Source: Escherichia coli (GTDB lineage: Bacteria; Pseudomonadota; Gammaproteobacteria; Enterobacterales; Enterobacteriaceae). Taken from it: a DNA stretch of 64,000 nucleotides. The notes below the pieces were generated by a model. The model was not told where the DNA came from. It did no database searches and saw only the letters and a program-made list of their open reading frames with translations. Positions 1 through 64,000 of the stretch are shown here, piece after piece. The stretch lies in assembly GCF_003334305.1 (NCBI RefSeq), contig NZ_QOWS01000006.1; one strand, 5' to 3'. Position numbers and translations under genes: made by a program. How positions within the stretch are numbered: the stretch's first letter is position 1; every line of letters starts with the position of its first letter.

Positions 1-10828: not shown

Positions 10829-13258
10829 GTGTCGTCGTTGCCCGTTGCTGCCGTCTTATCTGAATTACTTACCGCTCTCGATTGTGCGCCGCAGGTATTA
10901 TTAAGTGCGCCGACCGGGGCCGGGAAATCAACCTGGCTGCCGCTGCAACTGCTGGCGCATCCCGGCATTAACGGGAAAATTATCCTGCTGGAGCCGCGTC
11001 GTCTGGCGGCGCGTAACGTCGCGCAACGGCTGGCGGAGCTGCTTAACGAAAAGCCAGGCGATACCGTTGGCTACCGGATGCGTGCGCAAAACTGCGTCGG
11101 GCCGAATACCCGCCTGGAAGTGGTTACCGAAGGCGTGCTGACGCGCATGATCCAGCGTGACCCGGAACTGAGCGGTGTTGGACTGGTGATCCTTGATGAA
11201 TTTCATGAGCGCAGCTTGCAGGCGGATTTGGCGTTGGCGCTGTTACTCGATGTGCAACAAGGTCTGCGTGATGACCTTAAACTGCTGATTATGTCGGCTA
11301 CCCTGGACAACGACCGCTTGCAGCAAATGCTGCCAGAAGCGCCTGTCGTCATCTCAGAAGGGCGCTCGTTTCCGGTTGAACGCCGTTATTTACCGCTGCC
11401 CGCGCATCAGCGTTTTGACGATGCCGTTGCGGTAGCCACCGCTGAAATGCTGCGTCAGGAAAGCGGATCATTACTGTTATTTTTACCTGGCGTCGGAGAA
11501 ATTCAGCGTGTGCAGGAACAACTGGCTTCGCGCATCGGCAGTGATGTATTGCTCTGCCCGCTGTATGGCGCGTTGTCGCTGAACGATCAGCGAAAAGCGA
11601 TCCTCCCGGCACCGCAAGGGATGCGCAAAGTGGTGCTGGCGACCAATATTGCTGAAACCAGTTTAACCATTGAAGGTATTCGTCTGGTGGTGGATTGTGC
11701 CCAGGAGCGTGTGGCGCGTTTTGATCCGCGCACGGGGCTTACGCGACTGATTACTCAACGCGTTAGCCAGGCATCCATGACGCAGCGTGCCGGGCGCGCC
11801 GGGCGTCTGGAGCCGGGTATCTGCCTGCATTTAATCGCCAAAGAACAAGCAGAACGCGCCGCGGCGCAAAGTGAACCGGAGATCTTACAAAGCGATCTTT
11901 CCGGTTTGCTGATGGAATTACTGCAATGGGGATGCAGCGATCCGGCGCAGATGAGCTGGCTGGATCAACCGCCAGTAGTGAATCTACTGGCCGCGAAACG
12001 TCTGTTACAAATGCTGGGGGCACTGGAGGGTGAACGGCTTAGTGCGCAAGGGCAAAAAATGGCAGCGCTGGGTAACGATCCGCGTTTAGCGGCAATGCTG
12101 GTTAGCGCGAAGAACGACGACGAAGCTGCTACCGCGGCAAAAATTGCCGCCATTCTCGAAGAGCCGCCACGGATGGGCAATAGTGACCTGGGCGTGGCGT
12201 TTTCGCGCAATCAACCAGCCTGGCAGCAACGTAGTCAGCAACTGTTAAAACGCTTAAACGTACGTGGCGGTGAGGCAGACAGTTCGCTTATCGCGCCGCT
12301 ACTTGCCGGGGCGTTTGCCGATCGCATTGCTCGTCGCCGTGGGCAAGATGGACGCTATCAACTGGCAAACGGCATGGGAGCGATGCTCGATGCCAACGAC
12401 GCGCTAAGCCGCCACGAATGGTTGATCGCACCGTTATTATTGCAGGGCAGCGCCTCGCCGGATGCGCGGATTTTACTGGCGCTGCCGGTCGATATTGATG
12501 AGTTAGTACAACGCTGCCCGCAGCTGGTACAGCAGTCTGACACTGTGGAGTGGGATGACGCGCAAGGTACGCTGAAAGCCTGGCGTCGGCTACAAATCGG
12601 TCAGTTGACGGTGAAAGTGCAGCCGCTGGCGAAACCGTCAGAAGACGAGTTGCATCAGGCGATGCTTAATGGCATCCGTGATAAAGGTTTAAGCGTGCTC
12701 AACTGGACGGCGGAAGCGGAACAGCTACGCTTGCGTTTGTTATGCGCCGCAAAGTGGTTGCCGGAATATGACTGGCCAGCGGTTGATGATGAAAGTTTAT
12801 TGGCGACGCTGGAAACGTGGCTGCTGCCACATATGACTGGCGTACATTCACTACGCGGCCTGAAATCACTCGACATTTATCAGGCACTACGCGGATTACT
12901 TGATTGGGGAATGCAGCAACGTCTGGATAGTGAATTGCCTGCGCATTACACTGTGCCGACGGGAAGCCGGATCGCCATTCGTTATCATGAAGATAACCCG
13001 CCCGCGCTGGCGGTGAGAATGCAAGAGATGTTTGGCGAGGCCACCAATCCGACGATCGCCCAGGGGCGCGTGCCGCTGGTGCTGGAGTTGCTTTCACCTG
13101 CCCAAAGGCCATTACAAATCACACGAGATTTGAGCGCCTTCTGGAAAGGAGCGTACCGTGAGGTGCAAAAAGAGATGAAAGGGCGTTATCCCAAACATGT
13201 CTGGCCGGACGACCCGGCAAATACTGCACCGACGCGACGGACGAAAAAGTATTCGTAA
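10829..13258 (+). CDS. hrpB: ATP-dependent RNA helicase HrpB (DEAH box)
   Basis: Track ORF 824 aa; probable GTG start at 10829 (VSSLPVAAVLSELL..., 809 aa); Walker A GAGKST and DEFH motif. Confidence 0.85.
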   Translation: MSSLPVAAVLSELLTALDCAPQVLLSAPTGAGKSTWLPLQLLAHPGINGKIILLEPRRLAARNVAQRLAELLNEKPGDTVGYRMRAQNCVGPNTRLEVVTEGVLTRMIQRDPELSGVGLVILDEFHERSLQADLALALLLDVQQGLRDDLKLLIMSATLDNDRLQQMLPEAPVVISEGRSFPVERRYLPLPAHQRFDDAVAVATAEMLRQESGSLLLFLPGVGEIQRVQEQLASRIGSDVLLCPLYGALSLNDQRKAILPAPQGMRKVVLATNIAETSLTIEGIRLVVDCAQERVARFDPRTGLTRLITQRVSQASMTQRAGRAGRLEPGICLHLIAKEQAERAAAQSEPEILQSDLSGLLMELLQWGCSDPAQMSWLDQPPVVNLLAAKRLLQMLGALEGERLSAQGQKMAALGNDPRLAAMLVSAKNDDEAATAAKIAAILEEPPRMGNSDLGVAFSRNQPAWQQRSQQLLKRLNVRGGEADSSLIAPLLAGAFADRIARRRGQDGRYQLANGMGAMLDANDALSRHEWLIAPLLLQGSASPDARILLALPVDIDELVQRCPQLVQQSDTVEWDDAQGTLKAWRRLQIGQLTVKVQPLAKPSEDELHQAMLNGIRDKGLSVLNWTAEAEQLRLRLLCAAKWLPEYDWPAVDDESLLATLETWLLPHMTGVHSLRGLKSLDIYQALRGLLDWGMQQRLDSELPAHYTVPTGSRIAIRYHEDNPPALAVRMQEMFGEATNPTIAQGRVPLVLELLSPAQRPLQITRDLSAFWKGAYREVQKEMKGRYPKHVWPDDPANTAPTRRTKKYS

Positions 13259-13267
13259 GGTTGGTTT

Positions 13268-13358
13268 TCTCCCTCTCCCTGTGGGAGAGGGCCGGGGTGA
13301 GGGCATCAGCGCGCACGTTCACCCTCACCCTAACCCTCTCCCTCAAGGGAGAGGGGAC
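13268..13358. repeat. composite GC-rich imperfect palindromic element (hairpin CCCTCTCCC/GGGAGAGGG plus GGGGTGAGGG, mirrored); REP/BoxC-like intergenic repeat, family uncertain
   Basis: Two hairpin units and inverted GGGTGAGGG/CCCTCACCC blocks read directly in the hrpB-mrcB spacer. Confidence 0.6.
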
Positions 13359-13453
13359 CGATCGAGCACAAATTTTGAGAGATATCTTCTTCTGTCTTGT
13401 AACAGAAGAACAGAAAATCGGGCTTTTGCGCCTGAATATTGCGGAGAAAAAGC

Positions 13454-15988
13454 ATGGCCGGGAATGACCGCGAGCCAATTGGACGCAAAGGGAAACCGAC
13501 GCGTCCGGTCAAACAAAAGGTAAGCCGTCGTCGTTACGAAGATGACGATGATTACGACGATTATGATGACTATGAGGATGAAGAACCGATGCCGCGCAAA
13601 GGTAAGGGCAAAGGCAAAGGGCGTAAGCCTCGTGGCAAACGCGGCTGGCTATGGCTGCTGTTAAAACTGGCTATCGTTTTTGCCGTGCTGATCGCCATTT
13701 ACGGCGTTTATCTCGATCAAAAAATTCGTAGCCGTATTGATGGCAAGGTCTGGCAACTGCCTGCGGCAGTTTATGGCCGAATGGTCAATCTTGAGCCAGA
13801 TATGACCATCAGCAAGAACGAGATGGTGAAGCTGCTGGAGGCGACTCAGTATCGTCAGGTGTCGAAAATGACCCGTCCTGGCGAATTTACCGTGCAGGCC
13901 AACAGCATTGAGATGATCCGCCGTCCGTTTGATTTCCCGGACAGTAAAGAAGGGCAGGTGCGTGCGCGTCTGACCTTTGATGGTGATCATCTGGCGACGA
14001 TCGTCAATATGGAGAACAACCGTCAGTTCGGTTTCTTCCGTCTTGATCCGCGCCTGATCACCATGATCTCTTCGCCAAACGGTGAGCAGCGTCTGTTTGT
14101 GCCGCGCAGTGGTTTCCCTGATTTGCTGGTGGATACTTTGCTGGCGACAGAAGACCGCCATTTCTACGAGCATGATGGGATCAGCCTCTACTCAATTGGG
14201 CGTGCGGTGCTGGCAAACCTGACCGCAGGTCGCACGGTGCAGGGTGCGAGTACGCTGACGCAACAGCTGGTGAAAAACCTGTTCCTCTCCAGCGAGCGCT
14301 CTTACTGGCGTAAAGCGAACGAAGCCTACATGGCGCTGATCATGGACGCGCGTTACAGCAAAGACCGTATTCTTGAGCTGTATATGAACGAGGTGTATCT
14401 CGGTCAGAGCGGCGACAACGAAATCCGCGGCTTCCCGCTGGCAAGCTTGTATTACTTTGGTCGCCCGGTAGAAGAGCTAAGCCTCGACCAGCAGGCGCTG
14501 TTAGTCGGTATGGTGAAAGGGGCGTCCATCTACAACCCGTGGCGTAACCCGAAACTGGCGCTGGAGCGACGTAATCTGGTGCTGCGTCTGCTGCAACAGC
14601 AACAGATTATTGATCAAGAACTCTATGACATGTTGAGTGCACGTCCGCTGGGGGTTCAGCCGCGCGGTGGGGTAATCTCTCCACAGCCAGCCTTTATGCA
14701 ACTGGTGCGTCAGGAGCTGCAGGCAAAACTGGGCGATAAGGTAAAAGATCTCTCCGGCGTGAAGATCTTCACTACCTTTGACTCGGTGGCCCAGGACGCG
14801 GCAGAAAAAGCCGCCGTGGAAGGCATTCCGGCACTGAAGAAACAGCGTAAGTTGAGCGATCTTGAAACTGCGATTGTGGTCGTCGACCGCTTTAGTGGTG
14901 AAGTTCGTGCGATGGTCGGAGGTTCTGAGCCGCAGTTTGCGGGCTACAACCGTGCGATGCAGGCGCGTCGTTCGATTGGTTCCCTTGCAAAACCAGCGAC
15001 TTATCTGACGGCTTTAAGCCAGCCGAAAATCTATCGCCTGAACACGTGGATTGCCGATGCGCCAATCGCGCTGCGTCAGCCGAATGGCCAGGTCTGGTCA
15101 CCGCAGAACGATGACCGTCGTTATAGCGAAAGCGGCAGAGTGATGCTGGTGGATGCGTTGACCCGTTCGATGAACGTGCCGACGGTAAATCTGGGGATGG
15201 CGCTGGGGCTGCCTGCAGTTACGGATACCTGGATCAAACTGGGCGTACCGAAAGATCAGCTGCATCCGGTTCCGGCGATGCTGCTGGGGGCGTTGAACTT
15301 AACGCCAATCGAAGTGGCGCAGGCGTTCCAGACCATCGCCAGCGGTGGTAACCGTGCACCGCTTTCTGCACTGCGTTCGGTAATCGCGGAAGATGGCAAG
15401 GTGCTGTATCAGAGCTTCCCGCAGGCAGAACGCGCTGTTCCGGCGCAGGCGGCGTATCTGACACTATGGACCATGCAGCAGGTGGTACAACGTGGTACGG
15501 GTCGTCAGCTTGGGGCGAAATACCCGAACCTGCATCTGGCAGGGAAAACAGGGACTACCAACAATAACGTAGATACCTGGTTTGCAGGCATTGACGGCAG
15601 CACGGTGACCATCACCTGGGTAGGCCGTGATAACAACCAGCCGACCAAACTGTATGGAGCCAGCGGGGCAATGTCGATTTATCAGCGTTATCTGGCTAAC
15701 CAGACGCCAACGCCGCTGAATCTTGTTCCGCCAGAAGATATTGCAGATATGGGCGTGGACTACGACGGCAACTTTGTTTGCAGCGGTGGCATGCGTGTCT
15801 TGCCGGTCTGGACCAGCGATCCGCAATCGCTGTGCCAGCAGAGCGAGATGCAGCAGCAGCCGTCAGGCAATCCGTTTGATCAGTCTTCTCAGCCGCAGCA
15901 ACAGCCGCAACAGCAACCTGCTCAGCAAGAGCAGAAAGACAGCGACGGTGTAGCCGGTTGGATCAAGGATATGTTTGGTAGTAATTAA
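13454..15988 (+). CDS. mrcB: penicillin-binding protein 1B (bifunctional glycosyltransferase/transpeptidase)
   Basis: Track ORF 849 aa; PBP1b starts [19 protein letters not shown] (844 aa) with Shine-Dalgarno GGAGA upstream; acidic/basic N-terminal tail and Q/P-rich C-terminus. Confidence 0.9.
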
Positions 15989-16004
15989 CATCTAAGCGTG
16001 AAAT

Positions 16005-16029
16005 ACCGGATGGCGAGTTGCCATCCGGT
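16005..16029 (+). terminator. stem-loop downstream of mrcB (ACCGGATGGC-GAGTT-GCCATCCGGT), no clear U-tract
   Basis: Perfect 10-bp inverted repeat read in the sequence. Confidence 0.35.
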
Positions 16030-16150
16030 AAAATAACATCCCATCTAAGATATTAACCCTTTCTTTTCATCTGGTTGTTTATTAACCCTTCAGGAACGCT
16101 CAGATTGCGTACCGCTTGCGAACCCGCCAGCGTTTCGAATATTATCTTAT

Positions 16151-16187
16151 CTTTATAATAATCATTCTCGTTTACGTTATCATTCAC
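16151..16187 (+). promoter_or_regulatory. fhuA promoter with Fur box overlapping the -10 (TATAAT at 16154-16159)
   Basis: ATAATAATCATTCTC and TTATCATTC resemble the Fur consensus GATAATGATAATCATTATC, about 25-55 bp upstream of the fhuA start. Confidence 0.6.
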
Positions 16188-16207
16188 TTTACATCAGAGA
16201 TATACCA

Positions 16208-18451
16208 ATGGCGCGTTCCAAAACTGCTCAGCCAAAACACTCACTGCGTAAAATCGCAGTTGTAGTAGCCACAGCGGTTAGCGGCATGTCTGTTTATGCA
16301 CAGGCAGCGGTTGAACCGAAAGAAGACACTATCACCGTTACCGCTGCACCTGCGCCGCAAGAAAGCGCATGGGGGCCTGCTGCAACTATTGCGGCGCGAC
16401 AGTCTGCTACCGGCACTAAAACCGATACGCCGATTCAAAAAGTGCCACAGTCTATTTCTGTTGTGACCGCCGAAGAGATGGCGCTGCATCAGCCGAAGTC
16501 GGTAAAAGAAGCGCTTAGCTACACGCCGGGTGTCTCTGTTGGTACGCGTGGCGCATCCAACACCTATGACCACCTGATCATTCGCGGCTTTGCGGCAGAA
16601 GGCCAAAGCCAGAATAACTATCTGAATGGACTGAAGTTGCAGGGCAACTTCTATAACGATGCGGTCATTGACCCGTATATGCTGGAACGCGCTGAAATTA
16701 TGCGTGGCCCGGTTTCCGTGCTTTACGGTAAAAGCAGTCCTGGCGGCCTGTTGAATATGGTCAGCAAGCGTCCGACCACCGAACCGCTGAAAGAAGTTCA
16801 GTTTAAAGCCGGTACTGACAGCCTGTTCCAGACTGGTTTTGACTTTAGCGATTCGTTGGATGATGACGGTGTTTACTCTTATCGCCTGACCGGTCTTGCG
16901 CGTTCTGCCAATGCCCAGCAGAAAGGGTCAGAAGAGCAGCGTTATGCTATTGCACCGGCGTTCACCTGGCGTCCGGATGATAAAACCAATTTTACCTTCC
17001 TTTCTTACTTCCAGAACGAGCCGGAAACCGGTTATTACGGCTGGTTGCCGAAAGAGGGAACCGTTGAGCCGCTGCCGAACGGTAAGCGTCTGCCGACAGA
17101 CTTTAATGAAGGGGCGAAGAACAACACCTATTCTCGTAATGAGAAGATGGTCGGCTACAGCTTCGATCACGAATTTAACGACACCTTTACTGTGCGTCAG
17201 AACCTGCGCTTTGCTGAAAACAAAACCTCGCAAAACAGCGTTTATGGTTACGGCGTCTGCTCCGATCCGGCGAATGCTTACAGCAAACAGTGTGCGGCAT
17301 TAGCGCCAGCGGATAAAGGCCATTATCTGGCACGTAAATACGTCGTTGATGATGAGAAGCTGCAAAACTTCTCCGTTGATACCCAGTTGCAGAGCAAGTT
17401 TGCCACTGGCGATATCGACCACACCCTGCTGACCGGTGTCGACTTTATGCGTATGCGTAATGACATCAACGCCTGGTTTGGTTACGACGACTCTGTGCCA
17501 CTGCTCAATCTGTACAATCCGGTGAATACCGATTTCGACTTCAATGCCAAAGATCCGGCAAACTCCGGCCCTTACCGCATTCTGAATAAGCAGAAACAAA
17601 CGGGCGTTTATGTTCAGGATCAGGCGCAGTGGGATAAAGTGCTGGTCACCCTGGGCGGTCGTTATGACTGGGCAGATCAAGAATCTCTTAACCGCGTTGC
17701 TGGGACGACCGATAAACGTGATGACAAACAGTTTACCTGGCGTGGTGGTGTTAACTACCTGTTTGATAATGGTGTAACACCTTACTTCAGCTATAGCGAA
17801 TCGTTTGAACCTTCTTCGCAAGTTGGGAAGGATGGTAATATTTTCGCACCGTCTAAAGGTAAGCAGTATGAAGTCGGCGTGAAATATGTACCGGAAGATC
17901 GTCCGATTGTAGTTACTGGTGCCGTGTATAATCTCACTAAAACCAACAACCTGATGGCGGACCCTGAGGGTTCCTTCTTCTCGGTTGAAGGTGGCGAGAT
18001 CCGCGCACGTGGCGTAGAAATCGAAGCGAAAGCGGCGCTGTCGGCGAGTGTTAACGTAGTCGGTTCTTATACTTACACCGATGCGGAATACACCACCGAT
18101 ACTACCTATAAAGGCAATACGCCTGCACAGGTGCCAAAACACATGGCTTCGCTGTGGGCTGACTATACCTTCTTTGACGGTCCGCTTTCAGGTCTGACGC
18201 TGGGCACCGGTGGTCGTTATACTGGCTCCAGCTATGGTGATCCGGCTAACTCCTTTAAAGTGGGAAGTTATACGGTCGTGGATGCGTTAGTGCGTTATGA
18301 TCTGGCGCGAGTCGGCATGGCGGGCTCCAACGTGGCGCTGCATGTTAACAACCTGTTCGATCGTGAATACGTCGCCAGCTGCTTTAACACTTATGGCTGC
18401 TTCTGGGGCGCAGAACGTCAGGTCGTTGCAACCGCAACCTTCCGTTTCTAA
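16208..18451 (+). CDS. fhuA: TonB-dependent ferrichrome outer-membrane transporter (receptor for phages T1, T5, phi80 and colicin M)
   Basis: 747-aa ORF with signal peptide, TonB box DTITVTA and C-terminal F (ATFRF). Confidence 0.95.
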   Translation: MARSKTAQPKHSLRKIAVVVATAVSGMSVYAQAAVEPKEDTITVTAAPAPQESAWGPAATIAARQSATGTKTDTPIQKVPQSISVVTAEEMALHQPKSVKEALSYTPGVSVGTRGASNTYDHLIIRGFAAEGQSQNNYLNGLKLQGNFYNDAVIDPYMLERAEIMRGPVSVLYGKSSPGGLLNMVSKRPTTEPLKEVQFKAGTDSLFQTGFDFSDSLDDDGVYSYRLTGLARSANAQQKGSEEQRYAIAPAFTWRPDDKTNFTFLSYFQNEPETGYYGWLPKEGTVEPLPNGKRLPTDFNEGAKNNTYSRNEKMVGYSFDHEFNDTFTVRQNLRFAENKTSQNSVYGYGVCSDPANAYSKQCAALAPADKGHYLARKYVVDDEKLQNFSVDTQLQSKFATGDIDHTLLTGVDFMRMRNDINAWFGYDDSVPLLNLYNPVNTDFDFNAKDPANSGPYRILNKQKQTGVYVQDQAQWDKVLVTLGGRYDWADQESLNRVAGTTDKRDDKQFTWRGGVNYLFDNGVTPYFSYSESFEPSSQVGKDGNIFAPSKGKQYEVGVKYVPEDRPIVVTGAVYNLTKTNNLMADPEGSFFSVEGGEIRARGVEIEAKAALSASVNVVGSYTYTDAEYTTDTTYKGNTPAQVPKHMASLWADYTFFDGPLSGLTLGTGGRYTGSSYGDPANSFKVGSYTVVDALVRYDLARVGMAGSNVALHVNNLFDREYVASCFNTYGCFWGAERQVVATATFRF

Positions 18452-18501
18452 TTTCTCTTTTGGGGCACGGATTACCGTGCCCATTTCACAAGTTGGCTGT
18501 T

Positions 18502-19299
18502 ATGCAGGAATACACGAATCATTCCGATACCACTTTTGCACTGCGTAATATCTCCTTTCGTGTGCCCGGGCGCACGCTTTTGCATCCGCTGTCGTTAACC
18601 TTTCCTGCCGGGAAAGTGACCGGTCTGATCGGTCACAACGGTTCTGGTAAATCCACTCTGCTCAAAATGCTTGGCCGTCATCAGCCTCCGACGGAAGGGG
18701 AGATTCTTCTTGATACCCAGCCGCTGGAAAGCTGGAGCAGCAAAGCGTTCGCCCGCAAAGTGGCTTATTTGCCGCAGCAGCTTCCTCCGGCAGAAGGGTT
18801 GACCGTGCGTGAACTGGTGGCGATTGGTCGTTACCCGTGGCATGGCGCGCTGGGGCGCTTTGGGGCGGCAGATCGCGAAAAAGTCGAGGAAGCTATCTCG
18901 CTGGTTGGCTTAAAACCGCTGGCGCATCGGCTGGTCGATAGTCTCTCTGGCGGCGAACGTCAACGGGCGTGGATCGCCATGCTGGTGGCGCAGGATAGCC
19001 GTTGTCTGTTGCTCGACGAACCGACTTCGGCGCTGGATATCGCCCACCAGGTTGATGTGCTGGCGCTGGTGCACCGTTTAAGTCAGGAACGTGGCCTGAC
19101 GGTCATTGCCGTGCTGCACGATATCAATATGGCGGCACGCTACTGTGATTATCTGGTCGCCCTGCGCGGTGGTGAAATGATTGCTCAGGGAACGCCTGCG
19201 GAAATTATGCGCGGCGAAACCCTCGAAATGATTTATGGCATCCCGATGGGTATTTTGCCGCATCCGGCGGGTGCTGCACCTGTGAGTTTTGTTTATTGA
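18502..19299 (+). CDS. fhuC: ferric hydroxamate ABC transporter ATP-binding protein
   Basis: Starts MQEYTNHSDTTFALRN; Walker A GHNGSGKST, ABC signature LSGGERQR; 265 aa. Confidence 0.9.
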   Translation: MQEYTNHSDTTFALRNISFRVPGRTLLHPLSLTFPAGKVTGLIGHNGSGKSTLLKMLGRHQPPTEGEILLDTQPLESWSSKAFARKVAYLPQQLPPAEGLTVRELVAIGRYPWHGALGRFGAADREKVEEAISLVGLKPLAHRLVDSLSGGERQRAWIAMLVAQDSRCLLLDEPTSALDIAHQVDVLALVHRLSQERGLTVIAVLHDINMAARYCDYLVALRGGEMIAQGTPAEIMRGETLEMIYGIPMGILPHPAGAAPVSFVY

Positions 19300-20189
19300 T
19301 GAGCGGCTTACCTCTTATTTCGCGCCGTCGACTGTTAACGGCGATGGCGCTTTCTCCGTTGTTATGGCAGATGAATACCGCCCACGCGGCGGCTATTGAC
19401 CCCAATCGTATTGTGGCGCTGGAGTGGTTGCCGGTGGAATTACTGCTGGCGCTCGGCATCGTGCCTTACGGCGTGGCGGATACCATCAACTATCGCCTGT
19501 GGGTCAGCGAACCACCATTGCCGGACTCAGTGATTGACGTCGGTTTGCGTACAGAACCTAACCTTGAACTGCTGACCGAAATGAAACCGTCGTTTATGGT
19601 CTGGTCGGCAGGATATGGCCCTTCATCAGAAATGCTGGCACGTATTGCGCCGGGTCGCGGATTTAACTTCAGTGACGGCAAACAGCCGTTGGCGATGGCG
19701 CGTAAATCGCTGACGGAAATGGCAGATTTACTTAACCTGCAAAGCGCAGCGGAAACGCATTTAGCGCAATACGAAGACTTTATCCGCAGCATGAAACCCC
19801 GCTTTGTGAAGCGTGGTGCACGCCCGTTACTGCTGACGACGCTTATCGATCCGCGCCATATGCTGGTCTTCGGTCCAAACAGCTTGTTCCAGGAAATTCT
19901 CGATGAGTACGGCATCCCAAATGCCTGGCAAGGGGAAACCAACTTCTGGGGCAGTACCGCCGTCAGTATCGATCGTCTGGCGGCGTATAAAGACGTTGAT
20001 GTGCTCTGTTTTGATCACGACAACAGCAAAGACATGGATGCGCTAATGGCAACCCCGCTGTGGCAGGCCATGCCGTTTGTCCGCGCCGGACGCTTTCAGC
20101 GCGTACCCGCAGTCTGGTTTTATGGTGCGACGCTCTCGGCAATGCACTTTGTGCGCGTTCTGGATAACGCCATCGGAGGTAAAGCGTGA
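19299..20189 (+). CDS. fhuD: ferric hydroxamate periplasmic binding protein
   Basis: ATG overlaps the fhuC stop (ATGA); 296 aa, signal peptide MSGLPLISRRRLLTAMALSPLLWQMNTAHA. Confidence 0.9.
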   Translation: MSGLPLISRRRLLTAMALSPLLWQMNTAHAAAIDPNRIVALEWLPVELLLALGIVPYGVADTINYRLWVSEPPLPDSVIDVGLRTEPNLELLTEMKPSFMVWSAGYGPSSEMLARIAPGRGFNFSDGKQPLAMARKSLTEMADLLNLQSAAETHLAQYEDFIRSMKPRFVKRGARPLLLTTLIDPRHMLVFGPNSLFQEILDEYGIPNAWQGETNFWGSTAVSIDRLAAYKDVDVLCFDHDNSKDMDALMATPLWQAMPFVRAGRFQRVPAVWFYGATLSAMHFVRVLDNAIGGKA

Positions 20190-22168
20190 GTAAACGAATT
20201 GCGCTTTTTCCGGCGTTATTGCTGGCGCTGCTGGTGATTGTCGCTACGGCGCTGACCTGGATGAACTTTTCGCAGGCGCTGCCGCGCAGTCAGTGGGCGC
20301 AGGCCGCCTGGTCGCCGGATATTAACGTCATCGAGCAGATGATTTTTCACTACAGCTTGTTACCACGTCTGGCGATTTCTCTACTGGTGGGCGCGGGCCT
20401 GGGGCTGGTGGGCGTGCTGTTTCAGCAAGTGCTGCGTAACCCGCTGGCGGAACCGACGACGTTGGGCGTTGCTACAGGCGCGCAACTGGGGATTACCGTC
20501 ACCACGCTCTGGGCGATCCCCGGTGCTATGGCGAGCCAGTTTGCCGCGCTGGTGGGCGCTTGTGTCGTTGGCTTAATCGTCTTTGGCGTCGCGTGGGGGA
20601 AACGGCTTTCGCCGGTTACGCTTATTCTCGCGGGGCTGGTGGTGAGCCTTTATTGCGGGGCAATTAATCAGCTACTGGTTATCTTCCATCACGACCAGCT
20701 GCAAAGCATGTTCCTGTGGAGCACCGGAACGCTGACGCAAACCGACTGGGGCGGCGTTGAGCGTTTATGGCCGCAGCTGCTGGGCGGCGTGATGCTGACG
20801 TTACTGCTACTTCGTCCGTTAACCCTGATGGGGCTTGATGATGGCGTGGCGCGCAATCTCGGGCTGGCCTTATCGCTCGCGCGTCTGGCTGCGCTGTCGC
20901 TGGCGATAGTCATCAGTGCGCTGCTGGTGAATGCGGTGGGGATTATCGGCTTTATCGGGTTGTTCGCGCCACTGCTGGCAAAAATGCTGGGGGCGCGGCG
21001 TTTGTTGCCACGGTTGATGCTGGCGTCGCTGATTGGTGCGTTAATTCTGTGGCTTTCTGATCAAATCATCCTCTGGCTGACTCGCGTGTGGATGGAAGTG
21101 TCCACCGGTTCGGTCACTGCGTTGATCGGTGCGCCGCTGCTACTGTGGCTGCTGCCGCGTTTACGGAGCATTAGCGCGCCGGATATGAAGGTCAACGATC
21201 GTGTCGCGACTGAACGCCAACATGTGCTGGCGTTTGTCCTCGCGGGCGGCGTGCTGCTGTTGATGGCTGTGGTAGTGGCGCTGTCGTTTGGTCGTGATGC
21301 GCACGGCTGGACGTGGGCGAGCGGGGCGTTGCTTGAGGATTTGATGCCCTGGCGCTGGCCGCGAATTATGGCGGCGCTGTTTGCGGGCGTCATGCTGGCG
21401 GTGGCGGGCTGTATTATTCAGCGGCTGACCGGAAACCCGATGGCAAGCCCGGAAGTGCTGGGGATTAGCTCTGGCGCAGCGTTTGGCGTGGTGTTGATGC
21501 TGTTTCTGGTGCCGGGTAATGCCTTTGGCTGGCTGTTACCTGCAGGCAGTCTCGGGGCGGCGGTGACGCTGTTGATCATTATGATCGCCGCCGGACGCGG
21601 TGGATTTTCCCCACACCGCATGTTACTGGCGGGGATGGCGTTAAGTACCGCGTTCACCATGCTTTTGATGATGTTGCAGGCAAGTGGTGACCCGCGAATG
21701 GCGCAAGTGCTGACCTGGATTTCCGGTTCGACCTACAACGCGACCGATGCGCAGGTCTGGCGCACCGGAATTGTGATGGTGATTTTGCTGGCGATTACCC
21801 CGCTGTGCCGCCGCTGGCTGACCATTTTACCGCTGGGTGGTGATACCGCCCGAGCCGTAGGAATGGCGCTAACGCCGACGCGAATTGCGCTGCTGCTGTT
21901 AGCGGCTTGCCTGACGGCGACCGCGACGATGACTATTGGACCGTTGAGTTTTGTTGGTTTAATGGCACCGCATATTGCGCGGATGATGGGCTTTCGACGG
22001 ACGATGCCGCACATCGTAATTTCGGCGCTGGTGGGTGGTTTACTGCTGGTGTTCGCTGACTGGTGTGGGCGGATGGTGCTGTTTCCATTCCAGATCCCGG
22101 CGGGGCTGCTGTCAACCTTTATCGGCGCGCCATATTTTATCTATTTGTTGAGAAAGCAGAGCCGTTAA
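20186..22168 (+). CDS. fhuB: ferric hydroxamate ABC transporter permease (fused double permease)
   Basis: 660-aa highly hydrophobic ORF overlapping the fhuD stop. Confidence 0.9.
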   Translation: MSKRIALFPALLLALLVIVATALTWMNFSQALPRSQWAQAAWSPDINVIEQMIFHYSLLPRLAISLLVGAGLGLVGVLFQQVLRNPLAEPTTLGVATGAQLGITVTTLWAIPGAMASQFAALVGACVVGLIVFGVAWGKRLSPVTLILAGLVVSLYCGAINQLLVIFHHDQLQSMFLWSTGTLTQTDWGGVERLWPQLLGGVMLTLLLLRPLTLMGLDDGVARNLGLALSLARLAALSLAIVISALLVNAVGIIGFIGLFAPLLAKMLGARRLLPRLMLASLIGALILWLSDQIILWLTRVWMEVSTGSVTALIGAPLLLWLLPRLRSISAPDMKVNDRVATERQHVLAFVLAGGVLLLMAVVVALSFGRDAHGWTWASGALLEDLMPWRWPRIMAALFAGVMLAVAGCIIQRLTGNPMASPEVLGISSGAAFGVVLMLFLVPGNAFGWLLPAGSLGAAVTLLIIMIAAGRGGFSPHRMLLAGMALSTAFTMLLMMLQASGDPRMAQVLTWISGSTYNATDAQVWRTGIVMVILLAITPLCRRWLTILPLGGDTARAVGMALTPTRIALLLLAACLTATATMTIGPLSFVGLMAPHIARMMGFRRTMPHIVISALVGGLLLVFADWCGRMVLFPFQIPAGLLSTFIGAPYFIYLLRKQSR

Positions 22169-22174
22169 TTGAAT

Positions 22175-22195
22175 GCCTCGCCCGGTGGGCGAGGC
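22175..22195. terminator. convergent stem-loop between fhuB and hemL (GCCTCGCCC-GGTG-GGCGAGGC)
   Basis: Inverted repeat in the 34-bp spacer between the convergent fhuB and hemL stops. Confidence 0.45.
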
Positions 22196-22202
22196 AAAAT
22201 CA

Positions 22203-23483
22203 TCACAACTTCGCAAACACCCGACGTGCAGCATCGATGGTGTTATTGATATCTTCCATGCTGTGCGCCACGGACATAAAGCCCGCTTCAAACGCTGATG
22301 GTGCCAGGTAAACACCTTCATCCAGCATCATATGGAAGAAACGCTTAAAGCGTTCCACGTCACAGGCCATCACATCCTGATAGCACGTCACGGACTCGGC
22401 GTCGGTAAAGAAAATACCGAACATGCCGCCAACGTGGTTAACGACCAGCGGAATTCCGGCTTCTTCTGCCGCTTCCAGCAGACCTTCTGCCAGACGTGTT
22501 GTCAGCTCATCCAGCGTTTCGTGAACGCCCGGCTGCGCGACTTCATTCAGACAGGCGAAACCCGCTGCCATCGCAATTGGGTTACCGGAAAGCGTACCCG
22601 CCTGATAGACCGGACCCGTCGGGGCCAGCGCATCCATTACATCACGACGACCACCGAATGCGCCTACCGGCATTCCACCGCCGATGATTTTGCCCAGGCA
22701 GGTGAGATCCGGTTCCACACCGTAATAATCCTGTGCGCCAGCTAGCGCTACGCGGAAGCCAGTCATTACTTCATCGATGATCAGCAATGCGCCAAATTCG
22801 TCGCACAGCGCGCGCAGACCTGGCAGGAACTCTGGCAGCGGTGGAACGCAGTTCATATTGCCTGCCACCGGCTCGACGATAATACAGGCAATCTCTTGCG
22901 GGTATTGCTCAAACGCGGCGCGTACAGAAGCCAGATCGTTATAAGTACAGGTTAAGGTATGTTTGGCGAAATCTGCCGGAACACCCGGCGAGTTTGGCTG
23001 GCCTAACGTGAGTGCGCCAGAACCGGCTTTCACCAGCAGGCAGTCAGCGTGACCGTGGTAACAACCTTCAAATTTAATGATTTTGTCGCGACCGGTAAAA
23101 CCACGGGCCAGGCGGATGGCGCTCATCGTCGCTTCAGTGCCGGAGTTCACCATGCGCACCATATCCATGGTCGGGACCAGTTCGGTCACCAGTTGCGCCA
23201 TTTTCACTTCCATTTCGGTCGGTGCACCAAAGCTTAAACCACGCTCGGCGGCTTCAATCACGGCATTGCGGATAGCCGGATGGTTATGGCCCAGCACCAT
23301 CGGCCCCCAGGAACCGACATAATCGATATAGGCTTTGCCATCAACATCGTACAGATAAGCGCCGTCCGCTTTTTCGATAAACAGTGGAGTGCCGCCCACG
23401 CCAGTAAAGGCGCGAACAGGGGAGTTCACACCGCCAGGGATCAGCTCGCGCGCTGCGCTGTAAAGATTTTCAGACTTACTCAT
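22203..23483 (-). CDS. hemL: glutamate-1-semialdehyde 2,1-aminomutase
   Basis: 426-aa [29 protein letters not shown]... recognised as HemL. Confidence 0.9.
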
Positions 23484-23689
23484 GGAGGGTTCCTGATTCG
23501 TAGAAAAAGTGAATGGCTGCTATTCTATGTTATTCATAACAAGTTAAATACTCGTCAAACATCAGGCTGCTTGTACTGGTGCAATCCTGATTTCTTAGAG
23601 TATAAAAGTTTTGTGCATTTGAAACATTACGCTTTGCAAAGGATTTTCATGGAACGTGCGAGTAAAATGCCGTCATCTTATTTGTATGA

Positions 23690-25129
<1,440 letters not shown>

Positions 25130-25210
25130 ACGAAATACCAGGGTATTAGATAATGGCGATTATTATTGGGTTAGAATTTGCCCAATTGCCGATGTCGTTT
25201 GGAGCAAAAT

Positions 25211-25555
25211 ATGAGTGATGACGTAGCACTGCCGCTGGAGTTTACCGACGCAGCAGCCAACAAAGTTAAAAGCCTGATCGCTGACGAAGATAACCCGAAT
25301 CTGAAATTACGCGTGTATATCACCGGTGGCGGTTGCAGCGGCTTCCAGTATGGTTTCACCTTTGATGATCAGGTGAACGAAGGCGATATGACCATCGAAA
25401 AACAGGGCGTTGGCCTGGTGGTTGATCCGATGAGCCTGCAATATCTGGTCGGCGGTTCCGTTGACTATACCGAAGGACTGGAAGGTTCTCGTTTCATCGT
25501 GACCAACCCGAACGCGAAAAGCACCTGCGGTTGCGGTTCTTCCTTTAGCATCTAA
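25211..25555 (+). CDS. erpA: iron-sulfur cluster insertion protein (A-type carrier)
   Basis: Track ORF over-extended; real start [11 protein letters not shown] at 25211 with Shine-Dalgarno GGAG; C-terminal CGCGSSF motif; 114 aa. Confidence 0.9.
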
Positions 25556-25565
25556 TCTGTTGTTC

Positions 25566-25592
25566 ATGTGCCGGATAAACTATCCGGCACAT
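25566..25592. terminator. bidirectional stem-loop between erpA and yadS (ATGTGCCGGATA-AAC-TATCCGGCACAT)
   Basis: Perfect 12-bp inverted repeat between convergent genes. Confidence 0.5.
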
Positions 25593-25601
25593 CTTCTCTC
25601 T

Positions 25602-26225
25602 TCAACGCCCATTCTCATCCAGCGCAAACGTCGGTAGCTTAAGATGCCAACGAATAGCCGCCAGCCGAATCAAGAGCGTCACGACCATGCCCATCATACT
25701 GGCTGTTTCCAGTGGTACGGAAAATGTGTAATAAGCCGTAGCGTGGACAATACCGCCGATAATACAGGCAGTTGCGTAGATTTCTGTACGTAAAATCATG
25801 GGGATTTCGCGGGCCAGAACATCACGAATGATCCCGCCGCCAACGCCAGTAATGACGCCCATACAAACCGCGATTAACGGACCGGCTTCCGCATTAAAGG
25901 CTTTATTCACGCCAATGCCGACAAACACCGCCAGACCAACGGCGTCCAGCACCGGCAACATCCATTTTGGTAAGCGTCTTGGCTGGCGCACCAGCACGAT
26001 GGTCAGCATGCTGGTTACCATTGCAACGACCAGATCGGTGGGATCTTTCACCCAAAATACCGGGCCGTGATCCAGCGCCATGTCGCGAATTGTCCCGCCG
26101 CCTACAGCGGTAACCACGCCCAGTACCAGAACACCAAAAGGGTCCATACGCAATTTTCCGGCTAACAAAACGCCGGAGATGGCAAATACCGCTGTGCCGA
26201 CTATATCCAGCCAATAGACGAGCAT
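25602..26225 (-). CDS. yadS: UPF0126 family inner membrane protein
   Basis: 207-aa hydrophobic ORF with duplicated GGGxIRD motifs. Confidence 0.8.
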   Translation of the reverse strand: MLVYWLDIVGTAVFAISGVLLAGKLRMDPFGVLVLGVVTAVGGGTIRDMALDHGPVFWVKDPTDLVVAMVTSMLTIVLVRQPRRLPKWMLPVLDAVGLAVFVGIGVNKAFNAEAGPLIAVCMGVITGVGGGIIRDVLAREIPMILRTEIYATACIIGGIVHATAYYTFSVPLETASMMGMVVTLLIRLAAIRWHLKLPTFALDENGR

Positions 26226-26262
26226 TGTTCAATCCCCACTGAGCACCTGAAAAGGTCAGGCA

Positions 26263-27063
26263 CTAATCTACCTGTGAAAGCGCATTACAGAGCTGTTGTG
26301 CAGCGAGGATAATACGTGGGCTTGCACGTTCAAACCAGTCACTCGTGAGAGGAATAACGGGAATTTTGAGCTGTTCACCCCAGTATTGTTTGATTTTAGG
26401 AATTTGGTCCGGTCCGCCTGTAATGACAATCGCCTGTGGCGAGCGTGCTAACACCTGTTCGCGGCTAACTTGCGGCCAGGGAACCCGGCTGTCTTTAAAG
26501 ATGTTTTCTCCGCCACAAACTTCGAGTACCTGGTTCTGAATCGACTCTTTTCCACTGGTAAATGGCGGATTAATGCCGAATTGCAGAAAAACACGTTTTT
26601 TAGGTTTATCAGCATATTGCGCTTTCAATTGCGCGTACTGATCCAGCAGGGATTGCGCGGCTTGTTCGGCCTTGTCTGGTTGCGGACTCCAGGGGGCCAG
26701 TTGACGTAACGCATTGGCAATTTGTTCAATGCTTGTCGCATCGACCCACATCACTTTTATTCCCAGCGAAGCCAGCTGGTCAACCTGCCGCTCGGCATTA
26801 CCTCCACGCCAGGCAATCACCAGATCGGGTTTCAGCGCGACAATGCGTTCCAGATTCATCCCCTGCCAGGTGGAAACCTGCTCAATCTTTTGCGCTTGTG
26901 GAGGATAGTCGGAATAGCTGCTGACCCCAACCGGCGTGATCCCGGCGGCAAAGGCAAGTTCAGTGTTGGCGGGAGAAAGCGTGATGACGCGCGGCGCGGC
27001 GTTGAGCCACAGTGGCGCAAGAAAAGACAGGGCGACCAGCGCCCTGAACAGTGACTTAGCCAT
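26263..27063 (-). CDS. btuF: vitamin B12 periplasmic binding protein
   Basis: Track ORF 275 aa; BtuF starts [22 protein letters not shown] (266 aa); its start overlaps the mtn 3' end by 8 nt. Confidence 0.85.
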
Positions 27064-27754
27064 GTGCAAGTTTCTGCACCAGTGACTCAACCATCAGGCT
27101 GGACTGTTTAGCGGCAACAGCCAGGAACTCATCGAAGCTAAGATGAGACTGTTGATCGGCCACGTCGGAGATGGCGCGTACGACAACAAACGGGACGTTG
27201 AAATTGTGGCAGACATGGGCGATTGCCGTCGCTTCCATCTCTACAGCAATGGCCTGTGGGAAGTTGTGGCGGATTTTCGCCAGACCAACAGAACCGTTGA
27301 TGAAAGCGTCGCCGCTAACAATCAGGCCACGTACAGCGTTAAGATTCAGTTCGGCAATGCAGGCCTCAGCGGCAGCGATCAGTTTATCGTCAGCTTTAAA
27401 GCCTGCCGGACAGCCTGGTAACTGACCGTATTCATAACCAAATGCCGTGACATCCGCGTCGTGATAACGTGCTTCGTCCGAGACAACGATATCGCCCACT
27501 TTCAGCGTTGGTGCCAGGCCACCGGCAGAACCGGTGTTAATAATCACATCTGGCTTGCAGTGTTCCAACAGCAGAGTGGCACCCAGCGCCGCAGCGACTT
27601 TACCGATGCCCGATTTCAGAAGCGCAACCTCGGTTCCATTCAGTTGGCCGGTATAGATTTCGCAACCGCCGAGACTGATAGTTTGACGGTTTTCGATTTT
27701 GTCACGCAGCAGCGTAACTTCTTCTTCCATTGCACCAATGATGCCGATTTTCAT
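27056..27754 (-). CDS. mtnN: 5'-methylthioadenosine/S-adenosylhomocysteine nucleosidase
   Basis: 232-aa [23 protein letters not shown]... recognised as Mtn/Pfs. Confidence 0.9.
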
Positions 27755-27837
27755 AGATTTACTCGCGATAAGCCCGATTTGAAGGCATAGTTTACCATGC
27801 GCTTACGGGGAAGCGTATTTCTCACGCGGGAGAGGAC

Positions 27838-29355
27838 ATGGCACAGATTGATTTCCGAAAAAAAATAAACTGGCATCGTCGTTACCGTTCACCGCAGGGC
27901 GTTAAAACCGAACATGAGATCCTGCGGATCTTCGAGAGCGATCGCGGGCGTATCATCAACTCTCCGGCAATTCGTCGTCTGCAACAAAAGACCCAGGTTT
28001 TTCCACTGGAGCGCAATGCCGCCGTGCGCACGCGTCTTACTCACTCGATGGAAGTCCAGCAGGTGGGGCGCTACATCGCCAAAGAAATTTTAAGCCGTCT
28101 GAAAGAGCTTAAATTGCTGGAAGCATACGGCCTGGATGAACTGACCGGACCTTTTGAAAGCATTGTTGAGATGTCATGCCTGATGCACGATATCGGCAAT
28201 CCGCCGTTTGGTCATTTTGGCGAAGCAGCGATAAATGACTGGTTTCGCCAACGTTTGCACCCGGAAGATGCCGAAAGCCAGCCTCTGACTGACGATCGCT
28301 GCAGCGTGGCGGCACTACGTTTACGGGACGGGGAAGAACCGCTTAACGAGCTGCGGCGCAAGATTCGTCAGGACTTATGTCATTTTGAGGGGAATGCACA
28401 AGGCATTCGTCTGGTGCATACATTGATGCGGATGAATCTCACCTGGGCACAGGTTGGCGGTATTTTAAAATATACCCGTCCGGCGTGGTGGCGTGGCGAA
28501 ACGCCTGAGACACATCACTATTTAATGAAAAAGCCGGGTTATTATCTTTCTGAAGAAGCCTATATTGCCCGGTTGCGTAAAGAACTTAATTTGGCGCTTT
28601 ACAGTCGTTTTCCATTAACGTGGATTATGGAAGCTGCCGACGACATCTCCTATTGTGTGGCAGACCTTGAAGATGCGGTAGAGAAAAGAATATTTACCGT
28701 TGAGCAGCTTTATCATCATTTGCACGAAGCGTGGGGCCAGCATGAGAAAGGTTCGCTCTTTTCGCTGGTGGTTGAAAATGCCTGGGAAAAATCACGCTCA
28801 AATAGTTTAAGCCGCAGTACGGAAGATCAGTTTTTTATGTATTTACGAGTAAATACCCTAAATAAACTGGTACCCTATGCGGCACAACGATTTATTGATA
28901 ATCTGCCTGCGATTTTCGCCGGAACGTTTAATCATGCATTATTGGAAGATGCCAGCGAATGCAGCGATCTTCTTAAGCTATATAAAAATGTCGCTGTAAA
29001 ACATGTGTTTAGCCATCCAGATGTCGAGCAGCTTGAATTGCAGGGCTATCGGGTCATTAGCGGATTATTAGAGATTTATCGTCCTTTATTAAGCCTGTCG
29101 TTATCAGACTTTACTGAACTGGTAGAAAAAGAACGGGTGAAACGTTTCCCTATTGAATCGCGCTTATTCCACAAACTCTCGACGCGCCATCGGCTGGCCT
29201 ATGTCGAGGCTGTCAGTAAATTACCGTCAGATTCTCCTGAGTTTCCGCTATGGGAATATTATTACCGTTGCCGCCTGCTGCAGGATTATATCAGCGGTAT
29301 GACCGACCTCTATGCGTGGGATGAATACCGACGTCTGATGGCCGTAGAACAATAA
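27838..29355 (+). CDS. dgt: dGTP triphosphohydrolase
   Basis: 505-aa ORF with HD-domain motifs ([16 protein letters not shown]). Confidence 0.9.
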
Positions 29356-29411
29356 CCAGGCTTTTGTAAAGACGAACAATAAATTTTTACCTTTTGCAGA
29401 AACTTTAGTTC

Positions 29412-29439
29412 GGAACTTCGCGCTATAAAACGAATCTGA
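29412..29439 (+). promoter_or_regulatory. sigmaE-type promoter of degP (-35 GGAACTT, 16-nt spacer, -10 TCTGA)
   Basis: GGAACTT at 29412-29418 and TCTGA at 29435-29439 read in the sequence, about 45 nt upstream of the degP ATG; a GTAAA-containing candidate CpxR site lies just upstream at about 29366. Confidence 0.7.
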
Positions 29440-29484
29440 AGAACACAGCAATTTTGCGTTATCTGTTAATCGAGACTGAAATAC

Positions 29485-30909
29485 ATGAAAAAAACCACAT
29501 TAGCACTGAGTGCACTGGCTCTGAGTTTAGGTTTGGCGTTATCTCCGCTCTCTGCAACGGCGGCTGAGACTTCTTCAGCAACGACAGCCCAGCAGATGCC
29601 AAGCCTTGCACCGATGCTCGAAAAGGTGATGCCTTCAGTGGTCAGCATTAACGTAGAAGGTAGCACAACCGTTAATACGCCGCGTATGCCGCGTAATTTC
29701 CAGCAGTTCTTCGGTGATGATTCTCCGTTCTGCCAGGAAGGTTCTCCGTTCCAGAGCTCTCCGTTCTGCCAGGGTGGCCAGGGCGGTAATGGTGGCGGCC
29801 AGCAACAGAAATTCATGGCGCTGGGTTCCGGCGTCATCATTGATGCCGATAAAGGCTATGTCGTCACCAACAACCACGTTGTTGATAACGCGACGGTCAT
29901 TAAAGTTCAACTGAGCGATGGCCGTAAGTTCGACGCGAAGATGGTTGGCAAAGATCCGCGCTCTGATATCGCGCTGATCCAAATCCAGAACCCGAAAAAC
30001 CTGACCGCAATTAAGATGGCGGATTCTGATGCACTGCGCGTGGGTGATTACACCGTAGCGATTGGTAACCCGTTTGGTCTGGGCGAGACGGTAACTTCCG
30101 GGATTGTCTCTGCGCTGGGGCGTAGCGGCCTGAATGCCGAAAACTACGAAAACTTCATCCAGACCGATGCAGCGATCAACCGTGGTAACTCCGGTGGTGC
30201 GCTGGTTAACCTGAACGGTGAACTGATCGGTATCAACACCGCGATCCTCGCACCGGACGGCGGCAACATCGGTATCGGTTTTGCTATCCCGAGCAACATG
30301 GTGAAAAACCTGACCTCGCAGATGGTGGAATACGGCCAGGTGAAACGCGGTGAGCTGGGTATTATGGGGACTGAGCTGAACTCCGAACTGGCCAAAGCGA
30401 TGAAAGTTGACGCCCAGCGCGGTGCTTTCGTAAGCCAGGTTCTGCCTAATTCCTCCGCTGCAAAAGCGGGCATTAAAGCGGGTGATGTGATCACCTCACT
30501 GAACGGTAAGCCGATCAGCAGCTTTGCCGCACTGCGTGCTCAGGTGGGTACTATGCCGGTGGGCAGTAAACTGACCCTGGGCTTACTGCGCGACGGTAAG
30601 CAGGTTAACGTGAACCTGGAACTGCAGCAGAGCAGCCAGAATCAGGTTGATTCCAGCTCCATCTTCAACGGCATTGAAGGCGCTGAGATGAGCAACAAAG
30701 GCAAAGATCAGGGCGTGGTAGTGAACAACGTGAAAACGGGCACTCCGGCTGCGCAGATCGGCCTGAAGAAAGGTGATGTGATTATTGGCGCGAACCAGCA
30801 GGCAGTGAAAAACATCGCTGAACTGCGTAAAGTTCTCGACAGCAAACCGTCTGTGCTGGCACTGAACATTCAGCGCGGCGACAGCACCATCTACCTGTTA
30901 ATGCAGTAA
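29485..30909 (+). CDS. degP: periplasmic serine endoprotease/chaperone DegP (HtrA)
   Basis: 474-aa ORF with signal peptide, catalytic GNSGGAL motif and two PDZ regions. Confidence 0.95.
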   Translation: MKKTTLALSALALSLGLALSPLSATAAETSSATTAQQMPSLAPMLEKVMPSVVSINVEGSTTVNTPRMPRNFQQFFGDDSPFCQEGSPFQSSPFCQGGQGGNGGGQQQKFMALGSGVIIDADKGYVVTNNHVVDNATVIKVQLSDGRKFDAKMVGKDPRSDIALIQIQNPKNLTAIKMADSDALRVGDYTVAIGNPFGLGETVTSGIVSALGRSGLNAENYENFIQTDAAINRGNSGGALVNLNGELIGINTAILAPDGGNIGIGFAIPSNMVKNLTSQMVEYGQVKRGELGIMGTELNSELAKAMKVDAQRGAFVSQVLPNSSAAKAGIKAGDVITSLNGKPISSFAALRAQVGTMPVGSKLTLGLLRDGKQVNVNLELQQSSQNQVDSSSIFNGIEGAEMSNKGKDQGVVVNNVKTGTPAAQIGLKKGDVIIGANQQAVKNIAELRKVLDSKPSVLALNIQRGDSTIYLLMQ

Positions 30910-30917
30910 TCTCCCTC

Positions 30918-30950
30918 AACCCCTTCCTGAAAACGGGAAGGGGTTCTCCT
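30918..30950 (+). terminator. stem-loop terminator after degP (AACCCCTTCC-TGAAAACG-GGAAGGGGTT)
   Basis: 10-bp perfect inverted repeat 9 nt after the stop codon. Confidence 0.6.
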
Positions 30951-31063
30951 TACAATCTGTGAACTTCACCACAACTCCATACATCTTCATCATCCTTTAG
31001 GCATTTGCACAATGCCGTACGTTACGTACTTCCTTATGCTAAGCCGTGCATAACGGAGGACTT

Positions 31064-32221
31064 ATGGCTGGCTGGCATCTTGATACCAAAATGGCGCAGG
31101 ATATCGTGGCACGTACCATGCGCATCATCGATACCAATATCAACGTAATGGATGCCCGCGGGCGAATTATCGGCAGCGGCGATCGTGAGCGTATTGGTGA
31201 ATTGCACGAAGGTGCATTGCTGGTACTTTCACAGGGACGAGTCGTCGATATCGATGACGCGGTGGCACGCCATCTGCACGGTGTGCGGCAGGGGATTAAT
31301 CTACCGTTACGGCTGGAAGGTGAAATTGTCGGCGTAATTGGCCTGACAGGTGAACCAGAGAATCTGCGTAAATATGGCGAACTGGTCTGCATGACGGCTG
31401 AAATGATGCTGGAACAGTCGCGGTTGATGCACCTGTTGGCGCAGGATAGCCGTTTGCGGGAAGAACTGGTGATGAACCTGATTCAGGCTGAGGAGAATAC
31501 TCCCGCACTTACTGAATGGGCGCAACGGCTGGGGATCGATCTCAATCAACCGCGAGTAGTGGCTATTGTTGAGGTCGACAGCGGTCAGCTTGGCGTGGAC
31601 AGCGCAATGGCGGAGTTACAACAACTGCAAAATGCGCTGACTACGCCCGAGCGTAATAATCTGGTGGCGATTGTCTCGCTGACCGAAATGGTGGTGTTGA
31701 AACCGGCGTTGAACTCTTTTGGGCGCTGGGATGCAGAAGATCATCGTAAGCGAGTTGAACAACTGATTACCCGCATGAAAGAGTATGGCCAGCTGCGTTT
31801 TCGCGTTTCGCTGGGCAACTATTTTACCGGTCCTGGCAGTATTGCCCGATCCTATCGTACGGCGAAAACGACGATGGTGGTGGGTAAACAGCGGATGCCA
31901 GAAAGTCGCTGCTATTTTTATCAGGATCTGATGTTACCTGTGTTACTCGACAGTTTGCGTGGCGACTGGCAGGCCAATGAACTGGCGCGACCGCTGGCGC
32001 GGCTGAAAGCGATGGACAATAATGGCTTGCTGCGACGAACGCTGGCGGCGTGGTTTCGCCACAATGTGCAACCGCTGGCTACGTCAAAGGCGCTGTTTAT
32101 TCATCGTAATACTCTGGAGTATCGGCTTAATCGTATATCGGAACTGACCGGGCTTGATTTGGGTAATTTTGATGACAGGTTGCTGCTGTATGTGGCGTTG
32201 CAGCTGGATGAAGAGCGGTAG
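31064..32221 (+). CDS. cdaR: carbohydrate diacid regulator (CdaR/SdaR family)
   Basis: Track ORF over-extended; start MAGWHLDTKMAQDIV at 31064 with Shine-Dalgarno GGAGGA; 385 aa. Confidence 0.85.
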   Translation: MAGWHLDTKMAQDIVARTMRIIDTNINVMDARGRIIGSGDRERIGELHEGALLVLSQGRVVDIDDAVARHLHGVRQGINLPLRLEGEIVGVIGLTGEPENLRKYGELVCMTAEMMLEQSRLMHLLAQDSRLREELVMNLIQAEENTPALTEWAQRLGIDLNQPRVVAIVEVDSGQLGVDSAMAELQQLQNALTTPERNNLVAIVSLTEMVVLKPALNSFGRWDAEDHRKRVEQLITRMKEYGQLRFRVSLGNYFTGPGSIARSYRTAKTTMVVGKQRMPESRCYFYQDLMLPVLLDSLRGDWQANELARPLARLKAMDNNGLLRRTLAAWFRHNVQPLATSKALFIHRNTLEYRLNRISELTGLDLGNFDDRLLLYVALQLDEER

Positions 32222-32253
32222 GTTATGCGTTAAGGTCGAGGCGGCGCTGGCTC

Positions 32254-32284
32254 ATTCCCCTCAGCCCGAAGGGTAGAGGGGAAT
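32254..32284. terminator. convergent stem-loop between cdaR and yaeH (ATTCCCCTC...GAGGGGAAT)
   Basis: 9-bp inverted repeat with a structured loop. Confidence 0.4.
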
Positions 32285-32309
32285 GTCCGAGTTAACCGTC
32301 AGTTCGGCA

Positions 32310-32696
32310 TTATTTACGCGTTAGTTTTTCCAGATCGGCTTCAATCTCGCTGATCTTATTGGTTACGACTGACTCCAGGTGACGTAAGTCGTCGAGGATC
32401 TTACGCTTAAGATCAACTTCGCTGCGGTCACGCTGGCAGATTTGATCAAGCTCATCAATGATATACCGTAGATTCGGGCTGATTTCCTGGACTTCTTTAT
32501 AACCCTGACCCACACCATCAGCGACGACCGTTTTACGCTGACGCGGATATTTAAACTTAACGCTCTTGGCGAAAAACTCGCCTTTGTCTTTCTGGAAATA
32601 GATTTTCAGAATATCGTTGTTGGCTTCCTGCCGGAGGCTGTAACGATCAATTTCTTCAGGATTGGTAATACCCAGACTTTTCAGATTGTCGTACAT
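32310..32696 (-). CDS. yaeH: UPF0325 family protein
   Basis: 128-aa [26 protein letters not shown]... recognised as YaeH. Confidence 0.8.
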
Positions 32697-32977
32697 AGCG
32701 TTACCTCAAAATGAGTCAGTAAATTGTGCTTATTTTAGCATTTGGCCTGGCCCGCCCGGCTCGACTGTGATCGCAGAAAGCCTTTTTCTTCCAGACTTCT
32801 ATCATGGCGTAAAAATCAAAAAATTACCTGCTTTATTGTGGCGATATTCCATGGGATGGATTAACACATTTATCTTCGTTTTGCGAATTACATGACAGTC
32901 CGAAACAAGATGAAAAAGTATTTAAAAAAGGGGGGAAGAAGAATGAGTAGGACGAATTATTCTGAGCCAGAAAGCAT

Positions 32978-33000
32978 ACGGGCAGCATCATGCTGCCCGT
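32978..33000 (-). terminator. perfect palindrome ACGGGCAGCA-TCA-TGCTGCCCGT just downstream of the dapD stop
   Basis: 10-bp-arm palindrome 10 nt beyond the dapD stop codon. Confidence 0.5.
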
Positions 33001-50447: not shown

Positions 50448-51236
50448 GTGATTGATAAATCCGCCTTTGTGCATCCAACCGCCATTGTGGAAGAGGGCGC
50501 GTCAATTGGCGCGAACGCACACATTGGTCCTTTTTGTATCGTTGGACCCCATGTCGAAATTGGTGAGGGTACCGTACTGAAATCTCACGTTGTCGTGAAT
50601 GGTCATACTAAAATTGGCCGCGATAATGAGATTTATCAGTTCGCCTCCATCGGCGAAGTTAACCAGGATCTGAAATATGCTGGCGAACCGACCCGTGTGG
50701 AAATCGGCGATCGTAACCGCATTCGCGAAAGCGTCACCATTCATCGTGGCACAGTCCAGGGCGGTGGATTGACGAAGGTGGGCAGCGACAACTTACTGAT
50801 GATCAACGCGCACATTGCGCACGATTGTACGGTAGGTAACCGCTGTATTCTCGCCAACAACGCAACGCTGGCGGGTCACGTATCGGTTGACGACTTCGCG
50901 ATCATCGGCGGCATGACCGCAGTCCATCAGTTCTGCATCATTGGTGCGCACGTGATGGTTGGCGGCTGCTCCGGTGTGGCGCAGGACGTCCCTCCTTATG
51001 TCATTGCGCAGGGTAACCACGCAACGCCGTTCGGTGTCAATATCGAAGGGCTGAAGCGCCGCGGATTCAGCCGTGAGGCGATTACCGCTATCCGCAATGC
51101 GTATAAGCTGATTTATCGTAGCGGTAAAACGCTCGATGAAGTGAAACCGGAAATTGCTGAACTGGCGGAAACATATCCGGAAGTGAAAGCCTTTACCGAT
51201 TTCTTTGCACGCTCAACGCGCGGTCTGATTCGTTAA
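50448..51236 (+). CDS. lpxA: UDP-N-acetylglucosamine O-acyltransferase
   Basis: 262-aa ORF, GTG start; hexapeptide-repeat protein. Confidence 0.9.
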
Positions 51237-52384
51237 TGACTGAACAGCGTCCATTAACGATTGCCCTGGTCGCCGGAGAAACCTCCGGCGATATCCTGGG
51301 GGCCGGTTTAATCCGCGCTCTGAAAGAACGTGTGCCCAACGCCCGCTTTGTTGGTGTTGCCGGGCCACGAATGCAGGCTGAAGGCTGCGAAGCCTGGTAC
51401 GAAATGGAAGAACTGGCGGTAATGGGCATTGTTGAAGTGCTCGGTCGTCTGCGTCGCTTACTGCATATTCGTGCCGATCTGACAAAGCGTTTTGGCGAAC
51501 TGAAGCCAGATGTTTTTGTTGGTATTGATGCGCCCGACTTCAATATTACTCTTGAAGGTAACCTCAAAAAGCAGGGTATCAAAACCATTCATTACGTCAG
51601 TCCATCCGTCTGGGCGTGGCGACAGAAACGCGTTTTCAAAATAGGCAGAGCCACCGATCTGGTGCTCGCATTTCTGCCTTTCGAAAAAGCGTTTTATGAC
51701 AAATACAATGTACCGTGCCGCTTTATCGGTCATACCATGGCTGATGCCATGCCGTTAGATCCAGATAAAAATGCCGCCCGTGATGTGCTGGGGATCCCTC
51801 ACGATGCCCACTGCCTGGCGTTGCTACCGGGGAGCCGTGGCGCAGAAGTTGAAATGCTTAGTGCCGATTTCCTGAAAACGGCCCAGCTTTTGCGCCAGAC
51901 ATATCCGGATCTCGAAATCGTGGTGCCACTGGTGAATGCCAAACGCCGCGAGCAGTTTGAACGCATCAAAGCTGAAGTCGCGCCAGACCTTTCAGTTCAT
52001 TTGCTGGATGGGATGGGCCGTGAGGCGATGGTCGCCAGCGATGCGGCGCTACTGGCGTCGGGTACGGCAGCCCTGGAGTGTATGCTGGCGAAATGCCCGA
52101 TGGTGGTGGGATATCGCATGAAGCCTTTTACCTTCTGGTTGGCGAAGCGGCTGGTGAAAACTGATTATGTCTCGCTGCCAAATCTGCTGGCGGGCAGAGA
52201 GTTAGTCAAAGAATTATTGCAGGAAGAGTGTGAGCCGCAAAAACTGGCTGCGGCGCTGTTACCGCTGTTGGCGAACGGGAAAACCAGCCACGCGATGCAC
52301 GATACCTTCCGTGAACTGCATCAGCAGATCCGCTGCAATGCCGATGAGCAGGCGGCACAAGCCGTTCTGGAGTTAGCACAATGA
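51236..52384 (+). CDS. lpxB: lipid-A-disaccharide synthase
   Basis: 382-aa ORF; start overlaps the lpxA stop (TAATG). Confidence 0.9.
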
Positions 52385-52977
52385 TCGAATTTGTTTATCC
52401 GCACACGCAGCTGGTTGCGGGTGTGGATGAAGTCGGACGCGGGCCGTTAGTTGGCGCGGTCGTCACCGCTGCGGTGATCCTTGACCCGGCGCGCCCGATT
52501 GCCGGGCTGAATGATTCCAAAAAGCTGAGCGAAAAACGCCGTCTGGCGCTCTATGAAGAGATCAAAGAGAAAGCGTTGAGCTGGAGTCTGGGCCGCGCGG
52601 AACCCCACGAAATCGACGAGCTGAACATTCTTCATGCGACCATGCTGGCGATGCAGCGTGCCGTCGCTGGGCTGCATATTGCGCCGGAATATGTGTTGAT
52701 TGATGGTAACCGCTGCCCGAAATTACCGATGCCTGCGATGGCTGTGGTGAAAGGCGATAGCCGCGTACCGGAAATCAGTGCCGCGTCTATCCTGGCGAAA
52801 GTGACGCGTGACGCCGAAATGGCGGCGCTGGATATTGTTTTCCCGCAATATGGTTTTGCCCAACACAAAGGGTACCCAACCGCTTTTCATCTGGAAAAAC
52901 TGGCTGAACACGGCGCGACCGAACACCATCGGCGCAGCTTTGGGCCTGTCAAACGCGCACTGGGACTTGCGTCCTGA
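52381..52977 (+). CDS. rnhB: ribonuclease HII
   Basis: 198-aa ORF overlapping the lpxB stop (ATGA); DEVGRGP motif. Confidence 0.9.
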
Positions 52978-53013
52978 TTCTTGTGTCGAGATTAAGTAAA
53001 CCGGAATCTGAAG

Positions 53014-56000
53014 ATGTCTGAACCACGTTTCGTACACCTGCGGGTGCACAGCGACTACTCGATGATCGATGGCCTGGCCAAAACCGCACCGCTGGTAAAA
53101 AAGGCGGCGGCGTTGGGTATGCCAGCACTGGCGATCACCGATTTCACCAACCTTTGCGGTCTGGTGAAGTTCTACGGAGCGGGACATGGCGCAGGGATTA
53201 AGCCTATCGTCGGGGCAGATTTTAACGTCCAGTGCGACCTGCTGGGTGATGAGTTAACCCACCTGACGGTACTGGCGGCGAACAATACCGGCTATCAGAA
53301 TCTGACGTTGCTGATCTCAAAAGCGTATCAGCGCGGGTACGGTGCCGCCGGGCCGATCATCGATCGCGACTGGCTTATCGAATTAAACGAAGGGTTGATC
53401 CTTCTTTCCGGCGGACGCATGGGCGACGTCGGACGCAGTCTTTTGCGTGGTAACAGCGCGCTGGTAGATGAGTGTGTCGCGTTTTATGAAGAACACTTCC
53501 CGGATCGCTATTTTCTCGAGCTGATCCGCACCGGCAGGCCGGACGAAGAAAGCTATCTGCACGCGGCGGTGGAACTGGCGGAAGCGCGCGGTTTGCCCGT
53601 CGTGGCGACCAACGACGTGCGCTTTATCGACAGCAGCGACTTTGACGCACACGAAATCCGCGTCGCGATCCACGACGGCTTTACCCTCGACGATCCTAAA
53701 CGCCCGCGTAACTATTCGCCGCAGCAATATATGCGTAGCGAAGAGGAGATGTGTGAGCTGTTTGCCGACATCCCCGAAGCCCTTGCCAACACCGTTGAGA
53801 TCGCCAAACGCTGTAACGTAACCGTGCGTCTTGGTGAATACTTCCTGCCGCAGTTCCCGACCGGGGACATGAGCACCGAAGATTATCTGGTCAAGCGTGC
53901 AAAAGAGGGCCTGGAAGAGCGTCTGGCCTTTTTATTCCCTGATGAGGAAGAACGTCTTAAGCGCCGCCCGGAATATGACGAACGTCTGGAGACTGAACTT
54001 CAGGTTATCAACCAGATGGGCTTCCCGGGCTACTTCCTCATCGTTATGGAATTTATCCAGTGGTCGAAAGATAACGGCGTACCGGTAGGGCCAGGCCGTG
54101 GCTCCGGTGCGGGTTCACTGGTGGCCTACGCGCTGAAAATCACCGACCTCGATCCGCTGGAATTTGACCTGCTGTTCGAACGTTTCCTTAACCCGGAACG
54201 TGTCTCCATGCCTGACTTCGACGTTGACTTCTGTATGGAGAAACGCGATCAGGTTATCGAACACGTGGCGGACATGTACGGTCGTGATGCGGTATCGCAG
54301 ATCATCACCTTCGGTACAATGGCGGCGAAAGCGGTGATCCGCGACGTAGGCCGCGTGCTGGGGCATCCGTACGGCTTTGTCGATCGTATCTCGAAACTGA
54401 TCCCGCCCGATCCGGGGATGACGCTGGCGAAAGCGTTTGAAGCCGAGCCGCAGCTGCCGGAAATCTACGAAGCGGATGAAGAAGTTAAGGCGCTGATCGA
54501 CATGGCGCGCAAACTGGAAGGGGTCACCCGTAACGCCGGTAAGCACGCCGGTGGGGTGGTTATCGCGCCGACCAAAATTACCGATTTTGCGCCGCTTTAC
54601 TGCGATGAAGAGGGCAAACATCCGGTCACCCAGTTTGATAAAAGCGACGTTGAATACGCCGGACTGGTGAAGTTCGACTTCCTTGGTTTGCGTACGCTCA
54701 CCATCATCAACTGGGCGCTGGAGATGATCAACAAGCGGCGGGCGAAGAATGGCGAGCCGCCGCTGGATATCGCCGCGATCCCGCTGGATGACAAGAAAAG
54801 CTTCGACATGCTGCAACGCTCGGAAACCACGGCGGTATTCCAGCTTGAATCGCGCGGCATGAAGGACCTGATCAAGCGTCTGCAACCTGACTGCTTCGAA
54901 GATATGATCGCACTGGTGGCGCTGTTCCGCCCAGGTCCGTTGCAATCAGGGATGGTGGATAACTTTATCGACCGTAAACATGGTCGCGAAGAAATCTCCT
55001 ATCCGGACGTACAGTGGCAGCATGAAAGCCTGAAACCGGTACTGGAGCCAACCTACGGCATCATCCTGTATCAGGAACAGGTCATGCAGATTGCGCAGGT
55101 GCTTTCTGGTTATACCCTCGGTGGCGCGGATATGCTGCGTCGTGCGATGGGTAAGAAAAAGCCGGAAGAGATGGCTAAGCAGCGTTCTGTATTTGCTGAA
55201 GGTGCAGAAAAGAACGGAATCAACGCCGAACTGGCGATGAAAATCTTCGACCTGGTGGAGAAATTCGCGGGTTACGGATTTAACAAATCGCACTCTGCGG
55301 CCTATGCTTTGGTGTCATATCAAACGTTATGGCTGAAAGCGCACTATCCGGCGGAGTTTATGGCGGCGGTAATGACCGCCGATATGGACAACACCGAGAA
55401 GGTGGTGGGCCTGGTGGATGAGTGCTGGCGGATGGGGCTGAAAATCCTGCCACCAGATATAAACTCCGGTCTTTACCATTTCCACGTCAACGACGACGGC
55501 GAAATCGTGTATGGTATTGGCGCCATCAAAGGGGTAGGTGAAGGTCCGATTGAGGCCATCATCGAAGCCCGTAATAAAGGCGGCTACTTCCGCGAACTGT
55601 TTGATCTCTGCGCCCGTACCGACACCAAAAAGTTAAACCGGCGGGTGCTGGAAAAACTGATCATGTCCGGGGCGTTTGACCGTCTTGGGCCACACCGCGC
55701 GGCGCTGATGAACTCGCTGGGTGATGCGTTAAAAGCGGCAGATCAACACGCGAAAGCGGAAGCTATCGGTCAGGCCGATATGTTCGGCGTGCTGGCCGAA
55801 GAGCCGGAACAAATTGAACAATCCTACGCCAGCTGCCAACCGTGGCCGGAGCAGGTGGTATTAGATGGGGAACGTGAAACGTTAGGCCTGTACCTGACCG
55901 GACACCCTATCAACCAGTATTTAAAAGAGATTGAGCGTTATGTCGGAGGCGTAAGGCTGAAAGACATGCACCCGACAGAACGTGGTAAAGTCATCACGGC

Positions 56001-56496
56001 TGCGGGGCTCGTTGTTGCCGCGCGGGTTATGGTCACCAAGCGCGGCAATCGTATCGGTATCTGCACGCTGGATGACCGTTCCGGGCGGCTGGAAGTGATG
56101 TTGTTTACTGACGCCCTGGATAAATACCAGCAATTGCTGGAAAAAGACCGCATACTTATCGTCAGCGGACAGGTCAGCTTTGATGACTTCAGCGGTGGGC
56201 TTAAAATGACCGCTCGCGAAGTGATGGATATTGACGAAGCCCGGGAAAAATATGCTCGCGGGCTTGCTATCTCGCTGACGGACAGGCAAATTGATGACCA
56301 GCTTTTAAACCGACTCCGTCAGTCTCTGGAACCCCACCGCTCTGGGACAATTCCAGTACATCTCTACTATCAGAGGGCGGATGCACGCGCGCGGTTGCGT
56401 TTTGGCGCGACGTGGCGTGTCTCTCCGAGCGATCGTTTATTAAACGATCTCCGTGGCCTCATTGGTTCGGAGCAGGTGGAACTGGAGTTTGACTAA
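53014..56496 (+). CDS. dnaE: DNA polymerase III alpha subunit
   Basis: 1160-aa ORF starting [20 protein letters not shown] (PHP domain). Confidence 0.95.
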
Positions 56497-56508
56497 TACA
56501 GGAATACT

Positions 56509-57468
56509 ATGAGTCTGAATTTCCTTGATTTTGAACAGCCGATTGCAGAGCTGGAAGCGAAAATCGATTCTCTGACTGCGGTTAGCCGTCAGGATGAGAA
56601 ACTGGATATTAACATCGATGAAGAAGTGCATCGTCTGCGTGAAAAAAGCGTAGAACTGACGCGTAAAATCTTCGCCGATCTTGGTGCATGGCAGATTGCG
56701 CAACTGGCACGCCATCCACAGCGTCCTTATACCCTGGATTACGTTCGCCTGGCATTTGATGAATTTGACGAACTGGCTGGCGACCGCGCGTATGCAGACG
56801 ATAAAGCTATCGTCGGTGGTATCGCCCGTCTCGATGGTCGTCCGGTGATGATCATTGGTCATCAAAAAGGTCGTGAAACCAAAGAAAAAATTCGCCGTAA
56901 CTTTGGTATGCCAGCGCCAGAAGGTTACCGCAAAGCACTGCGTCTGATGCAAATGGCTGAACGCTTTAAGATGCCAATCATCACCTTTATCGACACCCCG
57001 GGGGCTTATCCGGGCGTGGGCGCAGAAGAACGTGGTCAGTCTGAAGCCATTGCACGCAACCTGCGTGAAATGTCTCGCCTCGGCGTACCGGTAGTTTGTA
57101 CGGTTATCGGTGAAGGTGGTTCTGGCGGTGCGCTGGCGATTGGCGTGGGCGATAAAGTGAATATGCTGCAATACAGCACCTATTCCGTTATCTCGCCGGA
57201 AGGTTGTGCGTCCATTCTGTGGAAGAGCGCCGACAAAGCGCCGCTGGCGGCTGAAGCGATGGGTATCATCGCTCCGCGTCTGAAAGAGCTGAAACTGATC
57301 GACTCCATCATCCCGGAACCGCTGGGTGGCGCTCACCGTAACCCGGAAGCGATGGCGGCATCGTTGAAAGCGCAACTGCTGGCGGATCTGGCCGATCTCG
57401 ATGTGTTAAGCACTGAAGATTTAAAAAATCGTCGTTATCAGCGCCTGATGAGCTACGGTTACGCGTAA
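56509..57468 (+). CDS. accA: acetyl-CoA carboxylase carboxyltransferase alpha subunit
   Basis: 319-aa [25 protein letters not shown]... recognised as AccA. Confidence 0.95.
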
Positions 57469-57488
57469 TTCGCAAAAGTTCTGAAAAA

Positions 57489-57512
57489 GGGTCACTTCGG
57501 TGGCCCTTTTTT
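57489..57512 (+). terminator. rho-independent terminator after accA (GGGTCAC-TTCG-GTGGCCC + T6)
   Basis: Stem-loop plus U-tract read in sequence. Confidence 0.65.
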
Positions 57513-57566
57513 ATCGCCACGGTTTGAGCAGGCTATGATTAAGGAAGGATTTTCCAGGAGGAACAC

Positions 57567-59708
57567 ATGAACATCATTGCCATTATGGGACCGCATGGCG
57601 TCTTTTATAAAGATGAGCCCATCAAAGAACTGGAGTCGGCGCTGGTGGCGCAAGGCTTTCAGATTATCTGGCCACAAAACAGCGTTGATTTGCTGAAATT
57701 TATCGAACATAACCCTCGAATTTGCGGCGTGATTTTTGACTGGGATGAGTACAGTCTCGATTTATGCAGCGATATCAATCAACTTAATGAATATCTCCCG
57801 CTTTATGCCTTCATCAACACCCACTCGACGATGGATGTCAGCGTGCAGGATATGCGGATGGCGCTCTGGTTTTTTGAATATGCGCTGGGGCAGGCGGAAG
57901 ATATCGCCATTCGTATGCGTCAGTACACCGACGAATATCTTGATAACATTACACCGCCGTTCACGAAAGCCTTGTTTACCTACGTTAAAGAGCGGAAGTA
58001 CACCTTTTGTACGCCGGGGCATATGGGCGGCACCGCATATCAAAAAAGCCCGGTTGGCTGCCTGTTTTATGATTTTTTCGGCGGGAATACCCTCAAGGCT
58101 GATGTCTCTATTTCGGTCACCGAGCTTGGTTCGTTGCTCGACCACACCGGGCCACACCTGGAAGCGGAAGAGTACATCGCGCGGACTTTTGGCGCGGAAC
58201 AGAGTTATATCGTTACCAACGGAACATCGACGTCGAACAAAATTGTGGGTATGTACGCCGCGCCATCCGGCAGTACGCTGTTGATCGACCGCAATTGTCA
58301 TAAATCGCTGGCGCATCTGTTGATGATGAACGATGTAGTGCCAGTCTGGCTGAAACCGACGCGTAATGCGTTGGGGATTCTTGGTGGGATCCCGCGCCGT
58401 GAATTTACTCGCGACAGCATCGAAGAGAAAGTCGCTGCCACCACGCAGGCACAATGGCCGGTTCATGCGGTGATTACCAACTCCACCTATGATGGCTTGC
58501 TCTACAACACCGACTGGATCAAACAGACGCTGGATGTCCCGTCGATCCACTTCGATTCCGCCTGGGTGCCGTACACCCATTTTCATCCGATCTACCAGGG
58601 GAAAAGTGGTATGAGCGGCGAGCGTGTTGCGGGAAAAGTGATCTTCGAAACGCAATCGACCCACAAAATGCTGGCGGCGTTATCGCAGGCTTCGCTGATC
58701 CACATTAAAGGCGAGTATGACGAAGAGGCGTTTAACGAAGCCTTTATGATGCATACCACCACCTCGCCCAGTTATCCCATTGTTGCTTCGGTTGAGACGG
58801 CGGCGGCGATGCTGCGTGGTAATCCGGGCAAACGGCTGATTAACCGTTCGGTGGAGCGGGCGCTGCATTTTCGCAAAGAGGTCCAGCGGTTGCGGGAAGA
58901 GTCTGACGGTTGGTTTTTCGATATCTGGCAACCGCCGCAGGTGGATGAAGCCGAATGCTGGCCCGTTGCGCCAGGCGAACAGTGGCACGGCTTTAACGAT
59001 GCGGATGCCGATCATATGTTTCTCGATCCGGTTAAAGTCACTATTTTGACACCGGGGATGGACGAACAGGGCAATATGAGTGAGGAGGGGATCCCGGCGG
59101 CGCTGGTGGCAAAATTCCTCGACGAACGTGGGATCGTAGTAGAGAAAACCGGCCCTTATAACCTGCTGTTTCTCTTTAGTATTGGTATCGATAAAACCAA
59201 AGCAATGGGATTATTGCGTGGGTTGACGGAATTTAAACGCTCTTACGATCTCAACCTGCGGATCAAAAATATGCTACCCGATCTCTATGCTGAAGATCCC
59301 GATTTCTACCGCAATATGCGTATTCAGGATCTGGCGCAAGGGATCCATAAGCTGATTCGTAAACACGATCTTCCCGGTTTGATGTTGCGGGCATTCGATA
59401 CTTTGCCGGAAATGATCATGACGCCACATCAGGCATGGCAGAGACAGATTAAAGGTGAAGTAGAAACCATTGCGCTGGAACAACTGGTCGGTAGAGTATC
59501 GGCAAATATGATCCTGCCTTATCCACCGGGCGTACCGCTGTTGATGCCAGGAGAAATGCTGACCAAAGAGAGCCGCACGGTACTCGATTTTCTACTGATG
59601 CTTTGTTCCGTAGGGCAACATTACCCCGGTTTTGAAACGGATATTCACGGCGCGAAACAGGACGAAGACGGCGTTTACCGCGTACGAGTCCTAAAAATGG
59701 CGGGATAA
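57567..59708 (+). CDS. ldcC: constitutive lysine decarboxylase
   Basis: 713-aa ORF MNIIAIMGPHGVFYKDEPIKELE...; PLP-fold decarboxylase. Confidence 0.9.
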   Translation: MNIIAIMGPHGVFYKDEPIKELESALVAQGFQIIWPQNSVDLLKFIEHNPRICGVIFDWDEYSLDLCSDINQLNEYLPLYAFINTHSTMDVSVQDMRMALWFFEYALGQAEDIAIRMRQYTDEYLDNITPPFTKALFTYVKERKYTFCTPGHMGGTAYQKSPVGCLFYDFFGGNTLKADVSISVTELGSLLDHTGPHLEAEEYIARTFGAEQSYIVTNGTSTSNKIVGMYAAPSGSTLLIDRNCHKSLAHLLMMNDVVPVWLKPTRNALGILGGIPRREFTRDSIEEKVAATTQAQWPVHAVITNSTYDGLLYNTDWIKQTLDVPSIHFDSAWVPYTHFHPIYQGKSGMSGERVAGKVIFETQSTHKMLAALSQASLIHIKGEYDEEAFNEAFMMHTTTSPSYPIVASVETAAAMLRGNPGKRLINRSVERALHFRKEVQRLREESDGWFFDIWQPPQVDEAECWPVAPGEQWHGFNDADADHMFLDPVKVTILTPGMDEQGNMSEEGIPAALVAKFLDERGIVVEKTGPYNLLFLFSIGIDKTKAMGLLRGLTEFKRSYDLNLRIKNMLPDLYAEDPDFYRNMRIQDLAQGIHKLIRKHDLPGLMLRAFDTLPEMIMTPHQAWQRQIKGEVETIALEQLVGRVSANMILPYPPGVPLLMPGEMLTKESRTVLDFLLMLCSVGQHYPGFETDIHGAKQDEDGVYRVRVLKMAG

Positions 59709-59764
59709 CTTGCCAGAGCGGCTTCCGGGCGAGTAACGTGCTGTTAACAAATAAAGGAGACGTT

Positions 59765-60154
59765 ATGCTGGGTTTAAAACAGGTTCACCATATTGCGATT
59801 ATTGCGACGGATTATGCGGTGAGCAAAGCTTTCTACTGCGATATTCTTGGTTTCACGCTGCAAAGCGAAGTCTATCGCGAAGCGCGCGACTCGTGGAAAG
59901 GGGATTTGGCGCTTAATGGGCAATATGTGATTGAGCTTTTCTCTTTTCCGTTCCCGCCGGAGCGCCCCAGCCGACCGGAAGCTTGCGGCCTGCGTCATCT
60001 GGCTTTTAGCGTTGATGACATCGATGCGGCAGTGGCGCACCTTGAAAGCCATAACGTGAAGTGTGAAGCCATCCGTGTCGATCCATACACGCAAAAACGC
60101 TTCACCTTCTTTAACGATCCGGACGGGCTGCCGTTGGAACTGTATGAGCAGTAA
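59765..60154 (+). CDS. yaeR: glyoxalase/VOC-family protein
   Basis: Start MLGLKQVHHIAIIATDY at 59765; 129 aa. Confidence 0.8.
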   Translation: MLGLKQVHHIAIIATDYAVSKAFYCDILGFTLQSEVYREARDSWKGDLALNGQYVIELFSFPFPPERPSRPEACGLRHLAFSVDDIDAAVAHLESHNVKCEAIRVDPYTQKRFTFFNDPDGLPLELYEQ

Positions 60155-60218
60155 GGCTTGTCATCGCCGCATTTGCCCGGTAACGTGCCGGGCATTGCTA
60201 CTGTAAAATCGCACCATC

Positions 60219-61517
60219 ATGACACTCACGCTCAATAGACAACTTCTCACCTCACGCCAGATTCTGGTGGCCTTTAGCGGCGGGCTTGACTCCACCGTTC
60301 TGCTGCATCAGTTGGTGCAGTGGCGGACGGAAAATCCGGGCGTCACTCTGCGCGCTATTCATGTGCATCACGGTTTAAGTGCCAATGCCGATGCCTGGGT
60401 TACGCATTGCGAAAACGTCTGCCAACAGTGGCAGGTGCCGCTGGTGGTCGAACGCGTACAACTTGCGCAAGAGGGGCTGGGGATTGAGGCCCAAGCGCGG
60501 CAGGCGCGTTATCAGGCATTTGCCCGTACCCTATTGCCCGGCGAAGTGCTGGTCACCGCGCAACATCTCGACGATCAATGTGAAACCTTTCTGCTGGCGC
60601 TAAAACGCGGTAGCGGCCCTGCCGGGCTTTCGGCTATGGGGGAAGTCTCGGAGTTTGCCGGAACACGGCTTATCCGCCCGTTGCTTGCCCGCACGCGGGG
60701 GGAACTGGCGCAGTGGGCATTGGCGCATGGTTTACGCTGGATTGAAGACGAAAGTAATCAGGACGACTCATACGATCGTAACTTTCTGCGCCTGCGTGTA
60801 GTGCCGTTATTGCAGCAGCGTTGGCCGCATTTTGCCGAAGCAACGGCCCGCAGCGCCGCACTTTGTGCTGAACAAGAGAGTCTGTTGGATGAACTGCTGG
60901 CGGATGATTTAGCACACTGCCAAACGTCGCAGGGGACGCTGCAGATTGCGCCAATGCTAGCGATGAGTGATGCCCGTCGCGCGGCGATTATCCGCCGCTG
61001 GCTGGCAGGGCAGAATGCACCGATGCCTTCCCGCGACGCGCTGGTGCGGATCTGGCAGGAAGTGGCGCTGGCGCGGGAAGATGCCTCCCCCTGTTTACGC
61101 TTGGGCGCGTTTGAAATCCGCCGATATCAGTCGCAACTGTGGTGGATTAAATCCGTCACCGGGCAAAGTGAAACCATTGTGCCGTGGCAGACGTGGCTAC
61201 AACCGCTGGAATTACCGGCGGGGCTGGGAAGCGTACAGCTTACTGCGGGAGGCGATATTCGCCCTCCGCGTGCAGACGAAGCGGTCAGCGTGCGTTTCAA
61301 AGCGGCAGGATTGCTGCATATTGTCGGGCGCAACGGCGGACGTAAGCTGAAGAAAATCTGGCAAGAGTTAGGCGTGCCGCCGTGGCTACGTGACACCACG
61401 CCACTGCTGTTTTATGGCGAAACGCTGATTGCGGCGGCAGGGGTATTTGTGACGCAAGAAGGTGTGGCTGAAGGTGAGAATGGCGTAAGTTTTGTCTGGC
61501 AGAAAACGCTTAGTTAA
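60219..61517 (+). CDS. tilS: tRNA(Ile)-lysidine synthetase
   Basis: 432-aa ORF with PP-loop SGGLDS. Confidence 0.9.
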
Positions 61518-61523
61518 GTGAAA

Positions 61524-61556
61524 GCCGGATAAGACGCATCAAACGTCGCATCCGGC
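61524..61556. repeat. REP (repetitive extragenic palindrome) unit
   Basis: GCCGGATAAGACG...CGTCGCATCCGGC palindrome between the convergent tilS and rof. Confidence 0.65.
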
Positions 61557-61565
61557 GAAAGTCAA

Positions 61566-61820
61566 TCAGGACTCGCTCACCACCACCGTACCGATTTCCG
61601 GGTGGCTAAAGCTGGTAATTTTATCCAGACGTAGCTCACGGGTTTCGCCAGCGGCCTCGACGACCAGATACTCCACATTTTTGCGGGAGACTAAATCGCT
61701 GGCTTTTGCCTGCAATTTTTCGCCATCTTTCAGCTCAAGTGTCAGCATTAAATGATGCTGGCAGGCGAGCTCAAGATTATCGTAATCATCACAATTGATT
61801 GGTTGATACGTATCATTCAT
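61566..61820 (-). CDS. rof: Rho-binding anti-terminator Rof
   Basis: 84-aa protein [23 protein letters not shown]...; alternative start at 61826. Confidence 0.8.
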
Positions 61821-62013
61821 TGACATAATCGCTCACCAGTAAGTTTGCCGCAGCGTATGCTGCTTTTTCCCTGACAGCCTCAGAAAGGGCGTCGTCGGCA
61901 GCCATTTCATTCAGCACTTTCAAAACGCAGCCCAGCGCGTCCGGAACGTATCCTAAGTCTCCGCTGGCGATTTCCGCGTACCGCTTGCGTATTAACTCAC
62001 AATATTTTTCCAC
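61813..62013 (-). CDS. yaeP: UPF0253 small protein
   Basis: 66-aa protein (M)[21 protein letters not shown]...; probable GTG start; overlaps the rof start by 8 nt. Confidence 0.7.
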
Positions 62014-62178
62014 ATGCCCTCCTGTCAGCACTCTGACTTAACCGTGGATGCAAGTCTAAGCCTACGAAGATAAACTCTGTTTCGCAAGGTGACTATACCA
62101 CACTCATTTCTGCAATATCAGCGCCGCAACTGCACGTATTCCGTTACAATGGCCTCCTGATTCGAAAGGAGTTTTCTT

Positions 62179-62724
62179 ATGGCGCTTAAAGCGACAATTT
62201 ATAAAGCGACGGTTAATGTGGCCGATCTCGACCGCAACCAGTTTCTCGATGCCTCTCTGACGCTGGCGCGCCACCCTTCAGAAACCCAGGAGCGTATGAT
62301 GCTGCGCTTGCTGGCGTGGCTGAAATATGCTGATGAACGTCTGCAATTTACCCGTGGTTTGTGTGCCGATGATGAGCCGGAAGCGTGGCTGCGTAACGAT
62401 CACCTGGGCATTGATTTGTGGATTGAGCTGGGGCTGCCGGATGAGCGGCGGATTAAGAAAGCCTGCACCCAGGCCGCAGAAGTGGCGCTGTTTACCTATA
62501 ATAGTCGGGCGGCGCAAATCTGGTGGCAGCAAAATCAGAGCAAATGTGTGCAGTTTGCCAATCTTTCCGTCTGGTATCTGGACGATGAACAACTGGCGAA
62601 AGTAAGCGCCTTTGCCGATCGTACCATGACGCTGCAGGCAACGATTCAGGATGGCGTGATCTGGTTATCGGACGATAAGAATAATCTGGAAGTTAACTTA
62701 ACCGCCTGGCAACAACCTTCATGA
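62179..62724 (+). CDS. yaeQ: YaeQ family protein
   Basis: 181-aa [25 protein letters not shown]... recognised as YaeQ. Confidence 0.8.
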
Positions 62725-63143
62725 TTGTGATTTCCCGACATGTTGCTATTCCCGATGGTGAGCTTGAGATCACCGCCATTCGTGCGCAGGGCGCGGGCGG
62801 GCAGCATGTTAATAAGACCTCAACGGCCATTCATCTGCGTTTTGACATTCGGGCGTCCAGCCTGCCAGAGTATTACAAAGAGCGTCTACTCGCCGCCAGC
62901 CATCATTTGATCAGCAGTGATGGCGTGATTGTCATTAAGGCACAGGAATACCGCAGTCAGGAACTGAACCGCGAAGCCGCGCTAGCCCGGCTGGTGGCAG
63001 TGATTAAAGATTTAACAACAGAACAAAAAGCCCGACGACCCACGCGGCCCACCCGTGCATCGAAAGAGCGCAGGCTGGCATCGAAAGCACAAAAATCAAG
63101 CGTGAAGGCGATGCGCGGCAAAGTACGCAGCGGTCGGGAATAA
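62721..63143 (+). CDS. arfB: alternative ribosome-rescue factor / peptidyl-tRNA hydrolase ArfB
   Basis: 140-aa ORF with GGQ motif ([10 protein letters not shown]) and basic C-terminal tail; overlaps the yaeQ stop. Confidence 0.85.
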
Positions 63144-63156
63144 AAAGAAGGAATAG

Positions 63157-64000: not shown

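Follow-up and report, generated by a model that had tools for sequence, protein, structure and literature searches.

The hrpB and mrcB genes, both read from the + strand, are separated by a GC-rich nested palindrome at 13268–13358, and a mapped RNA 3' end lies just beyond it. Positions are those of the window, the whole 64-kb stretch of Escherichia coli DNA that was analyzed, and correspond to the MG1655 coordinate minus 151276. Alignment of 6.5 kb of the window (10224–16724) to MG1655 NC_000913.3 gave 54 substitutions and no indels, and 13138–13656, which includes the hrpB–mrcB intergenic region, is identical in the two genomes. The features of the locus are as follows.

13256–13258, + strand: stop codon (TAA) of hrpB; the first block of unit 1 begins 12 nt downstream
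13259–13270, + strand: left flank, GGTTGGTTTTCT, in which type-B units keep the consensus ..G.TTTTCY (alignment)
13271–13304, + strand: unit 1, BoxC / TMECO type B, CCCTCTCCC-TGT-GGGAGAGGG-CCG-GGGTGAGGG-C
13271–13279 and 13283–13291: hairpin 1, CCCTCTCCC and GGGAGAGGG, loop TGT
13295–13303 and 13322–13330: inner inverted blocks, GGGTGAGGG and CCCTCACCC
13305–13320: spacer between the units, 16 nt, ATCAGCGCGCACGTTC
13355–13321, − strand: unit 2, BoxC / TMECO type A, CCCTCTCCC-TTGA-GGGAGAGGG-TTA-GGGTGAGGG-T
13334–13342 and 13347–13355: hairpin 2, CCCTCTCCC and GGGAGAGGG, loop TCAA
13356–13369, + strand: right flank, GACCGATCGAGCAC, with GAC.GA..GAGC.C found beside the type-A units of four of four MG1655 convergent pairs
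13360, + strand: Term-seq RNA 3' end, MG1655 164636 (Adams et al. 2021, Supplementary files 1 and 3)
13372–13456, + strand: upstream region and start codon of mrcB, outside the repeat
13454, + strand: start codon (ATG) of mrcB

Architecture of the intergenic palindrome

The palindrome is as a preliminary description of this DNA had drawn it, two hairpins flanking inverted inner blocks. It can be read as an 85-nt near-perfect palindrome made of two inverted copies of one three-block unit, placed tail to tail on opposite strands. Each unit is 34–35 nt long and follows the layout CCCTCTCCC-loop-GGGAGAGGG-NNN-GGGTGAGGG. The two-block pattern GGGAGAGGG-N1-4-GGGTGAGGG occurs twice in the window and not at all in 100 shuffles.

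Folded as RNA, 13255–13375 forms one long hairpin of −76 kcal/mol, compared with −43.9 ± 3.7 kcal/mol for shuffled sequences (z = −8.7). As DNA, the pair folds at −33.6 kcal/mol (z = −6.5) and either unit alone at about −9 kcal/mol. The left flank, which in the RNA fold is weakly paired to the right flank, is part both of the ~56-bp BoxC repeat and of a composite element of ~110 nt, which spans approximately 13259–13369 and has the right flank as its right end.

Two mechanical open reading frames run over the element, 13119–13478 (−) and 13197–13523 (+). Neither has a counterpart in the MG1655 RefSeq annotation; the preliminary description had called the reading frames here spurious.

On its other side the element gives way to a conserved stretch. 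In alignments, the last 82 nt before the mrcB ATG are kept from Escherichia to Citrobacter whether the repeat is present or absent. This stretch holds a small hairpin, TTCTTCTGT-cttgta-ACAGAAGAA (13387–13410, 45–65 nt upstream of the ATG), which is kept in two Citrobacter species as well as in E. coli, E. albertii, and E. marmotae, its loop and inner stem varying slightly. It may be part of the leader or of the promoter of mrcB; the mrcB leader as a whole folds no better than shuffles (z = −0.8).

Identity and copies of the repeat

The BoxC repeat of E. coli is said to go back to Bergler in 1992 and to reviews by Bachellier. Hoyne and Maher reportedly wrote of it in 2000 and 2002 as PIT, the potential intrastrand triplex element. 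In the early MG1655 record, BoxC is a 56-bp (51–59 bp) repeat with 32–33 copies (PMC5172473, PMC2267715). Holder et al. (2015, NAR 43:10126, PMC4666352) defined the TMECO consensus in E. coli as 5'-CCCTCNCCC-N3-6-GGGNGAGGG-N3-GGGNGAGGG-3', a motif that in their words was "earlier described as BoxC" and that later went by the name of PIT element, and they divided it by its second loop into type A (TTA) and type B (CCG). Both hrpB–mrcB units match this core consensus exactly, unit 1 with the CCG loop of type B and unit 2 with the TTA loop of type A. The feature is therefore certainly an inverted BoxC doublet of one type-B and one type-A unit.

This very copy stands in two published catalogues. 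Table 1 of Holder et al. gives TMECO no. 1 as CCCTCTCCCTGTGGGAGAGGGCCGGGGTGAGGGC, type B, at MG1655 164547–164580 (+), and TMECO no. 2 as CCCTCTCCCTTGAGGGAGAGGGTTAGGGTGAGGGT, type A, at 164631–164597 (−) (PMC4666352). These convert to window positions 13271–13304 and 13355–13321, and the sequences are identical to units 1 and 2. Table S2 of the same paper places the two at 13 and 63 nt past hrpB, and 5 of its 18 MG1655 loci are inverted pairs, each joining a type A to a type B (PMC4666352). The second catalogue is that of the G-quadruplex motifs of Kaplan et al. (2016, PMC5100583), where HPG2 no. 5 (midpoint 164569, +) and HPG1 no. 6 (midpoint 164608, −) are the hrpB–mrcB copies; unit 2 is identical to HPG1 no. 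6.

The flanks agree with this identity. The left end ..TTTTCY and the tail CAYCARCGCGCA, which is the 5' part of the spacer counted from the last base of unit 1, recur at the single type-B copy between xynR and argF, and the right end GAC.GA..GAGC.C recurs in the pairs. The 34-nt core of the xynR–argF copy is identical to unit 1 and carries the left flank ..GGTGTTCT and the same tail beyond it, a likeness outside the core that is consistent with the longer 56-bp BoxC. The other MG1655 BoxC copies compared are all intergenic. Four MG1655 convergent pairs (hrpB–mrcB, fepB–entC, ygfF–gcvP, and alx–sstT) can be aligned over their full 110–125 nt, both outer flanks and the spacer included, and it is this whole-length alignment that sets the limits of the composite element here. 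The other three have spacers 11 nt longer than that of hrpB–mrcB.

An Rfam scan of 12800–13900 at a permissive threshold returned no family at its gathering score. Eukaryotic miRNA hairpin models were rejected as generic matches to a GC-rich hairpin, with at most 29 bits against thresholds of at least 58.

The preliminary description had set the element apart from the REP consensus seen elsewhere in the window, and this holds. The REP consensus GCCKGATGCGRCG, with at most one mismatch, has four matches in the window against 0.5 expected, and none in 13250–13380:

19256–19268, − strand: REP match
59422–59434, − strand: REP match
61544–61556, − strand: REP match
63624–63636, + strand: REP match

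Its proposal of a BoxC-like family was right, and it had itself allowed that an exact match to a known family would make the element simply a known repeat, which is what we find. The opposite outcome that it had considered, an element unique to this locus with no folding advantage, is contradicted by the fold and by the many copies in E. coli. Among 5,426 complete E. coli genomes, a blastn search with the 101-nt element matched 4,816, at up to 24 places per genome and a median of 9. Nearly all are chromosomal, only 42 of the 50,201 matching places in E. coli records lying on plasmids.

The repeat also extends far beyond the enteric bacteria. A scan for the TMECO consensus in one genome per species had three copy-rich non-enteric genomes among the matches listed. 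In the Methylomirabilota MAG JACPAT01, the matches listed include convergent doublets of two distinct subtypes with spacers of ~30 nt. Mitsuaria chitosanitabida NZ_BCYP01 has, among the matches listed, more than 100 copies with GCTTGC as loop 1 and TCTTCGGGCTC as tail, and its inverted doublets there are divergent and 47–190 nt apart, while those listed for Candidatus Contendobacter JARSSO01 have TTA and CCG loops as in E. coli. Among the matches listed, all three distant genomes keep the three blocks and have loops and tails that are genome-specific and internally conserved, and inverted doublets of the kinds seen in the MAG and in Mitsuaria are frequent. These cross-phylum copies agree with Holder et al. 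(2015, PMC4666352), who state that the motif occurs in over 260 genomes. That a near-identical 30-nt core is maintained from Enterobacteria to Burkholderiales and Methylomirabilota is a puzzle that concerns the family as a whole.

The BoxC pair, its paired arrangement, its instability, and the exact copy at this locus are thus already in the literature (1992–2016), and the element is a known repeat. To the published record we add the 11-nt-shorter spacer relative to the other MG1655 convergent pairs and the coincidence with a mapped RNA 3' end.

Allelic variation between hrpB and mrcB

A 381-nt intergenic query matched all 5,426 E. coli genomes, with at least 80% coverage in 3,536, and these 3,536 carry the filled region or a derivative of it. 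The junction of a short allele, with an "empty" intergenic region of 93 nt, was found in 1,884 of the 5,426 (~35%). The alleles compared individually are as follows.

O157:H7: full pair with three substitutions
PE164: 12-nt deletion within unit 2
DEC9B: 64-nt deletion between the two GGGAGAGGG repeats, leaving CCCTCTCCC-TGT-GGGAGAGGG
MB22: 63-nt deletion between the two CCCTCTCCC repeats, leaving CCCTCTCCC-TCAA-GGGAGAGGG
UTI89, strain 7/2, and ST131 genomes of the same 279-nt match class (B2-type allele): no element, 93-nt intergenic region

The deletions in DEC9B and MB22 are independent events, each of which spared one hairpin, and they match the "palindrome effect" of Holder et al. (PMC4666352). 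The pair is dispensable at the hrpB–mrcB locus: about one-third of E. coli genomes do without it, so any effect it has is non-essential. With filled, half-deleted, and empty alleles among sequenced E. coli, the locus is a handy natural test case.

Outgroup loci, found through HrpB homologues, give a mixed picture. E. albertii has the short allele. In E. marmotae (approximately 3031–3110 of the compared stretch) we observed a degenerate single BoxC-like unit on the − strand, CCCTCCCCC-TAT-GGGAGAGAA-CCG-GGGCGAAGGG, that shares its left junction, GAGGTTGGT, with the K-12-type allele and complicates a simple insertion history. The empty allele, for its part, weakly resembles the right flank of the element. 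In Citrobacter freundii (approximately 3031–3075 of the compared stretch) a REP, GCCTGATAAGCGAAGCGCCATCAGGC, lies directly past the hrpB stop at the position of the BoxC pair, and C. farmeri has a REP-like sequence directly past the stop over the same interval of its compared stretch. Either the site behind hrpB is permissive, or it tolerates, or profits from, a stable hairpin of any kind.

Comparison of the filled and empty alleles revealed no target-site duplication; approximately 12 nt of the short allele are replaced rather than flanked. Of the marks of a MITE, the element thus has the inverted ends and lacks the duplication.

RNA 3' ends and interpretation of the element

The Term-seq end at 13360 falls 5 nt past the outer stem. 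It is weak (score 987) and was recorded in one of three growth conditions; mrcB begins 94 nt further on, and since the hrpB stop codon is more than 50 nt away the end is classed as "orphan" (PMC7815308). Similar ends are found at other BoxC hairpins in the tables of the same study: 4 nt past the hairpins downstream of lldD (3781065, +) and ppiC (3959467, −), and 11 nt past the one downstream of cstA (632098, +) (PMC7815308). The remaining six of the 10 BoxC loci queried (gcvP, alx, adk, zntA, fimH, and tauD, the last queried in part) have no listed 3' end. From 3,110 mapped ends over 9.3 million strand positions, we estimate the chance of an end at ~0.4% per 12-nt window, and at this rate hits at 4 of 10 loci are not due to chance.

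The hrpB–mrcB structure is no canonical intrinsic terminator. Its stem is followed by the right flank rather than by a U-tract, and a scan for promoter and terminator consensus sequences found neither a terminator-like site nor a promoter in 13100–13600. At lldD, the end scores 1.3 as an intrinsic terminator against a cut-off of 3.0 and lies inside a Rho termination region; near hrpB–mrcB, Adams et al. list no such region (PMC7815308). According to the account of work from Maher's group in Holder et al. (2015, PMC4666352), PIT elements have no terminator or promoter activity and no effect on polymerase in vivo. We found no discussion of BoxC as a 3'-end-associated hairpin in the literature, and no study of BoxC or PIT function after 2016.

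We consider it very probable that the pair is a known repeat without a locus-tied function, that its hairpin marks, and probably protects, an upstream 3' end, and that its DNA is prone to slippage deletions. The pair most likely has no function tied to the hrpB–mrcB locus, and we infer its role in RNA from position only: the hairpin probably protects an upstream + strand transcript, most likely the hrpB mRNA, at its 3' end. Transcription from upstream, most likely from hrpB, would yield a very stable hairpin without a U-tract. This hairpin would block 3'-to-5' exonucleases and so fix the 3' end of the steady-state transcript, in the mode described for REP elements and Rho-dependent transcripts rather than by intrinsic termination, and this 3'-end role may well be incidental. 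The pattern of 3' ends at BoxC hairpins is in line with the model that Dar and Sorek put forward (2018, PMC6061677), and we count the REP at the same post-hrpB site in C. freundii in favor of this explanation. In the single strands exposed at replication, the hairpin, with its additional triplex and G-quadruplex potential, would bring the 9-nt direct repeats together and so favor slippage deletions, which would make the spacer hypervariable between strains.

The identity of the transcript deserves a caveat. The filter behind Supplementary file 3 of Adams et al. implies a transcription start site at most 200 nt upstream of the 3' end (PMC7815308). Such a start would lie within 13160–13340 (+), at the end of hrpB or inside the repeat itself, and the RNA ending at 13360 may for this reason not be the hrpB mRNA; the end could belong to a short RNA that starts no more than 200 nt upstream. 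The position of the structure relative to hrpB may matter in another way as well. Liang, Rudd, and Deutscher are said to have found in 2015 that ribosomes stall when a REP lies no more than 15 nt from the stop codon, an effect that might extend to hrpB, where the structure begins 1–12 nt past the stop codon.

A different role would lie in the DNA itself, if the purine-rich strand formed an intrastrand purine-motif triplex or a G-quadruplex in vivo and acted as a structural switch on replication, recombination, or expression of hrpB or mrcB. A class II intrastrand triplex requires three blocks, and exactly these are present in either unit; type A and type B oligonucleotides do form a triplex as judged by CD and NMR (Holder et al. 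2015, PMC4666352). Either unit is also a canonical G3N3G3N3G3-4N3G3 quadruplex motif, together accounting for two of the four such motifs in the window, and a cation-dependent transition between hairpin and quadruplex has been followed by CD (Kaplan et al. 2016, PMC5100583). The conservation of three blocks with variable loops across distant phyla, among the matches listed, points in the same direction. We nevertheless regard a DNA switch as improbable, since DMS footprinting in vivo showed the triplex guanines to be unprotected, the double-stranded form gave duplex signals only, and the elements have no association with gene class, distance, or orientation (PMC4666352). The same account of the Maher group's results, with neither promoter or terminator activity nor an effect on polymerase in vivo, argues against it, as does the absence of the element from this locus in 35% of E. 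coli genomes. The sole positive functional finding published is a statistical association with local sequence variability (PMC4666352).

The other two quadruplex motifs in the window (four tracts of at least three G, loops of 1–7 nt) lie at 20389–20412 (+) and 63031–63054 (−).

The pair may also be viewed as a mobile, or once-mobile, non-autonomous element whose doublet is the replicative unit, as in a REPIN or a MITE, and is recognized by some enzyme, with the copy here representing an insertion. The four homologous MG1655 convergent doublets, alignable through spacer and flanks, show an inverted doublet as the repeated unit in the manner of REPINs. The presence/absence polymorphism at the locus, with the short allele also in E. 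albertii, is in keeping with an insertion, and the two-subtype Methylomirabilota doublets with their ~30-nt spacers and the more than 100 Mitsuaria copies, among the matches listed, speak for spreading on a wider scale. Against this stand the replacement of short-allele sequence with no target-site duplication, a search for homologues of E. coli RayT that found none (tblastn over 1.07 Mb surrounding BoxC units in three copy-rich genomes, with a best E-value of 3.1), the low plasmid share, and the finding of Holder et al. (2015, PMC4666352) that the repeat is not associated with transposons, phages, or plasmids. Mobility therefore appears unlikely to us. A broader version, in which BoxC doublets of ~110 nt rather than single units spread like REPINs through some enzyme and, where they land in 3' UTRs, fix or protect mRNA 3' ends as REPs do, is similarly doubtful. 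If true, it would explain both the cross-phylum doublet architecture and the recurrent coincidence with Term-seq 3' ends.

The preliminary description had also suggested a structured terminator or a protein-binding site. For the latter we found nothing in support. A terminator separating the hrpB and mrcB units would suit the position of the element, 12 nt past the hrpB stop and upstream of the conserved mrcB leader, and the very stable RNA hairpin with a mapped 3' end 5 nt downstream is what such a terminator might leave behind. Yet the U-tract is lacking, the terminator scan was negative, the comparable lldD end scores well below the cut-off, PIT elements are described, in the same account, as having no terminator activity, and gene order is unchanged in strains without the element, all of which makes such a terminator very unlikely. 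A chance palindrome or unique regulatory site, for which only the position between two genes could be cited, is refuted by the many sites per genome in thousands of genomes and by the shuffles, none of 100 of which reproduced the pattern.

Our preferred explanation thus remains a known repeat that probably protects an upstream 3' end and is prone to deletion. The hrpB–mrcB element matters little as a discovery, and the wider questions it raises, the origin of the copies and a possible routine role at mRNA 3' ends, belong to the family.

Among known systems, REP/BIME elements and REPIN doublets are likewise intergenic GC-rich palindromes, often in inverted pairs, that give U-less RNA hairpins at 3' ends, and exonuclease protection has been proposed for REP. 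The sequences are unrelated; BoxC has a third, G-rich block that is absent from REP, and no associated RAYT transposase is known for it or was found in the 1.07 Mb searched around its copies. The protective 3' stem-loops of Rho-dependent transcripts (Dar and Sorek 2018, PMC6061677) are the same kind of stable stem-loop without a U-tract, with the 3' end a few nucleotides downstream; here the likeness lies in the fold and the position of the 3' end, no Rho region being listed nearby (PMC7815308). With BoxC/PIT/TMECO there is no difference: the three-block core, the A and B loops, the flanks, the intergenic site, the multiple copies, and the pairing of a type A with a type B are all the same.

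What the first reader, a model, noticed from the sequence alone, without database searches (positions are those of the whole stretch)
13454..13640. Highly charged low-complexity N-terminus of PBP1b
The N-terminus encodes an acidic run ([17 protein letters not shown]) followed by a basic Gly/Lys run ([16 protein letters not shown]) before the membrane anchor; an internal Met at codon 46 lies between them, and the protein ends in a Gln/Pro-rich tail. This agrees with known PBP1b isoforms and is noted only as a sequence oddity.
Basis: partly seen in the sequence, partly recalled or inferred. Interest (0 to 1): 0.12.

Follow-up and report, generated by a model that had tools for sequence, protein, structure and literature searches.

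The report
Charged cytoplasmic tail of PBP1b
This is the well-known charged N-terminal tail of the E. coli cell-wall synthase PBP1b, whose two start codons give a long form that is drawn to the division site and a short form that is not, so the finding is real but ordinary.

Summary
Window 13454-15988 (+) is E. coli mrcB/ponB (PBP1b, 844 aa). Its first 64 codons encode a basic block (residues 1-27, net +8), the acidic run Y28-E44 (net -13), Met46, then the Gly/Lys-rich basic run (residues 45-64, net +10) before the membrane helix. The charge clustering is far beyond chance.

Met1 gives the alpha isoform and Met46 the gamma isoform (Kato 1984; Broome-Smith 1985). Ribosome profiling shows the internal start in E. 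coli and Salmonella. A 2026 paper shows that the alpha-only N-terminal peptide recruits PBP1b to midcell, probably through FtsA.

New here, but incremental:
- In 108 Enterobacterales species the codon at the acid-to-basic boundary is ATG, GTG or TTG in 104.
- When the residue there is Val, the codon is GTG in 30 of 31.
- A Shine-Dalgarno GAGG is embedded in the last Glu/Asp codons.

So the dual start is conserved across the order. The acidic tract varies in length (in-frame indels even within E. coli) but keeps its composition, which fits a disordered spacer.

Side observation: the Gln/Pro-rich C-terminal linker ends in a nearly invariant [11 protein letters not shown] motif that is absent from all solved structures.

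The parts
13443..13446 (+). Shine-Dalgarno GGAG of the alpha (full-length) start
   Evidence: Read directly. It lies 7 nt before the ATG. Anti-SD duplex -6.6 kcal/mol.
13454..15988 (+). mrcB/ponB coding sequence (PBP1b alpha, 844 aa, plus stop)
   Evidence: NCBIfam NF007061 scores 1735 bits. PDB 3VMA, 3FWL and 5FGZ match residues 53/55/58-804, with only E591D and I782V differences from the crystallised K-12 sequence.
13454..13495 (+). N-pep, residues 1-14 ([14 protein letters not shown]): the alpha-only peptide reported to bind FtsA
   Evidence: Identical to the K-12 peptide used in PMC13423804. Conserved in homologues that were found without reference to this motif.
13454..13534 (+). N-terminal basic block, residues 1-27, net charge +8
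   Evidence: Across 100 distinct orthologous tails the median is +8, range +5 to +10.
13535..13585 (+). Acidic Tyr-interspersed run, residues 28-44 ([17 protein letters not shown]), net charge -13
   Evidence: It is a codon repeat of period 9/18. In orthologues its length is 10-36 aa and its charge -6 to -22. In-frame indels occur within E. coli.
13574..13578 (+). Shine-Dalgarno GAGGA of the gamma start, embedded in Glu41-Asp42 codons
   Evidence: Anti-SD duplex -6.1 kcal/mol. GAGG starts at -15 in 69 of 105 orthologues. Glu codons at -5/-4 are 87% GAG against 47% further upstream. The segment is unpaired in the RNA minimum-energy fold.
13589..13591 (+). Internal in-frame start codon ATG (Met46), start of the gamma isoform
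   Evidence: Literature. The equivalent codon is ATG, GTG or TTG in 104 of 108 species.
13598..13645 (+). Juxtamembrane basic Gly/Lys run, residues 49-64 ([16 protein letters not shown]); residues 45-64 carry net +10; present in both isoforms
   Evidence: Period-6 repeat GCAAAG at 13596-13620. One GK unit is lost in strain LR14. In orthologues the gamma-tail charge is +4 to +11, median +8.
13646..13714 (+). Transmembrane helix, about residues 65-87
   Evidence: Hydrophobic segment [23 protein letters not shown]. Pfam PBP1_TM PF14812 matches residues 1-79, E 1.9e-26. Included in PDB 3VMA.
15836..15946 (+). C-terminal Gln/Pro-rich linker, about residues 795-831
   Evidence: 19 Gln/Pro in 30 residues; no shuffle of 20,000 reaches this. 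Hypervariable in length and sequence in 68 orthologues. Residues beyond 804 are absent from all PDB entries.
15947..15979 (+). Nearly invariant C-terminal motif [11 protein letters not shown], residues 832-842
   Evidence: Alignment A1: V833, W836, I837, M840, F841 and G842 are invariant; G832, A834, G835 and K838 are at least 90% conserved. The motif regex matches 67 of 68 complete orthologues. Function unknown.

Best explanation
The region encodes the intrinsically disordered cytoplasmic tail of the bifunctional peptidoglycan synthase PBP1b (mrcB). One mRNA carries two in-frame starts.

- Initiation at ATG 13454 gives alpha-PBP1b. Its tail has four parts in order: a conserved 14-residue N-terminal peptide within a basic block (+8), an acidic Tyr-studded tract (-13), a basic Gly/Lys juxtamembrane patch (+10), and the membrane helix.
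- Initiation at ATG 13589 (Met46) gives gamma-PBP1b. This start is served by a GAGGA Shine-Dalgarno written into the last Glu/Asp codons of the acidic tract. Gamma keeps only the basic juxtamembrane patch.

Shown by others: both starts are used, and only alpha is enriched and more active at the division site. That enrichment needs the N-terminal peptide (R6) and most likely works by binding FtsA.

Shown here: the internal start codon and its Shine-Dalgarno are under purifying selection throughout Enterobacterales. The three-block charge layout is conserved in composition while tract length drifts by codon-repeat slippage.

Inferred:
- The basic patch next to the helix is the positive-inside topology and anionic-lipid contact element shared by both isoforms.
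- The acidic tract is a flexible, membrane-repelled spacer that holds the FtsA-binding peptide about 45-70 residues from the bilayer.
- The 3' end of the acidic tract doubles as the ribosome-binding site that sets the alpha:gamma ratio.
For: Identity:
- mrcB lies between hrpB and fhuA, the NCBIfam equivalog is well above its cutoff, and the match to the crystallised protein is near-identical.

Isoforms and function, from the literature:
- PMC13423804: alpha starts at codon 1 and gamma at codon 46. msfGFP-alpha is enriched at midcell and gamma is not. R6E abolishes the enrichment. AlphaFold-multimer predicts FtsA as the partner.
- Ribo-RET peaks at the mrcB internal start in E. coli (bioRxiv 10.1101/520783) and in Salmonella (PMC11005335).

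- In 12 orthologues reached by protein search, every one has ATG or GTG at the acid-to-basic boundary, and all but the Providencia locus have an SD-like site.
- In 108 species-level loci the boundary codon is ATG in 70, GTG in 30, TTG in 4 and non-start in 4.
- Boundary Val is GTG in 30 of 31. Other Val codons in the same sequences are 41% GTG. Two invariant control Val columns are GTG in 14 of 30 and 2 of 21.
- Boundary Leu is TTG in 4 of 4, against 10% TTG elsewhere.
- An SD core lies at -20..-4 in 91% of loci, against 35% of control windows inside the acidic tract. Mean anti-SD duplex is -6.8 kcal/mol against -2.8 kcal/mol.
- Glu codons at -5/-4 are 87% GAG, against 14-31% at -2/-3.

Charge blocks and drift:
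- All three charge blocks are present in all 100 distinct tails.
- In-frame indels occur within E. coli without loss of Met46 or the SD.
- A distant homologue, P0086 (40% identity), has only a basic tail. This suggests the layout may be lineage-specific.
- The four species that lack a canonical internal start still keep the acidic tract. So the tract is not only a ribosome-binding site.
Against: - The authors themselves say the FtsA contact needs biochemical and structural validation.
- No experiment has addressed the acidic tract or the Gly/Lys run separately. Their roles as spacer and anchor are inference from composition, position and conservation pattern.
- The 108 loci were selected with a DNA pattern that encodes [10 protein letters not shown]-pep invariance in that set is therefore circular, and species without N-pep are not sampled.
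- The species are phylogenetically related, so the binomial and Fisher P values overstate independence.
- A single ATG-to-Val mutation necessarily yields GTG. Only the retention of GTG across deep clades counts as evidence of selection.
- Four of 108 species lack a canonical internal start, so the gamma form is not indispensable.
- The AlphaFold2 model was too poor (mean pLDDT 42) to say anything firm about disorder.
Confidence: 0.88

Rival explanations
1. The acidic and Gly/Lys runs are functionally neutral low-complexity expansions. Replication slippage in codon repeats produces them, and they are tolerated in a disordered tail.
For: - Tandem codon repeats are present.
- In-frame one-codon and three-codon indels occur within E. 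coli: DDDD to DDD, and loss of one GK unit.
- Tract length ranges from 10 to 36 aa among species and there is no positional sequence conservation.
Against: - Every one of 100 distinct tails, from more than 30 genera, keeps an acidic block (charge -6 or more negative) flanked by two basic blocks. The basic blocks have narrow charge ranges, +5 to +10 and +4 to +11.
- Interspersed Tyr/Phe residues recur, median 3 per tract.
- Neutral repeats would be expected to be lost in some lineages.
Confidence: 0.08
2. The acidic run exists mainly for the RNA. GA-rich Glu/Asp codons would give an unstructured standby site and Shine-Dalgarno for the gamma start, and the protein-level acidity would be a by-product.
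For: - The SD GAGGA lies inside Glu41-Asp42 codons.
- GAG is strongly preferred at codons -5/-4.
- The SD segment is unpaired in the RNA minimum-energy fold.
Against: - Only the last ~5 codons are needed for an SD, yet the tracts are 10-36 codons long.
- Pseudescherichia vulneris, Escherichia sp. ESNIH1, Kluyvera intermedia and the Plautia stali symbiont lack a canonical internal start but still keep the acidic tract.
- Asp (GAY) codons and Tyr codons, which contribute nothing to an SD, dominate the upstream part of the tract.
- The folding z-score is unremarkable at -1.7.
Confidence: 0.1
3. The acidic block is a specific interaction or regulatory module rather than a passive spacer. It could fold back on the juxtamembrane basic patch, shielding it from anionic lipids in alpha but not in gamma. 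Or it could bind a basic partner in the divisome.
For: - Charge segregation is strong: +8, -13, +10.
- Acidic-block charge correlates negatively with N-block charge across species, Spearman -0.50.
- PMC11005335 suggests the polar region may give alternative modes of membrane interaction.
Against: - There is no positional conservation inside the tract, and length varies more than 3-fold.
- Net alpha-tail charge is not held constant; it ranges from -6 to +11.
- Acidic charge shows no correlation with the summed flanking positive charge, rho -0.13.
- No partner is known. The correlation is not corrected for phylogeny.
Confidence: 0.15

Closest known systems
E. coli K-12 PBP1b alpha/gamma isoforms (ponB/mrcB; Kato et al. 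1984; Broome-Smith et al. 1985; Chalut et al. 2001; PMC13423804, 2026)
   Same: It is the same gene. The first 80 residues and their DNA are identical to K-12 over the stretch compared. Synteny is the same, hrpB-mrcB-fhuA. The start at codon 46 is the same.
   Different: Only allelic differences: E591D and I782V relative to the crystallised K-12 protein. The window matches O157:H7-type strains at 100% over the 381-nt query 13380-13760.
Other bacterial genes with in-frame internal starts that give two proteoforms (infB IF2 long and short forms; clpB long and short forms)
   Same: There is one mRNA, a second in-frame start with its own Shine-Dalgarno inside the coding sequence, and both products are made. 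Ribo-RET detected all three genes together. The clpB internal start is a GTG at Val149, like the GTG variants of mrcB in Pantoea, Erwinia and Klebsiella.
   Different: In mrcB the alternative start removes a disordered targeting peptide of a membrane protein rather than a folded N-terminal domain. The catalytic parts are identical in both forms.
Cytoplasmic N-terminal tails of Gram-positive class A PBPs that bind GpsB
   Same: A short peptide in the cytoplasmic tail of a class A PBP links the synthase to the division machinery. PMC13423804 draws this parallel in its discussion. The abstract of PMC5111876 (listed) says GpsB interacts with PBP1.
   Different: The partner differs (GpsB, not FtsA) and the motif is unrelated. 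No acidic tract or second start is known there; that statement is from my own knowledge and was not tested here.
FtsZ C-terminal peptide plus disordered C-terminal linker
   Same: The layout is a conserved short peptide ligand tethered by a linker of variable length and sequence but conserved composition. N-pep is predicted to occupy the FtsA site that binds the FtsZ C-terminal peptide.
   Different: There is no sequence relationship. The PBP1b linker is strongly acidic and is anchored to the membrane at its far end.

Membership tests
PBP1b (MrcB), class A penicillin-binding protein | Full-length match to the curated equivalog model, above its cutoff | tested here: met
   NF007061 scores 1735 bits against a cutoff of 1120. 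TIGR02071 PBP_1b scores 1248 bits against 717.75.
PBP1b (MrcB), class A penicillin-binding protein | Glycosyltransferase and transpeptidase modules with catalytic residues (E233; S510-x-x-K513), plus the UB2H domain | tested here: met
   PDB 3VMA, 3FWL and 5FGZ align over residues 53-804 with only two substitutions, and the UB2H chain 6FZK matches residues 107-200. E233, S510 and K513 are invariant in alignment A1. The roles of these residues come from my own knowledge of the family.
PBP1b (MrcB), class A penicillin-binding protein | Chromosomal context hrpB-mrcB-fhuA, as in E. coli K-12 | tested here: met
   hrpB also lies upstream in the Salmonella, Yersinia, Serratia, Providencia and Erwinia loci.
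Dual-start gene (in-frame internal translation initiation) | In-frame start codon with a Shine-Dalgarno at functional spacing | tested here: met
   ATG at 13589, with GAGGA at 13574-13578. Anti-SD duplex is -6.1 kcal/mol, comparable to the annotated start at -6.6 kcal/mol.
Dual-start gene (in-frame internal translation initiation) | Start-codon identity conserved even where the encoded amino acid changes | tested here: met
   104 of 108 species have ATG, GTG or TTG. Val is GTG in 30 of 31 and Leu is TTG in 4 of 4. Control Val columns vary freely at the third codon position.
Dual-start gene (in-frame internal translation initiation) | Initiating ribosomes and two protein products observed experimentally | not testable with these tools
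   Literature only. Ribo-RET peaks are reported in E. coli and Salmonella. The alpha and gamma bands are documented by references 37-39 of PMC13423804.
FtsA-binding N-terminal peptide of alpha-PBP1b (N-pep) | Conserved first ~14 residues including R6, P8, I9, G10 and R11 | tested here: met
   [14 protein letters not shown] is present in the window. The same motif appears in homologues retrieved without using it as the query. It matches the description in PMC13423804 section 11.
FtsA-binding N-terminal peptide of alpha-PBP1b (N-pep) | Physical binding to FtsA and midcell recruitment | not testable with these tools
   Reported in PMC13423804 from localisation, POLAR-type recruitment assays and AlphaFold-multimer. 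The authors call for further validation.

The most novel reading that the evidence does not exclude
PBP1b may carry a tethered short peptide at each end, with each low-complexity tract serving as its tuned tether. At the N-terminus the FtsA-binding peptide sits on the acidic tract. At the C-terminus the nearly invariant periplasmic motif [11 protein letters not shown] (residues 832-842) sits on the hypervariable Gln/Pro linker. The motif is missing from every crystallised or 'functional' 58-804 construct. I found it in no paper of the searchable library. It could be a second, undescribed docking or membrane-binding peptide. Separately, the acidic tract could be an active electrostatic switch that distinguishes alpha from gamma, rather than a passive spacer.
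Probability: 0.25. Interest if true: 0.45.

Novelty: already known. Interest (0 to 1): 0.12.

Why it matters
PBP1b is a major cell-wall synthase and a beta-lactam target. Its two isoforms were an unexplained curiosity for 40 years, until the alpha-specific tail was tied to division-site fortification in 2025-26.

For the scan, the point is that this finding is a correct re-discovery of textbook biology and not a lead.

The comparative results here add modest support that the alpha/gamma ratio is a selected trait across Enterobacterales: start-codon identity is kept through Met/Val/Leu changes, and a Shine-Dalgarno is encoded in acidic codons. They also flag two parts of the protein that published work leaves untested: the acidic tract and the conserved C-terminal motif.

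Tried and rejected
- AlphaFold2 on the full-length protein with 69 orthologues. Mean pLDDT was 42 and pTM 0.27, too poor to use. I note only that no secondary structure was assigned to residues 1-62 and that a short helix was drawn at 833-841. No fold search was run on it.
- Rfam scan of 13150-13750. It gave only sub-threshold miRNA-hairpin hits on the intergenic palindrome and a MicF hit at E 0.99. I treat all of these as chance.
- Promoter and terminator scan of 13200-13700. It found nothing.
- RNA folding around the gamma start. The z-score of -1.7 gives no case for a special structure.
- Literature on the beta form and OmpT. Nothing relevant is held. That beta is an OmpT cleavage product is my own recollection (Henderson, Dombrosky and Young 1994) and was not verified.
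- Chalut et al. 2001 (PMC94866) is not held, so it is cited only through PMC13423804.
- Searches for the C-terminal motif string and for PBP1b together with Gln-rich or C-terminal tail terms. They found no description.
- Mechanical ORFs rejected as products of the open-frame listing: the TTG at 13439 that extends the frame by 5 codons, the + strand ORF 13197-13523, and the minus-strand ORFs 13119-13478 and 13661-14173. RefSeq and all orthologues start at MAGNDREP.
- The Pfam hit to the Madanin thrombin inhibitor (E 0.33) is compositional.
Full report
**What is there**

Window 13454-15988 on the + strand is a single 844-codon gene. A 381-nt query across the finding (13380-13760) matches 5425 of 5426 complete E. 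coli genomes and is annotated mrcB everywhere. It is 100% identical to O157:H7-type strains and 99.5% identical to K-12. The neighbours are sfsA, thpR and hrpB upstream and fhuA and fhuC downstream, as in K-12. The protein scores 1735 bits on the NCBIfam equivalog for this enzyme, against a cutoff of 1120. It differs from the crystallised K-12 PBP1b only by E591D and I782V. All solved structures cover only residues 53/55/58 to 804. Neither the charged N-terminus nor the Gln/Pro-rich C-terminus has ever been seen in a structure.

**Check of the observation**

The quoted peptides are at the stated place:
- ATG at 13454, with GGAG 7 nt upstream.
- Residues 1-27, net charge +8.
- [17 protein letters not shown], residues 28-44 (13535-13585), net charge -13.
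- Pro45, then Met46 (ATG 13589-13591).
- [16 protein letters not shown], residues 49-64 (13598-13645). Residues 45-64 carry net +10.
- The membrane helix from W65.

The finding's end coordinate, 13640, is 5 nt short of the end of the basic run. The clustering is not chance. No shuffle of 20,000 reaches 13 acidic residues in 17. Six of 20,000 reach 10 basic residues in 16. None reaches 19 Gln/Pro in 30 for the C-terminal tail. At DNA level both runs are imperfect codon repeats. Pfam models residues 1-79 as PBP1_TM (PF14812, E 1.9e-26).

**What is already known**

The gene has long been known to give two products from two starts, alpha from codon 1 and gamma from codon 46. This rests on Kato 1984, Broome-Smith 1985 and Chalut 2001, cited as references 37-39 of PMC13423804.
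- Retapamulin ribosome profiling shows an initiation peak at the internal site in E. coli (bioRxiv 10.1101/520783).
- The same is seen in Salmonella, where the extension is 42 residues and peptides unique to the long form were detected (PMC11005335).
- PMC13423804 (Nat Microbiol 2026; preprint 2025) shows that only alpha is enriched and more active at the division site. This needs the N-terminal peptide and R6. FtsA is the predicted partner, at the pocket that binds the FtsZ C-terminal peptide. The first 14 residues are conserved in enterobacteria.

A protein search with residues 1-260 returned 106 mostly partial homologues. By eye they share one layout:
- M[AS]G[ND][10 protein letters not shown].
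- A basic stretch ending in RRR.
- An acidic tract studded with Tyr or Phe.
- Met or Val at the boundary.
- A basic Lys/Arg/Gly/Pro run, then the membrane helix.

Several database gene calls begin exactly at the internal Met. A 40%-identical homologue (P0086) has only a basic tail.

DNA for 12 orthologues showed ATG or GTG at the boundary in every case. All but the Providencia locus also had an SD-like site upstream.

This gave 108 usable 5' ends from Escherichia, Salmonella, Citrobacter, Enterobacter, Klebsiella, Pantoea, Erwinia, Serratia, Yersinia, Pectobacterium, Hafnia and others. Results:
- **Boundary codon.** ATG in 70, GTG in 30, TTG in 4, and not a start codon in 4. The four exceptions are Pseudescherichia vulneris and Escherichia sp. 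ESNIH1 (GCG), Kluyvera intermedia (CGT) and a Plautia stali symbiont (GTA).
- **Val codons.** Where the residue is Val the codon is GTG in 30 of 31. Other Val codons in the same sequences are 41% GTG. Two invariant Val columns used as controls are GTG in 14 of 30 and 2 of 21.
- **Leu codons.** Where the residue is Leu the codon is TTG in 4 of 4, against 10% elsewhere.
- **Shine-Dalgarno.** An SD core lies at -20..-4 in 91% of loci, against 35% of control windows inside the acidic tract. The mean anti-SD duplex is -6.8 kcal/mol, as strong as the annotated start (-6.5), against -2.8 for controls. GAGG most often starts at -15, as in the window.
- **Synonymous sites.** Glu codons at positions -5/-4 are 87% GAG, against 14-31% at -2/-3 and 47% further upstream.

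Together these are synonymous-site signatures of selection on the internal start and its ribosome-binding site.

Caveats:
- The loci were chosen through the N-pep motif, so N-pep invariance in this set is circular.
- The species are related, so the P values (4.5e-11 and 4.8e-14) are not independent-sample probabilities.
- ATG mutates to Val only through GTG, so the argument rests on retention of GTG across deep clades such as Pantoea, Erwinia and Tatumella.

**Low-complexity tracts**

Across 100 distinct tails:
- N block: 25-34 aa, charge +5 to +10.
- Acidic block: 10-36 aa, charge -6 to -22, median 3 aromatic residues.
- Gamma tail: 6-23 aa, charge +4 to +11.
- Distance from N-pep to the helix: 44-70 residues, median 49.

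Within E. coli, 335 of 5425 genomes are below 99% identity over the first 207 nt. The two I inspected carry in-frame codon-repeat indels: DDDD to DDD, and loss of one GK unit. Both keep Met46 and GAGGA. This pattern of conserved composition and position, drifting length and no positional conservation is what a disordered spacer shows, not a folded or sequence-specific module. The four species without a canonical internal start still keep the acidic tract. So the tract is not merely the ribosome-binding site of gamma.

**Mechanism**

Shown by others or here:
- There are two starts.
- The alpha-only N-peptide drives midcell recruitment.
- The internal start and its SD are conserved across the order.

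Inferred:
- The Gly/Lys/Arg patch next to the helix is the positive-inside anchor common to both forms.
- The acidic tract is a flexible, membrane-repelled tether that lets the N-peptide reach FtsA.
- The last Glu/Asp codons of the tract double as the SD that sets the isoform ratio.

The rivals cannot be excluded for the acidic tract, but each fits the data less well. They are neutral slippage, a purely RNA-level role, and an active electrostatic or binding module.

**Side observations**

- **C-terminus.** In 68 complete orthologues the Gln/Pro-rich linker is hypervariable. The last residues, [11 protein letters not shown], are nearly invariant: V833, W836, I837, M840, F841 and G842 are invariant. 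The motif lies beyond residue 804, the end of all structural and many biochemical constructs. I found no mention of it in the searchable library.
- **hrpB-mrcB spacer.** It holds an ~85-nt GC-rich palindrome at 13271-13355. A 117-nt query is present in 3510 of 5426 E. coli genomes, at 1-5 places per genome. The element is absent from this spacer in strain TUM14759.

**Verdict**

It is already known biology with a recently published function. Interest is low. The incremental results are order-wide conservation of the gamma start at synonymous sites, and the flagging of two untested elements, the acidic tract and the C-terminal motif.

Noticed in passing
window 15947-15979 (residues 832-842); alignment A1: The Gln/Pro-rich C-terminal linker of PBP1b is hypervariable among 68 Enterobacterales orthologues, but it ends in a nearly invariant motif, [11 protein letters not shown]. 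The motif lies beyond residue 804, so it is absent from all PDB entries and from the standard 58-804 constructs. No paper in the searchable library contains the motif string. Its hydrophobic spacing (W, I, M, F at i, i+1, i+4, i+5) suggests a short amphipathic helix.
   Followed up: partly
window 13271-13355 (hrpB-mrcB spacer): An ~85-nt GC-rich imperfect palindrome, with arms 13277-13303 and 13322-13348 that are 81% complementary. A 117-nt query around it is found at 80% coverage or more in 3510 of 5426 E. coli genomes, at 1-5 places per genome. It is missing from this spacer in strain TUM14759, whose spacer is 93 nt instead of 195 nt. It looks like a dispersed intergenic palindromic repeat with presence/absence polymorphism. 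The Rfam hits are only sub-threshold hairpin look-alikes.
   Followed up: partly
L013 (E. coli TUM14759) and L014 (E. coli LR14), mrcB codons 28-60; also L043 and L093: There is in-frame codon-repeat length polymorphism inside E. coli in both charged runs: DDDD to [11 protein letters not shown] to KGKGKG, and shorter YDD arrays. All variants keep Met46 and its Shine-Dalgarno. 335 of 5425 genomes are below 99% identity over the first 207 nt.
   Followed up: partly
L035 (Pseudescherichia vulneris), L049 (Escherichia sp. ESNIH1), L081 (Kluyvera intermedia), L108 (Plautia stali symbiont): These four species have no canonical start codon at the position equivalent to Met46 (GCG, GCG, CGT, GTA) but keep the acidic tract. 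They may be natural alpha-only lineages.
   Followed up: no
L005 (Yersinia pestis CP001589), L006 (Serratia rubidaea LR590463), L004, L009: In several assemblies mrcB is called as two or more consecutive ORFs (for example 165 aa plus 667 aa in Y. pestis D182038). This suggests frameshifts, pseudogenes or sequencing errors. It also explains why so many database hits are N-terminal fragments.
   Followed up: no
codons -15/-16 relative to the internal start, in 104 distinct orthologous DNA tails: A second local peak of GAG over GAA usage (74-85%) sits near the start of the acidic tract, about 45 nt upstream of the gamma start. It could be shared ancestry or another purine-rich signal. It remains unexplained.
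   Followed up: no

Follow-up and report, generated by a model that had tools for sequence, protein, structure and literature searches.

A Fur operator just downstream of the transcription start of the Escherichia coli fhuACDB operon, and a TATAAT hexamer within it that is probably not the -10 element

The 219-bp gap between mrcB (ending at position 15988) and the fhuA start codon (ATG at 16208) very likely carries the usual promoter, repressed by Fur, of the ferrichrome-uptake operon fhuACDB, with a -35 element TTGCGA, a -10 element TATTAT, a transcription start at about position 16152 and a Fur operator that extends from +3 to +21 relative to that start. All positions are those of the analyzed window, a stretch of 64,000 nucleotides of E. 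coli DNA (NCBI RefSeq assembly GCF_003334305.1, contig NZ_QOWS01000006.1). A perfect TATAAT hexamer in the same operator is probably a decoy, i.e., an arm of the Fur operator that happens to lie in the first 21 transcribed bases, in which case the promoter held in databases is misplaced by 14 bp and Fur acts downstream of the -10 element.

The fhuA coding sequence occupies positions 16208 to 18451 of the plus strand and, judged by its open reading frame and translation, encodes an intact protein of 747 aa. This uninterrupted frame is followed on the same strand by fhuC, fhuD and fhuB (18502 to 22168), all of which are full length according to their open reading frames and to the annotation of strain A7 and of K-12, and the genetic context is thus that of the fhuACDB operon. 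The intergenic gap was found to be identical at 219 of 219 positions to the interval 167265-167483 of E. coli K-12 MG1655 by sequence comparison, and coordinates can be converted by subtracting 151276 from those of MG1655. Consequently, the regulatory region is the same, and precedes the same operon, as the K-12 fhuACDB promoter that was studied by Chen et al. (2007; PMC2189734) and by Shultzaberger et al. (2007; PMC1807945). The window strain differs from K-12 by nine synonymous substitutions in fhuA and by a shorter fhuB-hemL spacer (22169-22202), which measures 34 bp in the window versus 157 bp in K-12 MG1655, the latter thus containing approximately 123 additional bases. The strain is not K-12: over 20 kb around fhuA, the window is 100% identical to isolates from the wild, e.g., A7 and NCTC9088.

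Several further features of this neighbourhood were observed. Nineteen base pairs past the mrcB stop codon lies an inverted repeat at 16007-16029 (CCGGATGGC-gagt-GCCATCCGG) that lacks a T run and is absent from the output of the terminator scan; it presumably represents the mrcB 3' hairpin. Many E. coli genomes (e.g., those of M22546, WL297 and DCE7) carry an operon for a fimbrial usher and a fimbrial protein between mrcB and fhuA, and in these strains the sequence becomes similar to the window again at the -35 element or slightly upstream of it, with a nearly identical promoter and leader. The length of FhuA ranges from 731 to 752 aa among M22546, WL297, DCE7 and CUVET18-565, the last of which is without the fimbrial insert. 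The minus-strand htrE gene (1543-4143), specifying the usher of the Yad fimbria, has a frame that stops at 1654, 37 codons short of 1543, the annotated end. Strain A7 and the window agree at 100% over positions 12000-32000, and the annotation of A7 treats htrE as a pseudogene that contains an internal stop.

The primary Fur operator, TATAATAATCATTCTCGTT, is located at 16154-16172 and constitutes a 19-bp inverted repeat of 9-1-9 architecture with its centre at 16163, which places it 45 bp upstream of fhuA (from site centre to ATG). The classical 19-mer Fur consensus, GATAATGATAATCATTATC, returned no match with three or fewer mismatches anywhere in the window, and its best fit in the promoter (14 of 19 positions, at 16151-16169) was equalled at seven other window positions. 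Since this consensus proved indecisive, an independent weight matrix was employed instead, i.e., a symmetric 19-bp log-odds matrix derived from 16 footprinted or gel-shifted K-12 sites from which fhuA was excluded; the site coordinates were those that Chen et al. (2007; PMC2189734) give in their Table 4, and the centres were set by the published distance to the gene start. The sequence at 16154-16172 was the top match of the entire 64-kb window with a score of 20.6 bits, which lies within the range obtained for the proven sites when each was left out of the matrix in turn (16.8-29.3 bits, with a median of 22.1). Approximately 0.004 matches of this strength are expected per 64 kb under a model of independent bases, while among 200 first-order Markov simulations the maximum attained 20.6 bits in 1.5%. 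An earlier note, made from the sequence alone, had recognized a Fur-box-like sequence at fhuA and had proposed weight-matrix scoring as a check; the site scores above background, is the best of the window and corresponds to a gel-shifted site in K-12. The only other positive score in the fhuA promoter belongs to a weak secondary site of 3.9 bits at 16148-16166 (-4 to +15), 6 bp upstream of the primary one.

The second-best match to the Fur matrix in the window, ATTGAGAATCATTCTGAAT at 37469-37487, is a near-perfect palindrome that scores 17.7 bits, with about 0.02 such matches expected per 64 kb. It lies between map and rpsB, 75-93 bp ahead of the start of map (37394, minus strand), the product of which is a metal-dependent methionine aminopeptidase.

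Published data on the identical K-12 sequence are in agreement with this assignment. Chen et al. (2007; PMC2189734) listed a gel-shifted fhuA Fur cluster at K-12 position 167439, with a score of 19.5 bits and with three walkers, i.e., individual predicted sites, distributed over 31 bp; the listed position corresponds exactly to the site centre at 16163. The K-12 site therefore occupies the same place, centred 45 bp upstream of the ATG, and was given 19.5 bits by those authors as compared to 20.6 bits here. Shultzaberger et al. (2007; PMC1807945) described two gel-shifted fhuA Fur sites of 10.7 and 19.5 bits, and we infer that the exact position of the 10.7-bit site in that paper is that of the weak site at 16148-16166. 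Furthermore, a fusion of the fhuA promoter to lacZ in K-12 was shown to be repressed by Fur in vivo (Beauchene 2015). A Fur footprint for fhuA was not found in the literature, and a paper on a 'PfhuA' expression vector (PMC3621691) was set aside because it concerns a promoter of Vibrio cholerae.

Loci containing fhuA were collected from one genome per species, yielding 78 loci from the Enterobacteriaceae plus Hafnia and Ewingella whose FhuA proteins share 58-99% identity. Of these, 77 had an upstream region that could be scanned with the Fur matrix over the 220 nt preceding the gene, and in 72 the ATG was located exactly. The best Fur match was found at the homologous place in 77 of the 77 scanned loci, being centred between -43 and -49 from the ATG in the 72 exactly located ones, with a nearly invariant core that reads (C/T)ATAATAAT(A/C)ATT(C/A)TCGTT. 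A chance AT-rich resemblance devoid of any regulatory role, for which it may be said that the plain consensus is matched at just 14 of 19 positions and equally well at seven other places, is extremely improbable when set against the chance expectation for a 20.6-bit score, the conserved position in every locus scanned, and the gel shift and Fur-dependent repression published for the identical sequence. The presence of a genuine Fur operator in the fhuA promoter region is thus supported.

The position of this operator relative to the promoter depends on where transcription starts. Cappable-seq of MG1655 grown in M9-glucose detected one strong plus-strand start, at K-12 position 167428 (relative read score 31.4), with minor starts at 167477 (1.96) and 167494 (4.1), while in SMRT-Cappable-seq of K-12 this start (0-based coordinate 167427) was represented by 506 reads, and transcripts covering fhuA, fhuAC and fhuACD originate from it. 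The coordinate convention was verified on the starts of mrcB and hrpB. When transferred to the window, this start is position 16152, where the base is a T; purines are more common at transcription starts. The hexamer TATTAT (16140-16145), which matches the -10 consensus at five of six positions, ends 7 nt before the mapped start, and is paired in the promoter scan with TTGCGA (16116-16121) across an 18-bp spacer, yielding 9 of 12 matches overall; TTGCGA matches TTGACA at four of six positions at the 18-bp spacing only. TATTAT thus has the hexamer, the -35 partner and, from the K-12 data, the start 7 nt downstream that characterize a sigma-70 -10 element, and the strong start at 16152 implies that TATTAT, together with TTGCGA, is the -10 in use. 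Relative to this K-12-derived start, the Fur core covers +3 to +21 and the weak site -4 to +15.

Independent data from a different laboratory point in the same direction. Kim et al. (2012) reported a Klebsiella pneumoniae fhuA start located 55 nt upstream of the ATG, which lies behind the same CTTGCC...CGTTTCG..TATTAT arrangement; the E. coli fhuA start is absent from that study, where the Klebsiella fhuA start and an internal fhuC start are given. Internal fhuC starts were indeed seen in two independent data sets, i.e., that of Kim et al. (2012), with 191 reads, and SMRT-Cappable-seq: starts at K-12 169124 (window 17848) and 169214 fall within the fhuA coding sequence and are assigned to fhuC, and the sequence ahead of the start ends in GGTAATATTTTCGC. 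Between fhuA and fhuC, a hairpin (GGGCACGG-atta-CCGTGCCC) that has no long T run occupies 18463-18482, and SMRT-Cappable-seq transcript 3' ends were reported at K-12 169763 (approximately window position 18487), just past it. The location of these 3' ends directly after the hairpin indicates that part of the transcription terminates past fhuA.

The earlier note had also stated that the Fur box overlaps the fhuA -10 element, which it took to be TATAAT. This hexamer is present, at 16154-16159 and within the Fur site, matches the -10 consensus at six of six positions and lies at +3 to +8 from the mapped start; the overlap between Fur site and TATAAT accordingly stands, while the designation of TATAAT as the -10 is not supported, given the start at 16152. 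The designation is that of a prediction by Huerta and Collado-Vides (2003) which was reused by Jo et al. (2019). The fhuA numbering of the latter study, whose stated source is the computational prediction of 2003, puts TTACGTTATCATTCA at +7 to +21; as this sequence is found at 16172-16186 in the window, the numbering implies a start at 16166 with TATAAT as the -10. A promoter of this kind, in which Fur and sigma-70 would compete for one and the same hexamer and transcription would commence at about 16166, is improbable. Its perfect consensus, its adoption by Jo et al. (2019) and the frequent overlap of Fur boxes with -35 or -10 elements (Chen et al. 2007; PMC2189734) speak in its favour, yet it originates from a computational prediction, and neither Cappable-seq nor SMRT-Cappable-seq lists any start between K-12 positions 167430 and 167469. 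In both data sets TATAAT has no mapped start 5-9 nt downstream, and the strong start falls 2 nt upstream of it. Moreover, the best -35 partner of TATAAT matches zero to three of six positions at spacers of 15-19 bp (zero to two at 16-18 bp), the hexamer lacks a TG extension, and no promoter based on it was reported by the promoter scan, while the Klebsiella start maps behind TATTAT. TATAAT resembles a -10 because it forms one of the GATAAT-type arms of the Fur site. The start maps were obtained with K-12 in M9 or rich medium, as opposed to a fur mutant or strong iron chelation, and a second start from TATAAT may arise upon full derepression only.

A different promoter was proposed by Shultzaberger et al. 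(2007; PMC1807945), who assigned 7.3 bits to a promoter with a -10 located 29 bases upstream of fhuA, i.e., TATCAT at 16178-16183, such that both Fur sites would cover its -35 and spacer region. Despite a match at five of six consensus positions and retention in 67 of 73 aligned species, this proposal is highly unlikely to be correct, being a prediction only: no start was detected near 16189-16192, the nearest being the minor one at 167477 (window 16201), 18 nt past the hexamer; the candidate -35 elements match at one to three of six positions; and the conserved block that encloses TATCAT is identical to a footprint of the regulator HypT (see below). Neither of the published predictions, that of Huerta and Collado-Vides as used by Jo et al. 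or that of Shultzaberger et al., is backed by the two capped-5'-end data sets, and a predicted promoter that lies 14 bp off the mapped start is still in circulation.

Sequence conservation across the 73 aligned species is consistent with TTGCGA and TATTAT as the promoter in use. TATTAT is kept in 62 of the 73 species and TTGCNA at the -35 position in 67, with CTTGC being at least 95% conserved. The hexamer at 16154-16159, in contrast, reads CATAAT in 53 species and TATAAT in 15, so that in most of them the first base required of a consensus -10 is a C; the conserved part, ATAAT, is also required by the Fur site. Variation is seen in the segment 16146-16153 and upstream of the -35 element. In 59 of 77 loci, 23 bp separate the -10 from the Fur centre, although the intervening bases differ. 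The sequence CCAGCGTTTCG at 16126-16136 lies inside the spacer between the -35 and -10 elements, and the GTTTCG within it shows conservation of at least 95% among the 73 species. The sequence of a promoter spacer is normally free to vary.

Downstream of the mapped start, positions 16155-16187 are at least 95% conserved among the 73 species with the exception of 16163 (90-95%), 16167 (70-80%) and 16174 (90-95%), the first two of which are located inside the Fur core. An RNA element was considered as a reason for the conservation of the leader and was ruled out, since the 56-nt fhuA leader folds no better than shuffled sequence (z +0.66) and returned no Rfam match at E-values up to 1; the conservation is therefore better explained by DNA that binds protein.

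The 3' half of this block, TTACGTTATCATTCA at 16172-16186, is identical over 15 bp to the proximal DNase I footprint of HypT (YjiE) at the fhuA operator of Salmonella (Jo et al. 2019), and it is at least 95% conserved across the 73 species save for position 16174 (90-95%). On the strength of this identity, 16172-16186 probably represents the proximal site of HypT, the hypochlorite regulator. A distal candidate, AACCCTTTCTTTTCA at 16055-16069, carries one mismatch relative to the distal Salmonella footprint, and is 30-80% conserved per column among the 73 species, with one column at 95% or above. The binding described by Jo et al. (2019) concerns the Salmonella protein and Salmonella DNA, the E. 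coli site being recognized here by its sequence, and the numbering used in that study counts from the predicted start, which lies 14 bp further downstream than the mapped start. An 11-bp direct repeat, TATTAACCCTT, precedes the fhuA -35 element, occurring at 16051-16061 and again at 16080-16090, 29 bp apart; its first copy overlaps the distal HypT-like sequence, and the region is partly conserved across genera.

It is conceivable, if rather unlikely, that the entire segment from 16151 to 16187 constitutes a single extended Fur operator occupied by three or more dimers, its 3' half being conserved for Fur as opposed to HypT. Chen et al. (2007; PMC2189734) found three walkers over 31 bp and noted that Fur extends along DNA at high concentration, and the successive hexamers ATTCTC, GTTTAC, GTTATC and ATTCAC, in 6-bp phase, match the reverse Fur hexamer ATWAT at 4, 2, 4 and 3 of 5 positions, respectively. 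The 19-mers centred from 16164 to 16194, however, all score below zero on the Fur matrix, and the 3' half corresponds exactly to the sequence protected by HypT in Salmonella. A second Fur site within 16172-16187 was rejected on account of these uniformly negative scores and was retained solely as the low-probability alternative just described. Under the preferred interpretation, in which TATAAT is an operator arm, the Fur site and the adjoining HypT site may together make up 33 bp that hardly vary across the Enterobacteriaceae.

The arrangement of the operator can be compared with that of other Fur-regulated promoters. The classical Fur boxes of aerobactin iucA, fepA-fes and fhuF likewise precede iron-uptake genes and are 19-bp 9-1-9 inverted repeats built from GATAAT-like arms, with neighbouring sites that overlap at an offset of 6 bp, but they cover the -35 or the -10 element, whereas the fhuA core is situated at +3 to +21, downstream of the -10. 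Clusters between promoter and start codon have also been described, e.g., those of fecA, fepD-entS and yddA (Chen et al. 2007; PMC2189734).

Based on these data, the following mechanism may be proposed. Sigma-70 RNA polymerase would recognize TTGCGA (16116-16121) and TATTAT (16140-16145) and initiate at about 16152, producing an unstructured leader of 56 nt. When iron is plentiful, a dimer of Fe2+-Fur would occupy the 19-bp inverted repeat TATAATAATCATTCTCGTT from +3 to +21, and a second dimer would probably bind more weakly 6 bp upstream, from -4 to +15. Fur would thereby be placed within the DNA that the polymerase needs for opening and leaving the promoter, so that transcription would be blocked, presumably by occlusion or by trapping at +3 to +21. 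When iron is scarce, Fur would depart and FhuA would be made.

The receptor encoded by this operon is without alteration. The FhuA protein is identical to that of K-12 (NP_414692.1) at 747 of 747 residues, the gene containing nine synonymous base differences, and it matches the NCBIfam equivalog NF007465 ('ferrichrome porin FhuA') with 1473 bits against a cut-off of 803, over residues 1-747. Its mature form of 714 residues is 100% identical to PDB chains 1BY3, 8A8C and 8A60. The FhuA of the window is therefore the known TonB-dependent transporter of ferrichrome, which also serves as a phage receptor (PDB 1BY3, 2FCP, 8A8C, 8A60), with no differences in the protein. The full-length fhuA of 747 aa that the earlier note had described is thereby borne out: the frame from 16208 to 18451 has no frameshift, and alignment with K-12 revealed neither the frameshift nor the deletion that the note had named as evidence against it. 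Its further claim that the strain retains the receptor of T1, T5 and phi80 holds at the level of sequence, the protein being identical to the K-12 receptor. Sensitivity to these phages has further determinants, i.e., TonB in the case of T1 and phi80, and surface shielding. The entries 8A8C, 8A60 and 8B14 are presumably complexes of FhuA with the receptor-binding protein of phage T5.

Among 5426 complete E. coli genomes, 3119 possess a fhuA allele that is at least 99% identical at the DNA level, while 1066 have alleles of 80-90% and 563 of 60-80% identity. As some 30% of the genomes thus carry alleles of 60-90% identity, the allele of the window is the common K-12-type one. In the laboratory strain ET12567 fhuA is interrupted by an IS1 element, which is the type of tonA lesion that the earlier note had in mind when contrasting the strain with laboratory derivatives. 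For strain typing, the window thus represents a wild-type strain with an uninterrupted fhuA allele of the common K-12 type, and the sequence identities suggest that it would behave like K-12 at fhuA.

The import of these results is limited in that no aspect of the Fur operator of fhuA or of the FhuA protein is new: it is textbook knowledge that Fur controls fhuA and that FhuA serves as the receptor of phages, colicins and antibiotics, and the window carries an exact copy of the K-12 regulatory sequence. The public 5'-end data for fhuA, in contrast, disagree with the predicted promoter in use. With regard to annotation, the presence of a perfect TATAAT within a Fur box does not justify calling it a -10 element unless a start has been mapped, since the arms of Fur sites (GATAAT) resemble -10 elements by their very nature. 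If TATAAT is indeed an operator arm, then Fur would repress fhuA by blocking open-complex formation or promoter escape, and would not compete with RNA polymerase for the -10 element.

Follow-up and report, generated by a model that had tools for sequence, protein, structure and literature searches.

The window, by which we mean the whole 64-kb stretch of DNA analysed here, contains the convergent genes fhuB and hemL, whose stop codons face each other across a spacer of 34 bp. The features of the locus are as follows.

20186–22168, + strand: fhuB coding sequence, ferric hydroxamate ABC transporter permease, 660 aa (open reading frame list and RefSeq annotation)
22166–22168, + strand: fhuB stop codon, TAA
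22169–22202, no strand: convergent fhuB–hemL spacer, the 'short' allele, 34 bp, TTGAATGCCTCGCCCGGTGGGCGAGGCAAAATCA (from the open reading frame coordinates)
22174–22196, no strand: stem-loop TGCCTCGCCC / GGT / GGGCGAGGCA, found by folding, with a perfect 10-bp stem (arms 22174–22183 and 22187–22196) and a 3-nt loop (GGT, 22184–22186)
22203–22205 in + strand coordinates, gene on the − strand: hemL stop codon, TGA
22203–23483, − strand: hemL coding sequence, glutamate-1-semialdehyde 2,1-aminomutase, 426 aa (open reading frame list and RefSeq annotation)

Both products closely matched their MG1655 counterparts by tblastn (99.2 % identity for FhuB and 99.5 % for HemL), and RefSeq names the genes fhuB and hemL in E. 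coli O43 RM10042, where the region is 100 % identical to the window. A sequence-only reading of the window had reported 34 bp between the two convergent stops, occupied by one GC-rich hairpin. The length was exact, with 22168 and 22203 as the gene ends, and the spacer does hold a single perfect stem-loop. Nine of its ten stem pairs are G–C, and its predicted folding energy as RNA is −20.8 kcal/mol on the + strand and −21.4 on the − strand (z = −5.5 and −5.7, respectively), a stability that no dinucleotide shuffle out of 200 reached. Five nucleotides separate the fhuB stop from the stem, and six lie between the stem and the hemL stop; within the 64-kb window this hairpin sequence is present once. 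A spacer of such shortness is not unusual for this gene pair, as spacers of 30–46 bp with a single hairpin were present in 13 of 52 other Enterobacterales species among the matches listed.

The same reading had put the K-12 spacer at about 123 bp longer, and this figure was borne out to the base: MG1655 coordinates run to 173444 for fhuB and from 173602 for hemL, leaving a spacer of 157 bp, or 34 + 123. The contents of this longer spacer are listed below.

Order within the MG1655 spacer: ...GCCCGATGCGACGCTGGCGCGTCTTATCGGGCCTAC, then AAACGGCCCCGAATC, then GTAGGTCGGATAAGGCGTTCACGCCGCATCCGAC...
Two canonical REP cores in inverse orientation: ...GGGCCTAC, a 15-nt linker, GTAGGTCGG...
2509–2532 (+ strand) and 2564–2585 (− strand) of MG1655 segment L001: the REP cores as located by a loop-tolerant pattern
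Left of the REP/iREP pair: a decayed third REP (GTACGCCTGGACGGATAAAGCGTTTACGCG...)
Junctions of the BIME-type spacer: TAATTTTTCCATATAAC... and ...AAACCATGCTGGATCA

A REP is defined as an imperfect palindrome of 30–40 nt with a conserved 5′ GTAG, and a BIME as an inverse REP/iREP arrangement with a linker (PMC3333891). The MG1655 spacer is a REP/BIME cluster by its cores, feet, inverse pairing and multicopy occurrence. The loop-tolerant core pattern (GATGCGRCG-loop-CGYCTTATC) matched it twice, on opposite strands, against none expected by chance, and the inverted arms CGTCTTATCGGGCCTAC and GTAGGTCGGATAAGGCG carry CTAC/GTAG feet and lie 15 nt apart. When used as a probe, the K-12 spacer matched a median of 9 and a maximum of 20 places per E. 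coli genome and is therefore repetitive. The 157-nt sequence folds at −63 kcal/mol (z −3.5). A rigid 37-nt REP consensus gave no match in the K-12 spacer at up to three mismatches; it missed these REPs because their loop length differs, not because REPs are absent. At the left end of the same spacer, the last 11 nt of MG1655 fhuB (CAGAGCCGTTA, L001 2434–2444) form a 91 % inverted repeat with TAACGGCCCTG (L001 2456–2466) and so make a hairpin across the fhuB stop codon; this pairing may be due to chance, with an estimated ~0.1 such pairs expected.

The window hairpin is of a different class. REPs occur in hundreds of copies, whereas 3,685 E. coli genomes each contained the hairpin at a single place. 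The GTAG/CTAC foot of the REP definition (PMC3333891) is present nowhere in the window spacer, where the hairpin is flanked by TTGAA and AAATCA. Instead of a 30–40-nt imperfect palindrome with a stem mismatch, the element is 23 nt long with a perfect 10-bp stem. As a single-copy, short and perfect palindrome lacking GTAG/CTAC, the hairpin was ruled out as a REP, and no REP was found in the window's fhuB–hemL spacer. A scan of 21900–22500 with the Rfam 15 covariance models, at E up to 10, returned chance-level matches only (E ≥ 1.5, scores far under the gathering thresholds). Elsewhere in the window, a canonical REP, GCCGGATGCGACGTTTGATGCGTCTTATCCGGCTTTC, lies at 61520–61556 on the − strand and was matched by both the rigid and the loop-tolerant REP patterns; the window strain therefore has REPs outside this spacer.

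Alignment of the window with MG1655 revealed no shared spacer sequence past TAAT, which ends in the first T of the spacer, until the hemL stop, and the window hairpin is missing from the MG1655 spacer. The difference between the window and K-12 is thus a replacement of the whole spacer, neither an insertion nor a deletion. The sequence-only reading had proposed that a small repeat element is absent from the window and that a pairwise alignment with MG1655 would reveal it, unless reference strains had a spacer of the same length. It was right that K-12 carries such an element, a REP/BIME, that the window does not have, and the alignment did recover the length difference; however, the alignment showed no plain indel, and nothing appears to have been lost from the window, as the short form is the commoner and probably the ancestral one. 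Equal spacer length does not hold for K-12 but would hold for most other E. coli. A strain or lineage that had lost a K-12-like REP/BIME and kept a short scar could account for the 123-bp difference, and REP/BIME copy number at a given locus is known to vary between strains (PMC3333891). Nevertheless, none of the K-12 spacer sequence is present in the window spacer, nor does K-12 have the hairpin, so that a simple deletion cannot relate the two alleles.

We surveyed both alleles in 5,426 complete E. coli genomes, a set in which K-12 is over-represented through laboratory derivatives. The short allele was present in 3,714 genomes (68 %; 134-bp probe centred on the short spacer, ≥80 % cover) and the BIME allele in 1,701 (31 %; 257-bp probe centred on the K-12 spacer, ≥80 % cover), so that the two together accounted for 5,415 genomes. 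Most genomes thus have the short hairpin allele, and K-12 carries the minority state, which makes it a misleading norm at fhuB–hemL. One strain with neither allele, FDN-24 (NZ_CP158147.1, L006 ~3181–3186), has a deletion across the spacer that cuts off both fhuB and hemL at their 3′ ends, and the two genes are annotated there as pseudogenes without a C-terminus; the deletion may reflect genuine loss of hemL function or be an artefact of assembly.

The 34-mer searched alone matched 3,685 genomes at one place each, and 3,684 of these were identical over the aligned stretch. Because this search used megablast, which requires an exact 28-mer seed, the shortfall of 29 genomes (3,714 vs 3,685) is an upper bound on changes in the core. 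In the most divergent short-allele genomes sampled, the sole spacer changes were 22170 T>A and 22201 C>T, both off the stem, and the hairpin is near-invariant despite coding flanks that diverge by up to 3.7 %. The fhuB–hemL junction also appeared in two to three copies on plasmid-labelled records, and a few genomes had it at two places; mislabelling of replicons or duplication may account for this.

To place the two alleles in a wider context, we drew on a HemL search of species-representative genomes that covered at least 80 Enterobacterales loci, in which Escherichia species (such as E. albertii, E. fergusonii and E. marmotae) and Salmonella were not among the matches listed. The convergent fhuB–hemL arrangement was kept in ~52 of the loci among those matches. 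Citrobacter sp. Cu233 and Citrobacter sp. FP75, whose HemL is 97–98 % identical, have 36-bp spacers of the form TGTAAACGCCTCGCC-loop-GGCGAGGCGAATGGA with the stem CGCCTCGCC...GGCGAGGCG. In Enterobacter sp. Bisph1 the spacer is 33 bp long, AAAGCCTCTCCC-GGCG-GGGAGAGGCTACAGGCT, and its stem (GCCTCTCCC...GGGAGAGGC) has changed from G:C to T:A on both arms, a compensatory change. All three spacers align to that of the window as homologues with the same stem core, and in each the hairpin sits just as close to the stop codons. These homologues suggest that the hairpin was already present before Escherichia and Citrobacter diverged, with the BIME allele arising afterwards. The short hairpin spacer is thus probably ancestral, a polarity that we infer from Citrobacter and Enterobacter, although horizontal transfer of so short a piece is conceivable. 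The same homologues, together with the presence of the short allele in 68 % of genomes, largely refute loss of a K-12-like BIME, which we consider very improbable.

Replacement of the spacer is not confined to E. coli. In two genomes of C. youngae and in Citrobacter sp. R56, spacers of 90–103 bp are built from REP pairs and contain nothing of the hairpin, which their sequences indicate to be a parallel whole-spacer replacement. Overall, the outgroup spacers contained unique hairpins, REP pairs, CCCTCTCCC...GGGAGAGGG palindromes or bidirectional terminators of the A-tract/hairpin/T-tract type, and 44 of 50 among the matches listed folded with z < −2 (median z −4.4). As these spacers almost always fold strongly whatever their sequence, it seems to be structure that is conserved as a requirement at this site. 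One of these elements, the GC-rich palindrome CCCTCTCCC-loop-GGGAGAGGG, in many cases enclosed by CCCTCACCC...GGGTGAGGG, recurs in fhuB–hemL spacers of Enterobacter, Lelliottia, Pseudocitrobacter, Buttiauxella and relatives (loci L012, L013, L016, L018, L019, L022, L023, L025, L028 and L032) and looks like another interspersed repeat family. Much larger inserts were also seen, with 2.3–2.5 kb between hemL and fhuB in Yersinia nurmii (L040, 4282–6818) and Pectobacterium betavasculorum (L075). The Y. nurmii insert includes an ORF of 737 aa on the fhuB strand (L040 4347–6560), so the spacer can take up whole genes. In Salmonella Typhimurium the stf fimbrial operon presumably lies between fhuB and hemL.

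These comparisons also bear on whether the hairpin matters at all. That it is a functionless relic and the two alleles a neutral polymorphism would fit the finding that both alleles are frequent in healthy, widespread lineages and that the hairpin is wholly replaceable. Against this, the stem is invariant over thousands of genomes, it has undergone compensatory change across genera, the spacers of 44 of the 50 species among the matches listed fold strongly, and the REPs that replace it are themselves stable hairpins. We therefore regard a neutral relic as quite unlikely.

The BIME allele, though probably derived, does not seem to be young. It exists as two subtypes with the same junctions and length that differ at 12–14 of 157 positions (7.6 %), and the identical junctions and length point to a single origin. 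The second subtype was identified in strains B2C (L004) and 100117 (L005), where the spacer occupies positions 351–507 of the respective segments. In 694 flank bases, MG1655 differs from B2C at 11 + 6 positions and from 100117 at 24 + 10, whereas the window, with the short allele, differs from MG1655, with the long allele, at only 2 + 2; flank similarity does not track allele class. The 7.6 % divergence between the subtypes would be about that expected of neutral sites at this coding divergence. We had considered the BIME a recent gain of the K-12 lineage, and dropped this when the second subtype was found in divergent backgrounds. The 3′ end of fhuB in strain 100117 is itself unusually divergent, with 24 differences in 347 bp from other E. 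coli, and only 15 genomes were ≥99 % identical to the 100117 segment. BIME carriers that are 96.4 % identical to this segment include a strain named as ST648 and its relatives. ST648 belongs to phylogroup F and K-12 to phylogroup A, and the short allele occurs in O157:H7, F11 and LY180, a derivative of E. coli W, which represent phylogroups E, B2 and B1, respectively. The simplest reading is of an old polymorphism of two alleles, in which recombination would have homogenized the flanks up to the non-homologous spacer. In this case a derived allele need not be a recent one: the BIME is old and is carried by distantly related E. coli.

We then considered what the hairpin might do at the 3′ ends of the two genes. 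The sequences following the stem were scored with a TransTermHP-style tail score, for which the usual cut-off is about −2.5. The tail in the hemL direction is a further feature of the locus.

22159–22173, − strand: tail following the stem in the hemL direction, UUCAAUUAACGGCUC, weakly U-rich and overlapping the fhuB stop and last codons

This tail (TTCAATTAACGGCTC) scored −3.17, a value matched by 4.4 % of random tails, whose mean was −2.06. It has four U in its first 8 nt, below the 5-of-8-T criterion of the terminator scan, and its U-richness is limited because it overlaps the stop and last codons of fhuB. The corresponding tails scored −3.75 in Citrobacter and −4.59 in Enterobacter (TTTTTACC), the four homologues not being independent. 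In the fhuB direction no U-tract follows the stem on the + strand: the tail (AAATCATCACAACTT, beginning AAAATCA) scored −1.72, poorer than the random mean of −2.06, and across the window and the homologues the tails in this direction scored between −1.7 and −2.3. The hairpin therefore cannot by itself terminate fhuB transcription. A consensus terminator scan made no call at the window hairpin on either strand.

A canonical bidirectional Rho-independent terminator serving both fhuB and hemL would fit a strong GC-rich stem-loop between convergent genes. The window hairpin resembles such terminators in its stable, GC-rich, perfect stem and short loop directly past the convergent stops, and a textbook A-tract/hairpin/T-tract does occupy the same position at other loci (L020, L031, L062 and L082). 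It departs from them in the AAAATCA tail on the + strand, at −1.7 worse than the random mean, and in having gone uncalled by the scan on both strands. Its T runs lie upstream of the stem on both strands, the opposite of a bidirectional terminator. Furthermore, Rho-dependent regions are found in both directions in K-12, which carries the other allele. On balance we consider a canonical bidirectional terminator unlikely.

The K-12 data (Adams et al. 2021, PMC7815308 supplementary file 2), which refer to the BIME allele, place a Rho-termination region at 173016 on the − strand (score 8.6, p = 1.7e-22), antisense to fhuB and ~590 nt beyond the hemL stop, and a weaker one at 173376 on the + strand (score 3.8; PMC7815308). 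In K-12, transcription coming from hemL evidently continues for ~590 nt antisense to fhuB until Rho halts it, and the Term-seq tables for K-12 list no 3′ end for hemL (PMC7815308). Transcripts terminated by Rho are trimmed by 3′ exonucleases (Adams et al. 2021, PMC7815308), and REP hairpins act as barriers to such enzymes (PMC12306157). Stem-loops at the 3′ ends of Rho-terminated mRNAs, and REPs as stabilizers, are described in earlier work (Newbury et al. 1987; Dar and Sorek 2018) as cited in PMC12306157 and PMC7815308.

By analogy with these systems, the hairpin and its weak U-rich tail would act in the hemL direction as a weak intrinsic terminator. Transcription of both convergent mRNAs would end further downstream, through Rho or polymerase collision, and 3′-to-5′ exonucleases would then trim the transcripts back until halted at the hairpin, which would form the protective 3′ stem-loop of both mRNAs. 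In the K-12 allele the REP elements of the BIME would perform the equivalent role. The window hairpin is like protective 3′ stem-loops and REP stabilizers in being a stable stem-loop without a U-tract, with Rho termination downstream in K-12, and unlike REP stabilizers in being single-copy; the likeness is drawn by analogy. We put the odds that the hairpin combines a weak hemL terminator with a 3′ protective stem-loop for both mRNAs at about even.

A mainly translational role would be compatible with this. Terminating ribosomes would have to melt the stem, and their stalling would lower FhuB and HemL output; with 5–6 nt between the stem and both stop codons, distances read directly from the sequence, such hindrance may occur. 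PMC12306157 cites Liang and Deutscher for the finding that a REP lowers output by stalling when it lies within 15 nt of the stop codon, and the equally close placement in the Citrobacter and Enterobacter homologues is in line with this 15-nt rule for REP hairpins. Conversely, the rule was set up for REPs, a different class of hairpin, and tight spacing may simply reflect compaction of a minimal spacer. In the BIME allele, moreover, a greater distance separates the fhuB stop from the first strong stem on that side, and nothing indicates that this has an effect. A mainly translational role is thus possible but on the unlikely side.

The explanation that we favour, with a probability of roughly three in four, is that the common allele, with the 34-bp spacer, is probably ancestral, that the 157-bp BIME spacer is an old alternative to it, and that the hairpin is a shared 3′ stem-loop of fhuB and hemL. 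Presence–absence polymorphism of REP/BIME elements between E. coli strains has long been established (Bachellier et al. 1997 Genetics, as cited in PMC3333891). The difference between the window and K-12 is of this same kind (Bachellier et al. 1997; Ton-Hoang et al. 2012), with an iREP/15-nt linker/REP and a decayed REP at convergent 3′ ends in some strains only. It differs from the usual BIME polymorphism in that the BIME-free allele here is no empty site and holds a unique, conserved hairpin. In sum, the strain difference at fhuB–hemL is of an ordinary and already understood kind, and 3′ hairpins between convergent genes are routine. What makes it mildly interesting is that separate lineages have repeated the whole-spacer swap between hairpin and REP pair, and that the polymorphism seems to be old.

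A bolder view is that the hairpin and BIME alleles are ancient and non-equivalent, that both have been kept since near the E. coli ancestor, and that REP pairs have repeatedly and with precision displaced one and the same ancestral terminator hairpin, independently in E. coli and in several Citrobacter. We think this improbable. If true, hairpins between convergent genes would be preferred landing or replacement sites for transposase-mobilized REPs, and the choice of allele would tune hemL and fhuB expression or antisense read-through.

On the favoured explanation, BIME-free alleles need not be empty, as a hairpin and a REP cluster substitute for each other at this site. Such substitution fits with REPs taking over the terminator and stabilizer role at 3′ ends. 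With natural alleles in near-identical coding contexts (4 differences in 694 flank bases between the window and MG1655), the fhuB–hemL spacer would provide a clean natural experiment in BIME versus hairpin.

Follow-up and report, generated by a model that had tools for sequence, protein, structure and literature searches.

Overlapping genes of the window

The window, i.e. the whole 64-kb stretch of DNA that was analyzed, represents a section of the E. coli chromosome extending from the yad fimbrial genes (yadK) to nlpE. It is colinear with positions 155342-219341 of E. coli ECC-1470 (NZ_CP010344.1), from which it differs by 255 substitutions and 0 indels, and the RefSeq gene coordinates could therefore be transferred directly. 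All genes named at the junctions are intact ORFs within the window and are annotated alike in RefSeq. The junction in the focus of this work is located on the minus strand between mtn (mtnN/pfs) and btuF. The intact mtn ORF, transferred from RefSeq, encodes 232 aa (27056..27754) and ends with the stop codon TAA at 27058..27056. btuF encodes 266 aa (26263..27063), starts with ATG at 27063..27061 and gives a product whose 26-residue N-terminus is a signal peptide. From the start codon of btuF through the stop codon of mtn, both genes share the 8-nt sequence ATGGCTAA (27056..27063; class -8), in agreement with a preliminary description that had placed the btuF start 8 nt inside the 3′ end of mtn, within positions 27050-27070. 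Read on the minus strand, the mtn frame closes with ...CAG AAA CTT GCA CAT GGC TAA and the btuF frame opens with ATG GCT AAG TCA... A 2-kb query covering the mtn-btuF region was matched in 5425 of 5426 complete E. coli genomes with at least 95% identity; btuF, mtnN, yadS and dgt are the genes annotated under this match.

Nine of the 48 same-strand neighbor pairs of the window overlap, and ten further pairs are separated by 3-16 nt. Four of the overlaps belong to class -4: pcnB/folK (minus strand, 6453..6456), lpxB/rnhB (plus strand, 52381..52384) and yaeQ/arfB (plus strand, 62721..62724) share ATGA, as had been described for the first two, and fhuD/fhuB (plus strand, 20186..20189) shares the 4 nt GTGA, with the strong Shine-Dalgarno (SD) sequence GGAGGT ahead of it. 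Class -1 comprises lpxA/lpxB, where the reported TAATG (plus strand, 51234..51238) contains a 1-nt overlap at 51236, and fhuC/fhuD (plus strand, 19297..19301). The latter pair does overlap, but not by ATGA as previously given: the fhuC stop TGA is positioned at 19297..19299 and the ATG of fhuD at 19299..19301, so the junction reads TGATG with a 1-nt overlap. The string ATGA is present at this site, but its TGA is not the stop codon of fhuC. Besides mtn/btuF, class -8 contains yadW/erpA (plus strand, 25211..25218), which share the 8 nt ATGAGTGA; this pair had been omitted from the preliminary description. The remaining overlap, yaeP/rof on the minus strand, is also real, and its size had to be specified according to the choice of the rof start: it spans 14 nt (ATGTCAATGAATGA; 61813..61826) with the start assigned by PGAP, and 8 nt (ATGAATGA) if the start of the 84-aa K-12 protein is used. 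K-12 rof (b0189) is tabulated as 254, i.e. 255 nt. The nine overlaps are thus distributed over the spacings -1 (two), -4 (four), -8 (two) and -14 or -8 (one).

At each of the nine junctions, two intact ORFs lie on the same strand and the downstream start is located inside the final codons and stop of the upstream gene or abuts them. Inspection of the previously listed pairs, junction by junction, revealed an overlap in every case. They are genuine overlaps of start and stop codons between co-directional, co-transcribed genes and belong to the standard classes -4, -1 and -8; with gene ends that are annotated, it makes little sense to ask whether they arose by chance. Their earlier interpretation as native operon features and not frameshifts was borne out by ORFs that are intact on both sides everywhere, by the same annotation in RefSeq and by an mtn/btuF geometry that recurs in 46 of 57 species. 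Overlaps of this kind are already known as standard operon architecture; all E. coli genomes carry them in their annotation, and they should not be mistaken for frameshifts. Nor is an overlap proof that two genes are expressed as one unit. In SD strength, overlapping and non-overlapping pairs of the window showed no clear difference (-4.5 vs -5.4 kcal/mol; n = 9 vs 39).

Conservation of the mtn/btuF junction

The cross-species check of conservation was performed for mtn/btuF, the other eight junctions being compared with the RefSeq annotation. The sample consisted of 80 mtn loci from species-representative genomes, 58 of Enterobacterales and 22 of Bacillales. No btuF was detected near mtn in the 22 Bacillales loci; btuF directly follows mtn in 57 of the 58 Enterobacterales loci. 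The spacing is -8 in 46 of these 57 species, with the sequence NTGNNTAA and, in one of them, NTGNNTAG. Other spacings are -11 (three species), -1 (TAATG; two Yersinia), +1 (Serratia oryzae), +6 (one MAG) and +72 (Providencia). The btuF start was resolved in 54 of the 57 loci, 53 of which exhibit a spacing between -11 and +6; the mtn stop is TAA in 50 of the 54. An NTG start codon of btuF has been kept at the same place in 46 of the 57 species. It is ATG in Escherichia, Citrobacter and Pluralibacter and GTG in Enterobacter, Kosakonia, Raoultella, Buttiauxella and others, and this swap tracks the penultimate codon of mtn (231), which is CAT (His) or CGT (Arg) in most species. The overlap is thus a native feature of long standing. 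However, its persistence would also be explained if the mtn stop and the btuF start were each under purifying selection, and conservation alone is therefore no proof of selection for coupling.

The mature protein lacks the signal-peptide N-terminus, so that the translation start cannot be read from it, and the longest btuF ORF opens at a TTG at 27090. One might therefore argue that the btuF start has been mis-annotated, the true one being this upstream TTG or a downstream codon, and that the overlap is an artefact. However, the TTG, at -35, is missing in about half of the species, while ATG or GTG at -8 or -11 occurs in 49 of 57. Moreover, the protein read from the -8 start begins with a canonical signal peptide in all species (M-x-K/N/R, followed by a hydrophobic core and A-A-P-R-V), and the E. 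coli gene offers no further in-frame start after codon 1 and before the cleavage site. On the grounds of start conservation and signal peptide, mis-annotation was rejected as very improbable. A frameshift at the junction, either a sequencing error or a programmed shift generating an Mtn-BtuF fusion, has a probability close to nil. The change of frame at the junction is all that points to it, whereas both ORFs have full length and match their families from end to end, and the same sequence is present in thousands of genomes. A programmed frameshift site was rejected since a slippery heptamer is absent from CAGAAACTTGCACATGGCTAA and since the frame of btuF relative to mtn is not conserved; it varies among species (-8, -11, -1, +1, +6 and +72), which rules out a conserved fusion product.

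Translational coupling of mtn and btuF

The spacings enriched in prokaryotes are -4, -1 and, less strongly, -8 (PMC12548453), and a spacing from -8 to +10 nt is taken as predictive of termination-reinitiation (PMC10666635). The mtn/btuF spacing falls inside this range; -8 is the shortest overlap possible in its phase and supports reinitiation with an efficiency below that of -4 and -1 (PMC10666635). Four of five native E. coli overlaps that were tested proved to be coupled, the exception being bioBF, which initiates de novo, and removal of the SD sequence cut reinitiation in four of five tested pairs (PMC6728339). A published coupling experiment for any of the nine pairs of the window was not found in the literature. 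That these overlaps serve as coupling sites is plausible, and may reasonably be inferred rather than taken as demonstrated.

Upstream of E. coli btuF there is no SD sequence, the best candidate being GGUG 13 nt upstream (-2.8 kcal/mol). When the best anti-SD pairing at a spacing of 3-11 nt was scored, an SD was absent in all 49 species with a -8 or -11 junction (-3.0 kcal/mol or weaker), and 31 of these 49 use GTG as the btuF start. In Providencia, where mtn and btuF are separated by a 72-nt spacer, the SD of btuF is weak (-3.2 kcal/mol). Both genes reside on one mRNA, since RNA coverage goes on past the junction (75, compared to 106 upstream), and a scan for promoter-like sites on the minus strand inside mtn was negative. 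The operon is listed as mtn-btuF-yadS. As cited in PMC11837498, a pfs insertion in Salmonella abolishes B12 uptake, which demonstrates co-transcription and polarity. Polarity of this insertion and the listed operon together indicate that btuF depends on upstream expression. In the tables of Burkhardt et al. 2017, mtn has a translation efficiency of 1.6 and btuF has no entry.

It is conceivable that the overlaps are mere by-products of compaction maintained by purifying selection on both gene ends, and that btuF is weakly initiated by free 30S subunits without any coupling. Loss of the stop or of the start would be deleterious by itself, so the geometry would be retained without selection for coupling. 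This picture fits the de novo initiation of bioBF (PMC6728339) as well as the finding that, in E. coli, 69.6% of the tightly spaced pairs code for proteins that are not partners in a complex (PMC10666635); Mtn and BtuF, too, reside in different compartments and require no stoichiometry. Furthermore, the weak SD in the one species with the 72-nt spacer suggests that weak initiation is tolerated. On the other hand, an SD was found in none of the approximately 49 species and the weak GTG start in 31, the 5′ coding region of btuF is unusually structured, which should disfavor entry of free 30S subunits, the spacing stays between -11 and +6 in 53 of 54 resolved loci, and four of the five native E. 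coli overlaps tested were coupled (PMC6728339). We consider independent initiation rather unlikely. Because btuF has no SD, possesses only a GTG start in most genera and begins with a structured coding region, it is probably translated mainly by reinitiation. Translational coupling of mtn and btuF, deduced from sequence features, is the more likely reading and one that we modestly favor. The junction resembles known coupled overlaps in its spacing class, the location of both genes on the same strand, a start within reach of the terminating ribosome and a geometry retained across genera. What separates it from them is that Mtn and BtuF do not belong to a common complex, that btuF lacks any SD and that the coupling of all nine pairs is judged here from sequence geometry.

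Hairpins in the 5′ coding region of btuF

Two hairpins are located in the region of btuF encoding the signal peptide. H1 (CAGGGCG-CTGGT-CGCCCTG; minus strand, 27028..27046) has a 7-bp stem with six G-C pairs and a stability of about -13 kcal/mol; it was recorded as a match in a scan for terminator-like elements and is contained in the MFE fold. It comprises nt 18-36 of btuF (codons 6-12), and 9 nt separate the mtn stop from its first base. The stem is followed by the tail UCUUUUCUUG; the U-rich stretch behind H1, TCTTTTCTTG (minus strand, 27018..27027), contains the Term-seq ends of E. coli K-12; in E. coli, this U-tract is broken by a C. The published intrinsic-terminator score of the site is 2.32, compared to a cut-off of 3.0. 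H2 (TGTGGC-TCAAC-GCCGCG; minus strand, 26995..27011) extends over the signal-peptidase cleavage region (btuF nt 53-69). The preliminary description had omitted the hairpin with a mapped RNA 3′ end directly after the mtn/btuF junction.

Folding of the corresponding regions revealed a hairpin at about nt 17-20 of btuF in nearly all of 48 species, often with a sequence that differs by genus. Stems at the H1 position are for instance GGCGCGG/CCGCGCU in Buttiauxella, GGCGCAG/CUGCGCC in Cedecea, CAGCGCGC/GCGCGCUG in Shimwellia and Entomohabitans and GGGCGCC/GGGCGCCC in Klebsiella sp. BIGb0407. An alignment of 49 junction sequences gave no consensus structure with RNAalifold, and column-wise covariation of H1 and H2 was weak (82.9% paired cells; score 0.148 vs 0.146 at slide -3), in part because the register of the hairpin shifts by 1 nt between genera. 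For this reason, synonymous-shuffle tests were applied species by species instead, in which each of 48 Enterobacteriaceae was compared to its own recodings; the species are related and do not constitute independent samples. Compared to synonymous shuffles of the whole gene, codons 4-28 of btuF showed a mean z of -2.67, with values below 0 in 48 of 48 species and below -1.64 in 79%. Four control windows deeper in btuF gave mean values from -0.49 to +0.09. Permutation within the window of codons 4-28, which keeps its composition fixed, yielded a mean z of -2.14 (100% below 0), with controls from -0.16 to -0.06. Both hairpins contribute separately: z was -1.89 for codons 4-15 and -2.43 for codons 16-29 (below 0 in 96% of the species), and +0.31 for codons 30-43. 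Selection thus acts at synonymous sites in favor of the two btuF hairpins.

Such excess structure is not shared by signal-peptide regions in general: within the window, it was not detected in fhuA, degP, skp, yadN and nlpE. A search of Rfam with the btuF hairpins produced matches at chance level only and no family. The fold of 110 nt around the btuF start did not deviate significantly from dinucleotide shuffles (z = -1.02), and a small hairpin just upstream of the btuF ATG is not conserved even among E. coli. It might be that downstream genes at tight junctions are generally marked by an excess of structure in their 5′ coding region (p = 0.0008 within the window).

Outside Escherichia, the tail behind the hairpin is mildly enriched in U (4.6 of 9 positions, compared to a synonymous expectation of 4.14). 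In Providencia, the 72-nt spacer between mtn and btuF contains an A-tract, a 17-bp hairpin and a U-tract; a simple terminator scan gave no match in this spacer because the stem is A+T-rich. This arrangement suggests that the function conserved here is to form an RNA end between the two genes, which in Enterobacteriaceae is forced into the btuF coding sequence by the overlap.

RNA 3′ end behind H1

Term-seq data for K-12 (Adams et al. 2021, PMC7815308) contain 3′ ends on the minus strand of MG1655 at 178423 (LB, OD 0.4; 45,780 reads) and, under another condition, at 178421 (58,856 reads), and the tables hold btuF rows for all three growth conditions. The site was classed there as the primary 3′ end of mtn, internal to btuF and 39 nt from the btuF start; it is not discussed in the main text, and the public data set thus already contains the 3′ end behind H1 without an interpretation. 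Positions 27074..27014 of the window are identical to the published 61-mer, which places the ends at 27024 and 27022. The RNAs end with ...CGCCCUG-UCUU and ...CGCCCUG-UCUUUU, 4 and 6 nt past the stem of H1. The Rho score of the mtn 3′ end is 1.37, marked 'No' and not significant, its intrinsic-terminator score lies under the authors' cut-off, and coverage in direct RNA-seq decreases at this position from 106 upstream to 75 downstream, a drop of about 30% (PMC7815308). In K-12, whose sequence matches the window throughout these 61 nt, the 3′ end observed in vivo is thus located inside the U-tract and is insensitive to inhibition of Rho: there is a discrete Rho-independent 3′ end at H1. Transcripts ending 39-41 nt past the btuF start codon account for a large share.

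Term-seq itself does not discriminate between termination and processing. The end might be a stalled product of 3′-to-5′ exonucleolytic decay or of endonucleolytic cleavage, with H1 and H2 stabilizing the mtn mRNA or serving translation or export of BtuF. An intrinsic-terminator score of 2.32, below 3.0, and a coverage that falls by just about 30% across the site are in line with this, as are hairpins retained in genera with U-poor tails (e.g. CTCCTGCTG and GCTGCTCTT), the weak U-enrichment outside Escherichia (4.6 vs 4.14 of 9) and the conserved H2, which has neither a U-tract nor a mapped 3′ end. However, ends positioned 4 and 6 nt past the stem in UCUUUU correspond to the geometry of an intrinsic terminator, the 3′ end is not Rho-dependent, the same table gives similar read counts for bona fide terminators (e.g. 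fldA, 47,785), and Providencia possesses a canonical-looking terminator at the equivalent place. We regard an origin by processing as somewhat doubtful, though to be taken seriously, and infer partial intrinsic termination as the source of the 3′ end. Be it termination or a block to exonucleases, mtn-only RNA should exceed mtn-btuF-yadS RNA in either case. The mtn/btuF junction thus probably doubles as a partial terminator, or as a protected end of the mRNA, which lowers the amount of btuF-yadS mRNA relative to mtn. With a hairpin and a mapped 3′ end right after the junction, mtn and btuF do not simply form a single unit of expression.

Partial intrinsic terminators within operons and Term-seq ends internal to ORFs, as compiled by Adams et al. 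2021, have in common with H1 a G+C-rich hairpin followed by a U-rich stretch, a discrete Rho-independent end, substantial read-through and a presumable reduction of the distal genes. By contrast, the element described here is confined to codons for the signal peptide of the next gene, 9 nt after an overlap, is kept by the choice of synonymous sites and scores below the cut-off of these authors. There is also a likeness to stabilizing hairpins between cistrons, such as the REP elements of malE-malF, which shield the upstream mRNA against 3′ exonucleases, are likewise situated just after the upstream gene and are associated with abundant upstream-only RNA and differential expression of the operon. 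The btuF hairpin, however, is neither a REP sequence nor intergenic, and it belongs to no Rfam family.

Proposed working of the junction

A model in which a coupled overlap is combined with an RNA end made by a hairpin would accommodate these data, and we give it, as a whole, a slight preference. Transcription would begin upstream of mtn. H1 together with UCUUUUCUU, 9 nt past the mtn stop, would end a large share of the transcripts, be it through partial Rho-independent termination or as a block to 3′ exonucleases. As an outcome, mtn-only mRNA would be abundant, and mtn-btuF-yadS mRNAs produced by read-through would be fewer. Translation of btuF from the latter would fall chiefly to ribosomes that have just finished mtn at its TAA, located 5 nt downstream of the btuF start, and reinitiate there. 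Both features together would keep BtuF, a periplasmic B12-binding protein, low relative to the cytoplasmic enzyme Mtn.

One may go a step further and speculate that the junction is a compact, translation-sensitive attenuator, although we think this unlikely. A ribosome following closely behind RNA polymerase, or one reinitiating on btuF, would then block the hairpin and permit read-through, and uncoupled transcription would terminate. Judged by geometry, a ribosome whose A site holds the mtn stop might reach about the first base of H1, and the 3′ end would be roughly 35 nt away from the codon in the P site of this terminating ribosome; a closely following or reinitiating ribosome could, on this speculative view, suppress the hairpin. 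Reinitiation on the truncated RNA might moreover lead to run-off after 13 codons, which would be a conceivable reason to keep btuF initiation weak. If the junction is an attenuator, the overlap and the hairpin would set the expression of btuF-yadS according to the tightness of translation-transcription coupling on mtn, and the element, conserved throughout Enterobacteriaceae, would be written wholly in the synonymous positions of signal-peptide codons.

Should H1 prove to be a partial terminator, it would clearly exemplify a regulatory RNA element that is kept purely by synonymous codons in a signal-peptide region. It would also explain how a periplasmic binding protein of low abundance can share the promoter of a housekeeping enzyme.

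Structured 5' coding regions at tight junctions

The folding stability of codons 4-28 was compared with that of synonymous shuffles, negative z-scores denoting more structure, and genes located downstream of an overlap or a gap of at most 16 nt were assigned to a tight-junction class. Within the window, these genes were more structured than their shuffles (mean z -0.97, n=19) and all other genes less so (mean z +0.46, n=35), a difference with a Mann-Whitney p of 0.0008. Ranked by z-score, the top seven 5' regions of the window all belong to downstream genes at tight junctions. The strongest value was obtained for folK (z -3.96; codons 4-28 at about 6373..6447, minus strand), followed, over the same codons, by lpxD (-2.64), rseP (-2.59), yadM (-2.39), rnhB and btuF (-2.08 each) and lpxB (-2.02), each score representing this one genome.

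Overlaps and start codons

An 8-nt overlap (ATGAGTGA, window 25211..25218, plus strand) joins erpA to yadW, the gene for a small protein of 21 aa, and falls in the same -8 spacing class as mtn/btuF. erpA has its own Shine-Dalgarno sequence, GGAGC (-5.6 kcal/mol). This overlap was missing from the junctions listed in the preliminary description. At yaeP/rof (window 61813..61826, minus strand) the start of rof is ambiguous: PGAP predicts 86 aa (MSMND...) and a 14-nt overlap with yaeP, and K-12 rof (b0189) comprises 255 nt and 84 aa (MND...) with an 8-nt overlap, ATGAATGA. The annotated start codon of pcnB is the non-canonical ATT (window 7848..7850, minus strand), which we take to be a known case of AUU initiation.

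In Providencia vermicola (locus L056) mtn and btuF are 72 nt apart (about 3694..3765), and in the spacer a 17-bp A+T-rich hairpin stands between an A-tract and a U-tract, an arrangement that looks like a bidirectional terminator. A simple terminator scan gave no match in this spacer owing to the low number of G-C pairs in the stem. Mangrovibacter yixingensis (locus L023, about 3690..3760) is the sole Enterobacteriaceae locus without NTG at -8. Its mtn ends with CAG GGT TAA, H1, the hairpin in the btuF signal-peptide codons, is absent, and none of the btuF start candidates (TTG at -14, TTG at +28, ATG at +49) is assignable.

Interrupted htrE and the dksA-gluQRS spacer

The Yad fimbrial usher gene htrE (window 1543..4143, minus strand) is interrupted at codon 830 of 866 by a premature TAG (1654..1656). 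Among the best eight matches listed from complete E. coli genomes, only strain A7 (orangutan, NZ_CP028767.1) is identical, and the remaining seven differ by one base each. PGAP classifies htrE of strain A7 as a pseudogene that carries an internal stop.

The dksA-gluQRS spacer contains a hairpin/U-tract (...GGCGGGAAATGCTCCCGCCTTATTTTTT; window about 8807..8830, minus strand), which stops a few nucleotides upstream of the PGAP gluQRS start. Within it falls the K-12 Term-seq 3' end at MG1655 160097, with 3.1 million reads the strongest among those listed for the region (Adams et al. 2021). Given this position, expression of gluQRS must rely on read-through of the dksA terminator.

Follow-up and report, generated by a model that had tools for sequence, protein, structure and literature searches.

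The σE promoter, putative upstream CpxR module and 5′ leader of degP in a segment of the Escherichia coli chromosome

The promoter of degP (htrA), controlled by σE and by the Cpx system, is already known in full and is a textbook feature, and degP is the standard reporter of the two main envelope-stress responses. Published data establish that expression of the gene depends on both σE and CpxR. degP belongs to the conserved core of the σE regulon (PMC1312014) and is the gene most strongly induced when σE is overexpressed (56-fold, PMC2731931). According to Rhodius et al., the σE consensus consists of GGAACTT and TCAAA with a strongly preferred distance of 16 nt between them, a discriminator of 5 or 6 nt, and 26 or 27 nt from the −35 element to +1 (PMC1312014). 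On the Cpx side, degP rises 26.6-fold in a cpxA24 strain and 32.4-fold upon NlpE overproduction, and it is still up 6.4-fold in a cpxR deletion with NlpE (PMC9600279). The closest described system for the leader is the htrA fourU RNA thermometer of Salmonella enterica (RF02700; Klinkert 2012; PMC5602114), for which SHAPE confirmed the fold and cooperative melting was found at ~36 °C in the 40-nt UTR (PMC5602114). To this account the locus described here adds an upstream module as conserved across species as the σE elements themselves, a spacer position at which K-12 carries the minority allele, and an E. coli copy of the htrA thermometer without one stem pair found in Salmonella.

We analyzed one 64-kb stretch of DNA (64,000 nt, here called the window), which is Escherichia coli chromosome. 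Many RefSeq E. coli chromosomes match a 501-nt query around the degP promoter with 100% identity; of 5426 complete E. coli genomes, 5425 contain this dgt-degP region, and the matched records are annotated dgt and degP. Positions 29360–29484 make up almost the entire dgt-degP intergenic region (129 bp), whose G+C content is 36% versus 52% for the window. Very probably, this region is the classical site of stress-responsive degP control, consisting of a σE promoter, Cpx input and a fourU leader. Its features are as follows:

27838–29355, + strand: dgt (dGTPase equivalog NF003429, 896 bits)
29216–29230, + strand: distal CpxR box degP2, GTAAATTACCGTCAG, inside the 3′ end of dgt; a known site listed in PMC9600279 Table S1
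29366–29390, + strand: 25-bp module GTAAA-gacga-ACAAT-aaatt-TTTAC, −79 to −55; its first 15 bp are the listed CpxR site degP1
29412–29418, + strand: σE −35 element GGAACTT, −33 to −27; 7/7 to the Rhodius consensus (PMC1312014)
29419–29434, + strand: 16-nt spacer, read from the sequence, with TATAAA at 29424–29429
29435–29439, + strand: σE −10 element TCTGA, −10 to −6; 16 nt from the −35 element
29445, + strand: degP transcription start site (A), MG1655 position 180844, from Cappable-seq and Kim et al. 2012
29445–29490, + strand: HtrA 5′ UTR fourU thermometer, Rfam RF02700 (77 bits versus a gathering score of 52, full model 1–46)
29485–30909, + strand: coding sequence of degP (htrA), the regulated gene (DegP equivalog NF008189, NCBIfam, 935 bits versus a cut-off of 720; RefSeq annotation)

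MG1655 positions were converted to window positions by exact sequence match, and the fixed offset between the two is valid at degP and fails at positions beyond it in the window. The offset shifts by ~713 bp between degP and tff (window ~30400 to ~37600), and the window strain and K-12 must therefore differ by an indel within the stretch from cdaR to map.

The sequence-only reading of this region had proposed a near-consensus σE promoter, GGAACTT-16-TCTGA, and we find it present to the base. A search of both strands of the 64 kb returns GGAACTT-N16-TCTGA only here (29412–29439, + strand), and the motif occurs in none of 100 dinucleotide-preserving shuffles of the window (0/100). Relaxing the pattern to GGAACTT-N15-17-TCNNA yields the same single match, with 0.40 expected by chance. 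TCTGA agrees with the consensus TCAAA at three of five positions, among them the T, the C and the final A, and fits the TCNNA pattern. In place of a weight matrix, σE sites were scored by their agreement with the consensus at 10 positions, with shuffled sequences and the opposite strand as controls; the degP promoter alone in the window reaches 10/10, and all other sites score 9 or less. Six σE-like sites reach 9/10, the next-best score, and one of these, GGAACTA-16-TCGAA at 44880–44907 (+ strand; MG1655 196992–197019), lies inside rseP, ~900 nt upstream of bamA. The rseP-internal site may be one of the known σE promoters of that gene cluster.

Transcription start site data agree with this placement. 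Cappable-seq maps a degP start to MG1655 180844 with a score of 41.6, its neighbors on the same strand being 180669 (score 1.8) and 181771 (PMC4782308 supplement). Kim et al. 2012 place the degP start at 180844 as well, with a 40-nt 5′ UTR, and their −50 to +1 string for degP ends ...GAATCTGAAGAACA (PMC3415461 supplement). The corresponding A at 29445 is 5 nt past TCTGA and 26 nt past GGAACTT, within the σE geometry of PMC1312014. We checked whether the start maps elsewhere, and two independent genome-wide maps give the base that σE geometry predicts. The locus has calibration value in this respect: the σE promoter was placed to the base from sequence alone, with the start site agreeing with public data. 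RNA polymerase with σE (RpoE) would recognize GGAACTT as the −35 element and TCTGA as the −10 element, and transcription begins at the A at 29445. Both start-site data sets also contain a start at MG1655 181771/181772 (window 30372–30373, + strand), inside the degP coding region; it is assigned to cdaR by Kim 2012 (PMC3415461) and has a Cappable-seq score of 9.0 (PMC4782308).

For a cross-species comparison, species-representative genomes were scanned with a degenerate nucleotide pattern back-translated from the DegP peptide PMLEKVMPSVV, which begins 42 codons into the coding sequence. Loci were chosen by coding sequence only, with no reference to the promoter, which gave at least 120 Enterobacterales loci. 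We analyzed 112 sequences among the matches listed (111 loci and the window itself), each with its MK(K/R/T) start and the 200 nt that precede it. Scored against GGAACTT-16-TCNNA, 101 of the 112 degP upstream regions among the matches listed have a best match of at least 9/10, and 56 have one of 10/10. The same threshold is passed by 7 of 2,240 mononucleotide shuffles and by none of the 112 opposite strands. Among the 112 listed matches, the −35 element is most often GGAACTT (n = 59), TGAACTT (n = 35) or GGAACTA (n = 10), with (G/T)GAACTT in 94; the −10 element is TCTGA (n = 48), TCTCA (n = 29) or TCTTA (n = 23), with TCT(G/C/T)A at 16 nt from the −35 element in 100. The spacer of the best motif is 16 nt in 105 of these 112 listed sequences. 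The taxa sampled include Escherichia, Salmonella, Citrobacter, Enterobacter, Klebsiella, Pantoea and Erwinia, and further Serratia, Yersinia, Rahnella, Hafnia, Lonsdalea and others.

Within E. coli, the K-12 promoter degPp has the same −35 element, −10 element, start site and UTR as the window and differs from it in the spacer. Across 29340–29500, the window and MG1655 differ solely at 29420–21, the second and third spacer bases after the −35 element (GC here, AG in K-12). A 65-nt query matches 4022 of 5425 genomes (~74%) at 99% or more and the other 1403, including K-12 DH10B, at 95–99%, from which it follows that the AG spacer of K-12 is the minority allele. CGCG or AGCG is also found at this point of the spacer in many other genera.

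The spacer also contains the hexamer TATAAA, which opens a different view of how the Cpx signal reaches degP. Cpx activation could run partly or wholly through an overlapping σ70 promoter with TATAAA (29424–29429) as its −10 element and a start ~7 nt ahead of 29445, where the CpxR module makes up for the absent −35 element. TATAAA is conserved in Enterobacteriaceae, and closely spaced starts are known from relatives: Salmonella htrA has a second start, with a UTR of 47 nt in addition to that of 40 nt (PMC5602114), and in Klebsiella two degP starts are separated by 9 nt (PMC3415461). An overlapping σ70 promoter would likewise fit the strong dependence of degP on CpxR even in unstressed LB, where a cpxR knockout lowers degP by log2 2.2–2.5 (4.5–5.7-fold; PMC7657598 supplement). 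We nevertheless consider it unlikely. Both E. coli maps show 180844 alone between 180669 and 181771, a σ70 consensus scan of 29100–29700 found no promoter, and the positions 17–18 bp upstream of TATAAA hold no −35-like hexamer. The observation that CpxR overexpression alone does not induce degP, which its authors attribute to dependence on limiting σE (PMC2731931), also argues against a σ70 route. We favor Cpx input at the σE promoter itself: CpxR-P would bind the module at −79 to −55 and stimulate the σE holoenzyme from a class-I-like upstream position, as its location and published work suggest.

A candidate CpxR site containing GTAAA, just upstream of the σE promoter, was the second element of the sequence-only reading. 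The site is listed in the literature as degP1 and is conserved, and to that extent the proposal holds; by the matrix scan it is a poor match (6.1 bits, one canonical half-site). GTAAA lies at 29366–29370, 46 nt upstream of the −35 element, and an inverted copy, TTTAC, lies at 29386–29390. A lone GTAAA is not significant, as the window has 2.7 copies per kb (both strands) and 11.6% of its 50-bp stretches have one. The pair GTAAA-N15-TTTAC occurs a single time in 64 kb.

With sequences anchored on the −35 element, the 25-bp module is at least as conserved as the σE elements. Enough upstream sequence was available for 97 species among the matches listed, and in these the distance from the start of GTAAA to the −35 element is 45 or 46 nt in 90, that from the start of TTTAC is 25 or 26 nt in 93, and the spacing from GTAAA to TTTAC is exactly 20 nt in 86. 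This spacing is constant across at least four enterobacterial families. The matches listed contain 53 distinct 25-mers, in which GTAAA (positions 1–5), A14, A16 and TTTAC (positions 21–25) are invariant; A13 and T15 are each present in at least 51 of these 25-mers, T19 and T20 each in 49. Taken as blocks, GTAAA, CAATA and TTTTTAC vary little or not at all.

The first 15 bp of the module, degP1 (GTAAAGACGAACAAT), are a known CpxR site in a compilation citing De Wulf 2002 (PMC9600279 Table S1). Like the CpxR box GTAAA-N5-GTAAA (De Wulf 2002), degP1 has a perfect GTAAA as its first half-site and a 5-nt gap, and it stands upstream of a Cpx-induced gene. Unlike that box, it has ACAAT as its second half-site, with 2/5 matches, and the module carries a third pentamer, the inverted TTTAC, 5 nt further on. 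The GTAAA-N5-ACAAT tandem is centered near −72. Second halves of known CpxR sites include ACAAA, which is as degenerate as ACAAT (PMC9600279 Table S1). We built a CpxR log-odds matrix from 39 listed sites, leaving out both degP sites, under which degP1 scores 6.1 bits (rank 156 of 127,972 window positions) and known sites score 2.1–20.3 bits (median 14.0); recovery of the listed skp site at 48235–49 (15.3 bits) served as the positive control. The matrix scan alone would not single out degP1, and its support comes from conservation and the literature. CpxR-P was reportedly seen by Pogliano et al. in 1997 to protect DNA upstream of the degP −35 element. Secondary listings make 29366–29390 a candidate for direct CpxR-P binding. 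The wider claim of dual σE/Cpx control of degP is supported by the published expression data, the start site and the listed CpxR site degP1. Against direct control by CpxR stand the low matrix score of degP1, a ChIP-exo study whose direct CpxR targets do not include degP (PMC7657598) and the lack of degP induction by CpxR overexpression alone (PMC2731931).

It is also conceivable, if highly doubtful, that the 25-bp module is bound mainly by a factor other than CpxR, either another regulator or the C-terminal domain of the α subunit on a UP-like A/T tract, with Cpx control being indirect or exerted through the distal box in dgt. The low matrix score would agree with this, as would the outer GTAAA and TTTAC, which are inverted and do not form the canonical direct repeat, and a ChIP-exo study in which degP is CpxR-dependent in expression and absent from the direct CpxR targets (PMC7657598). 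A/T-rich UP-like sequences upstream of σE −35 elements were described by Rhodius et al. (PMC1312014), and for Citrobacter rodentium an additional regulatory role of PhoB has been proposed (PMC3511308). Set against these points, the published compilation, citing De Wulf 2002, counts the site among those known for CpxR (PMC9600279), known CpxR sites include second halves as degenerate as this one (for example ACAAA), and the invariant pentamers are precisely GTAAA and its inverted copy. The T-tract, moreover, lies ~9 nt too far upstream for a canonical UP element, as calculated from the start site. We see slim prospects for a further idea, in which the module is a unit with inverted outer pentamers, GTAAA-N5-NCAAT-N5-TTTAC, and not a simple CpxR direct repeat. 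It would then be recognized either by a further factor or by CpxR itself in an atypical arrangement, for example with two protomers or dimers facing opposite ways. CpxR-P acting at this module is the reading we retain.

The second CpxR box, degP2, inside dgt, may also contribute to Cpx control. With both degP sites left out of the matrix it scores 12.3 bits and ranks 13 in the window. It lies ~47 nt upstream of the weak start at MG1655 180669 (window 29270), and a TATTAT −10-like hexamer is present at 29257–62; this start gives degP a 215-nt UTR, as for Salmonella htrAp1. Third-codon positions under degP2 and the hexamer are 0.9–1.0 conserved versus a mean of 0.64, a difference that is no more than suggestive, with 11 species aligned. 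The top CpxR-matrix match of the window is elsewhere, GTAAATCTATGAAAA at 27748–27762 (− strand, 16.7 bits) in the mtn-dgt intergenic region, a site also picked up by a genome-wide CpxR screen at −76 from dgt (PMC9600279).

That the σE motif is incidental, and that most degP transcription comes from read-through of dgt or from an upstream promoter inside dgt, is extremely improbable: a terminator scan of 29100–29700 found no intrinsic terminator between dgt and degP, and the weak 180669 start with its 215-nt UTR has a parallel in htrAp1, but the 180844 start is ~23 times stronger in Cappable-seq (41.6 versus 1.8) and the σE motif is conserved in 101 of 112 species among the matches listed.

Downstream of the σE promoter, the leader resembles the Salmonella thermometer. 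The sequence-only reading made no mention of an RNA thermometer in the degP 5′ UTR. The RF02700 match starts exactly at the mapped start site and includes the whole 40-nt leader (29445–84), and by its sequence the E. coli leader clearly falls within the RF02700 family. In the Rfam alignment, U8–U11 (29452–55) stand opposite G28–A31, which form the GAGA at 29472–75 of the Shine-Dalgarno sequence (CGAGA, 29471–75), and the hairpin has a bulged C and a 5-nt loop. The same pairing of the fourU with the Shine-Dalgarno sequence appears in the predicted minimum free energy (MFE) structure at 30 and 37 °C. The E. coli element thus shares with that of Salmonella the 40-nt UTR, the fourU opposite the Shine-Dalgarno sequence, the bulged C and the 5-nt loop.

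The two differ in the lower stem. E. coli has C at model position 32 (29476) versus U in Salmonella, which turns the A7-U32 pair into A·C, so that the E. coli copy is without one stem pair and its predicted stability is halved. We judged thermometer energetics by MFE and pairing probabilities. The E. coli leader has a predicted MFE of −3.0 kcal/mol at 37 °C and a C32U version −6.8 kcal/mol; predicted accessibility of the Shine-Dalgarno sequence stays at ~0.55 throughout the range 20–45 °C for E. coli and ~0.0–0.07 for the C32U version. Compared with shuffled sequences, the E. coli leader fold is no more stable (z = +0.95). The E. coli thermometer is accordingly predicted, from these models, to be weaker than that of Salmonella. 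By analogy with Salmonella, where it has been seen, pairing of the fourU hairpin with the Shine-Dalgarno sequence would add a temperature-dependent layer of translational control to the E. coli leader, probably a weaker one.

An Rfam test of 16 diverse loci detected RF02700 only in E. albertii, Salmonella, Citrobacter and Enterobacter, and in the same test it was not detected in Klebsiella, Kosakonia, Pantoea, Yersinia and others. The core stem hardly varies among the leaders of Escherichia, Salmonella, Citrobacter and Enterobacter. Since positions 32–33 vary without compensating changes on the 5′ side and the core stem is near-invariant, the alignment neither supports nor refutes the structure.

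Two further Rfam families match the window downstream of degP. The t44 RNA, annotated as tff in K-12, is found at 37648–37734 (+ strand, 83.5 bits) as the leader upstream of rpsB, and CssrA is found at 38573–38682 (+ strand, 136 bits) in the rpsB-tsf intergenic region.

What the first reader, a model, noticed from the sequence alone, without database searches (positions are those of the whole stretch)
61524..61556. REP units at convergent gene ends
Canonical REP palindromes lie between tilS and rof and downstream of nlpE (63899-63996, paired units). These are expected intergenic repeats that can act as mRNA stabilisers or terminators.
Basis: partly seen in the sequence, partly recalled or inferred. 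Interest (0 to 1): 0.1.

Follow-up and report, generated by a model that had tools for sequence, protein, structure and literature searches.

The report
Ordinary REP hairpin; neighbour hides IS621
The flagged 33-base palindrome between tilS and rof is a genuine, ordinary E. coli REP repeat sitting where related bacteria carry a transcription terminator, while the supposed "paired" repeat after nlpE is one REP with the start of the REP-seeking mobile element IS621 inserted in it.

Summary
The window is Escherichia coli. The finding is confirmed at 61524-61556. It is a 33-nt imperfect palindrome matching the REP head and tail consensus, 6 nt after the tilS stop and 9 nt after the rof stop. It folds well on both strands (-19 and -22 kcal/mol). 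It is present in 5418 of 5426 complete E. coli genomes and in three other Escherichia lineages.

It is a degenerate single REP. It keeps the AA/GC stem mismatch but has GAAA in place of GTAG, so the REP transposase probably cannot use it. About 69 of 80 other Enterobacteriaceae species carry a CGGGCAGC...GCTGCCCG(T)n terminator hairpin in the same position. The REP therefore most likely serves as the rof terminator and 3'-end hairpin, and as a 3' stabiliser for tilS. That function is inferred, not shown.

The second claim, paired units at 63899-63996, is wrong in detail. Only 63899-63925 is a REP (z1 type). From 63926 to the window end lies the left end of a 1279-bp IS621, inserted at its known target ATCAGGC|CT|AC. 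The REP-like ATCGGGCCT at 63989-63997 is the target guide of the IS621 bridge RNA. Everything found is already known, so interest is low.

The parts
60219..61517 (+). tilS coding sequence (tRNA-Ile lysidine synthetase). Its stop codon TAA is at 61515-61517.
   Evidence: ORF list. RefSeq annotation of identical DNA in strain A7 and of K-12.
61524..61556 (.). REP#1. A single y-like REP with a z2-like inner stem: GCCGGATAAGACGCATCAAACGTCGCATCCGGC. The outer stem is 7 bp, followed by an AA/GC internal mismatch, a 4-bp inner stem and a 7-nt loop. GAAA stands 5' of the foot where GTAG is expected.
   Evidence: pattern 2 observed vs 0.0 by chance. (fold -19 kcal/mol on +, -22 on -, z -4.3 and -4.9). 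Identical in K-12. Junction present in 5418/5426 E. coli genomes. IS1397 is inserted in its loop in strain GMF054.
61566..61826 (-). rof coding sequence (Rho-binding antiterminator). Its stop codon is at 61566-61568, 9 nt from REP#1.
63157..63867 (+). nlpE coding sequence.
63899..63925 (+). REP#2. A z1-type REP in iREP orientation: GCCTGATGCGCTGCGCTTATCAGGC plus CT. Its CTAC tail is split after CT (63924-63925), which is the IS621 core dinucleotide. ATCAGGCCT at 63917-63925 is the left half of the IS621 target plus the core.
   Evidence: The empty site in strain 1344_LBHALD reads ...CTTATCAGGCCTACAGC... and equals the filled site minus 1279 bp, 181/181 identical. The natural IS621 target ATCAGGCCTAC is given in PMC11208160.
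63926..64000 (+). First 75 nt of the 191-bp left non-coding end of IS621. The element continues beyond the window. This stretch contains a -10-like TATTAT (63928-63933) and the inferred start of the bridge RNA at about 63940.
   Evidence: The window is identical to strain A7, where the CT cores are 1279 bp apart and the left end is 191 bp up to the recombinase CDS. The recombinase matches PDB 8WT6 'IS621 transposase' over all 326 aa, E 4e-220. The 191-bp left end and roughly 177-nt bridge RNA are from PMC11208160. The start at about 63940 is my inference (191 minus 177).
63943..63970 (+). Perfect 10-bp hairpin GCAGAGAAAA/TTTTCTCTGC. It is the 5' stem-loop of the IS621 bridge RNA and is not a REP.
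   Evidence: (I7), and folds. [quoted passage not shown]
63989..63997 (+). [quoted passage not shown] It has the same sense as the REP target half-site. This is what made the region look like a second REP.
   Evidence: motif position. [quoted passage not shown]

Best explanation
REP#1 (61524-61556) is a genuine single member of the E. coli REP (palindromic unit) family. It has lost the GTAG tetranucleotide and is fixed throughout the genus Escherichia. It occupies the 48-nt gap between the convergent tilS and rof genes, in the slot where most other Enterobacteriaceae carry a GC-rich intrinsic-terminator hairpin. Transcribed from either strand, it forms a stable stem-loop. On the rof strand the stem is followed by UUUCACUU, so it most likely acts as the hairpin of a weak-to-moderate intrinsic terminator and as the protected 3' end of the yaeP-rof mRNA. 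On the tilS strand there is no U-tract, so it most likely acts only as a barrier to 3'-exonucleases or as a pause site. The stem begins 6 nt after the tilS stop and 9 nt after the rof stop, so it also meets the published '15 nt or less from the stop codon' condition under which REPs stall terminating ribosomes. The second site is one z1 REP of a former BIME-1-like pair (z1 iREP, 36-nt linker, y REP). A 1279-bp IS621 has inserted into it by bridge-RNA-guided recombination at ATCAGGC|CT|AC, and the window ends 75 nt into that element. What is shown: sequence identity, folding, conservation, the comparative slot, and the IS junctions. What is inferred: termination, stabilisation and ribosome stalling.
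For: REP identity rests on an exact match to the head and tail consensus (2 hits vs 0.0 by chance). It also has an imperfect palindrome with the AA/GC mismatch, and its outer stem and mismatch match the y-REP consensus printed by Rfam naRNA4. The REP-specific IS1397 sits in its loop in strain GMF054 (specificity from PMC1525189). Hairpin stability is -19 and -22 kcal/mol, with 0 of 200 shuffles folding as well. The junction is in 5418/5426 E. coli genomes, and the same REP lies 9 nt after rof in E. albertii and two other Escherichia lineages. It shows 1 difference in 33 from E. albertii, against 11 of 87 rof third codon positions. In 80 species, about 69 have (A)nCGGGCAGC-loop-GCTGCCCG(T)n 3-10 nt after the rof stop, 3 Escherichia have the REP, and Citrobacter has REP pairs. 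The tail score is -3.77 on the rof strand and -1.57 on the tilS strand. The stop-proximity rule is quoted in PMC12306157 from Liang et al. 2015. For IS621.
Against: There is no transcript, 3'-end or protein data for this locus. The simple terminator scan did not call REP#1 on either strand, although that scan cannot handle a stem with an internal mismatch. The U-tract is short (UUUC). The conservation signal is weak statistically: 1 difference observed against about 4 expected, and gene conversion among REP copies could also keep it intact. The replacement of an ancestral terminator is inferred from present-day distribution, and Salmonella and E. fergusonii were not among the 80 loci returned.
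Confidence: 0.75

Rival explanations
1. REP#1 mainly tunes translation. Because the hairpin starts 6 nt after the tilS stop and 9 nt after the rof stop, terminating ribosomes collide with it. This would lead to stalling, mRNA cleavage and tmRNA tagging, lowering the output of both convergent genes.
For: The distances are read directly from the sequence. REPs fewer than 16 nt from a stop codon were reported to down-regulate translation (Liang et al. 2015, as quoted in PMC12306157). The hairpin is stable on both strands.
Against: This was not tested for these genes, and the primary paper could not be read. In relatives the non-REP terminator hairpin is equally close to, or overlaps, the stop codons. 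Proximity may therefore simply reflect tight packing of convergent genes. This role does not exclude the terminator/stabiliser role.
Confidence: 0.3
2. REP#1 is a neutral, immobilised relic of selfish REP spread. It has no role for the host and persists only because deletion is rare or gene conversion keeps it intact.
For: It lacks GTAG, which TnpA_REP needs for binding and cleavage (PMC3333891). It is a single unit without a partner. One strain tolerates an IS1397 insertion that splits it.
Against: It is near-universal in E. coli and retained in three other Escherichia lineages, with fewer changes than neighbouring synonymous sites. It is the only hairpin in a slot that about 69 of 80 related species fill with a terminator, and Escherichia has no other terminator there.
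Confidence: 0.2
3. REP#1 works at the DNA level, as a binding site for gyrase, DNA polymerase I, or HU/nucleoid-associated RNA, as described for BIMEs, rather than in RNA.
For: These activities are reported for REP/BIME elements in general (PMC1525189 background; naRNA4 paper PMC4550694 listed). There are weak sub-threshold Rfam naRNA4 hits at REP#1 (23.5 bits, E 0.4).
Against: Those roles were described for paired or clustered units, and this is a single unit. The naRNA4 score is far below the gathering score of 59.5. Nothing in the locus points to a DNA-level role.
Confidence: 0.07
4. The reported range 63899-63996 is a pair of REP units (a BIME).
For: ATCGGGCC at 63989-63996 resembles the REP tail ATCAGGCC. 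A true partner y REP does exist in this strain, but 1.3 kb further on, outside the window.
Against: Positions 63926-64000 are identical to the IS621 left end in strain A7. Removing the 1279-bp element restores the empty site 181/181. The region has no REP palindrome, and the only hairpin there is the 5' stem-loop of the bridge RNA.
Confidence: 0.02

Closest known systems
E. coli REP / palindromic units (y, z1, z2 types) and BIMEs (Bachellier; Ton-Hoang et al. 2012, PMC3333891)
   Same: The length is 30-40 nt, with an imperfect GC-rich palindrome, a GCCKGAT...ATCMGGC outer stem, a two-base AA/GC mismatch and an extragenic 3' location. Both copies are targets of REP-specific IS elements. REP#2 with its distant partner matches the BIME-1 layout (z1, long linker, y).
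   Different: REP#1 is a single unit with GAAA in place of the conserved GTAG, y-like outer arms with a z2-like inner stem, and a 7-nt loop. REP#2's CTAC tail is split by IS621, and its partner lies outside the window.
Intrinsic (Rho-independent) terminators shared by convergent genes
   Same: A stable GC-rich hairpin lies a few nucleotides after the stop codons. On the rof strand a short U-rich tail follows. The position is the same as the conserved terminator hairpin of other Enterobacteriaceae.
   Different: The stem has an internal mismatch, the U-tract is only UUUC, and there is no U-tract on the tilS strand. The simple scan did not call it.
Stop-codon-proximal REPs that stall ribosomes (Liang, Rudd and Deutscher 2015, as cited in PMC12306157)
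   Same: The REP is within 15 nt of a stop codon, and here that holds for both convergent genes (6 and 9 nt).
   Different: There are no data for tilS or rof. Whether one REP serves two genes in this way has not been examined.
IS621, an IS110-family bridge-RNA-guided recombinase element (Choi et al. 2003; Durrant et al. 2024, PMC11208160; Hiraizumi et al. 2024, PMC11208158)
   Same: The element is 1279 bp, with a CT core at both junctions, a REP target ATCAGGCCTAC, a 191-bp left end and a target-binding loop encoding ATCGGGCCT. The recombinase matches PDB 8WT6 over its full length.
   Different: Nothing differs in kind. The window holds only the first 75 nt of the element. This particular insertion site (nlpE-yaeF) is occupied in 694 of 5426 complete E. 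coli genomes.

Membership tests
E. coli REP (palindromic unit) | 30-40 nt imperfect palindrome able to form a stem-loop | tested here: met
   REP#1 is 33 nt with 13-nt arms and folds at -19 and -22 kcal/mol. REP#2 is 25-27 nt and folds as a hairpin.
E. coli REP (palindromic unit) | Match to the consensus arms GCC[G/T]GATG ... CTTATC[A/C]GGC | tested here: met
   Both copies match exactly. There are 2 in the window against 0.0 in 300 simulations. A first fixed-loop pattern missed them.
E. coli REP (palindromic unit) | Two-base mismatch in the stem, required for TnpA_REP binding (PMC3333891) | tested here: met
   REP#1 has an AA opposite GC internal loop in the predicted structure. The requirement is stated.
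E. coli REP (palindromic unit) | Conserved GTAG 5' of the foot (CTAC in the inverse orientation) | tested here: not met
   REP#1 has GAAA (gtGAAAgccgg), and all three other Escherichia lineages likewise show TTTC or TTTT on the other strand. REP#2 has CTAC in the empty site, but it is split after CT in the window. REP#1 is therefore best filed as a degenerate member that is probably immobile.
E. coli REP (palindromic unit) | Extragenic and transcribed with flanking genes, typically at 3' ends | tested here: met
   Both copies lie after stop codons. Transcription itself was not tested.
E. coli REP (palindromic unit) | High copy number in the genome | not tested
   Only the 64-kb window was scanned, giving 2 copies. 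The figure of 584 copies in K-12 comes from PMC3333891. The RefSeq tables available here carry no REP features.
E. coli REP (palindromic unit) | Recognised as a target by REP-specific insertion sequences | tested here: met
   IS1397 lies in the loop of REP#1 in strain GMF054. IS621 lies in REP#2 in this strain. Target specificities are from PMC1525189 and PMC11208160.
BIME-1 (z1 + long linker + y) | Two inverted REPs separated by a long linker, single copy | tested here: inconclusive
   The layout is met in the empty site and in strain A7 once IS621 is removed: z1 iREP, 36 nt, y REP. It is not met inside the window, where only the z1 unit is present. The IHF site in the linker was judged by eye only.
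Intrinsic terminator | GC-rich hairpin immediately followed by a U-tract | tested here: inconclusive
   On the rof strand a hairpin is followed by UUUCACUU, tail score -3.77. On the tilS strand the tail is GAAAGUCA, score -1.57. The simple scan called neither strand. Relatives have a clear terminator in the same slot.
IS621 (IS110 family bridge recombinase element) | 1279-bp element flanked by the CT core, inserted at ATCAGGCCTAC, with a 191-bp left end encoding the bridge RNA and a 326-aa recombinase | tested here: met
   cores 1279 bp apart, precise empty site; PDB 8WT6, E 4e-220, residues 1-326; the 177-nt RNA folds, z -3.6; published features. Only 75 nt of the element lie in the window.
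naRNA4 (Rfam RF02564, REP325-derived HU-binding RNA) | Score at or above the family gathering threshold (59.5 bits) | tested here: not met
   REP#1 scores 23.5 and 23.2 bits. The y REP beyond IS621 scores 46.1 bits.

The most novel reading that the evidence does not exclude
REP#1 is an exapted, immobilised REP. In the ancestor of Escherichia it displaced the conserved rof/tilS terminator hairpin. It would now act as a two-way element: a terminator for rof, and a ribosome-stalling hairpin within 15 nt of the stop codons of both convergent genes, so that one repeat sets the output of a tRNA-modification enzyme and a Rho antagonist. A further speculation concerns IS621, which is inserted in the same direction as nlpE. 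Read-through from nlpE past REP#2 could then express the bridge RNA from the integrated copy, rather than only from the excised circle.
Probability: 0.15. Interest if true: 0.35.

Novelty: already known. Interest (0 to 1): 0.12.

Why it matters
For annotation, the main point is that the last 75 bases of the window are not repeat clutter. They are the edge of an IS621 copy, the founding bridge-RNA recombinase element, caught at its natural REP target. Its guide sequence is easily mistaken for a REP. For biology, the tilS/rof copy is a clear example of a REP occupying the place of an ancestral terminator between convergent genes. This supports the long-standing view that some REPs are kept because they provide 3'-end hairpins. 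Neither point opens a new question.

Tried and rejected
- A fixed 6-nt-loop REP consensus with 3 mismatches found nothing, because loop length varies. A variable-gap pattern replaced it. The version allowing one substitution per arm was too permissive (0.51 chance hits), so the exact version was used.
- I looked for curated REP features in NC_000913. The table available here has none, even around positions 5000-6500, where I recall (from memory, not checked here) a REP annotated in the GenBank record. The absence is therefore uninformative.
- The Rfam scan found no family at threshold. Only sub-threshold naRNA4 hits appeared, and they simply reflect REP consensus.
- The promoter/terminator scan made no call at either REP.
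- Liang et al. 2015 and Choi et al. 2003 are not held in the library. Their content is cited second-hand from PMC12306157, PMC11208160 and PMC1525189.
- The RepRanger supplements contain no entry for tilS, rof, nlpE or yaeF.
- A third REP-tail-like motif at 50437-50448 lies in a stretch with no partner arm, and the translation reads through it. I judged it a chance half-site.
- A chance palindrome was rejected as an explanation for REP#1.

Full report
**What the window is.** The last 2.7 kb of the window are 100% identical to several complete Escherichia coli chromosomes, for example strain A7. The RefSeq annotation of that DNA and the ORF list give the following genes: tilS 60219-61517 (+), rof 61566-61826 (-), yaeP (-), yaeQ, arfB, and nlpE 63157-63867 (+). 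So tilS and rof are convergent, and their stop codons are 48 nt apart.

**Observation at 61524-61556.** The sequence is GCCGGATAAGACGCATCAAACGTCGCATCCGGC.
- It has 13-nt arms that are 85% complementary around a 7-nt loop.
- On the minus strand it reads GCCGGATGCGACG...CGTCTTATCCGGC, which is the classical REP head and tail.
- An exact variable-loop pattern (GCC[GT]GATG, 6-30 nt, TTATC[AC]GGC) finds two sites in the 64-kb window, this one and 63899-63923. It finds none in 300 first-order Markov simulations.
- As RNA it folds to -19 kcal/mol on the tilS strand and -22 kcal/mol on the rof strand, with z-scores of -4.3 and -4.9.

**How canonical it is.** Ton-Hoang et al. define E. coli REPs as 30-40 nt imperfect palindromes with a two-base stem mismatch and a highly conserved GTAG 5' of the foot. 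There are three types (y, z1, z2). K-12 has 584 copies, of which only 84 are single. Both GTAG and the mismatch are needed for binding and cleavage by the REP transposase TnpA_REP (PMC3333891).
- REP#1 has the y-type outer stem (GCCGGAT/ATCCGGC) and the AA/GC mismatch.
- Its inner stem resembles z2. This can be seen by comparison with the y and z2 consensus printed in the Rfam naRNA4 alignment.
- The tetranucleotide is GAAA, not GTAG.

It is thus a single, degenerate unit that TnpA_REP probably cannot process. It also lacks the IS621 target, since no ATC[A/C/G]GGCCTAC occurs in the window. It is nonetheless recognised as a REP by another REP-specific element. In strain GMF054 an IS1397 sits in its loop, splitting ...GACGC|...|AACGTC... 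with a short TCA/TTCA repeat. IS1397 and IS621 are the two E. coli IS elements shown experimentally to insert into REPs (PMC1525189).

**Distribution of REP#1.** A 201-nt query centred on REP#1 is covered at 80% or more in 5418 of 5426 complete E. coli genomes, with a median of one place per genome. The element is identical in K-12. Divergent strains differ mainly in the loop and the mismatch.

A scan of one genome per species with the Rof protein returned 80 Enterobacteriaceae loci.
- The three other Escherichia lineages (E. albertii and two unnamed species) have the same single REP 9 nt after the rof stop, also without CTAC.
- Against E. albertii the REP differs at 1 of 33 positions, while rof differs at 11 of 87 third codon positions. 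This suggests constraint but is not significant, and gene conversion is an alternative.
- Citrobacter species have REP pairs in this position.
- About 69 of the 80 species (Klebsiella, Raoultella, Kluyvera, Enterobacter, Lelliottia, Kosakonia, Trabulsiella, Buttiauxella and others) have no REP. Instead they carry a short hairpin (A)nCGGGCAGC-loop-GCTGCCCG(T)n starting 3-10 nt after the rof stop. This is a classic terminator, and it is often bidirectional.

**Mechanism of REP#1 (inferred).** The REP sits in the terminator slot of this convergent gene pair, and Escherichia has no other hairpin there.
- On the rof strand the stem is followed by UUUCACUU. The d'Aubenton-Carafa/Kingsford tail score, with the formula taken from memory, is -3.77, similar to several relatives.
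- On the tilS strand the tail is GAAAGUCA, scoring -1.57.
- The tool's simple terminator scan called neither strand, but it cannot handle an interrupted stem.

My best reading is that the REP hairpin terminates yaeP-rof transcription, at least partly, and protects its 3' end. For tilS it serves as an exonuclease barrier or pause site.

The stem begins 6 nt after the tilS stop and 9 nt after the rof stop. [quoted passage not shown] 2015, quoted in PMC12306157). That effect may add to the first role. However, the same tight spacing exists with the non-REP hairpins of relatives, so it may be incidental. None of these functions was tested here.

**The second site (63899-63996).** Only 63899-63925 is a REP. 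It reads GCCTGATGCGCTGCGCTTATCAGGCCT, which is z1 type in the inverse orientation.

In strain A7, which is identical to the window, an 'IS110-like element IS621 family transposase' gene follows 191 bp later. The element is bounded by two CT dinucleotides 1279 bp apart:
- left junction ATCAGGC-CT-TGTATTATCC;
- right junction ACAGTAT-CT-ACAGCA.

Deleting those 1279 bp reproduces, 181 of 181 bases, the nlpE-yaeF spacer of strain 1344_LBHALD. That spacer reads z1 iREP with an intact CTAC, a 36-nt linker, then the y REP GTAGGCCGGATAAGGCGTTTACGCCGCATCCGGCA, which is a BIME-1-like pair. The encoded protein matches PDB 8WT6 'IS621 transposase' over all 326 residues, E 4e-220.

Durrant et al. report the natural IS621 target as ATCAGGCCTAC with a CT core, a target-binding loop encoding ATCGGGCCTAC, and a 191-bp left end. 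That left end carries a roughly 177-nt bridge RNA, whose promoter is completed only in the excised circle (PMC11208160).

In window coordinates:
- the target half-site plus core is 63917-63925;
- the IS left end runs from 63926 to the window end;
- TATTAT at 63928-63933 is the -10 element (my reading);
- the bridge RNA should start near 63940 (191 minus 177, my inference);
- the perfect hairpin at 63943-63970 is its 5' stem-loop;
- ATCGGGCCT at 63989-63997 is the nine-base left target guide, which has the same sense as the REP half-site.

The real partner REP lies about 1.3 kb further on, outside the window.

**Population context.** The nlpE-REP-IS621 junction is covered at 80% or more in 694 of 5426 complete genomes. 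Full-length IS621-like elements occur in 1636 genomes, with a median of five places per genome that has any. K-12 has a different spacer. Most of the z1 unit is missing, leaving CAGGCC, and a z2 unit follows the y unit. The locus is therefore a typical variable REP/BIME site.

**Comparison with known systems and verdict.** Everything here belongs to well-described families: E. coli REP/BIME elements, REP-targeting IS1397 and IS621, and the bridge-RNA mechanism of IS621.
- REP#1 fails one defining feature (GTAG), so I file it as a degenerate, immobilised member rather than a canonical one.
- Its functional resemblance to an intrinsic terminator is supported by comparative position, but membership of that class is inconclusive.
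- The Rfam naRNA4 family is not met: 23.5 bits against a threshold of 59.5.

The finding is ordinary and already known. The useful corrections are the missing GTAG, the terminator-slot evidence, and the fact that the 'paired unit' is the edge of an IS621 copy. I score interest at 0.12.

Noticed in passing
window 63926-64000, continuing in L003 4127-5405: The window ends 75 nt into a complete 1279-bp IS621, the model bridge-RNA recombinase element. It is inserted in the same direction as nlpE. This site is occupied in 694 of 5426 complete E. coli genomes, and full-length IS621-like copies occur in 1636 genomes.
   Followed up: yes
L004 1060-2500 (strain GMF054), equivalent to window ~61539: An IS1397 (IS3 family, REP-specific) is inserted in the loop of the tilS/rof REP in one complete genome. 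The insertion separates tilS and rof by about 1.4 kb.
   Followed up: partly
L001 4480-4680 (K-12) compared with L007 420-600 and window 63868-63925: The nlpE-yaeF spacer differs between strains. K-12 has lost most of the z1 unit, leaving only CAGGCC, and has an extra z2 unit after the y unit. Strain 1344_LBHALD has the intact z1-linker-y pair. The window strain has that pair split by IS621.
   Followed up: partly
L003 5502-5701 and L007 583-886 (outside the window): yaeF, the gene convergent with nlpE, is annotated as a frameshifted pseudogene both in strain A7 (IS621 present) and in strain 1344_LBHALD (empty site). The frameshift is therefore not caused by the IS.
   Followed up: no
L011-L087, about 3-40 nt after the rof stop: A conserved hairpin CGGGCAGC-loop-GCTGCCCG, often flanked by A and T runs, follows rof in about 69 of 80 Enterobacteriaceae species. 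It sometimes overlaps the end of tilS. The stem sequence itself is conserved across genera, which is more than a generic terminator would need.
   Followed up: partly
L061, L064-L067, L070, L072, L074, L078, L081, L082, L087 (rof-tilS spacer of about 350 nt): In Buttiauxella, Cedecea, Franconibacter and some 'Enterobacter' species, about 350 nt lie between rof and tilS, beginning right after the terminator. This stretch may hold an extra small gene on the opposite strand. It was not examined.
   Followed up: no
window 61813-61826 and 62721-62724: The rof and yaeP reading frames overlap by 14 nt, and yaeQ and arfB overlap by 4 nt. The rof start is annotated differently in K-12 (255 nt) and by PGAP (261 nt).
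   Followed up: no
window 50437-50448 (- strand): CTTATCAGGCCT, a REP-tail / IS621 half-target look-alike, occurs in a stretch with no partner arm, so I judged it a chance match.
   Followed up: partly
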